This document shows positions 1 to 64,000 of a stretch of 64,000 nucleotides of DNA, piece by piece. Position 1 is the first letter of the stretch, and each line of letters opens with the position of its first letter. The position numbers and the translations under genes were made by a program. The DNA lies in assembly GCF_001194135.2 (NCBI RefSeq), contig NC_068985.1:31439547-31503546 (forward strand), written 5' to 3'. A model generated the notes under the pieces. That model saw nothing but the letters and a program-made list of their open reading frames with translations. It searched no databases and was not told the DNA's origin. The DNA is from Octopus bimaculoides. Taxonomy: Eukaryota.

Positions 1-719
1 AAATGAAAACTGGTGCCCCCGTTTTGAACACGATCGAAACTTGTTACTTGTATGACGTTAAAAAACAATCAACTTCGAATGCGATGAATTTTCGTTTTTT
101 AATGAACCGGATTTGTATTGGATTAAACCTTAACAATACAACACTAACATTTCCCACCATACTAAGCATTTTCATGTTTAAACTCGATAATTTCCACATA
201 CACACATACGCGTGCGCGAATATGTATGTATATGTACACACAAACACGCACATACGACGGGGCTTCTTTGAATTTCTTTTAACAAAATCCACTCACAAGG
301 CTTTGCTTGGCTTGGGTTAATGATAGAGGGCATGCCTAGGGTGTCACAGATGAACTGGGAAATGAATTTATCAACTACACAGCCATGCCTACGTCTTCAC
401 ACAATCACACATGTGTGTGTGCGCGTGCATGCACACGTGTGTATGTATGTGTGTGTATGTATGTGTGTATATGTGTGCGCGCGAGTATTAATGTTAATTT
501 CAGATTATAAATTTCTTTTCTTTTAGTCGCTACGCATTATCAATTACATAGTTTTCATTAGTTTACATATAACATTGCAAATAACCTACAAATTCTATGG
601 GCACACGAGACTAATTGAAACTTTTGATCTACAAGCAAAAGCAAAACAAAAATAGATTTTTCTGTAAAACACTACATTTTTAAGCTGTTCTTAACTTACT
701 TAAGTATGTAAAAAAAAGA

Positions 720-958
720 TAGGCAGACGTAAATGTGGACCCACCCACTTTTTTTTTTTTTTACAGAAACCCCCATTTTCGAGTACGGAGATTCTGATTT
801 TGCAAAAAGAAAAAAAGCTTTTTAAAATTTTTATTTCTCCCATTAAAATGCCGTTTTTTTTGGGGGGGGGGTCAGAATTAGAATCTTCGTACTCGAAAAT
901 GGGGGATTCTGTAAAAAAAAAACAAAGAGGGTGCGGTCCACATTCTTTACGTCCGCTA
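720..958. mobile_element. Foldback MITE with ~85 bp terminal inverted repeats
   Basis: The left arm GGCAGACGTAAATGTGGACCCACCC..TTACAGAAACCCCCATTTTCGAGTACGGAGATTCTG is the reverse complement of the right arm (CAGAATTAGAATCTTCGTACTCGAAAATGGGGGATTCTGTAA..GGGTGCGGTCCACATTCTTTACGTCCGC). TA lies at both ends. Confidence 0.8.
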
Positions 959-1432
959 AAAAGGCAGATACAAATCATTGGAATAAACATATTTATAGGA
1001 AGTCGTAATAAATATTTTAATGACGTTGTATTAGAAAGCATAGTTTATATATGTATCATTAAAGGGAATGGTATTTGGAGAGTAATGTACCCAGTAACCT
1101 ATTTGGGTCAAAGACGTACCTCCAGACGTAGGAAGTTTGATCAAACCTATCCTTCACCGAATGAATAATTCAACAATGAGATTAAAACTCTAACATTCTG
1201 CTTCTGCCTACGTATGTAACGTTTTAACTATTGATCAAAAGGGAAGACAATCAATAGTATTGATAAGATTAACGTTGTGGCCTAATTCTGTAAGAACTTG
1301 CTTACATGATTTCTTCATGTATGAAACTGTTAGTAACTCAGGATCTTTTCTGTGTGGCTGCCACTTTTCAATTTTGTTCCAATTTCGTTCATAACTATAT
1401 TCGGTGTACATTAAACAATGTGTGTGTGTGTG

Positions 1433-3939
1433 TAGGCATACCTTGGCTTAAGTCATTCTCGATTATACATTGGTTTCCAAAAATTATATATAGGAAAATA
1501 AAAATCAAGGTAAGTCATTCTACTCGACTTTACTACAACAAATATTGGAATCGTAAAATCACTAGAAAACCGTTAAAAGCACATAAAATCATGTTACTGT
1601 ACAATAAATAAGAATAAAAGCATATAAAATCATATTAAAATACATACAGTAAATGTTAACACACACACTATAAAGCAGTGTAGCTTAGTGAACAAAATCA
1701 AGAAATCAGCTGTTTTGTTTTATTTATCAGTCTTTTGGAGCTCATATTGCACTGTAGCTCCAATATCTACCACTAGGCGTTGTTGACACTCATGATTCCT
1801 GCGATTGTTTTGAATTCAGATTTGTTTATCAGCTACTTTCTCATTCTCATTCATTTGTGACTTTATTTTTTGCCCTCTTGGCTCATAAGAAAATTCATAG
1901 TGAAAGTGCTGAGCGTCATGCTATAACACTGGAAGATAAACTGGCTGTGATAAAACGCCATGAAAAGATGAAAAAGTGGTGGCAATTGCACAATCTTTTG
2001 AGATGAGTCAGACAATTGTATCGATGATTGTACATAACAAGGACAAGATTTTAACATATATAAAATCTGAAGCCCCAGGGATGAAGAACACTGTCACCAA
2101 TAAGAAAAGAAGTAAAATCTTTGAAGAAATGGAACGTCTTCTTTCTCTTTGGATTGTTACGTTGGATCGTCAGTGTGCTACTATTAATCAAGAAATCATT
2201 CAAGAAAAAGTGTTGTCTTTAAGGACCTGAAGACAAAATATCCAGATGAGAAAGATGTAGAGTTCAAGGCAAGTCAAGGATGGTTCATGAGATTTAAGGA
2301 GTGAAGTTATCACTCCATTAAGAAGCAAGGTGAAAGTGCATCAGCTGACAAACAAGCAGCAGTGGAATTTACTAATGCATTAAAGAAAATCATCGAAGAA
2401 AATGGGTTTCTTCCTGAACAAATTTTTAACATAGATGAAACTGGATTGTATTGGAAAAAATTGCCAGACCGTTCATTCATTTCCAAGGAGGAGAAAACTA
2501 TTCCAGGCTACAAGGTCTCAAAAGAACGTGTGACCATTATGTTGGGAGGTAATTGTGCAGGAGATTTTAACTTAAAGCCATTGCCTGAAGAACATACCCA
2601 AGGCATCTCTCTCTGTTATATGGATGGCTAATTCAAAAGCATGGGTTACTGTTTTTGGCTCTTCAATCATTTTATCCTAGCAGTAGAGAAGTACTGTAAG
2701 GAGAAGGGGATTCCTTTTAAGGTTTTACTTATCTTAGATAATGCTCCTGGCCACCTGCAAAACGTCGTAGATTTTGACCCCAACATTACCGTTGTATACC
2801 TCCCTCTGAACACCATGTCTCTTCTGCAGCCAATGGATCAGGGAATAATTGCTATCTTCAAGCATTACTATATGAAGTATACGCTGCAGCAAACAATAGC
2901 TGCGACTGATCTTGATGAGTCCATCATACTTCATGACTTTTGGAAGAGATGTGATATCTACAAGGCTGTACAGGACATAGCAGCTGCATGGAATGATGTA
3001 CAGAGCATGGCTATGAATGGTGTATGGGAGAAGCTATGCCCGCAATTCGTGAATGATTTTAAGGGATTTGATAATGTTACCATCAACAAAACGTTGATTA
3101 TAAGCAAAGAACTTCAAATTGATTTCACAGATTTATTTGAAAAAGACAAGCAGTCTCTGATGAATGAGGATTTGATAGAACTTCACGAGCAGCTAAATAA
3201 AGAAGAAGAAGAAGTCAAACCTGAGCCATGTCACTTTACCATTCAGAAAATGCAGCAAGCATTTACATATATCAAAAAAGGTCTTCCTATGTTTGAGGAT
3301 ATGGATCCAAATGCTCAACGCTTTTCCAAGATTATGGGGGCTTGTTACATAGCTTTTGCTCCTTATAATGTAATCCTTGAGGTAAAGAAGAAGACAGTTC
3401 AAGGAATTCTCAAATGGTTTTTTTAAGTGCATCGAACAACAAGAGTCGGAGTCAGCTGTTGATGTTGATGATCCACAGCCATCTACATCCGCAATGTAAA
3501 CCACCGAATTGTATGTACATATTGGTAAATTTAAACTAATTTAGTTTTTTTTTACTATTGGAAAAAGAATAATAATTACTGAATTTATTATTTTACTATG
3601 ATGTCTTATTGCAAAACCCTTTTCATAAATAAAGTGTCCGTGATGTACGGTAAATACCACCAAATTGTATTTGTAAATGTAGATTACCTTTTTATTTTTA
3701 CTGTACTGTATTAAAAAATAAAAATTATTTGTTTGTAAGCTTTGTTTATTAACCATGTATTATTGAAAATGCATTCGTAAATAAAGTACAGAACTGGGAA
3801 TGGTTATTATTGGTTTAACCTAGAGACAAGTAAATTCGGCCTAACCTAGCCTACAGACAAGTTAATTCAGCCTAAGTCGTTTTTCAACTTAAGTCATGCC
3901 TCCCAGAACCAATTAACGACGTAGGATGAAGTATGCCTG
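1433..3939 (+). mobile_element. Full-length, inactive Tigger/pogo DNA transposon
   Basis: The left TIR (T)AGGCATACCTTGGCTTAAGTCATT and the reverse-complemented right TIR CAGGCATACTTCATCCTACGTCGTT share the consensus CAGGCATAC, with several differences explained by CpG decay. The ~2.5 kb span encloses a transposase. Confidence 0.9.
1878..3499 (+). pseudogene. Tigger transposase (CENP-B-type HTH + DDE_1), frameshifted with stops
   Basis: Fragments: RHAITLEDKLAVIKRHEK, ERLLSLWI..QEIIQEKVLSL, FKASQGWF, QIFNIDETGLYWKKLPDRSFISKEEK..KERVTIMLGGN, KVLLILDNAPGH, LPLNTMSLLQPMDQGIIAIFKHYY. They are split over ORFs 1976, 2362 and 2641. Confidence 0.92.
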
Positions 3940-4000
3940 GCCAGCTCCTGTCAACTGTCCTACCCATGCATGCATGGAAGATGGATGTTAAACGATGATA
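3940..4000 (+). mobile_element. 3' tail of RTE-type SINE/LINE
   Basis: Degenerate copy of ..CCAACCCATGCTAGCATGGAAAGCGGACGTTAAACGATGATG, a tail seen many times in this window. Confidence 0.7.
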
Positions 4001-4819
4001 ATTGTATATTTAGCTGGAAGCCAATCTGTAGAATATAAATAATATAATAAAGCGGGGGCCTGCTTAAATATATTTTTTGTAGTGTCTTTTATCCTTTTGT
4101 AGGATTTTTCTTTTTCTTGCTTGCTTGGATAAGATAATTCAAAAGAGATCTTTTTCACAAATTACTTTGCCAAGTAGCTACATTAGATATCTTTCCAAAT
4201 CAGAGGTAAAATGGTCTTAGTTTTCTTTCTTGGGTATATGTAGAGTTCTATAAGAACAACAGTTGTCAAAATCCCAATGTCATATCATTCAACTACTATT
4301 GTAGTTGAATAATATTCTTAATGCCATGATTTACTCACACACAGCATCTTCAGAGCTTTGAAAACTATTAATATTTTTGAAGAGAGCTAGTACCTAGCTA
4401 CATTTTGGCATGTAAAAATTGAGATTTGGTCCAGCAGAAAAAAGTTGGAAGCATGAAGAATTTCATAGTTTTGATCTCATGCAACAAAAATTTCATGAAA
4501 AAAATATAAGTAAGGCAAAAAATTGGATTTAAGTATAATTAACTTTTTTTATTTTAAAAACAAACTATATTTTAATTTAGCTTAAATGATAGAGCTCAAT
4601 TCGAGGCCCAATGTTTGAAGATCATGCTTCACCACCTCGTCCCTTACCTCTGTGAAGCCCAATATTCAAATATCATGCTACTGGCAATGACCATGATTAC
4701 AATTTCATAGATGTCATTTACATGACACCAGCAACGGCCACAACTATGATTTAACTTGGCTCAGTGAGTCTTCTCAAGCTCAGCATATTGCCAAAGGTCT
4801 CAGTCACTAGCAAAAATGA

Positions 4820-4930
4820 GTAGTCCTATGACGGACTGGCGTCCTGTCCAGGTGGGGTATATATATGTCATGAAACTTGGAAACTGGTCCTTGAGTCGGC
4901 ATTACTCAAAAAGGTAACTTTACTTTACCT
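4820..4930 (+). mobile_element. SINE fragment with V-domain-like core
   Basis: CCTATGACGGACTGGCGTCCTGTCCAGG..GGAAACTGG..(TTTAC)n tail resembles the V-SINE central domain; recalled from memory, not aligned. Confidence 0.45.
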
Positions 4931-5039
4931 TTTTCTGGCCAGAAACTACTACCCTTCTGAAATTTTCTCCATATGTCCATTCACCTGTTTGAAGAAAGAG
5001 GCTGTTCAAATCCCCACTTCTTGATATGATGTGACTTCC

Positions 5040-5895
5040 TCTCGCTTCTGGTCCCAATGTCCTTTTTACTCCTCCACGTGTCCTCCTGATCTAAAGATCA
5101 CTGCCCTTCTATTCCATTTCAAAGTTATCAATCCACCTGGATAGGCAACACTCCCTTTGTCATTTTCATAAGGTCATGGGGCTAGCCTCTCCTTTTTTTT
5201 GCCATCAGAGGAGCAAACAATCCTACAAACATCCAAGATATGATGTGGCATTCCATCCACTGGTACATTGTTCTGAGTGTTAACTGCCATCACCCTTCTT
5301 TTCTCCCAATGAGCTGTGTATCATGCATTAGACAGCTTCACCCACACATTGTCTCTGATCTGAACAGATGCAGACCCTTTCACTTCAGACTGTTGTGATG
5401 CAATGCTTGGGCATCTCCATGACTACTGAAATATAGCTCTTTGTGGAACCAACTCCCCAGTTTGTCCTGCTCTGGGCAACATATTGTACCAAAAAACTGC
5501 CTCAATAGGGGAGATCCACACCCTTTCAGCCATGGCTTTGATTGTGCAATGGTGTTGTTCCACAATCCTTTTTCCACTGGGCCTGTAGGTAGTTCTGAAG
5601 AAATGTCTGATTTTCCATCATTTGAGCATCTCTTTCAATTCCCCTGAATGAAATGCTGTGCTATGTCCATCAACAGTTCATCCACTAGTCCCTTTTCTTG
5701 GAATATTGTATTTAGCACCTCTGGAATTTCAGCTAGAGTCTCCATCCTAATTTTCATTCATATTGCTATTTACCCTGGCCCACAGTCAACCATTGGAAGG
5801 TACAAACTTCCTTGATAGTGCATCACATTTATTGCCAACCTCTTCCAGTTTTCTTCCACTTGAATTGTTCCTGTTTCATGCACATTCAGTGAGGG
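5040..5895 (-). pseudogene. Gypsy LTR retrotransposon integrase remnant
   Basis: Minus-strand translation with frameshifts and stops: EENWKRLAINVMHYQGSLYLPMVDCGPG, ELLMD-STAF, FFRTTYRPSGKRIVEQHHCTIKAMAERVWISPIEAVFWYN, VWVKLSNA..NNVPVDGMPH. This is an rve core plus the C-terminal region. Confidence 0.85.
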
Positions 5896-5899
5896 GTCA

Positions 5900-6130
5900 G
5901 ACTGACACCTGTCACAACTCCAAACTAGCCTGTGGCTGACATTGGTAGCCTACTCAGTGTAGATGAGACCTGCATCCCCATTGCACTCAGAGTGGGAGTT
6001 GATGTCTGTAGGGGACTGAGATGTTGTTATGGCAAGCCCCTCAACTCACAGGCCTTCACGGTTTGCCTTGGCATCTAAATGCTGTTCATTTCACTCATCA
6101 CACTGAGCTAACCAAAAGTAGAAGAGCAGA
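5900..6130 (+). mobile_element. CRE-clade non-LTR retrotransposon fragment (copy 1, more degraded)
   Basis: Nucleotide homology to 6795-6960: TGTGGCTGACATTGGTAGCCTACTCAGT..ATTGCACTCAGAGT..GATGTCTGTAGGGGACTGAGATGT. Confidence 0.75.
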
Positions 6131-6789
6131 TTGGTTGATTGATTGATTGCCCTTTCAATACTGCTTTTGTGGATTTTCACATCTCAAGAATCAAATGTTT
6201 AGGAAAAATATACAATTTCATCATACAACTTTCAAAATAACTGTGGAATTTCCACTGCTAGTGATAATGATAGTGTAGTGAACACCAACAATCCAATCTA
6301 ATTAATAATACTTATCCAATGAGGGAAAGTTATTATTAGCTTACTGACTAATATTAGTTTAATCATTTCATCACTTAGACATTTGACATAGTTTGAGTTT
6401 ATGAGACCTACTCAGTGAAGGATAGTCTTTCCTGCAGTGTGAGAGAATCACTTAGATATACAATAGTGTGCATTGAGTATGTGTGAAAAATTTCTGTCAT
6501 GAGAAGTTGTTTACCACTAAGAAAATTTGTATTTATCAATATGTGGACAGAAAACTATCGACAATTAATTATTGAACATTGGTGGATCAATAAAAAAGGG
6601 ATTTAGTTCATAGTTGTTGTTTAGCAACAAGCCTGCTCTCAATGAATAGCCTTACAATCAAAGTATTCCATTCACCCCAATCACATTTCAGCCTTTCCTG
6701 GTGATTAAACAATTTTAAAAAATAAAAACAATAATTTATTATCTCCAAAATCAAGGCAAAAGTTTATGAGTATACTTTAGGGAGAAGAG

Positions 6790-7600
6790 GTTGCTGTCTG
6801 TGGCCAACATTGGTGGTCTACTCAGTCTTGATGATCTCTGCATCTCTATTGCACTCAGAGTAAGAGCTGATGTCTGTGGGGGACTGAGATGTCTCTGTGG
6901 TAGGCTCCTTGACTTCATAGACCTTCATGGTTTATACTGTTGCCTAAATGTTGGTTGTTCCACTCATCACACCAAGCTAAACTTGATTATTAAGTGGGCC
7001 CTGGCTTGGGTTGATATCTCTTCGGTTCTGGAGCCAGCAGGATTATCCAGAAGTGATGGCAAGAGACCAGATGGTCTTGCCCTTTGTCCTTGGTTAAAGA
7101 AGTAGGTGCCTCATCTGGGATGTCACAGTCTGTGACTCCTTTGCTCCCTCCCACATCCTGGATGCTGCAGTAAATGGGAGGATTACTGCTTCCGTAGCTG
7201 AACAGATCAAAATCCATAAGTATCAAGACTTGTCAGAGAACCATTTCTTCCAGCCCATAGTGTTTGAGATGTTTGGAGGGGCTAGGCCACTGATAGCAAA
7301 GTTCTTGTTATCATTGGTGGCTCGCCTTACTGAGGTGTTAGGAGATGTCTGTGAGGGTGCTTGGTTGTTCTAAAGTCTTAGCCTTGCCATCACTTGTGGT
7401 AATGCCATGAGCGTGTCGGTTTGCTTCAGTCGGTTCTGAGACGCTTAATATTGAATTCATGTTTTTTCTTTTTCTTTCTTTCTTCCTCTTTTTCATCTTT
7501 CTTCGCTCATGTTATTGCTTTCTTTGGCTTTAGATTTGTACTTTAATGTGGTTTTGTATTATATGTGTACTTTAATATAGTTTTGTATTATATAATAAAA
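6790..7600 (+). mobile_element. 3' end of CRE-clade (restriction-like endonuclease) non-LTR retrotransposon (copy 2)
   Basis: IALRVRADVC..RCLCGRLLD..LHGLYC (CCHC finger), SVLEPAGLSRSDGKRPDGLALCPW..LIWDVTVCDSFAPSH (RLE PD..D), then AEQIKIHKYQDLSENH..PIVFE..SLAITCGNAM. A T-rich 3'UTR and AATAAA near 7593 follow. Confidence 0.85.
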
Positions 7601-7900
7601 TAATTCCATTGTTGAAAAAAGAAAGACCTCTTTGTGCGGGAGAGAACTTATCCAAACTCTTGAACTTATCTGTAAGAACGACCGTGCGAACCCAAAAGGA
7701 GAAATGGTGACGAATGGAAAACAGGGCTCCTTTCTTAAACACGTCACACGGTCGAACACAAAATATATCAGATGATATAAATATGTTATACTTCGATAAC
7801 ATAGGGAACTAAGAAATGCCAGTAAGATACAAGATAGGACACAACCGATAAAGATGAATAACAGTAAGATTTATTTTAGCATTAAATTGTATGTCTGTGT

Positions 7901-8272
7901 GTGAGTGAATGCGACATAATGAAACACAATAAAAGACAGGCCGTCATGTAAAGAAAAAGTGTGTAAGTAATACATGTATGTGGGTACGAGAGATACACAG
8001 TATTGAAATAGAGTCAGTAACACGTATAAGGATTTAATATACCAGTTCTTAGAGTACACAGTGGTAAGTGTCTGTATATACNNNNNNNNNNGTGAGTGAA
8101 TGCGACATAATGAAACACAATAAAAGACAGGCCGTCATGTAAAGAAAAAGTGTGTAAGTAATACATGTATGTGGGTACGAGAGATACACAGTATTGAAAT
8201 AGAGTCAGTAACACGTATAAGGATTTAATATACCAGTTCTTAGAGTACACAGTGGTAAGTGTCTGTATATAC
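7901..8272. repeat. Identical 181 bp direct duplication flanking a 10-N gap (probable assembly artefact)
   Basis: 7901-8081 is identical to 8092-8272, separated only by N10. Confidence 0.85.
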
Positions 8273-8381
8273 GAAGTTAAGGCGTGTGTGGCAGAGCGAT
8301 CACTAGTTGTGATGTTAGGGCTTCTATGCCAAGCCGGGCTGGATACAGATGTTCTTCGCAGGCTAGGTTCTTGTCTATTAT

Positions 8382-8468
8382 TTATCGTGGTGAAGATGAA
8401 TCACACAAACAGAATCGAAGAGAAGTGCCGCAGTTAGCTGTTGGTAGCTTGTGTACGTGTAGAGTCAT
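8382..8468 (-). other. 28-codon small ORF/uORF MTLHVHKLPTANCGTSLRFCLCDSSSPR* in a putative leader
   Basis: First ATG downstream of the TATA box on the minus strand, in the context GTCAACATGA. TAA at 8384-8382. No family recognised. Confidence 0.35.
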
Positions 8469-8644
8469 GTTGACGCTGGCGGGGACGATGCTGGTAGTCG
8501 TAGTGTTGTGTTGCTGCTGGCGACGTCGGTGGCGATGCTTCTAGTTCGTAGTTGTACGATGGTGTTGATGTCGTCGCTGGAAACTGGTTGCTGCTGTGTT
8601 ATGCGTATGTGGTCAACGTCAGCCAGATCTAGGATCTGAGGCGC

Positions 8645-8815
8645 GACGACTTGGCGGGTATAATTTAGGCTATTTATAGTAAAATAGGGGCTCCAGGAAA
8701 GCATTAGAAAAACACTATCACGTGACCTTATTAGGGGCTGTGATTGGTCGATTTGCGTTCTGGCGGGAACGGTACGAGGCAGTTGCCGCTTCAAATAATA
8801 ATCAGTCACGTGATG
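8645..8815 (-). promoter_or_regulatory. Leftward-firing Pol II core promoter
   Basis: Minus-strand TATAAATA at 8678-8671 and CCAAT at 8747-8743. Two ATCACGTGAC E-boxes in opposite orientation (~8717-8726, 8805-8814). E2F-like TGGCGGG at ~8652 and ~8761. CpG-rich, with a CAA/CAC-rich leader downstream. Confidence 0.7.
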
Positions 8816-9282
8816 GATACAGTAGGCTGCTCTCTACTACGCCCGCACTTGATTATATTTATAACAGTGGGGAAGATGGTTTGTTTGTATATAATGGCGA
8901 TAGAGGTTAGTTTCACTACATATCTATAACGGTATGCGTGTAGTATACAAGAAACAGAAACTGACGAACGTTGGTTCGTTTTAATCACGAATCCTATAAC
9001 CTTATCGAGAGCGCCAGATGTGGGGACAATGAGGTACGTATTTTCACCGAAGAGTTATGAGACCAGGTCACATACATACCGCAACGCAGATGGCAAGATA
9101 GTACCTGCAGACTTCGCATTTGTTTGTTCGCCACTGTATCCATTGTTGTCTGCATTCTTTAGTTTCGTCTTATCTCCACGAAATCGTTTCGAACTCAAAT
9201 TTGTTCACTAGAAAAATTATAACATTAACTGCAAACCGTTTTCAAAGAGTTGCATTATCTGTGACTGTTTCAAAGGTGTTAC

Positions 9283-9920
9283 GAAAGTGAAAGTATATAC
9301 TTCGCCAGAAGCAGATGTTTATCAAATCAAAAAGTGCAAGTTTTTCATGAGTGAAAAGTGAAATTTATAATTTTTTAAAACACAAATGATAAACGGATCT
9401 AATGTCTTTAAATAATTGTTGAAATACAATTTCAACGTGAGTTTAAACTAGATTTTGAATAAAATACTCTGTGGATAGTAGTTTTTTAAGTTGGCACTTA
9501 GATGCTATTACATTCATACTCCCTATCTCATACGTTCAACAATATACGTAATTGATGACTGTCACAAAAGACCTTTCTTTGGAAAAAATTTGTCCGCAAT
9601 GACAAATTTCAGTGAGCTTCGTATGTTTATCACAAACAAGACAAAGGGAATGCGATCAAGAAAGCCAAAATTCTGCAGAAAAGTAATTTTGTCTCATGTA
9701 TTTGTTGTCAATCATTCACTTAATAGCTATACTTTGTTCACGTTAATTACGAATGTAATAACAAAATATTTGGTGTATCTAATTCAAATATTGAGAACAT
9801 CGTACTAGATGCTTTGTATTGATTAGCCAGAAGTCCTGTTCATTTCATTGCGTAGAAAAGTTCCATTTTATAAAAAAAACACTTTCACTTTTCGGCTGGA
9901 AAACACCTGCTTTCACTTTC
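9283..9920. promoter_or_regulatory. Cluster of four IRF-E/ISRE-type elements
   Basis: GAAAGTGAAAGT at 9283-9294 and GAAAAGTGAAA at 9353-9363. Reverse-complement GAAAAGTGAAAGT at 9881-9893 and GAAAGTGAAAGC at 9909-9920. Confidence 0.6.
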
Positions 9921-10797
9921 ATGACGGTTTAGAAACAAAGCGTCATAAGCATTTGCAATTTACGCATCACAATTTAATCCACGCAGTAAATAATTTGTCG
10001 TTATGCAAATTTCGACTTGTATGTATTTAATATGTGTGAAAAAAACCCAAAATAAATTGATGTGTTTCACAGACCAGTCCTTAACATAACTACCAGTTAC
10101 AAGATCTTACACCAACCACAACGAAGTTACGTCCCTTGCACCAGGAATGTAACATGGCTGTCTTAGGGATTATAAAAAATATTTAATAACGAATTATATT
10201 AATGATGTTCACAAATGTTTATTTATTTTATTTTACCGTAATATTTAGTGGCTTGGAATAATTTAATGTCGTTACTACATTACTAGCTATAATTAGATAA
10301 AATGGATACGTTATTCTTTAATCCCAGGCCAGCATTAATCGAGAAGACTACAAAGTACTGCCCATCCAGTGTTCCGTTTTTGAGGTAATATATGTCCAGG
10401 ACCACATTATCCATTATGTTTGGGTTCTTTTAAGACAGTAGGATATGACTTGAAGGAGGTTTAGCCTATATTTCGAGTCGATCTTCGTTAGATCGTAATT
10501 GTGAAATGTATAGTTGGTTAAAAAAATTCCCTTGATATAATTCATAAAATTTACTTTTACGAATAAAAATATATTCCATCAGGTTACTTTAAGTTGACTG
10601 TGTTCTATTTACGTTGCTGTAAAAAAACAACAGCAAATACAAAAAAAAAAACAGAAAAATACTTTTTCCCCCCGAAACAGATTTCTTTTGTCGTAATAGA
10701 TAATACGTGGTGACGTACCGCAATTGTGAAACCCACCCATACTAGAAAAAAACTTCATTGGTTGGCCACTTTAGAAGTAGGAAGGAAAACTTGTATT

Positions 10798-10832
10798 AGT
10801 TTCGGTTTTTTTATTCTTTTTCTTTCACTTAC
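10798..10832. promoter_or_regulatory. Proximal ISRE-like pair upstream of the ankyrin gene ATG
   Basis: AGTTTCGGTTTT (10798-10809) and TCTTTCACTTAC (10821-10832), about 200 bp before ATG 11027. Confidence 0.45.
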
Positions 10833-11026
10833 ACAATCCAGAAATATGGCAACGTATTTACGTTTATATGGTTAAGCAATGATTTTAACATGACATTTTA
10901 TATTAAATATGTCCCGAATTAATTTTAAAAACAGTGGAAGAAATGAAAGGTATGACTTATTCTTAATGAAAACGAATCCAGAATTGATTTGAATGTTAGA
11001 AATTGAACTACGATAAAACAAGTAAA

Positions 11027-11960
11027 ATGGATGTTGTGTCTCGAAATTATGAATTAAAATCGTTGAACAAGAGTTGTGGAAATGTAAACATAGACGAATC
11101 AGAAGAATCACATTCTATAGCTGTTGAAGTGTTGGCAAATCTTTTAAGCGGAACTTCATATCAAAATGAAAATGTTAAGCAGCAAATAGATTTACCAATG
11201 TATCCCACTCTAAAATTGAACGATGGATATGCAAAGGAAATGTCTTCGTTTGCTAATTTACCATCGGTAAGCAGTTATTTACAACCAACTGTTACTTCGA
11301 ATAATCCCGTGTTCAATACCAAATCTCAGTATCAACATCAGCCGCACATATCTGAAGCCAACAAAACTTGCCCTTTTGTACTTTCCACCAGTATTCCATT
11401 AACTACATCGAAGTCTGACTTAACTTTACCGACCGAGACCGATACTGATATGACAAACGATTCAAATTTGCCCTATCTGAATCAGGATAGTATGATGAAG
11501 ATCCACCCCGATAATGTTGATTCTCTACTGATTGTTAAACGTACCTCCAACAATTCAAAAGTTTATAGAGTGAAAAGAGTGAAAATAGATGAAATTCTAA
11601 ACATTCTGAACGAAAGTAGAACGAGGAAGTCTAGTATTTTGTCGAATGCGTCTTTAGATGATAGCTGCAGCACGAAGTCCGAACTTTTAACGAGAAAGCG
11701 GCTGATGGCCCAATTTTCAGCCAACACAAATCAATCGAGGGAGAATTCTTTGCTGTTTTTTCAGTTTCCAGGTTTTGGAATTAACAGTGACTCAATGGAT
11801 GACAGTCAACATTTAAAGAATACAATTGGATTGTTTTCCCAAAACAGTTTAGAAAACAGGACGAAAAGTTGTTTACCTCTGAAAAAAAGGAAAATAAAGT
11901 CGACTTTTCAGGCAACCAAACCTTTTAAACCACACAATACAAATGTCTCTATTGTTACAG
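11027..11960 (+). CDS. BCL3-like exon 1: low-complexity S/T/N-rich N-terminus (311 aa + 1 nt)
   Basis: Start AAAATGG inside ORF 11003-12025. Donor ACAG|GTAGTG is phase 1 and matches exon 2. Contains CLPLKKRKIK; no DSGxxS. Confidence 0.8.
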
Positions 11961-14900
11961 GTAGTGTACAAAAGTACTTTATTTACTTCATATTATTGGT
12001 CTTCGTGTATCTTAAGAAACGATAATAACATGTATGTCATTTTAATCTCAGAATAGTGACAACAGCTTCCACTTGGGCGAAGTGAACTTTCGAAACTGGT
12101 TATACATATGATCGGAAGAGGGCATTTATTTTGTGTTTCCTTTGTCTTCTGTGTGCCTAATGTCTGGCTCTCTTCTTTACTCACTCCATTGCTCCAGGTG
12201 TCTCGATCTTCCATCCGTAAATCATCTATATCAATCTTTAGCTTCCTGTCTTTTTAGCAGTATCTCCAGAAATAATTTGAGGTATGACCGTCCTTCGTCT
12301 AGTGAACATGTCTCAGCCAGTGCAAATGAGGAAAGCTGCTCGTTCTAATATCTGTGTTTATACGTGCTTCTCTCGTTTCCATGGCCCGATGTAAAAACTT
12401 ATCTTGTCAAAAGTTAAGTGTTTTTAAAACCCAAAAGTGCTTTTTTTTTGGCACTGTCAATGAAAGTAAAGTAGTGGACGGGAGAGAGAGAGAGAGAGAG
12501 ACGTAGGTATTATAAAACATCCAGTGTAATGTTATTGAAGTTGGATCCACCAAATATTGATAAACATTCCTAATTAACATGAGCAAAATATGGCTATCCA
12601 GCTATAAAACGTTACTAGAAAAGAGAACGATTACTAATTGGAGATTTAGAATTGGTTCTAGAAAGCATGTTCCGGTTGAAGTAGATGCTAGAGTAAGCGT
12701 TACACTTAGATGTACTGCAGCAGTATTTTACTCGAAGCAACAGGTGTACGCGCTCTCTAAGATGTCATACACAACCGCCAATCAAACTGGTTTTATCGAG
12801 TTGACATTAGATCCGGTTAAAATTTCTATTAAAAATATTCCTAAAACGTTCACTTTCTGAAAACTTTCGTTCTTTGACCTAGAAAATAATTCTGACGAAG
12901 TCAATACTTTCATTTTCATGATGACCTGGAAACGAAGTGATCAACCATCAGCATTTAGAAGCAGGTTTTTTGCACACCATAGTGTTTCCAGTTGAATTGA
13001 ATTCTTATTTATTCTTCTGGCCAGGAATATTGCTGCTCTATGTTCTCGACTTCTTTAAAATTCAGAAAAAAGAATTTTTCTGTACTTGTGTTTCTCATTT
13101 GACAAGGAATGTTGACGTCTGACCTTAATTTTATCTTATGTCTTGTTTACTAAACAGGTCGCCTGTTTTTGAGGATTAAGTGAAAGAGAAAACAACAAAC
13201 TGTTTAGGAGTAACAACCGAATGTTTGTTTCGAGCTAATTGGATCTAGATTTTCCCAACGCCTTAGCCTCGGCATCGCCTGTGCTAATGCTGAGAGCGTG
13301 CTGGCTTGCTTCAGTAGGTTCTGTTAAACTTTGTAGTGTGCGACCAGTTGCTGTGATTAAAAAAAAATCCTCATAAATGGGTTCAATACAGTTTTAATAG
13401 AAAGATTTGGAAGAATTAGATGAAAGTTCTCCAGTTATTTTCTTTCATGTAAATAATGGATCTATTTTAAAACGGGGGCCACATTTTTCATTNNNNNNNN
13501 NNNNNNNNNNNNNNNNNNNNNNNNNNNNNNNNNNNNNNNNNNNNNNNNNNNNNNNNNNNNNNNNNNNNNNNNNNNNNNNNNNNNNNNNNNNNNNNNNNNN
13601 NNNNNNNNNNNNNNNNNNNNNNNNNNNNNNNNNNNNNNNNNNNNNNNNNNNNNNNNNNNNNNNNNNNNNNNNNNNNNNNNNNNNNNNNNNNNNNNNNNNN
13701 NNNNNNNNNNNNNNNNNNNNNNNNNNNNNNNNNNNNNNNNNNNNNNNNNNNNNNNNNNNNNNNNNNNNNNNNNNNNNNNNNNNNNNNNNNNNNNNNNNNN
13801 NNNNNNNNNNNNNNNNNNNNNNNNNNNNNNNNNNTTTGTTTATGTAGTCGGCACTTAATGTATATCGGCTGAATGGACGTCAGTGATTGGTTGAAATTAC
13901 AGAAATACGACAACTTTAACATGGAATAATTTATGGATTTCTTTTTTTTTAAAGAAGACTAAGAGAAAAAGATGTTTTATATGACACATTCTACCAGTGT
14001 TCCAAGTTTCAAAGTGTTTCGTTAATGAAAAATGTGGCCCCCGTTTTAAAAAAGATCCTAAATAATTGTTTATGTTAATTTAAAAATTTTCCTGTAAAAT
14101 TTTATAAAATGACAATGTTCTAAAAAATGTACATGTTTATATGCTATATATGAAAATAAAATAGTAGAATTTTCACTGCATATTCTCAAGTTAGGTTATA
14201 TGAATATATCGTGATTAACTTAAGAATTTGAAAAAAAAAGTTTGACTTTGAAGACCCAACAAATCTACAGTAGCATGAGGAAAAGAATCTTTGAAGAGAC
14301 AGAGAGAGTGAGAGAAACAAAGTAAATCTTTTTCAAGTAAACAATTTTTGTAATATAACAAAGATCTTTGCTGTGACTTAATTTTGGAAATGAAAAAAAT
14401 ACTCAGGAAATATAGTCCTCATTCTTTAATATAGGTGATAAAGAAAAGTTTATCCTGATTTACAAATCTGAACAAAGTCAACTATTAACTGACAATGATG
14501 AAAAACTGAGAAAAGAGATCGAAATTGCTCTAAAACAGGATGAAGATGGTGACTTGTAAGTAAATTTTACTGATTTCATCTTTTTCAACTTTTAGTTGAT
14601 TATATCAACCTCAGTACTTTATCTTGTACTTATTGTATTAATCTCTATCAACTGGCTAAACTCACTTTGGTATAAAAGGACTTGGTCAGGCATCTGTTAC
14701 TGATACACATTGAAGAACTTACTTTCAAAACCAGATATATGCATCGGAATGACTTTTGAGTAAGTGTTTAAGACAACTTGAATAATCTGATTTTGATTGG
14801 AAGACTAAGATTTGCCTACTATCTATATGGCATCTATACCAGGTGACTGAAAAAAATTTCACGTGCACGAAGCTTGCAGATTGTGTTTTAAAGGTTATGA

Positions 14901-17900
14901 AATCGACCAAATATTTGAAAGTAAGCTCCTCATATACACATGGATACACACACATACATAACTAAAAAAATGATGCTGAAGATCTTTGTCTGGAACCATG
15001 GTACAGAAATAACAGCAGGAACTAAAATATATACATGTACAGTTAAGTGAAAACTACCATATTTGATGTGGTGAACCAGCAGTAATTTTTAATCAAAGGA
15101 AATCAAGTGAAATTATAACTTTAATGATAAAATTCATTCATAGGCGTGGCTGTGTGGTAAGTAGCTTGCTTACCAACCACATGGTTCCGGGTTCAGTCCC
15201 ACTGCGTAGCACCTTGGGCAAGTGTCTTCTACTATAGCCTCGGGCCGACCAAAGCCTTGTGAGTGGATTTGGTAGACGGAAACTGAAAGAAGCCCGTCGT
15301 ATATATGTATATATATATATGTATGTTTGTGTGTCTGTGTTTGTCCCCCCCCCCTCACCAACATCGCTTGACAACCGATGCTGGTGTGTTTATGTCCCCG
15401 TAACTTAGCCGGTTCGGCAAAGGAGATCGATAGAATAAGTACTGGGCTTACAAAGAATAAGTCCTGGGGTCGATTTGCTCGACTAAAGGCGGTGCTCCAG
15501 CATGGCCACAGTCAAATGACTGAAACAAGTAAAAGAGTAAGAGTATCAGTAATGGAAATTTGAAAGGATGCATGGGAGAGAACTCTGGAAAGGAGGGCAG
15601 GCTAGTGACTCTGATTTTTGGAAGCTATGAGATGATATATTAGACCAGTGTCAAACTTTTCGCACCAAATTGCAATATCGCCCACCTATCGGCCAAAAAA
15701 TGCTCCATCACCCACCTGTGTAAAAAAACCTCTAACACCTTCCTAACACTAAATCTCCTAGGAGAACCTCCCTCTGTATCATTTGACACACACACTATAC
15801 TGTAGACTCGTTGCCCAGTTAGTGCTGTTTGGACTAAATATGCAGTTGTTTACAAATCCCTTATTATGGGTTTAGTTTTGCCATTAGTGTGAATAAAATT
15901 CTAATATTAACTCTATATTATGCTGACGGATTAACTTTGGTAAACTTGCGCTTTCTTTTACACTGATTTTTATTTTCCACAAATGAAACATTGATCAGTA
16001 CTACCGATGCAAAAATAATTAATGATTGTATTATAAAGGAAAATAATACAGCTTTTTAATGAGAATCATGTGTCTGATGGAATGCAGCTAGTGCAGATAC
16101 ATTCAGTTTCAAACTTGTCAACTTTAGCTGCAAGTCTCTTTGTTGTGTCTATCCAGCCCAATTCTTTTATGGGAAAGTAAAGTTCCAACATGGCTAAAGC
16201 CAGATTCAACCAGGTATGCAATAGGGAAGGCAAGCAAAAATAATTTCAGATGTTTCCACAGATTGGGGTAGGAATTCAATATACTTTGATGGTACCACAA
16301 ACCTTTGCCATTACGGTGATATCGCATTGTGGCATTGTTGTCATTTTGTAATTCTATCAATTCTTCCTGAACGTCGTCCTTGCCAGTGGCACGTAAAAGC
16401 ACCCACTACACTCTTGGAGTGGTTGGCGTTAGGAAGGGCATCTAGCTGTAGAAACACTGTCAGATCAGATTGGAGCCTAGTGCAGCCATCTGGTCCGCCA
16501 GTCCTCAATCAAATCGTCCAAACCATGCTAGCATGGAAGGCGGACATTAAATGATGATGATGATATTAGTCATGTGAAATTTATTGTTATTTATTATCAT
16601 GCACCTAAAATGCAATAACACATTTATAATGATCTCAAATTAGAAAATTTTTTGAACTGTAGTTGTGTAACTACCTCTATACATACAAAGCAGTGTATGT
16701 AGTGAGAAAATAGAGATGGAAGTCTATACTGCTATGACAACAAGGTTGTAAAATTAAAAATCAATGTCACTGATAACTTGTACCTATTTTATAAATTTTT
16801 TGTGCTATTTAGATACACAATATTGTTTAATTAACAGAATCTATTTAGAACAAACTAATCTGTATCCATTATCAGTTTGCATATCTCAAGTTAAATCACA
16901 GTAGTTTCATTTTTATTCAATAATTTGCTAGCACATTTCCCCATTATACATGCTTAGTTTTGGACTATGAAATCCTGGAAAAAATATCTTTTGTGTATAA
17001 TACATTAGTTACTGTTACACTTAACCATTGCAATATTCTAGATATACTAATAATTATTTTAATTCTTTATTTATTTTATATTTAATCAGAATTTTCTGAA
17101 ATGGAGTGTTTATTCAGATTTATTATAATTGCTTTCTAAAGCACATTGAAAAGTTTGCACACTGTAAGGAAAACAAAAAACAAATTCAAAAATGACCTTG
17201 GTTAAAAGTGACCTTTTAATTTAACTGGCAAATGTGGGATTACTACTGTCAACTTTCAGTAAGAGCAGAAGGATCTAAAAGACAATGCAGAATATAAACA
17301 CTTTGATTATCAAATTTTTGATTAAATTCATAAGAATGTATTAGATTGAAATAGATATCTATCAATTGACTATACATACAGTCATGTCTCCCTCTCACGT
17401 ACACATAATTCCATCGTCTATCAAACTCCCCTACAACCCATCTTCCTTACACCCCAACCACCCACTGCAGGCCTCTCCTCTCTCCCTCATCTACCTATCT
17501 GGACTCTCTCCACGCCCTCACATATCTACTGATTATGTATGAAACTAAAGGTCTATTTTTTTGTAATGAGTGAAATTATTTCTAAATGAAATATTTTAGT
17601 TATTTTAATTTTTTGATTTAAATAATATACTGAGCAAATAAAATATCCCCCACTTCCAAAGTTTGAAGCTGATAAAAATGGTAGCTAATACATTCAGTTC
17701 AGTGTAAATGAAGTATTGACTGGAACACTATAAATTTCTGGAGAATATAAGTGTGAAAATTACTTGATTATAAAAAAGACTAGAGATTTTATCTGAATTT
17801 TGTTTTAAAACTGAAGAATGAATTGAAGTGAAAATGGGTAGTGACAGTAAGATGTTAATGGCATGAAAATAAAATAAAATAGAGTTAAAAATAAATATTA

Positions 17901-20900
17901 GATTTTGAAATGCTTCCTTCTCTGTAGGCCTCTACATATAGCTGTTGCACACAAGAATCTAGCATTAATTGGATCTTTCTGCAAGCTGATTCAACAAGCG
18001 GGGAAAACTGTTGATCGCTTTAATAAAAAAAAGCTTGTAAGTATTTTTTCTTAAGTTTTTCTTTTTACCATAGTAACCACTTGTGTTTATAATTCAATAT
18101 AGAATACAAAATACAGATGACCATAGACTTGAGTCTTATCTTGTTGAATGATTGGCCTATATTGATATATTTGCAAAAAATTGTAGAGACTTTATATTAT
18201 TTTAGGGTTGTTTACAGATTTTCAATGTCTGTTCAGGATTAAATAATATTGAAGATCTGTTGATATATCATAAAGAGCATGTTAATTGCTGTATAGTAGG
18301 AAGATAATGAAAGGAGACCTGTAAAAGTTAAGGAATGGCTTGTTGGATAATGGCTCAATGTGAAAGTTAGTCAGAAGAAGAGTGATAGTTGTGAAATAAA
18401 ACATGAATGAGACTAATCTTAAAACTATGAGAAACAAAAGCAATGTCAGAAATGAAAAGAAAGTTTGCAAGACTGTCTAATTCTGATTAGTTCCTCATCT
18501 TGAATGAAATACATTTAAAATAATAAACTGTTTGATAAACTTTCAATAGTGAAACAAAGAACAAAATAGTATAAATGATGATGAATATTCATTGTAAAAT
18601 GATATATCATCCCTCTATAAACATTTTCTCTAATATGTTTNNNNNNNNNNTCCAACCCATGCTAGCATGGAAAGCGGACGTTAAACGATGATGATGATGA
18701 TGTTTCTAACAAAAATACATTTGTATAAAGGAATTTGTTTTTATTTTAATCCCAGTTAACAACTTAGTAGTAATCGTTGCCAGAGGATGTTTTGGTTTTA
18801 GCTTCTGGTTAATATCCATTGCTCTCATGATGCTCTACATATGGCTATGCTCTTGCAGAAGATTTCTCATTTTGTGTAGCTGCAAGCAACAGTGTTATCT
18901 ATCATAGTGATTTGGCATGGTTAACTGGACATTAAACCTGTTTTGGTGATGGCATTTTTGTCAACAGTACTTTTTGGCACTGCATACACAGAAATATACA
19001 TATACAGATAGAGAGAGGGACACAAATGACAGGTTTGTTATCAACTAGAATAAAAGCAAAATTTTCACAGAGCCAAAAGATTTCGAGGACAAAACATCTG
19101 ATGTCAAATAAATTAGTGTTGAATCAGTGATGCCAAATAGGTCTCACACCTCATCTACCATGAGCTGATAATGAGAGATGGCATTCCAGCAATTCAACCA
19201 TAACCAACTAATTGTCACTCTGCTGGTTATGATGAGGGTTCCAGCTGATCCGATGAATGGAACAGCCTGCTTGTAAAATTAGTATGCATCTGTGGCTGAG
19301 CACTCCACAGATATGTGTATACTTAATGTAGTTCTCAGGGAAATTTGGTGTGACAGGGCTAGCCCTTTGAAATACAGGTACTAAAGTGTCTTGCTCAAGG
19401 ATACAACGCATTGCTGGGAATTGAACTCACAGCTGTATGATCACAAGCTGAATACCCTAACCACTAAGCCATGCACCTTCACATAATCAACTACATACAT
19501 TAAAAATATACATATTCCCTAACAGATATCTTTGTTTTTTTCCTTGTGGATAATTCATATAATTTTTTATTTATTAATATTTTTCACTTAAATACTTCAT
19601 TAACAGACACCGCTGATGGGCACATCCCCTGCAGCAGATAGGGATATCCCATCATGAGATGTGTATTCTTTAAAATAATTTGTTTTCATTAATTTTTGGC
19701 AGACTCCTTTGCATTTGTGTGTGAAAATGAATTATAGTAAGGGTGTGAGGAAGTTAATAAAGATGGGTGCTGACATGAACTTGTCTGATGGCAATGGAAA
19801 TTCTGCTGTTCATTTAGCAGTTTCCTATTCACACTTTGAATGCTTTGATGTCATCCTAAAGACATGTTCTTCTATGGAAAATTGTAAACCAAATTTAGAT
19901 TCCCATAATTATGAAGGTAAGTGTTTCTGGATTAAATGCAATTTCATTTTCTGTTCTGTATGTTATATTTTATGAAAGATGTAAATTGTTTCATTGAGTT
20001 AGGTACTTTTATAAATCAGCTGCAATTTTATTATAAAAGAAATTAGTGCTTATGTTTTTATCTTCATAAAATTAAAAAAAAAAACACTCTAAATTCTGAT
20101 CTAAAAATTAAAACTGATATTATAAAGTAAAACTTTATAAAGTAAAAACTTTATAAAGTAAAACTTTGAAGGATAACAAATTTTAATGAAAGATAGGGCA
20201 CTAATTATTTTAAAGAACTAAAAAGCATTTAGCTATAAACCAATTGATTGAAAAAGTTGAATTCATTGCAGTGTTAAAAGAAAACAAATGTTTGTCATTT
20301 CTATATTAAAATTAAAATATGAGTTTATGTTTGTGCCTTTAACCAAATTTGATAGATACCAAAATTCATTTCACAAGCAATAAAATCTCATGTTTTTGTT
20401 TTGTTTCATTATTGTTGTTCAAAACTTTCTGGTGTCATTAAATTAAGCTCTGTTCTTAGGAGTATATTTCAAGGTTCATAATTATACATGTTTTTAAATG
20501 ATATATTAACTTAAATGGTTCTGATTGAAGGTTTGAGGCCAATGATTTTAAAGCTGATTTTTCTTCCTATTTGTAACCATGTGCAAGTAGTATGTAAGTT
20601 GAATGTAACTGATATAAATAAAGAAATACTATTAAACACTGCAAAGTGGACAGTGGATTGTCAGAATCATTAGAGCGCTGGACAAAATACTTAATGGTTC
20701 TGGCCCTTTATGTTCTGAGTTCAAATCCCACTGAGATCAGTTTTGCCTTTTACCCCTCCAGGGTTGATAAAACATAGTATCAGTCAAGAACTGCAATCAA
20801 CTTAAATGACCACCAAATTTCTATCCTTGTGCCTAGGTCATTGGTTAATTAGATGATGATTAACCACAGGCTGATATTAAGAGAAAATAAAGAAGAGCAC

Positions 20901-23900
20901 TGATATAATTACGACTCAAGAAATTTTGGTAATCCAAGTTTGAGGAGATTTATACTTAACCATTGCAATATTCTAGATATACTAATAATTATTTTAATTC
21001 TTTATTTATTTTATATTTATTCAGAATTTAGTTTGTTGTAGTTAAAAAAAAAATCTAGAATATTGAAAAGCTCACACAATAGTGTTTTAGCGGAATTAAT
21101 GTTTGGAAAAAATTTAGATCTATTCAAAAGTTTGTTGTGAGAAAATAAAGATTTTGTAAATCTTTTTTTGCCCTGGATATCACTCAGTTTCCTGTAGGAT
21201 TTATCTTCAGACAAATTGCTTTGTGTAATTCTTAAAAGAACAAAGTGTTTATTGAAAGTAATTGCACTGTACTTGACAGATGGCTTGATTTCTNNNNNNN
21301 NNNNNNNNNNNNNNNNNNNNNNNNNNNNNNNNNNNNNNNNNNNNNNNNNNNNNNNNNNNNNNNNNNNNNNNNNNNNNNNNNNNNNNNNNNNNNNNNNNNN
21401 NNNNNNNNNNNNNNNNNNNNNNNNNNNNNNNNNNNNNNNNNNNNNNNNNNNNNNNNNNNNNNNNNNNNNNNNNNNNNNNNNNNNNNNNNNNNNNNNNNNN
21501 NNNNNNNNNNNNNNNNNNNNNNNNNNNNNNNNNNNNNNNNNNNNNNNNNNNNNNNNNNNNNNNNNNNNNNNNNNNNNNNNNNNNNNNNNNNNNNNNNNNN
21601 NNNNNNNNNNNNNNNNNNNNNNNNNNNNNNNNNNNNNNNNNNNNNNNNNNNNNNNNNNNNNNNNNNNNNNNNNNNNNNNNNNNNNNNNNNNNNNNNNNNN
21701 NNNNNNNNNNNNNNNNNNNNNNNNNNNNNNNNNNNNNNNNNNNNNNNNNNNNNNNNNNNNNNNNNNNNNNNNNNNNNNNNNNNNNNNNNNNNNNNNNNNN
21801 NNNNNNNNNNNACCTTAAATGCAATATGAAGAGCAATCTTCAGCTGCACGAAAAAATGTAGAAAAAAGACATATTACAAATGTGGCAACATATTAAAACC
21901 AAGTGGGAGAGAGCAGAGGAAGAATATATAAGTCCATCTTGACATAGCAGGGTCTATAGGTATATATATATATGTAGTTCAATACAGTTTGATTTGGATT
22001 CCGTGCTACTTCAAGCTTCGAAGCCTCTAACAGAGTATACATACATACACACATCCATACACTCACATATTGCACATGTACACGTGCACACAAGCTCATA
22101 TACCCACATGCCCCATTGACCCTACACCTGAATGCACTGTTGCCACCAGTTTTCTGTCCAACCACATGGCCACGAAACTCCTTTTCCTCATGTAGCTGCT
22201 GTCAATTTCTTAGCAATACTGTGACATCATGTAACCTTCCTTGACCAATTGCAGCCCATCTACTGGTAGCCATCTTGAACTTCCTGTACCTCCCCATTCA
22301 TTCGGATTTCCACCGGTTGCAGGAGCGGCTCTGTTAGGGGCTTTGAAACTTGAAGTAGTACAGACTCCAAATTAAACTGTTTTGAACAATACATGTAACT
22401 CCAAATAAATGTGTTGAGTGCCTTTGTTTGTCCACTCATAGAAAAACATATATATATCTGTATATGTGTGTCTGTTTGTCTTTCTTGCCCACCATTTAAC
22501 AACCAGTGTTGATGTGTTTGTGTCCCCATAACTTAGCGGTTCAGCAAAAAGGAAAAAAAAAAAAGAACAGGGGTTGATTCATTTGGCTAAAAAAATTCAA
22601 GTTGGTGCCCCAGCATGATCTCTGTCTAATGACTGAAACAAGTAAAAGATAAAATATAGCATCCAAAGTTATAAAACCTTATACTTTACTACTGAGCCAT
22701 TACCTAAATACTTTTGGGGTTTAAATCTAAAGCAATCTATATAAAATATATTCATTTAGTGTTATTGCAGTAGTATGGGAACCTGAATATATAGAATCAT
22801 CTTTATCTCTCTCTTTCCCTCCCTCTCTCTTCATCAATTCCATTATTCTGTCTCTTTCTCTTCCCACCTTTCTCTCCATTCACCATTTTCAACATCAATG
22901 CAACTGCTGATACCTTTGTCACCACCTTTGCCATAACTATCTCCTGTTTACTTCTTACTCTATTTGAGTCATTTCCCTTCCTTATACAAAAGGTAAGTAA
23001 TATACTATTGTAGTAATATATATAAATATATTTAAGAGAATTTACATTTAATCAAAATACTAAACAAGGTTTCCAGCTAATAATGTAATGTTAGTTATGC
23101 ATTATAAAGTTATCAGATGACACAGAAATGTTTTTTTTTTTAACTTTAAAAATTTTATTTTTGGCAATACACACTGTGTTTATTATCTATTTTTAACAAT
23201 TTTTATTTTATATATCAACCTCACTAATTTAAAAAAATTATATACAGGTTTAACACCCCTGCATACATCTGTCCAAAAGCAGAACATTGAAATGGCCAGG
23301 AAACTTTTAAAAGCTGGGGCTGATCCAGATAGTAAGGTAATCTAAAATGCTTTTCCTTTTCTTTTGTGAATTTTTTGAATTTCCATAACTTTATGCCATT
23401 ATCTATTATAAATTTTAATCTTAATTATTAATTTGAAATGGTTTCTTACTTATTCCTTTCTTGTTTTGATTTTCAAGTATTTTATAATTAGAATCTTATT
23501 CTGACAATAACTTCTGTCTGCGAAGCAGAAATACTGTTTTCAGCTCCGTTGATTGTTTTTAGTAATGTTTAACTAAAGTTACATGCATTATTTGGCAAAT
23601 TTTTAACTTATAATCAACAAGTAGGTTTATTCTGCTTCTATTCAAACTTGACATTGTAAAATAAGCTTTAATTTGTATAGCATTTAGGTTGTACTTGTTA
23701 AAATATTTTTCAAGGATATCAAACCTCTATTTAACATTTTAGTTAAAGCTTGTGGCCTAGTGGTTTTGATTTTGGTCATTAAATTATGGATTTGATCATA
23801 TGCTGAAATATATACTGGGTTGATATGATTGACTACATCCCTTCAACATGTCACCCCAACATCGCTGCAACCCAATGACTTCATTAACTTATTTGAAAGG

Positions 23901-26900
23901 GTCCTCCCCTCAGCTGATCAGATCATTTGAATACAAGCCTGTCAAGTGAAAGTTTGTATTATGTTAGCATTGCTGTACTGTGTTTCTATTAGCTGCAAGG
24001 CATAGCATCAATACAGAATTCAGTTTTCTTATTTTGTATCTTTTACTTGTTTCAGTCATTGGACTGCTTCCATGCTGGTGCATTGCTTTGCTTTGAAGGA
24101 TTTAGCCAAACAAATTGACCCCAGTACTTATTCTTTTAAGTCCGGTACTTATTCTACTGGTGACTTTTATGAAACTGCTAAGTTATGATAATGTAAACAA
24201 ATCAGCATTCATCAAGTGTTTGAGTGGTGGTGGTGGTGGACACACGGACACACACACTCTCTCTCTCTCTCTCTCTCCCTCTCTCTTTAAAAGTTAAAAG
24301 CTTCAATGTACTTTGCTTACTTTCTAGGATGTGTCTAGGAAGCAATTTCATTGTTTAATTAATTTTGCTTCTTTTTCTTCCTTTCTTCTTTTTCTAAAAT
24401 AAAAAGGATTACAAGAGTGGCCGGACACCTTTATTCTTTGCTGTTGAAAACCAAAATCAAGACATTATAAAGTTATTGCTAGAGAATAAAGCTTCCATTG
24501 ACATCCAAAATTTTGCTGGTCATACTCCTTTTCTTGTTGCTAATGGTCGTAAATACCAAGAAATTTGTAAGTTATTAGTTGATCAGGGAGCAGATGCTCA
24601 TGGAATGGTATTTGATGATTTAGCCTGCAACTACAAGGTATGTTACTTTAATATCTTTTGAACTACAATAATTTTTATTTTGAATTTATTATTATTTTCC
24701 TACTGCTTTTTTTATATGTATCTATTTCTTGTAGCATTTTGCCACAAAATTCATTAAGATTGTTATTATGGTAACTTAATCAATTAATTTCAAAACTGGT
24801 AGAGCTTCCTAAAACTAATCATTCTTGCTACCTGTTACTTCTGCTAGATTAAATTTATCTATTTTTGTTAGAATCAATTGAGATTCTGTGAGTTTGTTCA
24901 TTTTTCATCTAAGTCACACTTGAATATTGTTAATATTTAAAGATAAATGTTGCTTAATACACATCCTGATTTATAAACAATAACAGAAAAAGATGTCTTG
25001 TATAAACAAATAAAAAATGCCTTATATAGACAAAGACCGAGGTATCTTATGTGTGAGATAAAGTGACAATATTAGTTTTTTATGCTATTGTTTGGAAGTA
25101 GTGTTTGTGTAACTTATAGTATATAAATTTAATGAATATTAAGAAATAAAGAATGCATGATAAAGAATATCAGCATATAGAATAATCACGAGTAGATTAT
25201 TGACATTATATCAAGAAATATCTATGTCTATAATGTAATTATAATTTTATTACTTTTGAAATTTGCTGTTCATTTATTCAAATTTTTTTTTCACTGTGTA
25301 ATAATATTTTCTATTTATTTTCTATACTTATGTTTAAAATGATTTCATTTTAGAACAACTGAAAGAATAATTTTTCCAAATTAATTATTTCAGACATCAA
25401 ATGTAAAGTATCAGTTGAAAAATAAATTAGTCGCCAACCAGTCTAGTTGAAATCATAACTGAAAATTTTATGGCTGTCTTGAGAATGGTTCTTTCAAGGA
25501 AAATTTGGGAAGTTATTGGACCCAGCTTGAAATTTTGGTTAGTGCTTCCTCACCGTTTTCTGAAACAAGCACTGAAGATATGCAGAAGGTTTACAATTTT
25601 TGTTATTGTTTTACTGTTTTAAATAATTAATATCAGTGTTTCATCATGTCATATCTTTGGCATTAGATGGGATAATTTAGATTAAAAAAATTGGTAAAAT
25701 ATTGCCAAAAATGATTGTAAAGCAGAAACAGAAAATAGAAAATCTGGTTGGAAGTAGGTGAATGAAATCATATGTAAGAGCTTTGGGTTTCATAGAGGAG
25801 ATAATACAGATTTGTCATGAATGGAAACCTGTTGCATTGTAGACCTCTCTCTGCAGTCATAGAAAATCAGATGTTAAATCAATAAAGATGACACACTATG
25901 CTTTATCATGTAGTGGCTAATCGTGATTTAGCATCCAGTAGATGTTTGTTTTCTATACCAGATTGTTTCTCTCCAAAGAGTTGTAGCTTCCTTTTTGTCT
26001 TAGACATTGCTACAGTTATTGATGTTATACATTTTATTGAATGTAGCATTGGTGACAGACATTGAGTAAAGTAAGGGATATCTCTAAAGTGCCTATAAAC
26101 TTTAGGGACTGCAACCTTTATATTTGGTATTCTATTATCAGATGTGTCTTAAGATTGAATGAATTGTTCAGCATTTGAGGTGTTGTCTATGCCTCTTCAA
26201 AGCAGAAATATACTACTAAGAAACAAATCTCATAGATATCAATCCTTTCATAGGTTTGTGTCATCGTGTTTTTTTAAAGAACTTTTTATGTAAGTAATAC
26301 TTTTTAATTGATGGAAGTCATTCTTCACATATTATGACCATATCTTTTATCTTCTACTTGTTTCAGTCATTAGACTGTGGCTATGCTGGGCCACATCACC
26401 TTGAAGAAATTTTAGTCGAACGAATCAACACCAGTACCTTTTTTATTTTTTAAACTTGGTACTAATTCTATTGGTCTCTTTTGCCTAACAGCTAAGTTAT
26501 GGGGAGGTAAAGACACCAACACCAGTTATCAAGTGGTGGTGGAGGACAAACACAGGCTTAAAGATAGATAGATAAATACAGTTAGGCTTGATACATATAC
26601 ATGGAGCACAAAATAACAGAGTATAAAATAAAGAAAATATATATATATATAAATTATGTAATGTCTTGTCTTGACAGTTGTTTCAGGGGGTCTAGAGTTA
26701 TGTAATAGCTATCATTCACTAGCGGTATGTGCATAATGTTATAGATATGCAACCAAAGACAAGTCCAGATGAGGTTATTGCAGTAAGTCTGGCTTCCCTT
26801 TTCAAGGGAAAACTGGAATCATCTGATAGTGCTTACAAATATAAAGGTCCAAAGGGAAGAGAGAGAGTAGATGGAAATAGCGAGATGGAGGAGGTACGTA

Positions 26901-28130
26901 AGAGGCAAGATAAGAAGAACAGCTCCAAAGAAGGCCAGACTTATTGTAATAACTTTGTCTGGAGTTGTCACTGGTTGCATACCTATGACATTATGCATAT
27001 ATCGCTTGTGAATTCTGGTTATTATATAATTCTGGGCTTGAAACAGCTTTCAAGATAAGACTTGACATAATTTTTCATTATGTATATTTTCTTTATTTAC
27101 AATCTGTATTTTGTGCTTCATGTAAATATATGTATCAAGCCTGCCCATGATTATCTATCTTATCATCTCCAAAGCAGCTCAAGGTGGATTTCTCTTATAG
27201 CCACTTTTGATGCTGTGTGTCTTACCCTTGATGGACAGAACTAAAGAGAAGTGTTCATCAGAAGAATCCATGAAGAGTTGTGGAAGCTCAGCCACAGAGA
27301 ATGGTATCCATACCTGTGAAGATGGTGAAGGACTTGCATGCAACTCTTCCCAGGCTCATTGAAGCAATTATTCATTTTAAGGGAAGCCACATGAAATATT
27401 AACAATGTACAGTAATTTCTTGAAATGAACATTATGTAATAAGTGTTCATTGTAGGCATTTTTCTGTTTTAAAACAGTTTCTTGATTGGTTTATGTGAGG
27501 TGGCCGAAAACTTTTGCATGGCCATCTTCCCTTCTAATTCAGAATGCCTACTACAAAATATAATGATTAGGTATGGAAATGACTTGATAAGAGCCAATGT
27601 TTCTTCTGTAGAAAACACAATGCGAAACATCCACTTATAAATTGGTAATTAGTAGAAATTTACAATAGTTTAAAGTGGCTGAAAACCATAAAAGTCAGGA
27701 GGCACGAGAGGTGATTTTATATTTATTTAATCATACGACATCTTTAAGATTACTGCTGTTTCGCAACCTTCTACTTGTAGAATTAATTTCAGTGTTGAAG
27801 AAATTATGCTTACATGTTTGCATTAATAATTTTATGGTATATGTAAACCTCTTGAAGTAATTTCATTGATTGAATCTTCTGGATTTTAGTTGCATGGACA
27901 CTCTACATTATATTTCTCAGTATTGGATTAGTAAGTGGACTTTTAACTGAGTCTGCAAATGGGGCTTTCTGTGATAGTCATGCCATTCTCTGAATCCATA
28001 TCTTATACTACTAATTTACACACACACACACACACATATATATACACATATGTATATATCTATGTAAATATTCTTGCATATATACACACACACACACACG
28101 CACACACATATATATACATACATCATACAT

Positions 28131-28182
<52 letters not shown>

Positions 28183-28422
28183 ATATATACATACATACAG
28201 TAATCCCTTGACTATCGCAGGCGTTATATTCCAAAATCTCTCGCGATAAGTAAAAATATGCAAAGTAGAAACTGTACTGTACTGTATATTTTTAAAAATT
28301 ATCTTTATAATTTGTATATATTTATTTTATTATAGATGCAAAACATCACCACAGAGGAATTGATGTAAGCTTAAATAATAAACCACAATAGGTGAACCAT
28401 GACATAGTGAGGGATTACTGTA

Positions 28423-28454
<32 letters not shown>

Positions 28455-29727
28455 CATACATATATTTATATATTTACACACACACACATATACACAATAC
28501 ACACATGCACATGTGCACATATATGTATATATGCATTTATGTACATAGTATGTGTTTGTGTGTCTATGTGTTATTTCTTTACTACCCACAAGGGGCTACA
28601 CACAGAGGGGACAAACAAGGACAGACAAACGGATTAAGTTGATTATATCGACCCCAGTGCGTAACTGGTACTTATTTAATCAACCCGGAAAGGATGAAAG
28701 GCAAAGTCGACCTCAGCGGAATTTGAACTCAGAACGTAGCGGCAGACAAAATACCGCTAAGTATTTCGCCTGATGTGCTAATGTTTCTGCCAGCTTGCCA
28801 CCTTGTGTGTCTGTGTGTGCATACATACACACATGTGCATGTATAGAAAACCGTTATTTTATTCCATATAGGTAGAAATTTAAAAAAAAAAAGTTGAAAA
28901 TGTACTGGGATTTGTTTAGATTTTTTACTTAAAAATTTTTTAAGACTTGACCCATTTCACAGATTTCTCTGATTTTTGAAAGTTGAGATAGAAAGATATG
29001 GAGTTCTGCTGCACTGTCTTTCTTCTGATTGGAATTCAAAATTCTCTTGTTTTTATAGAGAGAATATGGCTCGGATTAGTAAATGTTTTGGATGCGATTT
29101 GATTGGCTGAGGATGATCATATGATTAGCTTTAGAAATTTTTGTAAGTTATCCTATCCATTCTTTAATATCATGTAACAATATATTTGGTGCAGTAAGTT
29201 AAAGCTGCCACACTTGAGTGAACAGTTTGGGACTCTCACTAGACATGTATCAGCCTTAATTTGGGACTCTCACTAGACTGTATCAGCCTTAATTTTCAGT
29301 GCAAAAATATAGTCACATGATATTAACACATGGATGTAGTGGGGCCTCTGCAAAAATTTCTGAAGTTAATCATGTAATCATCCTCTTCCACAGTTGACAG
29401 ATTAAATTCAGACAGCCTTGATTGTTTTGGACTGTCACTAGACATGTTCAGTCAACTGTGATAGCTTGAACTTACTGTGCCAAACATATTGTCACAAAAA
29501 TTTCTACATCTAATCATGTGATCATTTTCAGCCAATCAGATAGTATCCAAAACAGATACTAATTTGAACTATGTCCTCTCTACAAAAACGAGAGAATTTT
29601 GAACTCAAATCTGAAGCAAGACAGTTGCAGCATCGCTCCACATCTTACTATTTCAACTTTTGAAAATCAGAGAAGTCTGTGAAACCAGTAAAATATGAAA
29701 ATCTAAACAAATCCCAGTCTATTTTTC

Positions 29728-29770
<43 letters not shown>

Positions 29771-32700
29771 GCATGAGCCCATAATTTTTGTATATGTCCT
29801 TTACAAAACTATTGTTGGATTCCATGTTTAACATGTTACCACCACCATACCATGTAATACATTTGATGGCTACCTGTTTCATAAGTAAACTAATGTTAAT
29901 ATACTTAGATCATGTCTTACCAAAAAGGCAATGAGAAATAAATATGTGACATGATAAAGTTGAAATTAATCAATGATCTAACATTATTTTTTCCAGGAAA
30001 CAACTCTGCACATGTTTTGGTTTTATTTTGATCTTATCAGCAAAATAGTGATGAATGAATCATTAAGTAAATGTACAAGATTGTATATCTATTTGCATAG
30101 TTTAGAAAATAAGTGATTCAGAGATACAATTTCATAGAAATGGTGAACAAATATGAATAAGAAGGCAATTACTGGTATATTTCATAAAGTTTTGTGAATG
30201 TGTATATTATTACCTCCATCTTAGCAAAGGCGGAGATATTGTTTTCAGTCATGTTTGTTTGTTTGTTTGTTTGTTTGTCTGTAGACAAGATATCTCAAGA
30301 ACCATTAGATGGGTTCAGATGAAATTTTCAGGGATGTTTGACCTTGTGACTCGCACGAACTAATTGCATTTTGGGATCGATCTGGTACCAGACAAGGATT
30401 CTGGATTATTTGTTATATTTACTTTACTTTACATTACAATCTTACGTTAACTTTCAAGTCTTTCTCAATTATCTCCCTTTAGGCTGTAACTATTTTGAAT
30501 GGTGAATTTGTTAACTTTGGCTTGTATTAGATAAGGATTAACTATTTATTACTGTTACTAAATTTTCTACAGCCACCTTCACATTCCATGTGTTCTCTGA
30601 GTGCTCTTGTTACTATTACTACTACTACTGCTACTGCTGCTGCTGCTGCTGCTGGCTGGACCAGTAAAAAATTCACAGAAAACAAAAAATGTAAGCATCT
30701 GTAAATTGTGTGCTGGTGCCATGAGAAATGTTTCTATATTGTGAAAGTTACAAAATATAGAAAGAAGTTTAAAACCGATAACTATATAATCCAACCAGAA
30801 TATCTCAGTTACGCAAACGTAAACAGAATTACTATTTAGCCTTAAAATACATCAAACATTTTCAAAGAACCTTCTTGGTTTAATGGTACAGAATGTCCCT
30901 CTGGTATTCTTTTATTCTTTTACTTGTTTCAGTCATTTGACTGTGGCCATGCTGGAGCACCACCCTTTAGTGGAAGAAATCGACCCCTGGACTTATTTCA
31001 TGTAAGCCTAGTGCTTATTCTATCAGTCTCTTCTGCCGAACAGCTAAGTTATGGGGACGCAAACGCACCAACATCAATTGTCAAGCAATGGTGGAGGGGG
31101 GGACAAACACTCACGCACATGACAGGCTTCTTTCAGTTTTTATCTACTAAACTACTGCAACAGTGATCAAAATCAGGATGTGAAACTTATGAAGCCAAGA
31201 GTTTACTTCTCTGACAGGGTACTCACCAAAATTATAAATATTAATATTTTATTATACAGAGTTTGAGGCATTTTATTTGAGACAAATCAAATGGATAACT
31301 AAGTAATGTAAGTTGAGTTAATAATAATAATAATAATAATAACAATGACAAAAACAACAGGAATAGTCCTTTTTACTGTAGACACAAGGCCTGAAATTTT
31401 GGGGTAGTGGGCAACATAATTGCATAGACCTCAGTACTCAACTGGTACTTATTTTATCTACCTTGAAAGGGATAAAAGACAGAATTTGATCCTAGAATGT
31501 AAAGACAAACACAATACTGCAAAGCATTTTGTCTTGGCAGACTAATTTTATTATTTTTATAATTATATTATGGACCCTGAAAGGATGAAAGGCAAAGTTG
31601 AAATCCACTGAGATCACCTTTGCCCTTCATCCTTTCAGGGTTGATGAAATAAGTACCAGTTACACACTGGGGTCAATGTAATTGATTTACCCCTCCCCCA
31701 AATTTCAGGCCTTGTGCCTATAGTAGAAAGGATTATTATTATTATTATAAACAATAATAATAATAATCATAATAATAATAATAATAATAATGATGATAAT
31801 AATAATAATAATAATAATGGTTTCAAATTTTGACCTATGGTCAGCTAGTTCAGTGGAGGGAGTGAATCAATTACATTGACCCCGTAAGGATGAAAGACCA
31901 AGTTGACCTTGGTGGAATTTTAACTCAGAATGTAAAGGCAGACGAAATCCCACTAAGCATTTTGGCTAGTGTGCTAATGATTCTGCCGACGCCGATGACC
32001 CTTTATATTATAGGCACAAGGCCTGAAAGTTTGGAGGAGGGGGTAGTTGATTACATTGACCCCAGTATTCAACTGGTACTTATTTTTCTGACCCCAAAAG
32101 AATGAAAGGCAAAGTTAACTTTGATGGAATTTGAACTCAGAACTTGGAAACAGACGAAATACTGCTAAGCATTTCACCTGGCATGCTAATGATTCTGCCA
32201 GCTCGCCAATAATAATAATAATGGCTATACAGTCCTATTATTGGACAGTCTTAGAGACACAGTCCTATTACTGAAGATGCTATAGTTATAAGATTGGAAC
32301 TGAATTCATCTTGTTTTAGGACTAATGTGATCTTTGTGAGTTTATTTTTCTTACTTGATGAAAATTTGAGAGAACTGATTATTACACTTAACTTGTGATA
32401 TCAGTTCTATCAAAGCTTCAACAACATTTTGAATAAAATTCGAAAGTAACACTCTACTGTGTAGATAAGAAAACTAACTCACTAAGATCATGTTAATCCC
32501 CAAACAAGTCAGCAGTGATAGTCAAAAGTGCATGCATAGGACACAGGCTAAAACACATGAACAGAGACAAAACAGTGAAAAAGGTAAAGAAAAAGGTTGT
32601 ATAGCCACATGAGGAATAATGCTGAAATTTTAGGAAGCATGGTATTTCTGAAGGATACAATGTTTTGACAATGAATAACTAATGCAGATAGTTTATTGCG

Positions 32701-35700
32701 TGTTTCATCAATACTGAGCATGAAAAAATGTTTCCAAAAATCATGGGTGCTGCACTGTTTTCTGTATTTTATAAGCATGTCCACAGATGATAGAGATATT
32801 GAATTAAAAAAGGTGACCAAAGTTATTGTTGGAAAGATGGTGATTAATCTTGTGGGCTTCTACCAAATCAGCTGCTGGATGTTGAAGCTTTAGTGTGTTG
32901 AAGGCTAGAAAAGCAAGATGTTCAAGATATGGTAAGTAACTGATGGAGAGTATTCATGTGATTGCATGTCTCTGAACAGCTTCTGGTAGATTGGTATTCT
33001 GGATAAAATGGGAGTTGCAGACTGGAAATGCAAACTCTAAATGTGGATGTACCATAGCTATATATAGCTGGTAAGCAGCTAACAATGGTCTTACTGAATG
33101 ATGCTATGGTATTTTCTGCTTTCTTTAATGATTTTAAAAATTTGGTGTGTCCAACATAGATCATTGTTGATAATAATGTCTAAGTCATGCTCACCAGCAA
33201 ACTTAAGGTTGGTCTTGTGGGGAGAGAGTAGATAAATTTCAGGTTTTCCTCCTAAAATGTGCACTGGTCTACAGTCAGCAATCCGTTGTTGCATTGTGTC
33301 CCCCGTCATAGGATGAAAGATATATAATGTATAGGATTTATTTTTTTTATATTTTCAAGGTACTGCTTAATGAGGTTTGTATATTTTATGCAGTAACATG
33401 CTTGAAATTGGTATCTATTTCATTAATATATACAACAGGAGACACTGGATGTCATTGTATATAGTGCAGAATGTTGCTATAGTACCCAAACTACTTCTTT
33501 TCAATTGATAGCGAAGAACTACAATTAGTTATAAAGCTTAGTCATCACACCCACTACAGAGAGATCCCCATAAGTCATTTGTTTCAAAGTTACTAAATTA
33601 TGACAGACACAACACAGAATTCTTGCTGGTAGCAACAAAACTTCTAAAATGGATGGAGAAAACTGGTTGGATCAACATTCTACCATTTCTTGGTACAATG
33701 GTAGAATGTTAGTTATATCTACAGAAAATGTGGGTTTGAGTCCTGTGTATAGGCTTTGGCTTTTTTATCCAAGGGTTTTTTAACCTAATATTTACATACT
33801 ATATTTATAGCTTTAGCTAGTTTGAGTTCTATTAAAAACAAATATTTCATATATATATTTAAGTCACAATATATGGATTCAACTAATCCAGTGGTACTCA
33901 TAAAAAACCTCCTTATCTTTGCATATGAAACAATTTGTTGTGATATTTGAATTTTCCAATGGTTAAATAAATTTCATCATACATTTTCTTTTGTCATTTG
34001 TAACATACACACACACACGTATGTATGTATATATACATGTACGGCCATATCACCAAATTGTCCACTGGCTTTGTACCTTTGAAGAATTGTGAAACGACAA
34101 CCCCTTCTTGAAAAACAGGGTTGGTGACAGGAATGGCATCCAGCTGTAAAATAAAATCTTCAATAACAGTCACCTAACTCAAGCTAGCACGGAAAAAAGT
34201 TATAAGAATGAAGCAAATATATGTACACATTGTGTGTGTGTCTATATACATACATAAATATGTATGTACACACACACACATACATGCACACAAACACATA
34301 CAAACAACAACACCAACACACACTTGTCATTTCACCTCTCGTACACTCATATGCACATATATACATGCAGGTATACACTGATATGCACATAGCCTCTCAT
34401 GACCAAGCACACATGCACATATGTCCATATACGACTTCACATATGCACATGTATATACACATGCACTCATATGCACATGCAAACATACATAGCCACACCC
34501 ACCCACTCACACTTTTCACCTCATCTCACCTCTTGACTGAATTGAATATCAGCCACCAAGCTGCATGTTGACTCACACCCTTATACATACATCACTCACA
34601 TAAACACAGATATTCCCACGCACACACATACACTGGCCATCTTCACATTCTCCTGTCCCAAAAAACCACTTTATCTCTTTTCACTTCTGGGCACTGCAGC
34701 AATGTAACTACACACATTCTATTGGTGATTTTCCTCCTTTTGGACTTTTCCCTTTCTGATGAAGAGCTATGCTTGAAACATCAAAAGCTCTCTTTTTTTA
34801 CTGAGTGTCAAACTAATACATTCCACGTGCACGTCCTCTTGTTTGTTTATTTGCTTTAACTATATACATATATGTGAAGGCAATGAACACAAAAGAAACA
34901 ACACAGGAGGGACAATTTCTAGCAAATGTATTAATGTAACACTTAAAAAGAAAAGAAAGGTCCTTGATGTTTTAGACACTAGTCCTTCATCAGAAGAAAG
35001 AAAACATATAAAAGAAGATGTGTGTGGAAAAGTGGTTCGGTGAATGCTGTTCTTTAAGAGGAGAAATGGTGTGTGCATATACAGGAGGCTATCTGTGTAC
35101 AGAAATGCTGTGTGGAAGTGTTTGTGGTGGTATGGGAGTGTGAGAAAGCATGCAAATATATGTTGTAGGGGAAGATGGTATGTAGGTGTAATCGCATATG
35201 TGGTGAATATATATGTAGGTATATGCACACATACACTCATATATTAAGTGATTCATCACTTTTTCAGAATAAGACTGAAAACGTGTGAAATTGTCTCCCC
35301 TACTATCCTTGGAAGATATCACTATATTGTTTTTTCTAGCTAACTTTTTTAATATTCCCTGTTTTAAATTTGCTGACATTATCCATTATCATGTTGCTGC
35401 ATTATCCATTTTCTAAAAAATGTATTTGTAATTTCCTTTGCCAATCAATGTATAATCTTGTCTATTTATTGATTTCTTCATCACTATACTTTGCTGAGGA
35501 AATCAGAGTAAGGCCAAAAAGATGCCTAGCATGTTTTTGGAAAATTGTAGTGTAATATTAATCATTGACTTTTTTCTTTCCTGTCACCATATATATTTCT
35601 ATTTTAAGCATGTCAGTATTAACTTGCATCTGGGTAATGTCTCCCAATTAATTATTCATTAAACAATTCTAGATATATCATTTTTATGACTGTAGAAGTA

Positions 35701-36951
35701 AATAACAATGGTTTCAGTTTTTCTTTGAAAGCTAAGAAACCATTATTGGTGCCACTTTTACCAAGACAATCTACCACCAAATCAAATGCCTTGAAATATT
35801 TTTAGTTGCATATTTTCTGATGTACAAGTTTAAGACCTTTTGACTCTGGTTTTCATTCCTTAGTCATCAATAATATAAGTGACTGTAAGAAAAAGCATTG
35901 TGCTGATTCAGTAAAAGGTTAGATGAAATAAATTATTATTGAAGTCTTGGCATTCTCTACTTTACCATACCATCCTCCACTTCTGTTGTTACATACTTCT
36001 GCTTGAAACTTAGTTTAAAGATGACTTTTAAAAGTATTTTTGCTTTTACATGTTTATTTATATTTGTGTTTTATTTTTACATCTTTATTTGTATTTAGAT
36101 TTTTTATCTTTGCTTATATTTTACTTGTCTTCTTAATTTTTCATTTTCAAGTTATATTTTTTGTAAAATTAATCATTTTCAGAGCATGTGTTTTTTGTTG
36201 TGTGTCTCCCAATTAGCTCTGATTGGAGACCACCTCACTATCTTTTTGACTATTACTACTACAACTACTACTACTATTACACTAGTCCTATCTTATCAAA
36301 ATTAGCTAGTAACTGCTTACCACTTTCTTTCAAACTTACTGGCCACATTTGTCTCTCCTCTTCTTGGCACCCATCCTTTACCTTCTCCCACAAGTTCCAC
36401 AGTAACCACTTACTCCAATCCTTCTACCTTAGGACATCAACCAACTGGAATTCCTGACCCAGCTATGTTTTTCTAACAGATGTTAACTTGCAATTGTTCC
36501 AGCAGAATATTAACCAAATCAGTCTGTAGACTTTTAGAGCCTGTAAAGATCATGCATATAGTCCTTCCCTCCTTCTAGCTGGCACTTAAAAAAAAAAAAC
36601 AAAGAAGGTGGGCAGATAAGCAAGAAATATGTACTTTCTCATGGTAATACATCATAATGGTTGTTGCCTAGTTTGAACTTCTAATAATATGATTATTAGC
36701 CCACTACTTTTACTCCTGCATAATTTTCCGTAACCCCTTACCCGGCAAAGATGAGTTAACTTGTCTTCACCCAATTTGTCTTTTTCGGAGTGCAATGAGT
36801 AAACTCGTCTAAAACATATAATTTCAAAAGCAACCACAAACGAATTTTCACAAATTACGTTCAGATGTTGAGCTCAGAAGATGACGATGAGTATGAAACT
36901 TCTATTAGAAGCTTGAATACATCAGATGAGAGTGCAAGCTTGTCTGATTAA
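11027..36951 (+). CDS. BCL3: BCL3-like atypical (nuclear) IkappaB, 6 ankyrin repeats, ~594 aa; join(11027..11960,14435..14555,17928..18036,19703..19916,23248..23336,24407..24637,36865..36951)
   Basis: All junctions are GT-AG with matching phases (1,2,0,1,0,0) and give one open frame. Repeats begin QDEDGDLPLHIAV, NKKKLTPLHL, DGNGNSAVHLAV, NLDSHNYEGLTPLH, DYKSGRTPLFFAVEN and NFAGHTPFLVANGR, parallel to human BCL3 (DEDGDTPLHIAV, NYDGLTALH, DIKSGRSPLIHAVEN, SASGRG). Intron positions are typical of IkappaB genes. IkappaB family is secure; BCL3 orthology is inferred. Confidence 0.8.
13458..14058. mobile_element. Non-autonomous DNA transposon (Tc1/mariner-like MITE) spanning a gap
   Basis: GGATCTATTTTAAAACGGGGGCCACATTTTTCATT (13458-13492) is the inverse of AATGAAAAATGTGGCCCCCGTTTTAAAAAAGATCC (14024-14058). 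Confidence 0.7.
14435..14555 (+). CDS. BCL3-like exon 2 (GDKEK..LKQDEDGDL)
   Basis: TTTAATATAG| acceptor and TT|GTAAGT donor; start of ankyrin repeat 1. Confidence 0.9.
15141..15546 (+). mobile_element. Full-length, young tRNA-derived octopus-type SINE
   Basis: tRNA-like head with A box (TGGCTGTGTGGTAAG) and B box (GGTTCAGTCCC), internal (TA)/(TG) microsatellite, and tail GACTGAAACAAGTAAAAGAGTAAGAG. CpGs are retained. Confidence 0.9.
15646..16370 (-). mobile_element. hAT (Charlie/Buster-type) transposon 3' remnant
   Basis: ORF 16124-16402(-) reads VQEELIELQND..YPNLWKHLKLFLLAFPIAYLVESGFSHV..LLSHKR, a hAT C-terminal dimerisation region. CAGTGTCAAAC TIR-like end at 15646. Confidence 0.8.
16370..16563 (+). 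mobile_element. RTE-type SINE/LINE 3' end inserted into the hAT remnant
   Basis: GGAGTGGTTGGCGTTAGGAAGGGCATC..CCATGCTAGCATGGAAGGCGGACATTAAATGATGATG. Confidence 0.85.
17928..18036 (+). CDS. BCL3-like exon 3 (PLHIAVAHKN..VDRFNKKKL)
   Basis: CTTCTCTGTAG| acceptor and CTT|GTAAGT donor. Confidence 0.93.
19150..19487 (-). mobile_element. tRNA-derived SINE
   Basis: Minus-strand head GGTGCATGGCTTAGTGGTTAGGGTATTCAGC..GTGAGTTCAATTCCC..CCTTGAGCAAGACACTT. Confidence 0.75.
19618..19650. promoter_or_regulatory. kappaB site(s) in intron 3 of the BCL3-like gene
   Basis: Palindromic GGGATATCCC (19641-19650) fits GGGRNWYYCC exactly. GGGCACATCCC (19618-19628) is an 11-bp variant. Confidence 0.5.
19703..19916 (+). 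CDS. BCL3-like exon 4 (TPLHLCVK..NLDSHNYEG)
   Basis: TTTTTGGCAG| acceptor and GAAG|GTAAGT donor; ORF 19709. Confidence 0.95.
20640..20830 (+). mobile_element. Degenerate SINE (GTTCTGAGTTCAAAT..TTTGCCTTTCATCC family)
   Basis: Homologous to copies at 28.6, 31-32, 39 and 59.6 kb. Confidence 0.7.
21970..22397. mobile_element. Element with ~60 bp inverted repeats
   Basis: CAGTTTGATTTGGATTCCGTGCTACTTCAAGCTTCGAAGCCTCTAACAGAG is the inverse of CTCTGTTAGGGGCTTTGAAACTTGAAGTAGTACAGACTCCAAATTAAACTG. Confidence 0.6.
23248..23336 (+). CDS. BCL3-like exon 5 (GLTPLHTSV..AGADPDSK)
   Basis: TATACAG| acceptor and AAG|GTAATC donor. Confidence 0.93.
24040..24240 (-). mobile_element. SINE 3' part (same tail as the 15141 family)
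   Basis: TTTTACTTGTTTCAGTCATT..CCCAGTACTTAT..GCTAAGTTA. Similar copies at 22430-22655(+), 26355-26540(-) and 30905-31150(-). Confidence 0.75.
24407..24637 (+). CDS. BCL3-like exon 6 (DYKSGRTPLFF..DDLACNYK)
   Basis: AAAAAG| acceptor after a pyrimidine tract and CAAG|GTATGT donor; ORF 24476. Confidence 0.92.
25394..25588 (+). other. Candidate alternative exon (195 nt, phase 0-0) containing two in-frame TGA codons
   Basis: TTATTTCAG| acceptor and weaker GAAG|GTTTAC donor. Frame reads TSNVKYQLKNKLVANQSS*NHN*KFYG..SASSPFSETSTEDMQK. Confidence 0.5.
28198..28420. mobile_element. Tigger-type MITE
   Basis: TA|CAGTAATCCCTTGACTATCG ... CATAGTGAGGGATTACTG|TA: terminal inverted repeats with a TA target duplication. 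Confidence 0.85.
28560..28805 (-). mobile_element. Young SINE (GGCGGTGAGCTGGCAGAAAC head family)
   Basis: CGACCCCAGTGCGTAACTGGTACTTA..GGATGAAAGGCAAAGTCGACCTCAGCGGAATTTGAACTCAGAACGT..TTTCTGCCAGCTTGCC. Confidence 0.85.
28900..29725. mobile_element. Foldback element with ~300 bp inverted arms
   Basis: ACTGGGATTTGTTTAGATTTT..GATTGGCTGA..AGAAATTTTTGT is the inverse of ACAAAAATTTCT..TCAGCCAATC..AAAATCTAAACAAATCCCAGT. Internal ~34-bp tandem duplication at 29228-29295. Confidence 0.75.
30208..30420 (+). mobile_element. Non-autonomous Helentron/DINE-1-like (HINE) element
   Basis: ATTACCTCCATC..GGCGGAGATATT subterminal hairpin, then (GTTT)n and GATATCTCAAGAACC..ATGAAATTTTCAGG. Confidence 0.7.
30900..32210. 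mobile_element. Cluster of at least five SINE copies in mixed orientation with (AAT)n tails
   Basis: Minus copies at ~31370-31600 and 31830-32210 flank a plus copy at 31605-31730 of the same family. Confidence 0.8.
32950..33310 (-). mobile_element. CR1/L2-like LINE reverse-transcriptase C-terminal remnant
   Basis: ORF 33091-33309(-) reads EHDLDIIINNDLCWTHQIFKIIK, resembling ERDLGIII..DLSW..HI. Confidence 0.6.
34751..34787 (+). ncRNA. Decayed minimal hammerhead ribozyme (Penelope-like element terminus)
   Basis: CTTT-CTGATGA-A-GAGC(TAT)GCTT-GAAA-CA-TC-AAAAG. Restoring two CpGs gives the ..GCTC-GAAA-CG-TC consensus. Confidence 0.6.
34961..34998 (-). ncRNA. Second decayed minimal hammerhead ribozyme, opposite strand
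   Basis: Minus strand: TCTT-CTGATGA-A-GGAC(TAGT)GTCT-AAAA-CA-TC-AAGG. Same architecture with a different stem II; G12 is mutated. Confidence 0.55.
36865..36951 (+). CDS. BCL3-like terminal exon, acidic PEST-like tail MLSSEDDDEYETSIRSLNTSDESASLSD*
   Basis: TTACGTTCAG| acceptor in phase 0, matching exon 6. Acidic S/D/E tail is typical of IkappaB C-termini. AATAAA at 36968. Confidence 0.75.
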   Translation: MLSSEDDDEYETSIRSLNTSDESASLSD

Positions 36952-39900
36952 AAAAAGTTCGTCTGAAAATAAAATGTTTTCTCCAAAATATTTCTCCAGG
37001 AAGGAGTTAAGCAGTTTTGCAAAATTCTTTGAATAGTAACTTGGCTCAGGAATACTGATTTACTAGTTTCATAATAATAACAGGCTTATTGTAAACAGTG
37101 CTGCTTAGGTGTACTACAACTAATAATAGTTTATATATCAAGACATGTTTCAGTCCTCTTTATTTAGAAAATACATTTATTACAATATGGAATCGATGCT
37201 TATTATCTTTGCAGTCTCCACCCCACCTGATTCATAGTCAGCTTCAACAGCTGTGGGTCAGTGTTTGCTAGAAAAGTGTGAGTGGTTAGGGGCTTCCAGA
37301 GACTAACAGTTTCAAAGAAAGAAGGGCTGGCTGTAGTATTTTGTGTGGGATTTGAGAGATGAGACAGAGGTGATGAAGCAAGGGAGATAAATAGGCTGGG
37401 TGCTTAGAGTGGAGCGGACACAGTAATGTGTTGTGCTCTTAGTGTTTTCTTAAGTTTTGCATTAATAACTTTTATCCGTTTCTATTTGATGGTCAAGTAT
37501 TGGTGTTAGGAAGTACAATAGCCATTACCATGAAGAGTGCATTAGCAATGAACTTTAGTCATATCTCTGTGATGTCACATCAATTTGTAACTCTCCCTTT
37601 TTTTTGTCTATATTTTTCATTCAACTATTAACCTTACTTACAACTGTTCAAAGTGAACTCTATCTTGTTATTTTAGTATTTCCAGTTTAAAATGGAACGT
37701 TTCTTTCCCATCTAGGGCCAACATAAAATATTATATATATATATATGTATATTTGGGATAAGCAGTTACTTGAACTATGATAGATTTCTGGGTCATAGTC
37801 ATGGATTTCTTCATTGTTAATTTTATTGTTGCCATCATTGTCATCATTTTAATGTTTACTTTTCAAAGCTGACATGGGTTGGACAAAACTGATTGAAATA
37901 TAGAATACACTATAACAAAAAACCCATACAAGTGTGAAATATTTGTTCTTTTGTGTCTGAATTATGACATATACAAACAATGATTGAGGCATTATCAATG
38001 CCCCTTATGTTGGAAGCATACTTTATACATCTTACTCTCAAACTTGTCATACAAACTATTAAACTACTACAATCTCATTGATTTCATCCAACTGTTCATA
38101 TTTTATGAAAGCTTGAAGTTTAACAATACAACCTTTCATTTATAAAGTGACTGAAAAAAAACAAACTGATCAACCTATATTTTTTTAGACTTGTTACAAG
38201 AATTTTAATATATCTGAATTTATAGAAAATACTTTTTATCTATATTGTGTAAAACTGTACATAAATTTGAGAAATATAATGGACAAATAAAACATTATTT
38301 AGTCCTAGCCGCACACATCTCATATATCTGCTGTAGCTATCAATTCAAAGTTATGGGAGAAGACGTCCTAATTACTGCAAAATCAGAATCATGTGGTTGT
38401 GTCGGTAGTTTCTTAACCTCACATCTATTCCTGCACCCTTAACAAGTTGCTTCAGTTTATATTTTTGTAAATTGTATCTCTATCTATCTGACTTATTTAA
38501 TTAGTACAAAAACATGTACTCAATTGAAACCTATACTAGTGTGTATATTAGATGCAGTTATTACTTTTGAGGATAGGTCATCAGACAAAATGCCTTGCAG
38601 TATTTGTTTTCATGTTCTGAGTTCAAAACTTTGCATTTCATCTTTTCATAGTCAATAAAATAAAGTACTGGTCAAGGCTTCTCCCAAATTTCAGGCTTTG
38701 TGCTTGTATTAGAAGCTATTATTTTGGAGTTATTTCCCTTGGACTTTATATTTTCTTGGCTGGAAACTTTAGCGTTACTTATAATTGTATTTATACATAA
38801 GATATTTGTTGCCTCGCTGTATTATTATTATTGTGCTCTCGTTCGTTCGTTATAATCCTGAAAAGAACATTAATTGAACAACCATAGGATAGTGACTTTG
38901 ATCTAGTTGGTTGAAACCAATGTGTTGGAGTAATGCAAACAACAGCTATTTTTCATATATGGTTTCTCATTTAGATACTTGGCCAACAGTCTTGTGAAGA
39001 GGGTTGTTGATACCATCAATCCCAGTACTAGATAGGTATTTTATTTTATAATCTTGGAAGGATTTGAACTCACAATATGAAGACTCAGCAAATACCTGCA
39101 AAGCATTATTTCCACTGCTCTAATGATTCTGCTGGCTCACTGCCTTAGCATTTGTTTCAGATAGAGAATTAATTTATATGAAGTTTATAGTCTTTGGAGG
39201 AAAGAAGGAAAGGTGAATAAATCTTAACGACTTGTAAAATAACAATGAAACAAGCTGCTTTAATCCACATCCTAAACTGTGGAAAAGGGTCTCGTGGTCC
39301 TAATTTCCAGTGATTCAAAATACATATGGCTTTGATTCCTTCATAATCCACTTTATTTTGCTACTCTAGTAATACACGGTGTGCAGTTTGGTTGATACTT
39401 ATATATTTTGCATTGAAGTTATTTTGCTTTTATTCTTAAATGAATGAGTTATTCTAATCCAACAAGAGCACTATTTTTATATTCCCTCATGTACAAAACT
39501 TATCCACAAGAAATTGAAAGCAATCTAACATGTTTTATTTTAAATTTTATGTGAAATTGACCTTTTTGTCAAGAAGTTCTTATTATGGAATAGTCACTTT
39601 AAATATTTATTAACATTAACACAATGGACACAAATGAACTTTAATTAAAGGCAGTTGATTTTTAAAAGATTTACTTTTTCTGCATTTACTGTTCCATTAA
39701 ATAAATATAATTCAAATGGAAATCAATTCCAAATTATTCTAAATACTAAACAATTCCCAAATATATCAAATAAAATTTCATATATATTTGTTTTATTTCA
39801 TAATGTTCAGATTTCTTCTTTCATTTTCCCCTTTATTTGTATTGTATATTTTTCAGAATGTACACATGTAACTTTTAATAAAATGGAAATAACTGCATTT

Positions 39901-41287
39901 TGTTACATTTTCAAAAGACAACCAGTTACAGAAAAAAAAATGTAGCCCATCATAATGGTAGCAAAAAATACAGCATCTCTAAATCCTTGTGGTGAAATAT
40001 TAAGATATTAGAGAGTGTGAGTTGTGAAGAATGAAATCTGTAAGTTTTAGATGTCTCAGTGACCAATATATGAATAACCAGTATAGAGTAATATTGTATG
40101 ACACTATTGCTGAAGTGTGTGTGTGAGAGAGAGCAGTGTCTGAAGTTATAAAAGCTATCTTAACATATTTGAATATTATATTTGATAGAACAACTAATTT
40201 GCTAATTCCATTGGGACTTTGGAATAAACCACAAACATGTTTCATGGCTGGTTGTGTAAACAGGATAATACATCAATGGAATGAAGTAGTGCTTCAACGA
40301 ACTAAGAATAGACCTCTGAACATTATAGTTAGTGTTTAGGTTTGAATAACTTCTATCATGCTAGCAAAACTTTGCATTGGAATTAAGAAGGGGACCCCAC
40401 TCTACATGACATCATATTTTTAGAAAACTGAAGCAGGTAGAAATTTCATAGAACCATGACAAATCTCATGTCATGAATGGAAGAGAGTAGTTAATCTGTT
40501 TCCAGGCTAGAAGGAATAGAATGTGATATGTATCTTGTTTCAACTTTTGCATGTTTGATGCAGTTCTCTTCAAAATGTTCAGAGGCATTGATACACACAC
40601 ACACACCCATACATACTTATCTCACATATAATTATTCAAATTTCACATTTCTAATCAGCAGACTATATATGTAGGTGGCCTGTTGTTCAGAATATGTAGA
40701 GGAGTGTGAAGAAAACTTCTGAGTGGGAACAGTAGATAACTGATAAAAAAAGATAGAAAATCCTGCATTTTCTCATAATGGACAAGGTGTATGTAAAGGA
40801 GAAGTTATTTTATGCTTATGAGCTGGTTGACTTCTAGAATTGAACTGAGGATGAATGATAAATTGTAAAGCTGCAAATTGTACTAGTTTCTGTTTTGTAT
40901 TGTGCTCTCTTTCTTTCTCTCTCTCTCTCCTCACATACACACACATACATAAACACATTCATGTATGACAAATGTGAAGGTCTACTTTGCAGTGGATGTA
41001 ATAGAAATAGAATCCCACAAAATGACAAATATTAAATAAAAAGAACAACTTTAAAAGCATTATGTGACTTAAAAGTTAACAACATAGAAATTTATAAGAA
41101 TGACAAAAGTAATATGTTCATAATTCTGGACAGAGACAAATACCATGCAAAAATTAATAACTTACTTATAGACAAAAACAAATTTGCTAAAATCATGAAA
41201 GACAATATAAAATTAAGCACATTAAGTACAGCAATATCTATACAAATAGGATCCCCTTTCTACACATTAAAGGAAAAATCTCTCTCA

Positions 41288-41325
<38 letters not shown>

Positions 41326-41456
41326 GATACAGTAAGAATATTTGAAATTTTTAGGAAGTAATGCCTACATAAATTTCACCACAACATAAATCAATTGCTG
41401 ATGTACGAGTGTAATGGTTACAAAGAAAATATATATATAAATAAATAAAAAAGACC

Positions 41457-41520
41457 TGTAGTAACGGTGCGGATTGGCTGCCATTTTGGGAAATCCTGTG
41501 AGGCGCATGCGCAATGATCG
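41457..41520. promoter_or_regulatory. Dense promoter-motif module, possibly LTR-derived
   Basis: GATTGG (NF-Y), GCCATTTTG (YY1-like), GGGAAATCC (kappaB-like) and GCGCATGCGC (NRF1) within 60 bp; begins TGTAGTAAC. Confidence 0.45.
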
Positions 41521-41689
41521 TCAGCTTTTAGGCTTGACCATCATTTACCCTTTTCGGCCCCGGCTGTTGACCAGGCAGGACGCAACTGCGACCAGCTTCA
41601 CCAGAGATGAGATGTACATGCAGCCCAAATAAAATACTCTTTGTACCAATGCATACACCAACATCAATACCATCATAAACACACACACC

Positions 41690-41800
41690 AGTGACCATTT
41701 CACCTTCGTCGTTAAGACAGAACTTCAGTGAACCTTATGTTACTAGATCTGGCCGGACTGTGCACTGGCCCAAGAAACTTTCTAGAACAATATATATATG
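41690..41800 (+). mobile_element. Gypsy pol C-terminal remnant
   Basis: EPYVTRSGRTVHWPKKLSRTIYI*; TRSGR..P is the typical end of Gypsy integrases. Confidence 0.55.
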
Positions 41801-41970
41801 ACTTTTGCCGTTGGCGAATTATTATATTGTGAATTAGTGACATTTTATGTTTGTTTTCATTTTCATTTCAGACTTTTTTTTCTTTTCCATACTCTGTACA
41901 AAACGAAATTTTGTTTTTCTCATTCCTTTTCCTCATTGTGTTTTTTTTTTTTTTTTGTAAGCCGTCTCAC

Positions 41971-41989
41971 CTGGGTTAACTGCGGCCAT
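41971..41989 (-). CDS. First coding exon (MAAVNP + 1 nt) of an unidentified minus-strand gene
   Basis: CAAGATGGCCGC (YY1 motif overlapping a strong Kozak ATG), then CCAG|GTGAGA donor. CTCF-like TAGAGGGCGC at 41999-42009. The TSS is at or inside the adjacent gap. Confidence 0.65.
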
Positions 41990-42750
41990 CTTGTTAAAAG
42001 CGCCCTCTACAACCTCTTCCTTGTNNNNNNNNNNNNNNNNNNNNNNNNNNNNNNNNNNNNNNNNNNNNNNNNNNNNNNNNNNNNNNNNNNNNNNNNNNNN
42101 NNNNNNNNNNNNNNNNNNNNNNNNNNNNNNNNNNNNNNNNNNNNNNNNNNNNNNNNNNNNNNNNNNNNNNNNNNNNNNNNNNNNNNNNNNNNNNNNNNNN
42201 NNNNNNNNNNNNNNNNNNNNNNNNNNNNNNNNNNNNNNNNNNNNNNNNNNNNNNNNNNNNNNNNNNNNNNNNNNNNNNNNNNNNNNNNNNNNNNNNNNNN
42301 NNNNNNNNNNNNNNNNNNNNNNNNNNNNNNNNNNNNNNNNNNNNNNNNNNNNNNNNNNNNNNNNNNNNNNNNNNNNNNNNNNNNNNNNNNNNNNNNNNNN
42401 NNNNNNNNNNNNNNNNNNNNNNNNNNNNNNNNNNNNNNNNNNNNNNNNNNNNNNNNNNNNNNNNNNNNNNNNNNNNNNNNNNNNNNNNNNNNNNNNNNNN
42501 NNNNNNNNNNNNNNNNNNNNNNNNNNNNNNNNNNNNNNNNNNNNNNNNNNNNNNNNNNNNNNNNNNNNNNNNNNNNNNNNNNNNNNNNNNNNNNNNNNNN
42601 NNNNNNNNNNNNNNNNNNNNNNNNNNNNNNNNNNNNNNNNNNNNNNNNNNNNNNNNNNNNNNNNNNNNNNNNNNNNNNNNNNNNNNNNNNNNNNNNNNNN
42701 NNNNNNNNNNNNNNNNNNNNNNNNNNNNNNNNNNNNNNNNNNNNNNNNNN

Positions 42751-43145
42751 NATATATCATCATCATCATCATCGTCATTTAATGTCTGCTTTCCATGCTA
42801 GCATGGGTTGGACAATTTAACTGAGGACTGGCGAACCAGATGGCTGCACCAGCTCCAATCTGATTTGTCAGAGTTTCTACAGCTGGATGCCCTTCCTAAC
42901 GCCAACCACTCCGAGAGTGTAGTGGGTACTTTTATGTGCCACTGGCACGAGGGCCAGTCAGGCGGTACTGGCAACGGCCATGCTCAAGTGGTGTTTTTTA
43001 CATGCCACCTGCACAGGAGCCAGTCCAGTGGCACTGGCAATGACCTTGCTCAAATGTTTTTTCATGTGCCACCGGCATAAGTGCCAGTAAGGCAATGGTG
43101 GTAACAATCACGCTCAAATGGTGCTTTTATGTGCCACCGGCATGA
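42751..43145 (-). mobile_element. RTE-type element 3' end with ~65 bp tandem subrepeats
   Basis: (CAT)n..CCATGCTAGCATGGGTTGGAC..GATGCCCTTCCTAACGCCAACCACTCC, with repeated GCTCAAATG..GTGCCACCGGCA units. Confidence 0.85.
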
Positions 43146-43778
43146 AATAGAAGAGTAGATGAACGAGGATGAAAAGACAAAACTTCTTTTCTAAGATTTG
43201 TATTCTTCGGCAGAGGTATTAAAATCGAGTAGGGAAATCCGAGTGCGTGTGCTAGTTTATATAGGGTGGTGGTGGTGGAGGAAGTCTTGGTGAAGTAAGT
43301 GGTAATCGAAAGAGAGAGAGACAGAGTGAGGTCGAGAGAGAGAGAAGGGGTAGTGGTCAGAACACGAGGGAGAAAAATATTCTTTTGGGACTTGGGTAGC
43401 ATAATTTAATGAAACAGCAAATGTTGATATTAGTAAAATAGAATTGAAAAATCAGAGTTTTCGGTCAGCCAATCTATGACAAAATTAGAGAAATAAGTGA
43501 CTGTGTGATAAACTTTAATAAATGAATGAATAAATATGTTGCGGTTAAGGAAATTCGTGAACTAAGGTTATCTTAAGGCAACAACAAGGAAGACGAAACT
43601 AAATGTAATATATTATGATATAATATTAGCTGCTTCTTTTTTCAAGGATTGTTGTAATGATGTAAACACCTTTGATGGTGCCCCGATAAAGGTTGAAAAT
43701 CAATTAAAGCTCTTAATCCTTTTTTTCATTTCTGGACAAATAGGCAAATTTGCTAGGTTTGTATATCTGCTAAGTAGG

Positions 43779-43810
<32 letters not shown>

Positions 43811-44289
43811 NNNNNNNNNNNNNNNNNNNNNNNNNNNNNNNNNNNNNNNNNNNNNNNNNNNNNNNNNNNNNNNNNNNNNNNNNNNNNNNNNNNNNNNNNN
43901 NNNNNNNNNNNNNNNNNNNNNNNNNNNNNNNNNNNNNNNNNNNNNNNNNNNNNNNNNNNNNNNNNNNNNNNNNNNNNNNNNNNNNNNNNNNNNNNNNNNN
44001 NNNNNNNNNNNNNNNNNNNNNNNNNNNNNNNNNNNNNNNNNNNNNNNNNNNNNNNNNNNNNNNNNNNNNNNNNNNNNNNNNNNNNNNNNNNNNNNNNNNN
44101 NNNNNNNNNNNNNNNNNNNNNNNNNNNNNNNNNNNNNNNNNNNNNNNNNNNNNNNNNNNNNNNNNNNNNNNNNNNNNNNNNNNNNNNNNNNNNNNNNNNN
44201 NNNNNNNNNNNNNNNNNNNNNNNNNNNNNNNNNNNNNNNNNNNNNNNNNNNNNNNNNNNNNNNNNNNNNNNNNNNNNNNNNNNNNNNNN

Positions 44290-44340
<51 letters not shown>

Positions 44341-44633
44341 ATGTATATATCATCATCATCACCACCATTGTCGTTATTTCTTTCAAGCTTTTGCATGTCC
44401 ACTGTAATCTCAGCCATGCACCATAGCTGTCTATACACAGACATCATACAATTTGTCTTTCACTCGGAGGGAGAAGCTATTTGTTGCCAACAAAAGTAGC
44501 AACTCTGAACTTTGCCCAGCCTGTTCTTATTCTAACAACTACATTTTCAGAGCATCCTTCTCCAATGCTAACTTTGTTGCCTAGGTAATAAACATTCTCT
44601 CTCTCTCTCTCTGTACACACACAAACATATATA

Positions 44634-45490
44634 CAGGGTGTTTAGGCTAAATTTGACAGTTTGCATAAAATGAAAATAAAGCAATATCTCAACCAAAAGT
44701 AAAAGTATTTTTTTAAAAATCAAAAAATATCAATTTTATTATGGGTGGGAGATAACAGTTTACTCTAATGAGCAGCTCTCAGCTTCTACCCCAGCCTTAA
44801 GAACCTGGTGCATGTGTTCCTGGGAAGGTTTTTGAACACCTCCTTGATCTTGGCCACCTGCTTGGCTTTGGTGTTGCAGGCAGAGTAGTTGATGTCTTTT
44901 TCAACTGCACCCCCACACATAGTAAGCCATGGGATTACAACCAGATAAATTAGGAAGTCAGAAATTGGGGCTGGTGAAGTCAGAAATTCTCTGACAACTA
45001 CTTCTGATTGTTTTCGGAGGTATGACAAGGAGCCAAATCCTGCAGCCACATATATGGCTTTCCTGCAGCGGTCCTTTCCAGCCAGAAATTGACCACAGCC
45101 TCCAGTAGCTGCACATAGCCATCTGAAGGCTCTGTTTAAAGATAGGATGAATTCCAGCATGTGGATGCAATCAGATTGCCTATGTTCCTTCCGATTGACC
45201 ACGGTTTCATAAACTCCATTGCAGCCGTCCATGTCACATCTTACAGCCTTTACAGTCTTCACTGAGCATTGAGCAGCAGTCGTGATGTCAGCATTTTGAT
45301 ACCTACATAAATCATCATGACACAGATAACACTTTTCCAATATTCTGATGGCTTTAAATCTTTCATGTCAGCTAAGCTTTTCTCAACCAGAACTTTATTT
45401 ATGCTCTCCAATGCTGTTGACTGTTCACTAACACGTCAAATTGTTTCTGAAAAAAGGAGAATAAAAAATTGTCAAACTTAGCTCTCTCAC
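44634..45490 (-). mobile_element. Internally deleted Tc1/mariner-superfamily transposon
   Basis: TA|CAGGGTGTTTAGGCTAAATTTGACAG TIR with a degenerate partner at ~45468-45490. Minus-strand DLAPCHTS..CNPMAYYVWGAVEKDINYSACNTKA is the transposase C-terminal DDD region. Confidence 0.8.
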
Positions 45491-45643
45491 ATGCACGCAT
45501 GTATCTATCTATCTGTCTGTCTGTCTGTCTGTATGTATGTATGTATATATATATATCATCTTCATCATCATCATTTAATGTCCGCCTTCCATGCTAGCAT
45601 GGGTTGGACGACACACACATATATATATGTATATATATAGAGA

Positions 45644-45859
45644 GAGTAAAATCTATTTGCCAATGTAAGTTGGCAGTCCTGATTAGGACAATGTTACTAC
45701 CTTTTTTAGCCTCAGGAAAACATCTTTTCCAGCTGGCTACCAATGCACAACTGTATCCTTATACCTCGAACAAGGGAGTTAATGTTCCCACTCAGCTTTG
45801 GGGATGTAGCATTGTCCTAATCAGGACTGCCAACTTACATTGGCAGATAAATTTCACTC
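45644..45859. mobile_element. MITE with ~55 bp terminal inverted repeats
   Basis: TGCCAATGTAAGTTGGCAGTCCTGATTAGGACAATG is the inverse of CATTGTCCTAATCAGGACTGCCAACTTACATTGGCA. Confidence 0.85.
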
Positions 45860-45905
45860 AGTAGTACTGTTACTACTTATTTCTCACTCAGAGATTTAAA
45901 ACTAT

Positions 45906-45937
<32 letters not shown>

Positions 45938-46294
45938 ACACACACACAGAGTCTAGGAACCCTGGGATGTGAGTCCTAGGATTTTGAAGAGTATGTAACC
46001 ACCTGTTAGCCAGTATTGTTCTCAGGTCTATTTTGATGCTGAGTAGTAGCACCTGTTAGTGTCCTAGCTATGGGTTAACTAGCTTGTGATCCAGTGGGAG
46101 CAAAGTACCCATAGTTCTTGTTACATCTTCTTTCTAGGAGAAGGTAAACTTGTATAAAAAAACTTTCCCCACTCAAAACAACTTAACACACAAGAACTTT
46201 TTGACTCTCAAGGGCTTATCAAATTTAGGAAGTGGTCTTACTTGGTCAAGAATTAACTTCCACCATGTCTATCTGTCTGTTTGTCAATGTGTGC

Positions 46295-46330
<36 letters not shown>

Positions 46331-46403
46331 CTGCACACATATATATATATATATATATATAATTAATATAAGCAGCTATGCACAATAGAGGAAAAATTTA
46401 ACC

Positions 46404-46563
46404 ATTACTAATTGTGACTGAGGGTACTGAATAGCACCTATATTGCTAGAAATAAGAGTTAAAACCCTTAAAGCTGCATGTGTGCTTATGTAGCTTTAAG
46501 GGTTTTAACTCTTATTTCTAGTAATATAGGTGCTGTTTAGCACACTCAGTCACAATTAGTGAT
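46404..46563. repeat. Near-perfect 160 bp palindrome
   Basis: ~76-bp arms (ATTACTAATTGTGACTGAG..CCCTTAAAGCTGCAT / ATGTAGCTTTAAGGG..CTCAGTCACAATTAGTGAT) around an 8-nt loop. Confidence 0.9.
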
Positions 46564-47833
46564 GATTATATATATATATAAGCAACAAGGATATCCAAAG
46601 TTAATGCAGTACGATCGTTTCATGTGACCCCATTTAATTAAGCAATGTGAACATTACATCAAATATAAAATGTAGAACAATCTTCAGCTGCACAAAGATA
46701 TAGAAATTTAATGAAATTACATTTAAACAGAAGGACATATTTTTATAATTAAATCTAAACTCTCGAAGTTGAAAGGAAGAATACAAAAAAATCATTTTGA
46801 CTTAGCCAGGCCATACAGGCTAGTAAATAATTCTAAGCAGATTTTTAACTATCACTGATTTTATTTGTTTTTTCGTTTCTGATTTATGGACTATCTTATC
46901 AGACCTAGTGATATATCACCTTATTTTGAAACTGTATGGATAATACCATACTTAATTCTGGTGCCTAAACTTAAGTACCATATTCACCTGAATCTAAATT
47001 TATATATATATATATATATGGTGCAGCCTGTGGCTTGCCAGTCCTCAGTCAAATCGTCCAACCCATGCTAGCATGGAAAGCGGACGTTAAATGATGATGA
47101 TATATATANNNNNNNNNNNNNNNNNNNNNNNNNNNNNNNNNNNNNNNNNNNNNNNNNNNNNNNNNNNNNNNNNNNNNNNNNNNNNNNNNNNNNNNNNNNN
47201 NNNNNNNNNNNNNNNNNNNNNNNNNNNNNNNNNNNNNNNNNNNNNNNNNNNNNNNNNNNNNNNNNNNNNNNNNNNNNNNNNNNNNNNNNNNNNNNNNNNN
47301 NNNNNNNNNNNNNNNNNNNNNNNNNNNNNNNNNNNNNNNNNNNNNNNNNNNNNNNNNNNNNNNNNNNNNNNNNNNNNNNNNNNNNNNNNNNNNNNNNNNN
47401 NNNNNNNNNNNNNNNNNNNNNNNNNNNNNNNNNNNNNNNNNNNNNNNNNNNNNNNNNNNNNNNNNNNNNNNNNNNNNNNNNNNNNNNNNNNNNNNNNNNN
47501 NNNNNNNNNNNNNNNNNNNNNNNNNNNNNNNNNNNNNNNNNNNNNNNNNNNNNNNNNNNNNNNNNNNNNNNNNNNNNNNNNNNNNNNNNNNNNNNNNNNN
47601 NNNNNNNNNNNNNNNNNNNNNNNNNNNNNNNNNNNNNNNNNNNNNNNNNNNNNNNNNNNNNNNNNNNNNNNNNNNNNNNNNNNNNNNNNNNNNNNNNNNN
47701 NNNNNNNNNNNNNNNNNNNNNNNNNNNNNNNNNNNNNNNNNNNNNNNNNNNNNNNNNNNNNNNNNNNNNNNNNNNNNNNNNNNNNNNNNNNNNNNNNNNN
47801 NNNNNNNNNTATATATATATATATATATCTGTG

Positions 47834-47880
<47 letters not shown>

Positions 47881-47999
47881 ACAATATTAAAAATAAATAT
47901 TATTCCAAAGTAGCCATAGCATTACCTTTAATTCTATAATTCTATATTTTAAGATGAACACATGTTTCAATTGCGCCAATTAGTAATTGTTGCATTTTC

Positions 48000-49600
48000 A
48001 ACCTGACTTTAAAATGGTGCAGTCTCTTCAAGGTCTTCACTTGATATCCCTCAGTATGGCCATTTAATGATTTTCTTTTATAAACTCTGCGTTGTATAAT
48101 TTAGAGCTGTCCATTAAGTCAGGCGCGAACAATCTCTAGTACAAGTTCTTATTGGATAATCATTTTCAGTCCATGATTTCAAAATCTTGTATAGTTTAAA
48201 TGATATAGAAGCCAAGCCAAAACAGACAATTGAAGCATGACGCAGCATATATGTAATATGTTTTCTACATTGGTGACCCAAATGTGATTAAAAAATGTCC
48301 CATTGTGACTTTAGTTTCCAGATATATCTCTTGTTTCAAGATTTGTTTGAACATTTTTAAAATTACCATAGAGGCTGTCTTATTTTCTACTTGTCATTGC
48401 AACATTTTCTCTTATATTTTCTGATGTAACATACATGGGTTGGGTAAAGACAAACCTTAAGGTGCACCATTTATGATTGAGATACCACCAGCTTTCCAAG
48501 CAGAGATCAGTTTCATCCCTTTGATCCTAATGATCCTACCATCTGCACAAGTAGAGGCAAAGTTTCTGAGGCACAATATATAACCACAAACTATGCACCA
48601 AACCTGTATTATAAAGCTTACTTCAACTAGAGTTAGCATTAGAGATGAGAGACCTGATAATGGCCCCAGCACCTACTGAAAGCTACACAACTTTAGAGAA
48701 AGAATTTATTATGCATACTTCTACTTCTCAACAAATATCTATGGTATCTTCTCTTTTCAGAAAAATTTATTGACTGCACATTATCTACATCCCACATAGA
48801 ATGCACCAGCTATCAGGAGATAACACATTAGAGAATGCTTTTTCTAACAATTATTTCTTTGTTGGTTCACAGCAAATATGTATCTCATTCTTGCATCAAC
48901 TAAGGATAATGTATCAATTGAATTGATGGACTAGACAGTGCAGGTTCCTTAGGCCTTATTCTCATTAATACATTTGAACTTGTTGCACCAGTACCTAACC
49001 TTACAATACAGAAGCAGTCAGAAGCAGTGGCTCTCAGCACTGAAGTTGTAAATTTGACACATTAGATGCAAGTACTTCAACATAGCTTCATCAGGATTGA
49101 CACTGAAGCTAAAGCAAAGGAAATAACAGGTTACATGACCTTTCATGTCAATGCTTAATGTAACATCAGTTTTGTAAGGCATGAGGAATAGCAATGCTGA
49201 TATCATTGGAAGCTCAGTGACAATGCTAGTAAGTGTATATCAAGCCTTGGTCACATGACAGCCACTCTCCATAAAAATGTTTAGATGGATGTTCATTACA
49301 AAAATATCTACTCCTATTCCCAGAACAGATTCCCATTGTAACAAAAATCTTTGCTAAGATCCAATCTGCTAACCATTCAATTCACTTGTAGTAGATCTAA
49401 ATCTTGTTTTCCCATTGCTCTTATTGTTACCAACCTTGTTTTCGCATCATTATTATTGCTAATTTTTAATCTGCACTGGAGACATAAAACTTGCCAGAGT
49501 GTCTTGTATCATGTTAAGCATGACACAATCAACTGCAGTTACGACCAGCAATTGTTGAGATAACTGACTACTATTAACTGAGCTGCCAATCAACCTGTCT
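48000..49600 (-). mobile_element. Heavily degraded LINE (probably CR1-like)
   Basis: More balanced GC, stop-riddled minus frames and a 5' motif TCAACTGCAGTTACGACCAGCAATTGTTGAGATAACTGAC. Class assignment is tentative. Confidence 0.45.
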
Positions 49601-50974
49601 CACACACACATTCATACAAATACTGTAACAAACACTTTTGTGTATGCTATCTAATCAGTATATGCTTGAAGTGACAGAAATTCAAAATATAAATTTTTGC
49701 AAAATGTTATAAATTTTTATATAAGCAACAAATACATTTACAATTTACCAACATTGCTAATCTAAAGTTTAATTTATAATATGTTTGCATCTTGGTTAAT
49801 TTGATCTGTTAGTGGCTATTATGTACCATCAAGTTACTGACTCCATGACCAGCCTTACTGTATGAGGGATCACCACATGTATGTCTTTAGTCATCACAAT
49901 GTAAATGAAGAAGCAATTTCAACAAGGTATGACTCTTCTTTCAAAAGCACCCAGGGATTGCATGTCCACTGAATAGCAACAGTGACTATGAGAGCAATTC
50001 ATTAATCATATGCATTTTTCATTATTCTTATATTCTTACATTAGTCTTACATCTACATAGGTCTATACATTTGGGACAATGAGAAAGCCCCCTATGTAAC
50101 CCCATAACTGGCTAAAAATAGTAACCATATATTCATCACATTACACCATAAGACACATTGGACTATGAAATCCTATTACAAGGTGCCTATATATATTAAA
50201 AAAAAAAAGTATATTCATGGCAGAAATGTATTTGAACATAGATTTACTGAATAAAGTTTGACCTGTTCAAGGTCAACTTAAAAACATTATATCATTATAG
50301 GTCTCTGAGCAAAGTGGTGTGCCCTTAGTATTTATTTACTGATAGCAAGTAACAGTATACACAGATTTGCATTGGGTCCCTAGACCCATAAGGCACCAAG
50401 GCAACTGCCCACTGCATCTATGCCTTCAGCCACCTTTGACAGTTAATTTTAAAACTACTATTTAGATAAAAGCATGTTCCTTTTGGAATATATTTAAAAA
50501 TTAAGAGATGAAGGAAGAAATGCATTTTACATAGACAATTCTGAATAGATCCAATATTTAAAATGAATGAAAGCATTATGATTTTTGTCACAAAAGAAAG
50601 ACAAAAAAATCAAAAACACACCTACTGCAACCTTATTTAATTCTAAGCAAAAGCTGAATAATTTCAGCTTACTAACACATGTTCAAATTCATTCTCACGA
50701 ATCTTTAAGATTAATAACCTGATATATATGCTGTGATGAATAGCTATTTCTGACATAAGTCAGTGACATATGACATCACATGTTGATAAACAAATTAAAA
50801 ATATTATCTTCACCCATTCAAACTGACTTACAAACCTTTATGTATAGTTTTTGTCATCTTATTTAATCAGTCAAATATGTTTTAAACTCTGTTCCCATTT
50901 ACTACAGGTATATATTCATGTTTATGTTTTTGTGTAATGAAGCACAAACATAAATAATATTTATATATATATAA

Positions 50975-53246
50975 CTAGCAGGAGTTCCCGGCGTTGCTCG
51001 GGGCTGAATTGCTTTAAAGTACTGTTAATGATTCTACTCAATTATGATTATTGAGGCAAAGATTGATATAAGTTAACACCCAACCAATCGATTTGCAACT
51101 GGATAGAAAGCTCTGCAAAGAGCATTGCAACACTCTAAGAAGGGGTAACAATAGAATGTGAGGTGGCCCTGAAAAGGCTGTGTTATCATTCTCACAATTG
51201 TAACAATTTGGTAGGTAGTCCTGGAAGGGTGTGTAAAACGTTCGCAGATGAATACGGCATGTTCCTTTTCCACCAACGGCAGCGGACGTGCTGCTACAAA
51301 ACTTCATGCTCTGTGAAAACAGAACAGATGCCCTATGGAGGAAAGAGGGGGGATTAATCATACGGGTAAGTTTGAAAGCATTCAACAATAGCACCTACTC
51401 ACCATATATCAGACTGGCAAGAGTGTAGTGGTGCTGAATAGATGAATCACAACACCTCTGTCATGGAGATGTTGTGTAAAATGACCTGTTACTTTCGAAT
51501 ATTTTGTATTTGATGTAAAATGTAATGGTGTAAAATATAATGGTGAGTGAGGATGTATGTATTTAGTTTTATCGACTTTTGAAGTTTTGTTATTTGATGT
51601 AAATTGTAATGGAGTGTAAGAGATAGTTACTTCATGTAATTATTTTTATCCATTTGTTTCATTGATTGCCGTTATGATTACATTTGTTGTATAAAATGAT
51701 ATGTTGCTTGGTTTTCAAATTGTATGTTGTGATCCTGTTGCCGCTGATGTGAACTGTAATGTTGAGAGAGGAGATGGAAGTGGGGAGATGTTTCATGTAT
51801 GTGGGATGTAGAAGATGAGGCTGGTATGTTGACAAAGGGAGGGAAATAGAGCTGAGCGGAAGCCAGGTGTTGGTGAAGTGTGAAGTAATTGCAGGGAACC
51901 ACCTAAAAATGTAAATGTTGTCATAAAAGCATTGTTGACTGTTTGAGAATCGTATGGAAGTGAAATAGTAATGTGTCCGTGTTCCTCCGATGCCTGCTGA
52001 ATGGGGGTTGGTGAGGAAGAACAGCTGATTTTTGAGCAGGGCCTGATTTTTAATGAAGCTTGTAACGCCGCAAGAATCAGCCTTTTTACAGCTGATGGTT
52101 GGGAGTGTCAAGTGCACTGCAATGAATATTAACCTACACCTACTTAGAAATTACTGACAAAAAGGCAAAAAATTTTTTAAAAATTAGAAAAAGTTATAAA
52201 ATTAGGAAGTGAAGTAATCCTATAAAACCTCCTTGTACACAATGTTTTTTTTGTTTTTCCTTGTGGAATGAATGCAAAAGCATCACTCTTGCTGCCCACA
52301 CACAAGCAGTCAACGGAAAGCTGACCATGAGAGAAACACGGCTCCCCCAAATGTATTCCCGCGACAGACAGCGTTTGCCCCTGTGCTTNNNNNNNNNNNN
52401 NNNNNNNNNNNNNNNNNNNNNNNNNNNNNNNNNNNNNNNNNNNNNNNNNNNNNNNNNNNNNNNNNNNNNNNNNNNNNNNNNNNNNNNNNNNNNNNNNNNN
52501 NNNNNNNNNNNNNNNNNNNNNNNNNNNNNNNNNNNNNNNNNNNNNNNNNNNNNNNNNNNNNNNNNNNNNNNNNNNNNNNNNNNNNNNNNNNNNNNNNNNN
52601 NNNNNNNNNNNTGTGGCGACTGGGGCGATTTCTCTTTTACGATGGCATTGATTGTCTGAAAGAAAGGGTGAAAGTACTGAGAAATTGTCTTGGAAAGTAT
52701 GCGTAAAATTGAAGGGGGAAAAGGTGACAAGAAACGGCAAACAAATAAATAAACTGACAGGCATTAGTATGTATGTGTGTATGTATATATATATATATAT
52801 ATATGGTAGTAAGTAAATGTGTTTTAAAAATGATTTTCAAGAAACTCACAGTTTGTAGGGAATAAATGTTTGACTGTCGATCGTATTTGGAAAAGACTGA
52901 CAGATATTTGTATGTATGGGTTTATTTGTACGTATGTATGTAGTTTCACTTTAATAGTTTCAGTATTAAAGTAAAACTATTAAAGTGAAACTGTCTGACA
53001 TTAGAATAGAGAGATGTTATTGTTTCACTTTTGACACGTAATACTGCAATAGTGGAGGAGATGTGATATTGCACTGGGCTCGCACTAGACAAGAAATTAA
53101 AAATTTTTTGGCCTAAAACACTACCTGGACGCTAAGTAAGGCATGTGTAAAATTTGAATGAAATTGGTTGTGTAGTTCTCAAGTTTTAGGGATTCACACA
53201 GACAGACTCACAGACACACATTCTCATCTGTATATGTATAGATAGA
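50975..53246 (-). mobile_element. Helitron with intact termini and RepHel helicase remnant
   Basis: Minus strand: host A|TCTATC 5' end (53246). The 3' end has hairpin CCCGAGCAACGCCGGG, then CTAG|T (50975). No target duplication. Confidence 0.88.
52230..52388 (-). pseudogene. Pif1-like helicase C-terminal motifs of Helitron RepHel
   Basis: AQGQTLSVAGIHLGEPCFSHGQLSVDCLCVGSK versus consensus KAQGQTL..G..L...CFSHGQLYVA.SRV. Confidence 0.85.
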
Positions 53247-55067
53247 TGCACAGAGTACTTATATTTATAGAATAAATCACTGAGATAAATTATTCATAGA
53301 TGCCACTGATATGGAGGACAATAATCAAATTAATGTTAACAATGTAGAGAAGAATTGTGTAATAAGATTTATGGCCTGCATTCTTCTTGATTAGTTAATG
53401 AATCATTATTTCAGGAAGTACACTAAAGTCTATACTTCACCCAGGAGATTTAAAAATACCAAAATATGTTCAGAGCTGTCTCCCATATTTACTAAAATAA
53501 TTAAAATATTAGTTATTGATCTAATGTGTTTTCACCATCCAATAGTTATTTTTCATATTCACAACATTAAATATATCAACACTAATTTTAAAACTGTTAT
53601 GCAGAGAAAAGCATGTCACTCTTTAAATTTATTTGAAAATCAATAGATGAAGGAAGAAATACAATGTATGTTTATATTTGCATGAATTCCATAACCTTAT
53701 TGACTGATATTCCTGCTACTCTGTATTTTCTTTCTAACAATGTAAGTTTTGATTGAGGATCAGGAATTAATAAGAAACAATCAAATTTCAAGTAATTAGT
53801 TCTAAATTTTCTTTGCTAATGAATTTTATTGTGATAATTATTTAGAAAATCAAATAGTGTATTAATGTGAAAATATTGTATGAGAATATGTACAATTCTA
53901 TATGAGAAACCTTGTATTAGAATCCACAAAAGAAATAATGAACATGAAAATTAAAAGCATTTAGTTCTACAAACTGCAAAAACAAAAATAATATATCAAA
54001 GAAGGAAAGAAAAATGAAAAAGAAAAGGATAAGTCATATACTTTAATCTGTAATCTAATGACGTAAGTTTATCCAAATCTTTTTATTTATCAGCTTCTCT
54101 ACTCTAATTGAAGAAGATAAATTTTATTGTATTACTAATTGCATCATTTGATAGATTGACTACTCTCACACTCCAATTAATTTCTCGTTTATACATTTCA
54201 TGAGAGATTGATACTTAAAGTTATTGTAAATGATCTCCTGTTTTAAAGGCAGCAAAGCTTCCATTCTCAGGTCAGGTGATCTATCAAATGGCACCTAATA
54301 TGATCTTAAATCTAATGCAAAACAACAATGAAGGTTGTAGTTATCGAGAAACATTTATTTATATTTTTTTGTATTTGGCAAGAAGAAGATTATTTATCTT
54401 CTCAAATCACCTACTCTTGTATTATGAGAAGAGAAATAAGTTAACTCTGATAGGATAATTTCTTGAATTACTATCTAAAGAAATGCTTTACATTCTTTTG
54501 AAATTAATGACTAATGGCTAGTATTTGGCGGATGAAAAGACATCAAACTGTCCACCAGATTCTGTTTATTTGCTTTCATTGAAAAACACTTATGTTGAAC
54601 ACAGTTAAAATGTTAGAGTTCAATTTCAGCTGCTCCACTATTGCAGAGATTGATTTAATTTGTATAACATTTTTTATAAAAAAAGAAAAAATTAATAGAT
54701 ATGCTTGTATGAACAACCTTTAGAGGATATGATTTTTGCTGTTATTATGGTTTAAAGATATTTAAAAAAACAAATATCCAATGCTTATATTTCAAGCATT
54801 AGTTAGTTTAATCCTTTAGTGTTTAAACCGGCTGTATCCAGCACAAATATTCTACCCATTTTATGCTCAAACTGGCCAGGACCAGCATCACACATCTATC
54901 CTGCTATGTCATTCTAAAAATAAACAATTGCATCTTTCAAATCTTGAAGCTACAAGATAATACCAGATTATTTTTTTTTAATGTGCATAAAGAAGGATTA
55001 CGTTTGACAAAGTAATCTGAACACTAAAGGATTAAACTAGCATTATCATACTACAATCTGTACTTAC

Positions 55068-55235
55068 AAATTTAGACAAGCAAACCTGGAAAATACCTTT
55101 GTCTTTTCTGGTAATACAAATTTCTAGAAGTGTTTGTTTTTGTTTGGAATTCTATCTGCAGCAATATTTTTCTCAATTATATGAAATAGCAAAGAACTTA
55201 CTTTAGGACAATTATGTTATCTTTATTTTTCTCTT
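55068..55235 (-). CDS. Two candidate micro-exons (55235-55202, 34 nt; 55085-55068, 18 nt), joined reading EKNKDNIIVLKFACLN
   Basis: Both have pyrimidine-rich AG acceptors (TTTCTTTGCTCTAATAG, GTATTTTCCAG) and GTAAGT donors. They are phase-compatible across a 116-nt intron. No family recognised. Confidence 0.4.
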
Positions 55236-56269
55236 CTATTAGAGCAAAGAAATATATATCATAAAGTCCTTGTCATCAAATGAAATGTTAAATCCACATC
55301 AGAATTAGATAAAGAAAAATAATTAAGTATTGGATATTTATTAGGATTTCTTTTGATAGTTATTATTCCTTAAAGAGTAATTATCTAAGTTATTATTTCA
55401 AATGATAGATGATTTTTAAAAGGGTTGGGGTTAGAAAGAAAACATAATTTAAAATGATATTTCCAAATGCAGAAAATATATTCAGTTGCTAAAATTTAGG
55501 AATCAATAAATAAGCAAGTCCATCAAATTAAAGATTGAAGAATTTGCAATTATTGAAGCACAAATATTCATTTTTAGTGGCTTAAACAATAGAGAAGGGT
55601 AGCATTGGTGACTGGTGGGAGGAAGGGAAGGATTTCTCCTCAGACTAGAGATCTGGCTTGAATGCTTGCAACATTATTTCTCATAAAGATACCCAAGGAT
55701 CAAGTAGAGGTGTTAAACCAGGCAACAGATTAAATCTACCACAGAAGAACATGACTTCCAAGTTTAGTTGACATGTGGCCATGATGGAAGAAACATGCCC
55801 AAGGTGCTGTACTTTGGGATTGAAATCAATGCCATGTAGTTGTAAAATATATTTCTTAATCACACAGCCATGGCTACACCTATACTTAGAACACAATTAA
55901 TCATAGGCCTGATGAAAAGGAAAGTGCAGTTTTAGAGCAGATAGGATGAACATATTAAGAACATACTTGATCATAGATCTGCTGGAAAGAGAAGTGGAAT
56001 GGTGTAGTGTATAAATTGAAAACCTTATTCAAATATTTAAAGGGGCTGTTTCATTCAAATATTTCATTCACAGGAAAAAAATATTTGGTAGAATTCTAAG
56101 ATATACTGATAATTACTTTGATCAGTATCATCCTTATCATATAAAGGCATATTCAATATATATATGATTTATGTAAAAGAGACAAAAATTTGAGGGGAGA
56201 AAAGAAATTGATATAACTTTCTATCAGTTTTGATGATGAAAAGGCAATTGTTTGATCAACTAAATTATC

Positions 56270-56545
56270 TGTCCATTGAATGCATCTGTAAGTGGCTGAC
56301 CATTCCACAGACATGTATACCATTAATGTAATCTTCAGGTAGAATCAGTGTGACATGGCTTAACTTTTGAAACACCAATACAATCCATTAAACAGGCAGC
56401 TGTACAGTTTCTGTCTCTCCAATTTCACTCACAAGGTTTAGGTTGATCCAACATAATAATACAAGGCACCAAAGATTCTATGCAGTAAGTCTGAACACAG
56501 AACCTTGTGATTGTGAAGCAAATTTCTTAACCATTCAGCGAAGCT
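56270..56545 (-). mobile_element. Degenerate tRNA-derived SINE
   Basis: Similar to the 19150-19487 and 15141 families; head remnant ..AAATTTCTTAACCATTCAGC. Confidence 0.55.
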
Positions 56546-58019
56546 GCATCTACTTAGAGGGTGTACATGCAGAATAAATCTGTGTATGTATAATATGTAC
56601 AATGAACTATTTTATTGATTCCTAATTGGAAAAATTGCCTTTTCTCAACTAAGATTATTTCAAGGTCGAGAGCAATAGTTTTGATGCACATGTGATGCTT
56701 AGATACCTTATATTGTCTACTTTGGTACCATACTTTTTATATTTTCAAATGTGTCTAGTGTTGAGTTTGCATATCAGTATGTATAGAGAAGAAGTGTAGC
56801 ATATTTTTTCCTCACATCATATAAAAACTGTTATTGTATTTCTCACATGAAACAGAATTGCTATATGGTTATCAAACAGTAATCTACTGTTGAATTAGGT
56901 GTCTGATAAGCAATTTGCTAAGTAAAATTTGTATTTAAATAAATACAGATCATGCTGAAACTGAATAGGTGTCTGACTGAATAAAGAAATTCAGGCAACA
57001 ACAAAAATGAGGCTATGTGCAGTGAACAAAATGGTGTGCATACAGGAAAAAAGTGGAGTTCAATATAAAATAATGTATATATAGTTTAGTGTATAATGTC
57101 AAAGTCACATAGTGGACATTATAAAGAGAAATGTAAGTGGAAAAATATTTCTTGACATATACTGAGAGAACATTTCAAATACTAAGAATGTATGATAAGT
57201 AAATATTCAGAATTATGAGTGTATGGTTGAAAGAGTGTATATGTGTGAGAGAGTGTCTGTATCATCTTACTGTGGTAAACTCTGATACAAATGAAAACAA
57301 CAAAACAAAACAGAAAAACAATACTGTTCATATAAAAAAAATAAAATTAGCTCAAAAAGCTACCAATGCTCCTAATGATAAACAACACAAATTAAGAGTG
57401 CTCTATAGATGTCTATTAATGATTGGTCCAAAATTATGCTAAACAGATCCATGTGACATGCAGGTAGAAATGACTACTTGGCACCTGCTTTGAAGTTTGA
57501 TTTTGACAACTAAAAATGTCATGCAATGCACAAAACTTAATAGTTTGTATGAGTTTTATTTTCATTCCCAGTGCAAGCAGCTGAAAATATTACTATAAAA
57601 GTAACAAGCATCTGCAAGAGTAACACCATAACATTTTAACTAAATTGTAGTGAAATTTAATTGTGAAACTAGTTATGAGGAGCAGCTTCAGGATCTGTGA
57701 CAATTGTTTTGAGAACCTTCAGCTGAGTCTTTTCTTCATTTGTTTTTCACTTATGATTTGGCAATAATTTCTTATATTTAATTAGAACCATTAGTGAAGT
57801 GATGTCAGGCATTTTGATTTGCTGACCTCTTTACTGTAAGATTTCAACCTCATGTTTGTGACTAAGTGATGATGAGTGTTAGTATCAGACATTTGACAAT
57901 TAAAGCAAGGATTTAATTCTCTGATTTGCTATTATCATGACAACATTAGTCTTTCTATATTCTAAGCTTAAATTTCACTAAAGCTAAATTTCCTTTAATG
58001 TCTATGCAGTTTAAACTCT

Positions 58020-58190
58020 CTGAGTACTACACCCTCTGAGTGGTTGGCGTTAGGAAGGGCATCCAGCTGTAGAAACTCTGCCAAATCAGATTGGAGGCTG
58101 GTGTTGCCATCCGGTTTCACCAGTCCTCAGTCAAATCGTCCAACCCATGCTAGCATGGAAAGCAGGCGTTAAACGATGATGATGATGATG
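58020..58190 (+). mobile_element. RTE-type SINE/LINE 3' end
   Basis: GAGTGGTTGGCGTTAGGAAGGGCATCCAGCTGTAGAAAC..CCCATGCTAGCATGGAAAGCAGGCGTTAAACGATGATG. Other copies at 18651, 45555(-), 47020 and 60830-61100(-). Confidence 0.88.
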
Positions 58191-59589
58191 CAGTTTAAAA
58201 AAACAAGCATGCAAGAAATATACTGTGATAATTCAATCATGACTTCCTTCTATAAAAATTAGCCTTGTGCTTTAGGAAGAAGTCATTAGTATGACAACAC
58301 CATTGTGTGCAGCTGTCTTCATGACCTTAGCTCTCAACACCCTTTAGTGATCAAAATTTATCCAGTAACATTCATTTATAAGTTTTCATTTTATTAATGA
58401 ATTGTGTTACAATAGACATTCATAAACGGTATGATGACTCTTTGCTTCAATAAAACTATAACTTCCAGGCCTAAACAGATTATCTTCTGAGCTTTTTGAT
58501 AATTTTTGCCAATGGTGATCATATCACTAGCTCCATGGATAAAATTTGGGTGGCATTTTATATTTGTTCTTCATAGTTTCCATAACATGATGTAAATGAG
58601 TCTTTATATGTAGATTACTTTTCTCACAGATTGTGCCCAGCTGACCCTACTAAACTGTGTAGTCGACACAAACACAGTACATGCACGAAATTAAAAATAT
58701 AAAATGGTGACAATTTACTCATCACACCCTGTTTGTTGTATTAGGAATGGAATTATGTCAGTATAGCCTTTAGAATGATAAAGTCAGGCCAGTTCACAAA
58801 GACCTATTGGATCATGCTGGATTATACATGCCATAGTATTTATTGAAGTGTTATCCATTGTTAAGACTGCTTTCAGGGTTCTTGATGCCACTATTCAAGT
58901 TTGATGAACGAAGGCAAAATAATATTTAAGCAATTGCTAAAGCAACTGAAAGGAAAAAATTGATGCAGTTGCTATATTTGTGCACCTATCATGCAAAACC
59001 TGTGCATTTGTCATCAAAATCTTTTCTTCATAAATGTAAATGTCAAAAATTCTTGATTAAGGTGATGTCCCTGCAAAGCTGTAGTCTAATGACTGACACA
59101 AGTAAAAAATAAAAGATACCACATGATTCAAAAGGAAATAAAGAATAGAAATATAATATCAGTTCTGAAGAACTTTGAGTACTATATTATCACTAAATTT
59201 TTGTTTAAATAACAAGAACAAAATTAAATTGAGTTGAGTATAAAGAATCTAATGGTACTCCAAATAACATCACAAATGCTCGATAGATATAGCTTAAAAA
59301 ACATGACAAGAAATGCACTGCATATTGCCACAAAGTGGCAATCCTATTTCCTGAAGTAAAGAATATTAACAGCAACAGAGTGTGTAAGCTTTCTTGGACA
59401 AGTGACTGATAGATCACATTGCATTTTACAGGTCATGTATATGCAATTTCAGAATAAAAGATAACTACAAAATATTTTATTAACAAAAAAGATATTGAAA
59501 CCTCCAAAAATCTGAGCTGTTACATGAAATGGTGACTGGAGAATATTTTTTCTGTAGGAGATATAATGCATATAATGATTTCCAAATTT

Positions 59590-59770
59590 TAGGTGAGGGA
59601 ATAAGTTGATTACATCGACCTCATAGTTCAACTGGTACCTATTTTATCAACCCTGAAAGGGATGGAAAGCTAAGTCTACCTCAGTAGAATTTGAACTCAG
59701 AATGTGAAGACAGATAAAATGTTGCTAAGCATTTTGCCTGGCATGCTAATGATTCTACCAGCTCACTGCC
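59590..59770 (-). mobile_element. SINE (same family as 28560-28805)
   Basis: TTCAACTGGTACC..GAAAGGGATGGAAAG..GAATTTGAACTCAGAATGT..CTACCAGCTCACTGCC. Confidence 0.75.
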
Positions 59771-61868
59771 TTCAACATAATACATGTAATAAAATCAGTT
59801 GTTGTTTCAAAATGCAATTAAGGTATGAGACATGTCCTTTCAAAAATAATATACAATGCCTCATGTATGAAGAACTCCCCAAGCATAAGGTTTAACAATA
59901 TTACTTGTCTAAATCTTTCCACACAAAGGATATTTGTAAAACAATCAAAAACATTCAAACAAAGCTTCCAACAAATGTAATCACAACATTCACAGTATAA
60001 TCATCTGGAAAAGAATTAAATTTAGTTAGGATGTTCACACAGGGTGCTGAAATGAAATTAAATCAATATAAATATTAGCATGTTTGTCACCTAAGGTAAA
60101 ATCAAGGAACATATAAAGAACAATGACATTAACAGTCTATTAATTGCTCTAGTCCTCAATGACAAGCTTAAAATCTCAAGGTATTCTTAAATTCACATAT
60201 TCTAGCACTTTGAATAAGAATGAAGCAATGAAAGTATACTTCTGTAATCAAAGAAATGCTTGAAGGGAATTACCAGATGTTATTACAAGAAATGAAGCAC
60301 AAATAACTCTGAAGACTGGTCTTCATTGATACATCAGTGTTAATAAATATAGAACACATTCACACACACACATACCACACACACACACACACACACACAT
60401 ACCACACACACACATACCACACACACACATACCACACACACACATACCACACACACACAAGCACACACAAAACACCCACACACCCACCTCTCTCTCTCAC
60501 ACACACACATACACACATCATGAACCTTGTAGTGGTTTTGGCAATGAGTACTCTAGTTGTTTGATTAATGGAACATGTTACACATTGTATCATGGTTAAA
60601 ATGGCTGAGTATTCTACAGACAGTTTAATACAAACTAGCATGACATCACGTGGGACAAGGTTTAACACTCAGATCATTGGTACAGTCTCTTCAACTGTTA
60701 CTTTCATATCTAGCATGATATCGGAAAAAAACAAAACAATATGCAACTCCACTTATAAGAATTGATCCTGGAGAAAGGTTCAAAGTGCCACCAATGTAAA
60801 ATATGTTCATAGTTCCAGTCATCATCATCACCATCATCATTTCACATCCATTTTCCATGCTGGTAGGGGTTGAATAATTTGACAGGAGCTGGCCAGCAGG
60901 AGAGCTGCACCAGGCTCCAATTGTCTGTTTTAGTATGGCTTCTACAGCAGGATGCCCTTCTTAATGCCAACCATTTTACAGAATGTACTGAGTGTTTTTC
61001 ACGTGGCACTAGCACCAGTGGTATTACGTGGCACTGGCATGGGTGCTTTATACGTGGATCTGACACAGGTGCTCTTTATGTGGCACCGACATGGGTGATT
61101 TTTATGTGACCTCCAGTAGAAATAATATTAGTGGTATATTGAAAGCCACAGTATAAGTGTTTTCTTATTGTAAAACTTTATGTAAATTTTGCTAACACTG
61201 TTTTTAGTCTTTCAACATTTGTTCTTGTTTCACAAACAACAATTCCAACTTCTCAAATCTCTTGTCTGGATAATTTGAGAAATAATAAAAATATTTCATG
61301 TAGACATGATGTAATAATAAAAATAGGAAATAAGTCCCCCTCAAGAACTCAACTAAATGTAAGTAAAATAGACAGGACAAGTCAATGAGAGAGATCTATG
61401 TTGTTGCTTGACTTGTTGGAAACAACAGTCAAATTTCCTCAACTTTCAAAAAAAGTAAGAGGGTTGCATTGAACAATACTCTAAGTATACAAAAGATGGA
61501 ATGGTGATATGTGGAATGCCTTTGATCATAGGTCAACTCAGTGAAGGCTCACCTGATGTTAAATAGTATCAACAACGAGTGGTCTGACATAACTTGGGAT
61601 AGAAAGTAGAAGATTTGAGTTGTTGCAAAGTCAGATATCCAATGAGCCTGCGTATCTCAATAAAAGCCAGTGAAAATGATATATACAATGGACAGCTGTT
61701 ACAGAATTTACATCTATTATAGCCTGATTTTAGATTCACATTTGAAATTATATTTATTGGTGCATTTGGCTATGTTACTTAATGTTTACACACTAATCTT
61801 CAAATATCTCCATTTCTTTTCACTTTTCTTCACAATGTCAGTTCATAAATGTTTAACAACTGTATCAA

Positions 61869-63235
61869 TCACACAAATTTTGGAGGGTCTGTGAATGTTA
61901 TGGGTACTTCCTCTTCCTCCTGAATAATTTATTGAAGAAATAGTGTAGTTTTGTAAAGTGTACTGAAGTGTACTTCTCAGTTTATGCATTGAATTGTAAC
62001 ACTACTGACTGCAACTTTATTGAATAACTAATGAATGAAGCATGGGCAGAGATTTAGGTGAAAATGTCAGAACACTGGAATGTAAGCCTTAAAGTATTTA
62101 ATTAAGCTATATTCTGTGTTCAAGTCATACTTGGTTGACTTTTCTTTTCATCCAAATAAATACCAATATTAAATTTCAGTCAATTTTGTCAACTAAATTC
62201 TTCCTCTCTAAAAGAATGTCTTAATTTCAGGTGGATCATACACATTTTTCTAATTCAATTTCAGTCATAGTTATTGAATCGATGCCTCTTACAAGAGTAC
62301 TAGAAATCCTTTCTGCAACATGAACACAGCAAGGACAGAAATCATCTCTGCAAAAATTTATCAAGATATTTTAAATATATCTCTTTAATTGCAGTTTCAA
62401 TTACTATGGAAATCATAGATATTTTTTCATTATCTAACAATTTAAACCAGAAATACCAAAGTGATTCAAATTATTAAAGGATAGCAACAAATATATCACC
62501 AGCCTCTAAGGAGACTAGCTTATTGATTTCCAATATTGGTTTGAAGCCACTAATTTTTAATATGAAAGGTACAGTTGATCAAATCAATTCCAATATTTCC
62601 CTTGTATTTATTTTATCACAATGATGAAAAGCAAAGTTGATTCTTGAAGAAGTTAAATGTTTCTTCTGCTTGCATTATTGAGTTCAAAATCTCTCACATG
62701 CAACAATTTACATGTATTGCACATGTACATATACACATGCATGTAAACATTTACATACGCATATACATGAACTGAAATAAAGCAATATCCTGTTCAGAAC
62801 ATGATCCGTTTGTCAATTAAGAAAATATATAAACTTTCTTCAAATCATTATGCATGAAATAAAAAAATATTGTATAATTAATGTACAAGAGCAATAATTT
62901 TCAAAAATTAAAAGAGAATTTTAAAAATAAGCAAACAAATACAAATAATGTCTATTCACATAGTAATTGAAGTTAAAGCCATTTCAGTTCCAAAAAGATT
63001 GGATGGTTCAGTTATATTACATATTTTCTTTGCATTCAGTTTCAATAGAATTTTGTCTTATTTTCTAAAATAGAAGTTGAAGACTTGTTAATTTCATACA
63101 GCTGTTCATATTTTGAAAAGTATTATAGGAGACTTGAACAGTAGTATATCAAGAGTTTTCTAAAGTTTATATGAAAATTAAAGTATGTATACTTTAGCAC
63201 CTTTGGGAAGTTATTTTGAGAAATGTTGTTAGCAA
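61869..63235 (-). CDS. 3' end of an unidentified minus-strand gene: join(63235..63193, 62347..62293, 61919..61869), ..ANNISQNNFPKVLKDDFCPCCVHVAERISSTLEEEEVPITFTDPPKFV*
   Basis: Three AG/GT-bounded exons (TTTTTTTAG, TTTTTGCAG and ATTATTCAG acceptors) with matching phases 2 and 0 and an open frame to TGA. Minus-strand AATAAA at 61758-61753. Confidence 0.55.
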
Positions 63236-63689
63236 CTAAAAAAAATGTTGTTTTTTTTAATTTCAAATCTATTATTTTCTACATATATTCAATGGGCCTC
63301 ATGGAAAATATGCTATGGAAAAAAAAAAAGAAAAGACTTACATCAGTTAGAGCGAAACATGCAATAGATAAATATAATGTGATTTACACAAGTGAAAGAA
63401 TGCACAGAAAATACAAATATTATTGTATAATTTTATAAGCAAAACTTACAAAAAGTTAATAATAAATCATAATAAATACCTTTCCCCACATAATAGGAAA
63501 AGCTCTTCACAAATTAATCAATCTCAAATGCAAGTATATAAATGTAAAATAATTTGCAAAGAAAACCTATAACTGTTGAATTTATAACTAATGTTTTAGG
63601 CAGGAAACCTTGTAAGTGATTAAAATTAATGATAGTTTCCAGTTGCAGTTGAAAAACATATTCATTTTTATATCAGTACATAATTGTAA

Positions 63690-63800
63690 TTATGTGTGTG
63701 TGTGTGTGTGTGTGCGTGTGTGTGTGCGTGCGTGTGTGTGTGTGTGTGTGCGTGTGTGTGTGTGTGTGTACATGTATGTGTGTATGCGTGTATGTGTGTA
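63690..63800. repeat. (TG)n/(TGCG)n microsatellite; representative of many (TA)n, (CA)n, (GA)n, (AAT)n and (CAT)n tracts
   Basis: Directly visible. Other tracts at ~410-480, 28010-28200, 29735-29770, 31320/31760, 43780, 44290, 45900, 47810 and 60360-60520. Confidence 0.95.
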
Positions 63801-64000
63801 TATTGTATATGTATTTTATTTATTTATTTATTTATTTTATAATCATATATGCATATATCTTTTTACTTCCCCATGCTTTTCACAGAAAATTGGAAAATCA
63901 GAAAAAATAATTTTAATATAACTTCTAAGTTTAATTGTTTGGTGTTTGGAATTAATAAAGATGGTGAAAAGATCTTGCTTTGGTTTATTTTCCACTGAAA

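What the first reader, a model, noticed from the sequence alone, without database searches (positions are those of the whole stretch)
9283..10832. Homotypic IRF-element cluster upstream of an IkappaB-family gene
Four GAAA(A)GTGAAA sites occur in 640 bp as two close pairs in opposite orientation. An ISRE-like AGTTTCGGTTTT sits near the start and further partial sites lie in intron 1 (~12905, ~13178). By eye I found only about one other such site in the window (~61.8 kb). IRFs (and PRDM1/Blimp-1) bind this motif. Molluscs have IRFs but no recognisable interferon, so this suggests a direct IRF-to-nuclear-IkappaB link coupling an antiviral-type response to NF-kappaB modulation. The cluster could also control the divergent transcript.
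Basis: partly seen in the sequence, partly recalled or inferred. Interest (0 to 1): 0.7.

Follow-up and report, generated by a model that had tools for sequence, protein, structure and literature searches.

The report
Repeat-borne IRF-site cluster upstream of octopus Bcl-3
Four perfect IRF-type binding motifs really do sit upstream of an octopus Bcl-3-like IkappaB gene, but they are leftovers of a duplicated 0.7-kb repeat, and the only deeply conserved site is one ISRE-like element in the core promoter.

Summary
GAAA(A)GTGAAA occurs at 9283(+), 9353(+), 9883(-) and 9911(-). There is one more in the window, at 61818. No dinucleotide shuffle out of 1000 gives more than 2 such sites in 640 bp.

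The gene downstream is a 7-exon, 584-aa Bcl-3-like nuclear IkappaB.

The four sites are not independent. They lie in the imperfect ~120-nt inverted arms of a ~0.7-kb module (9250-9958), and each arm once held three such motifs. A diverged, inverted second copy sits in intron 1 (12390-12950) and accounts for two of the three intronic "partial sites". So the cluster arose by duplication, either of a transposon-like repeat or locally.

The module is present in O. sinensis and O. vulgaris, but it evolves as fast as or faster than neighbouring non-coding DNA (87.7% identity against 88-94%). The sites are no better kept than random 12-mers. Nothing like the module is detectable in Argonauta.

The proximal ISRE-like element (10798-10809, AAANNGAAACT on the minus strand) is different. 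It lies in a conserved promoter block and is kept at the orthologous position in Argonauta, with only the NN bases changing.

Verdict: an IRF (or PRDM1) input to this gene is plausible, mainly through the proximal site. The distal cluster is a lineage-specific, repeat-derived candidate enhancer of unproven function. Interest is modest.

The parts
9283..9294 (+). Site 1, GAAAGTGAAAGT. 12/12 to the IRF-E consensus GAAA[GC][TC]GAAA[GC][TC]. Motif 'a' of the left arm.
   Evidence: Identical in O. sinensis and O. vulgaris.
9330..9341 (+). Decayed motif 'b' of the left arm, AAAAGTGCAAGT (10/12). It pairs with site 3 in the arm alignment.
9353..9364 (+). Site 2, GAAAAGTGAAAT. Motif 'c' of the left arm.
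   Evidence: In O. sinensis and O. vulgaris it reads GAAAAATGAAAG.
9857..9869 (-). Decayed motif 'c' of the right arm, AAAATGGAACTTT. It is intact (AAAATGAAACTTT) in O. sinensis and O. vulgaris.
9881..9893 (-). Site 3, GAAAAGTGAAAGT. It contains AAGTGAAAGTG, which from memory is also an exact PRDM1-type core. Motif 'b' of the right arm.
   Evidence: Identical in O. sinensis and O. vulgaris.
9909..9920 (-). Site 4, GAAAGTGAAAGC (12/12). Motif 'a' of the right arm.
   Evidence: 11/12 kept in O. sinensis, with a 3-bp indel beside it.
9250..9958 (+). Module A: a ~0.7-kb repeat unit with imperfect ~120-nt inverted terminal arms (about 9250-9366 and 9849-9958).
   Evidence: the repeat finder I1 and I2. 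Arm alignment score 46 against 18 +/- 3 in shuffles. The nhmmer profile's left end matches the reverse strand at 9943-9877, E 5e-5.
12390..12950 (-). Module B: a diverged, inverted paralogue of module A inside intron 1. It carries the 'partial' sites 12906-12917 (GAAAATGAAAGT, paralogue of site 1) and 12846-12857 (GAAAGTGAACGT, paralogue of site 2).
   Evidence: blastn 9723-9787 vs 12597-12535, 80%, E 1e-8; and 9283-9406 vs 12917-12803, 67%, E 3e-4. Alignments. Present in O. sinensis and O. vulgaris; its end is present in L004.
13178..13191 (+). Intron-1 site AAGTGAAAGAGAAA, outside module B. In O. sinensis and O. vulgaris it reads AAGTGAAAGTGAAA.
8951..8962 (+). GAAACAGAAACT, a full match to GAAANNGAAACT, lying upstream of module A.
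   Evidence: 12/12 kept in O. sinensis.
10798..10809 (-). Proximal ISRE-like element, AAAACCGAAACT on the minus strand (AGTTTCGGTTTT on the plus strand), about 220 bp before the ATG.
   Evidence: Only the NN positions differ among the window (CC), O. sinensis and O. vulgaris (AC), the Logan octopod (CT) and Argonauta (CA). It is the only AAANNGAAACT in the 35.7-kb Argonauta locus.
10715..10812 (+). Conserved proximal promoter block. It contains ATTGTGAAAC, an inverted CCAAT box (CATTGGTTGG), GGAAGGAAAAC and the ISRE-like element. The TSS is presumed to lie just downstream (inferred, not shown).
   Evidence: Nearly invariant in four Octopus-type sequences. Its 3' part (10748-10808) aligns to Argonauta with score 43 against 24 +/- 3 in shuffles. 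93.1% identical to O. sinensis.
11027..25450 (+). Bcl-3-like nuclear IkappaB gene, coding part. Exons: 11027-11960, 14435-14555, 17928-18036, 19703-19916, 23248-23336, 24407-24637, 25394-25450. The product is 584 aa.
   Evidence: tblastn with O. sinensis, O. vulgaris and Argonauta orthologues. All junctions are AG/GT and the reading frame is open. Ank Pfam hits. Bcl-3 1K1A at 2e-39.

Best explanation
The four sites are the surviving copies of an IRF-E/PRDI-type motif (AAAGTGAAAG) that was multiplied by duplication.

Shown:
- A ~0.7-kb module (9250-9958) has imperfect inverted arms, and each arm originally carried three such motifs.
- The module lies 1.1-1.75 kb upstream of the ATG of a Bcl-3-like nuclear IkappaB gene.
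- A second, inverted and more decayed copy lies in intron 1.
- A single ISRE-like element (AAANNGAAACT, 10798-10809) sits in the conserved core-promoter block. It is retained at the orthologous position from Octopus to Argonauta, and only its two degenerate bases vary.

Inferred:
- An IRF-family factor binds the proximal element. This would give the gene an IRF-type (antiviral or dsRNA-responsive) input across octopods.
- In the Octopus lineage, the repeat-derived module added four to six high-affinity sites upstream, plus weaker ones in the intron. These may work as an added inducible enhancer.
- Whether the module came from a mobile element or from a local inverted duplication is undecided.
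For: - Sites and enrichment.
- Duplication structure: inverted repeats I1 and I2. The arm alignment beats shuffles even with the IRF cores held fixed, with 18 of 1000 shuffles reaching it. Paralogy of modules A and B: blastn E 1e-8 and 3e-4, alignments. The nhmmer profile hits the reverse strand of the right arm, E 5e-5 in the window and 5e-6 in O. sinensis and O. vulgaris.
- Gene identity.
- Proximal element: conserved block in 4 Octopus-type sequences. It aligns to Argonauta 138 bp before its ATG, with score 43 against 24 +/- 3 in shuffles. Only the NN bases vary. It is the sole AAANNGAAACT in the 35.7-kb Argonauta locus. In Argonauta, 2 of the 5 AAANNGAAA[CG] matches lie within 1 kb of the 5' end.
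- O. sinensis and O. vulgaris keep sites 1 and 3 exactly, keep site 4's GAAAGTGAAAG core, and keep an IRF-like form of site 2. They have an intact sixth motif.
- Mollusc IRFs can drive vertebrate ISRE and IFN-beta reporters, and are induced by poly(I:C) and virus (PMC5557890).
Against: - No binding, chromatin or expression data exist. The TSS is inferred only.
- Module A is 87.7% identical to O. sinensis, which is no better than neighbouring non-coding DNA (88-94%). The four sites (46/49 bases kept) are not better conserved than random 12-mers of the module (P about 0.36).
- Between the two arms, motif columns are about 86% identical and aligned non-motif columns about 79% (hand count). This gives no sign of motif-specific retention.
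- No module or cluster is seen in Argonauta.
- The proximal element cannot be separated statistically from conservation of the whole promoter block.
- The motif is also what PRDM1/Blimp-1 binds.
Confidence: 0.45

Rival explanations
1. The module is a neutral repeat remnant. It would be two old copies of a non-autonomous transposon-like or foldback-like repeat that happened to land on either side of exon 1. The AAAGTGAAAG motifs would be the element's own subterminal repeats (for example, former transposase-binding sites). On this reading they have no role in regulating the gene, and any IRF resemblance is incidental.
For: - Inverted arms with repeated subterminal motifs, and a second inverted copy.
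- Arm-to-arm and copy-to-copy divergence are similar (about 67-80% identity), as expected for one old burst.
- The module evolves as fast as or faster than its flanks, and the sites are no better kept than random 12-mers.
- Motifs are visibly decaying: 9330, 9857, and module B.
- The module is absent from Argonauta.
Against: - No target-site duplication or clean termini could be defined (by eye).
- No third copy is found in about 130 kb of octopod sequence held here.
- The motif is an exact match to the optimal IRF-E/PRDI consensus. It sits next to an immune gene whose core promoter has its own conserved ISRE-like site.
- A neutral origin does not exclude later use, as with mammalian TE-derived IFN-inducible enhancers (PMC10229128).
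Confidence: 0.35
2. The sites are functional but are read by PRDM1/Blimp-1 or another GAAA-reading factor rather than an IRF. For example, they could serve as repressor sites that keep the gene off in some tissues.
For: Sites 1, 3 and 4 contain AGTGAAAG(T/C). From my own knowledge, this is the PRDM1 core, and in vertebrates it overlaps IRF1/2 sites. Site 3 is an exact AAGTGAAAGTG.
Against: - The deeply conserved proximal element is GAAACT-type (ISRE-like) and lacks the AGTGAAAG core.
- No data exist on octopus PRDM1 specificity.
- The same lack of constraint applies as for the IRF reading.
Confidence: 0.12
3. The cluster mainly controls a divergent minus-strand transcript that starts just upstream of 9283.
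For: - Sites 1 and 2 lie within about 150 bp of a minus-strand ATG at 9143 followed by a GT donor (by eye).
- 8918-9249 is 93.7% identical to O. sinensis, higher than module A.
Against: - No gene is called within 10 kb upstream in the O. sinensis or O. vulgaris records.
- The minus-strand ORFs are short and have no homologues.
- The promoter-like TATA/CCAAT stretch near 8690 lies in a 1.24-kb insertion absent from the other two species.
- In Argonauta the upstream neighbour is ANAPC13 on the same strand, and it has no counterpart here.
Confidence: 0.05

Closest known systems
Vertebrate IRF-E / ISRE / PRDI-PRDIII elements (ISG promoters, IFN-beta enhancer)
   Same: - Sites 1 and 4 match GAAA[GC][TC]GAAA[GC][TC] at 12/12. 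Sites 2 and 3 are AAAAGTGAAA-type. The proximal element is AAANNGAAACT.
- There are multiple sites in both orientations within an enhancer-sized stretch, next to an immune-regulatory gene.
   Different: - The host is a mollusc with no canonical interferon.
- Binding and inducibility are untested.
- The sites arose by duplication of one repeat unit and show no detectable constraint.
- No adjacent kappaB/ATF enhanceosome-like arrangement was established.
Transposon-derived interferon-inducible enhancers of mammals (MER41, from my own knowledge; mouse B2 SINE, PMC10229128)
   Same: A repeated sequence unit carries ready-made IRF/STAT-type motifs and places them next to an immune gene. It is lineage-specific, with at least two copies at the locus.
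   Different: - Mobile-element status is unproven here: no TSD, no defined family, and unknown genome copy number.
- No evidence of enhancer activity.
Bcl-3 / IkappaB-zeta / IkappaBNS (atypical nuclear IkappaB proteins)
   Same: - The ankyrin domain aligns end to end with human Bcl-3 (1K1A, 2e-39).
- There is a basic KKRK stretch before the ankyrin domain and no DSGxxS degron.
- Orthologues are named Bcl-3 by NCBI.
   Different: - The 310-aa N-terminal exon has no recognisable domain and evolves fast (33% identity to Argonauta).
- Partners (p50/p52-type Rel proteins) and nuclear location are not shown.
PRDM1/Blimp-1 binding sites
   Same: The AGTGAAAG(T/C) core is present in sites 1, 3 and 4.
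   Different: The conserved proximal element lacks that core. No octopus PRDM1 data exist.

Membership tests
IRF-E / ISRE cis-element | Sequence match to GAAANNGAAA(C/G)(T/C) or the AANNGAAA tandem core | tested here: met
   Sites 1 and 4 score 12/12, site 3 scores 11/12, site 2 scores 10/12, and the proximal element scores 11/12.
IRF-E / ISRE cis-element | More sites than the background gives | tested here: met
   0 of 1000 shuffles reach 4 sites in 640 bp. 7 of the 16 strong matches lie in 8951-12906. However, the sites are duplicates of one another.
IRF-E / ISRE cis-element | Conservation of the sites in orthologous promoters beyond the neutral level | tested here: inconclusive
   Distal cluster: 46/49 bases kept against O. 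sinensis, not above random 12-mers (P about 0.36), and absent in Argonauta. Proximal element: kept in all five sequences including Argonauta, with only NN varying.
IRF-E / ISRE cis-element | Bound by an IRF, and confers virus/dsRNA/IRF inducibility | not testable with these tools
   Only indirect evidence exists: oyster CgIRF2 and CgIRF8 activate mammalian ISRE and IFN-beta reporters (PMC5557890).
IkappaB family, Bcl-3-like | Central domain of about 6-7 ankyrin repeats most similar to IkappaB/Bcl-3 | tested here: met
   Ank Pfam hits. Bcl-3 1K1A at 2e-39 over residues 2-210 of the chain is the best IkappaB-family structure, and p100 scores 1.5e-27. Longer ankyrins and designed repeat proteins score higher. 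NCBI names the orthologues Bcl-3.
IkappaB family, Bcl-3-like | Atypical/nuclear type: no IKK degron (DSGxxS), with a nuclear localisation signal | tested here: met
   No DSGxxS or D[ST]G in the 584-aa product. KKRK at residue 286, just before the ankyrin domain. Actual localisation is not shown.
IkappaB family, Bcl-3-like | Binds Rel/NF-kappaB dimers | not testable with these tools
Non-autonomous DNA transposon (MITE-like / foldback) | Terminal inverted repeats | tested here: met
   Imperfect ~120-nt arms. In aligned blocks they are about 80% identical (hand count), with several indels.
Non-autonomous DNA transposon (MITE-like / foldback) | Target-site duplication and sharp, shared termini | tested here: inconclusive
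   No matching flanks were seen by eye around 9250/9958 or around module B. The A-B homology limits (about 9267 to 9957) do not coincide with the arm ends.
Non-autonomous DNA transposon (MITE-like / foldback) | Many dispersed copies in the genome | not testable with these tools
   Only two copies are seen, both at this locus. There are none elsewhere in the window or in L001-L004. No octopus genome could be searched by DNA.

The most novel reading that the evidence does not exclude
A repeat, possibly a mobile element, that carries arrays of optimal IRF sites has been co-opted in the Octopus lineage as a virus- or dsRNA-inducible enhancer of a nuclear IkappaB gene. It would reinforce an older proximal ISRE. 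This would be an invertebrate counterpart of the transposon-derived interferon-inducible enhancers of mammals, in an animal without canonical interferon. It would also be a direct IRF-to-NF-kappaB-modulator wire.
Probability: 0.15. Interest if true: 0.6.

Novelty: new member of a known kind. Interest (0 to 1): 0.3.

Why it matters
Cis-regulatory logic of cephalopod immunity is almost unknown. If true, this finding would give a concrete, testable IRF target in a cephalopod. It would show that IRF input to an NF-kappaB modulator predates, or exists independently of, the interferon system. It would also offer a possible case of repeat-driven rewiring of innate immunity outside vertebrates. As it stands it is a motif-level prediction. 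The part with real comparative support is one proximal element, not the eye-catching distal cluster.

Tried and rejected
1. Fetching orthologous promoter DNA from more octopods. I searched the protein database with a chimera of spurious ORFs from 8994-10030. Nothing was found.

2. The Logan contigs of a species about 83% identical (L004, L005). They start at window position ~10094, just short of the cluster, and their first 100 bp do not align.

3. A profile search for orthologues in other cephalopods. It gave two probable decapodiform orthologues (P0005, P0006). Both sit on ~2.5-kb contigs that the coding sequence nearly fills, so they probably carry no promoter. The remaining hits were generic ankyrin proteins.

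4. A strict TIR/TSD reading of the module. No target-site duplication or clean ends were found.

5. A simple left/right arm equivalence of site 2 with site 3 (I2). The gapped alignment replaced it, pairing site 3 with the decayed motif at 9330 and site 2 with 9857-9869.

6. ANAPC13 synteny. It is the upstream neighbour in Argonauta, but it is not in the window or in the O. sinensis or O. vulgaris loci.

7. Rfam scan of the whole window. No RNA family was found.

8. The bacterial promoter/terminator scan is irrelevant to a eukaryote.

9. Literature searches for octopus IRF or Bcl-3 induction data. Nothing specific was found.

Full report
**1. The observation**

Reading 9000-11200 and pattern scans confirm the four sites:
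- site 1: GAAAGTGAAAGT, 9283-9294 (+)
- site 2: GAAAAGTGAAAT, 9353-9364 (+)
- site 3: GAAAAGTGAAAGT, 9881-9893 (-)
- site 4: GAAAGTGAAAGC, 9909-9920 (-)

The only other strict match is at 61818 (-).

In 1000 dinucleotide-preserving shuffles the strict pattern averages 0.55 matches per window, against 5 observed. No shuffle has more than 2 within 640 bp. The tool's own test of GAAAGTGAAA with one mismatch gives 22 observed against 9.9 +/- 3.1.

Scored against GAAA[GC][TC]GAAA[GC][TC], 16 positions in the window reach 11/12, and 7 of them lie between 8951 and 12906. Looser patterns are generally over-represented against shuffles across the whole window (for example GAAANNGAAA, 19 against 5.3). 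Shuffles therefore understate the real background. Even so, the strict cluster stands out in the real sequence.

**2. The gene**

A protein search with the large ORF at 11027 found orthologues in four sources:
- O. vulgaris (87% identity)
- an unnamed Logan octopod (77%)
- O. sinensis, named "B-cell lymphoma 3 protein" (84% over the half of the query it covers)
- Argonauta hians, named "B-cell lymphoma 3 protein-like" (33%)

Mapping them back gives seven coding exons with AG/GT junctions and a 584-aa product. The ankyrin part aligns end to end with human Bcl-3 (1K1A, 2e-39). That is the best IkappaB-family structure, and p100 follows at 1.5e-27. There is no DSGxxS degron, and KKRK lies just before the ankyrin domain.

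The window is about 9-11% diverged in DNA from O. sinensis and O. vulgaris. It therefore comes from another Octopus species.

**3. What the cluster is**

The repeat finder showed that site 1 pairs with site 4, and site 2 with site 3, inside 28-nt inverted repeats that extend beyond the motif.

A gapped alignment of the left arm (9250-9400) against the reverse complement of the right arm (9850-9960) scores 46, against 18 +/- 3 for shuffles. With the IRF cores held fixed, only 18 of 1000 shuffles reach that score. That alignment shows three motif positions per arm:
- a: site 1 / site 4
- b: 9330 AAAAGTGCAAGT (decayed) / site 3
- c: site 2 / 9857-9869 AAAATGGAACTTT (decayed in the window, but AAAATGAAACTTT in O. 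sinensis and O. vulgaris)

Independently, blastn of 9200-10000 against the window found an inverted paralogue in intron 1. Region 9723-9787 matches 12597-12535 (80%, E 1e-8), and 9283-9406 matches 12917-12803 (67%, E 3e-4).

The intronic "partial sites" at 12906 and 12846 are the paralogues of sites 1 and 2. Both modules exist in O. sinensis and O. vulgaris. The end of module B is also present in the 83%-identity Logan species.

An nhmmer profile of the six copies finds no further copy in the window, in the two other Octopus loci or in the Argonauta locus. It does re-find the right arm on the reverse strand (E 5e-5 to 5e-6).

So the four sites descend from one motif-bearing unit by an inverted duplication, and the whole module was duplicated once more. 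Arm-to-arm and copy-to-copy identities are similar (roughly 67-80%). That fits one old burst of a repeat with inverted ends and subterminal repeats, but a local inverted duplication would fit too. I could not define target-site duplications or clean ends, and genome copy number could not be checked.

**4. Conservation**

In a three-way alignment of 8918-13470, identity to O. sinensis is as follows:

| Segment | Identity to O. sinensis |
|---|---|
| Whole region | 90.9% |
| Module A | 87.7% |
| Module B | 88.2% |
| 8918-9249 | 93.7% |
| Promoter block | 93.1% |
| 5'UTR | 94.4% |
| First part of intron 1 | 93.4% |

- The four sites keep 46 of 49 bases. Random sets of four 12-mers from module A do as well about 36% of the time.
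- Between the two arms, motif columns (about 86%) are not clearly better kept than other aligned columns (about 79%; hand count).
- In Argonauta, AAGTGAAA does not occur in the 10 kb upstream, and nothing aligns to the module.
- The distal cluster therefore has no comparative evidence of constraint. At this short distance the test is weak, so function is not excluded.

**5. The proximal element**

The stretch 10715-10812 is nearly invariant in the window, O. sinensis, O. vulgaris and the Logan species. Its 3' part aligns to Argonauta 138 bp before that species' ATG. The alignment scores 43, against 24 +/- 3 in shuffles of the query, or 29 +/- 3 against the full 10 kb on both strands.

On the minus strand the element reads:
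- AAAA-CC-GAAACT (window)
- AAAA-AC-GAAACT (O. sinensis and O. vulgaris)
- AAAA-CT-GAAACT (Logan species)
- CAAA-CA-GAAACT (Argonauta)

Only the two degenerate positions of the ISRE core, plus the first base, change. AAANNGAAACT occurs exactly once in the whole 35.7-kb Argonauta locus, at this position. Of the 5 AAANNGAAA[CG] matches in that locus, 2 lie within 1 kb of the gene's 5' end. This is the best evidence for a selected IRF-type site. It cannot be separated from conservation of the block as a whole.

**6. Mechanism**

Shown:
- the motifs, their duplication history, the gene identity and the proximal conservation.

From the literature:
- Oyster IRF2 and IRF8 are induced by poly(I:C) and OsHV-1 and activate human ISRE and IFN-beta reporters (PMC5557890).
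- An oyster IFN-like protein and a cGAS/STING-TBK1-IRF axis have been described (PMC8218723).
- In mammals, repeats carrying IRF/STAT motifs act as IFN-inducible enhancers (PMC10229128).

Inferred:
- An IRF binds the proximal element and gives this Bcl-3-like gene an antiviral-type input in octopods.
- The repeat-derived module adds a strong homotypic array in Octopus.

Rivals:
- The module is a neutral repeat remnant (0.35).
- The sites are read by PRDM1/Blimp-1 (0.12).
- The cluster controls a divergent transcript (0.05). This has no annotation support. The only promoter-like stretch on the minus strand lies in a 1.24-kb insertion private to the window species.

**7. Verdict**

Its "homotypic cluster" character comes from duplication. 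In kind, this is a new member of a known class: IRF-E/ISRE-type elements, possibly repeat-borne. Interest is modest at 0.3. It would rise to about 0.6 if the repeat proves to be a co-opted inducible enhancer.

Noticed in passing
window 52942-53032: A perfect 19-nt inverted repeat, AGTTTCACTTTAATAGTTT ... AAACTATTAAAGTGAAACT, with a 13-nt spacer. Each arm holds an ISRE-type AAAGTGAAACT. A third AAAAGTGAAAC lies at 53021 (-). This is the second-densest spot for the motif in the window. No gene is recognised nearby, and it is not related to modules A or B by nhmmer.
   Followed up: partly
window 7676-8917: A 1.24-kb stretch absent from O. sinensis and O. vulgaris, where the flanks are contiguous. 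It is G+C-richer than its surroundings. On the minus strand near 8690-8770 it has TATAAATAG, CCAAT and two CACGTG boxes. About 190 bp is duplicated on either side of the 10-N gap at 8082-8091, which is probably an assembly artefact.
   Followed up: partly
window 1976-3426 (+): Remnant of a pogo/Tigger-type transposase, split over three ORFs (HTH_Tnp_Tc5 1e-4; DDE_1 4.5e-23). Part of it is also present in O. sinensis and O. vulgaris.
   Followed up: partly
window 8951-8962 (+): GAAACAGAAACT, a full GAAANNGAAACT match, lies 33 bp inside the conserved DNA next to the private insertion. All 12 bases are kept in O. sinensis and O. vulgaris.
   Followed up: partly
L001 (O. sinensis) and L002 (O. vulgaris) gene models: Public models of this gene disagree. 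O. vulgaris splits it into a 320-aa 'hypothetical protein' (exon 1) and a separate 110-aa ankyrin gene. The O. sinensis model starts at an internal Met and lacks about 155 N-terminal residues. The window supports one 584-aa product.
   Followed up: partly
L004/L005 1-100 (Logan SRR11869391/SRR11869390): The first ~100 bp of these contigs do not align to the window upstream of ~10094. That species either has an insertion or rearrangement there, or the contig end is chimeric. This blocked the view of the cluster in the one species at intermediate distance.
   Followed up: no
window 9303-9312 and 12885-12894: Next to site 1 and its intronic paralogue lies a shared TTCGCCAGAA / TTCGTCAGAA (TTC-N4-GAA, STAT6-type spacing). 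O. vulgaris keeps it, and O. sinensis has changed it to TTTGCCAGAA. It may be no more than part of the duplicated block.
   Followed up: no
P0005, P0006 (Logan contigs of ~2.5 kb): Two proteins of 727-729 aa, 46-47% identical to the Argonauta protein over about 60% of its length. They are probably decapodiform orthologues. The contigs are nearly filled by the coding sequence, so they look like transcripts, but they were not fetched.
   Followed up: no
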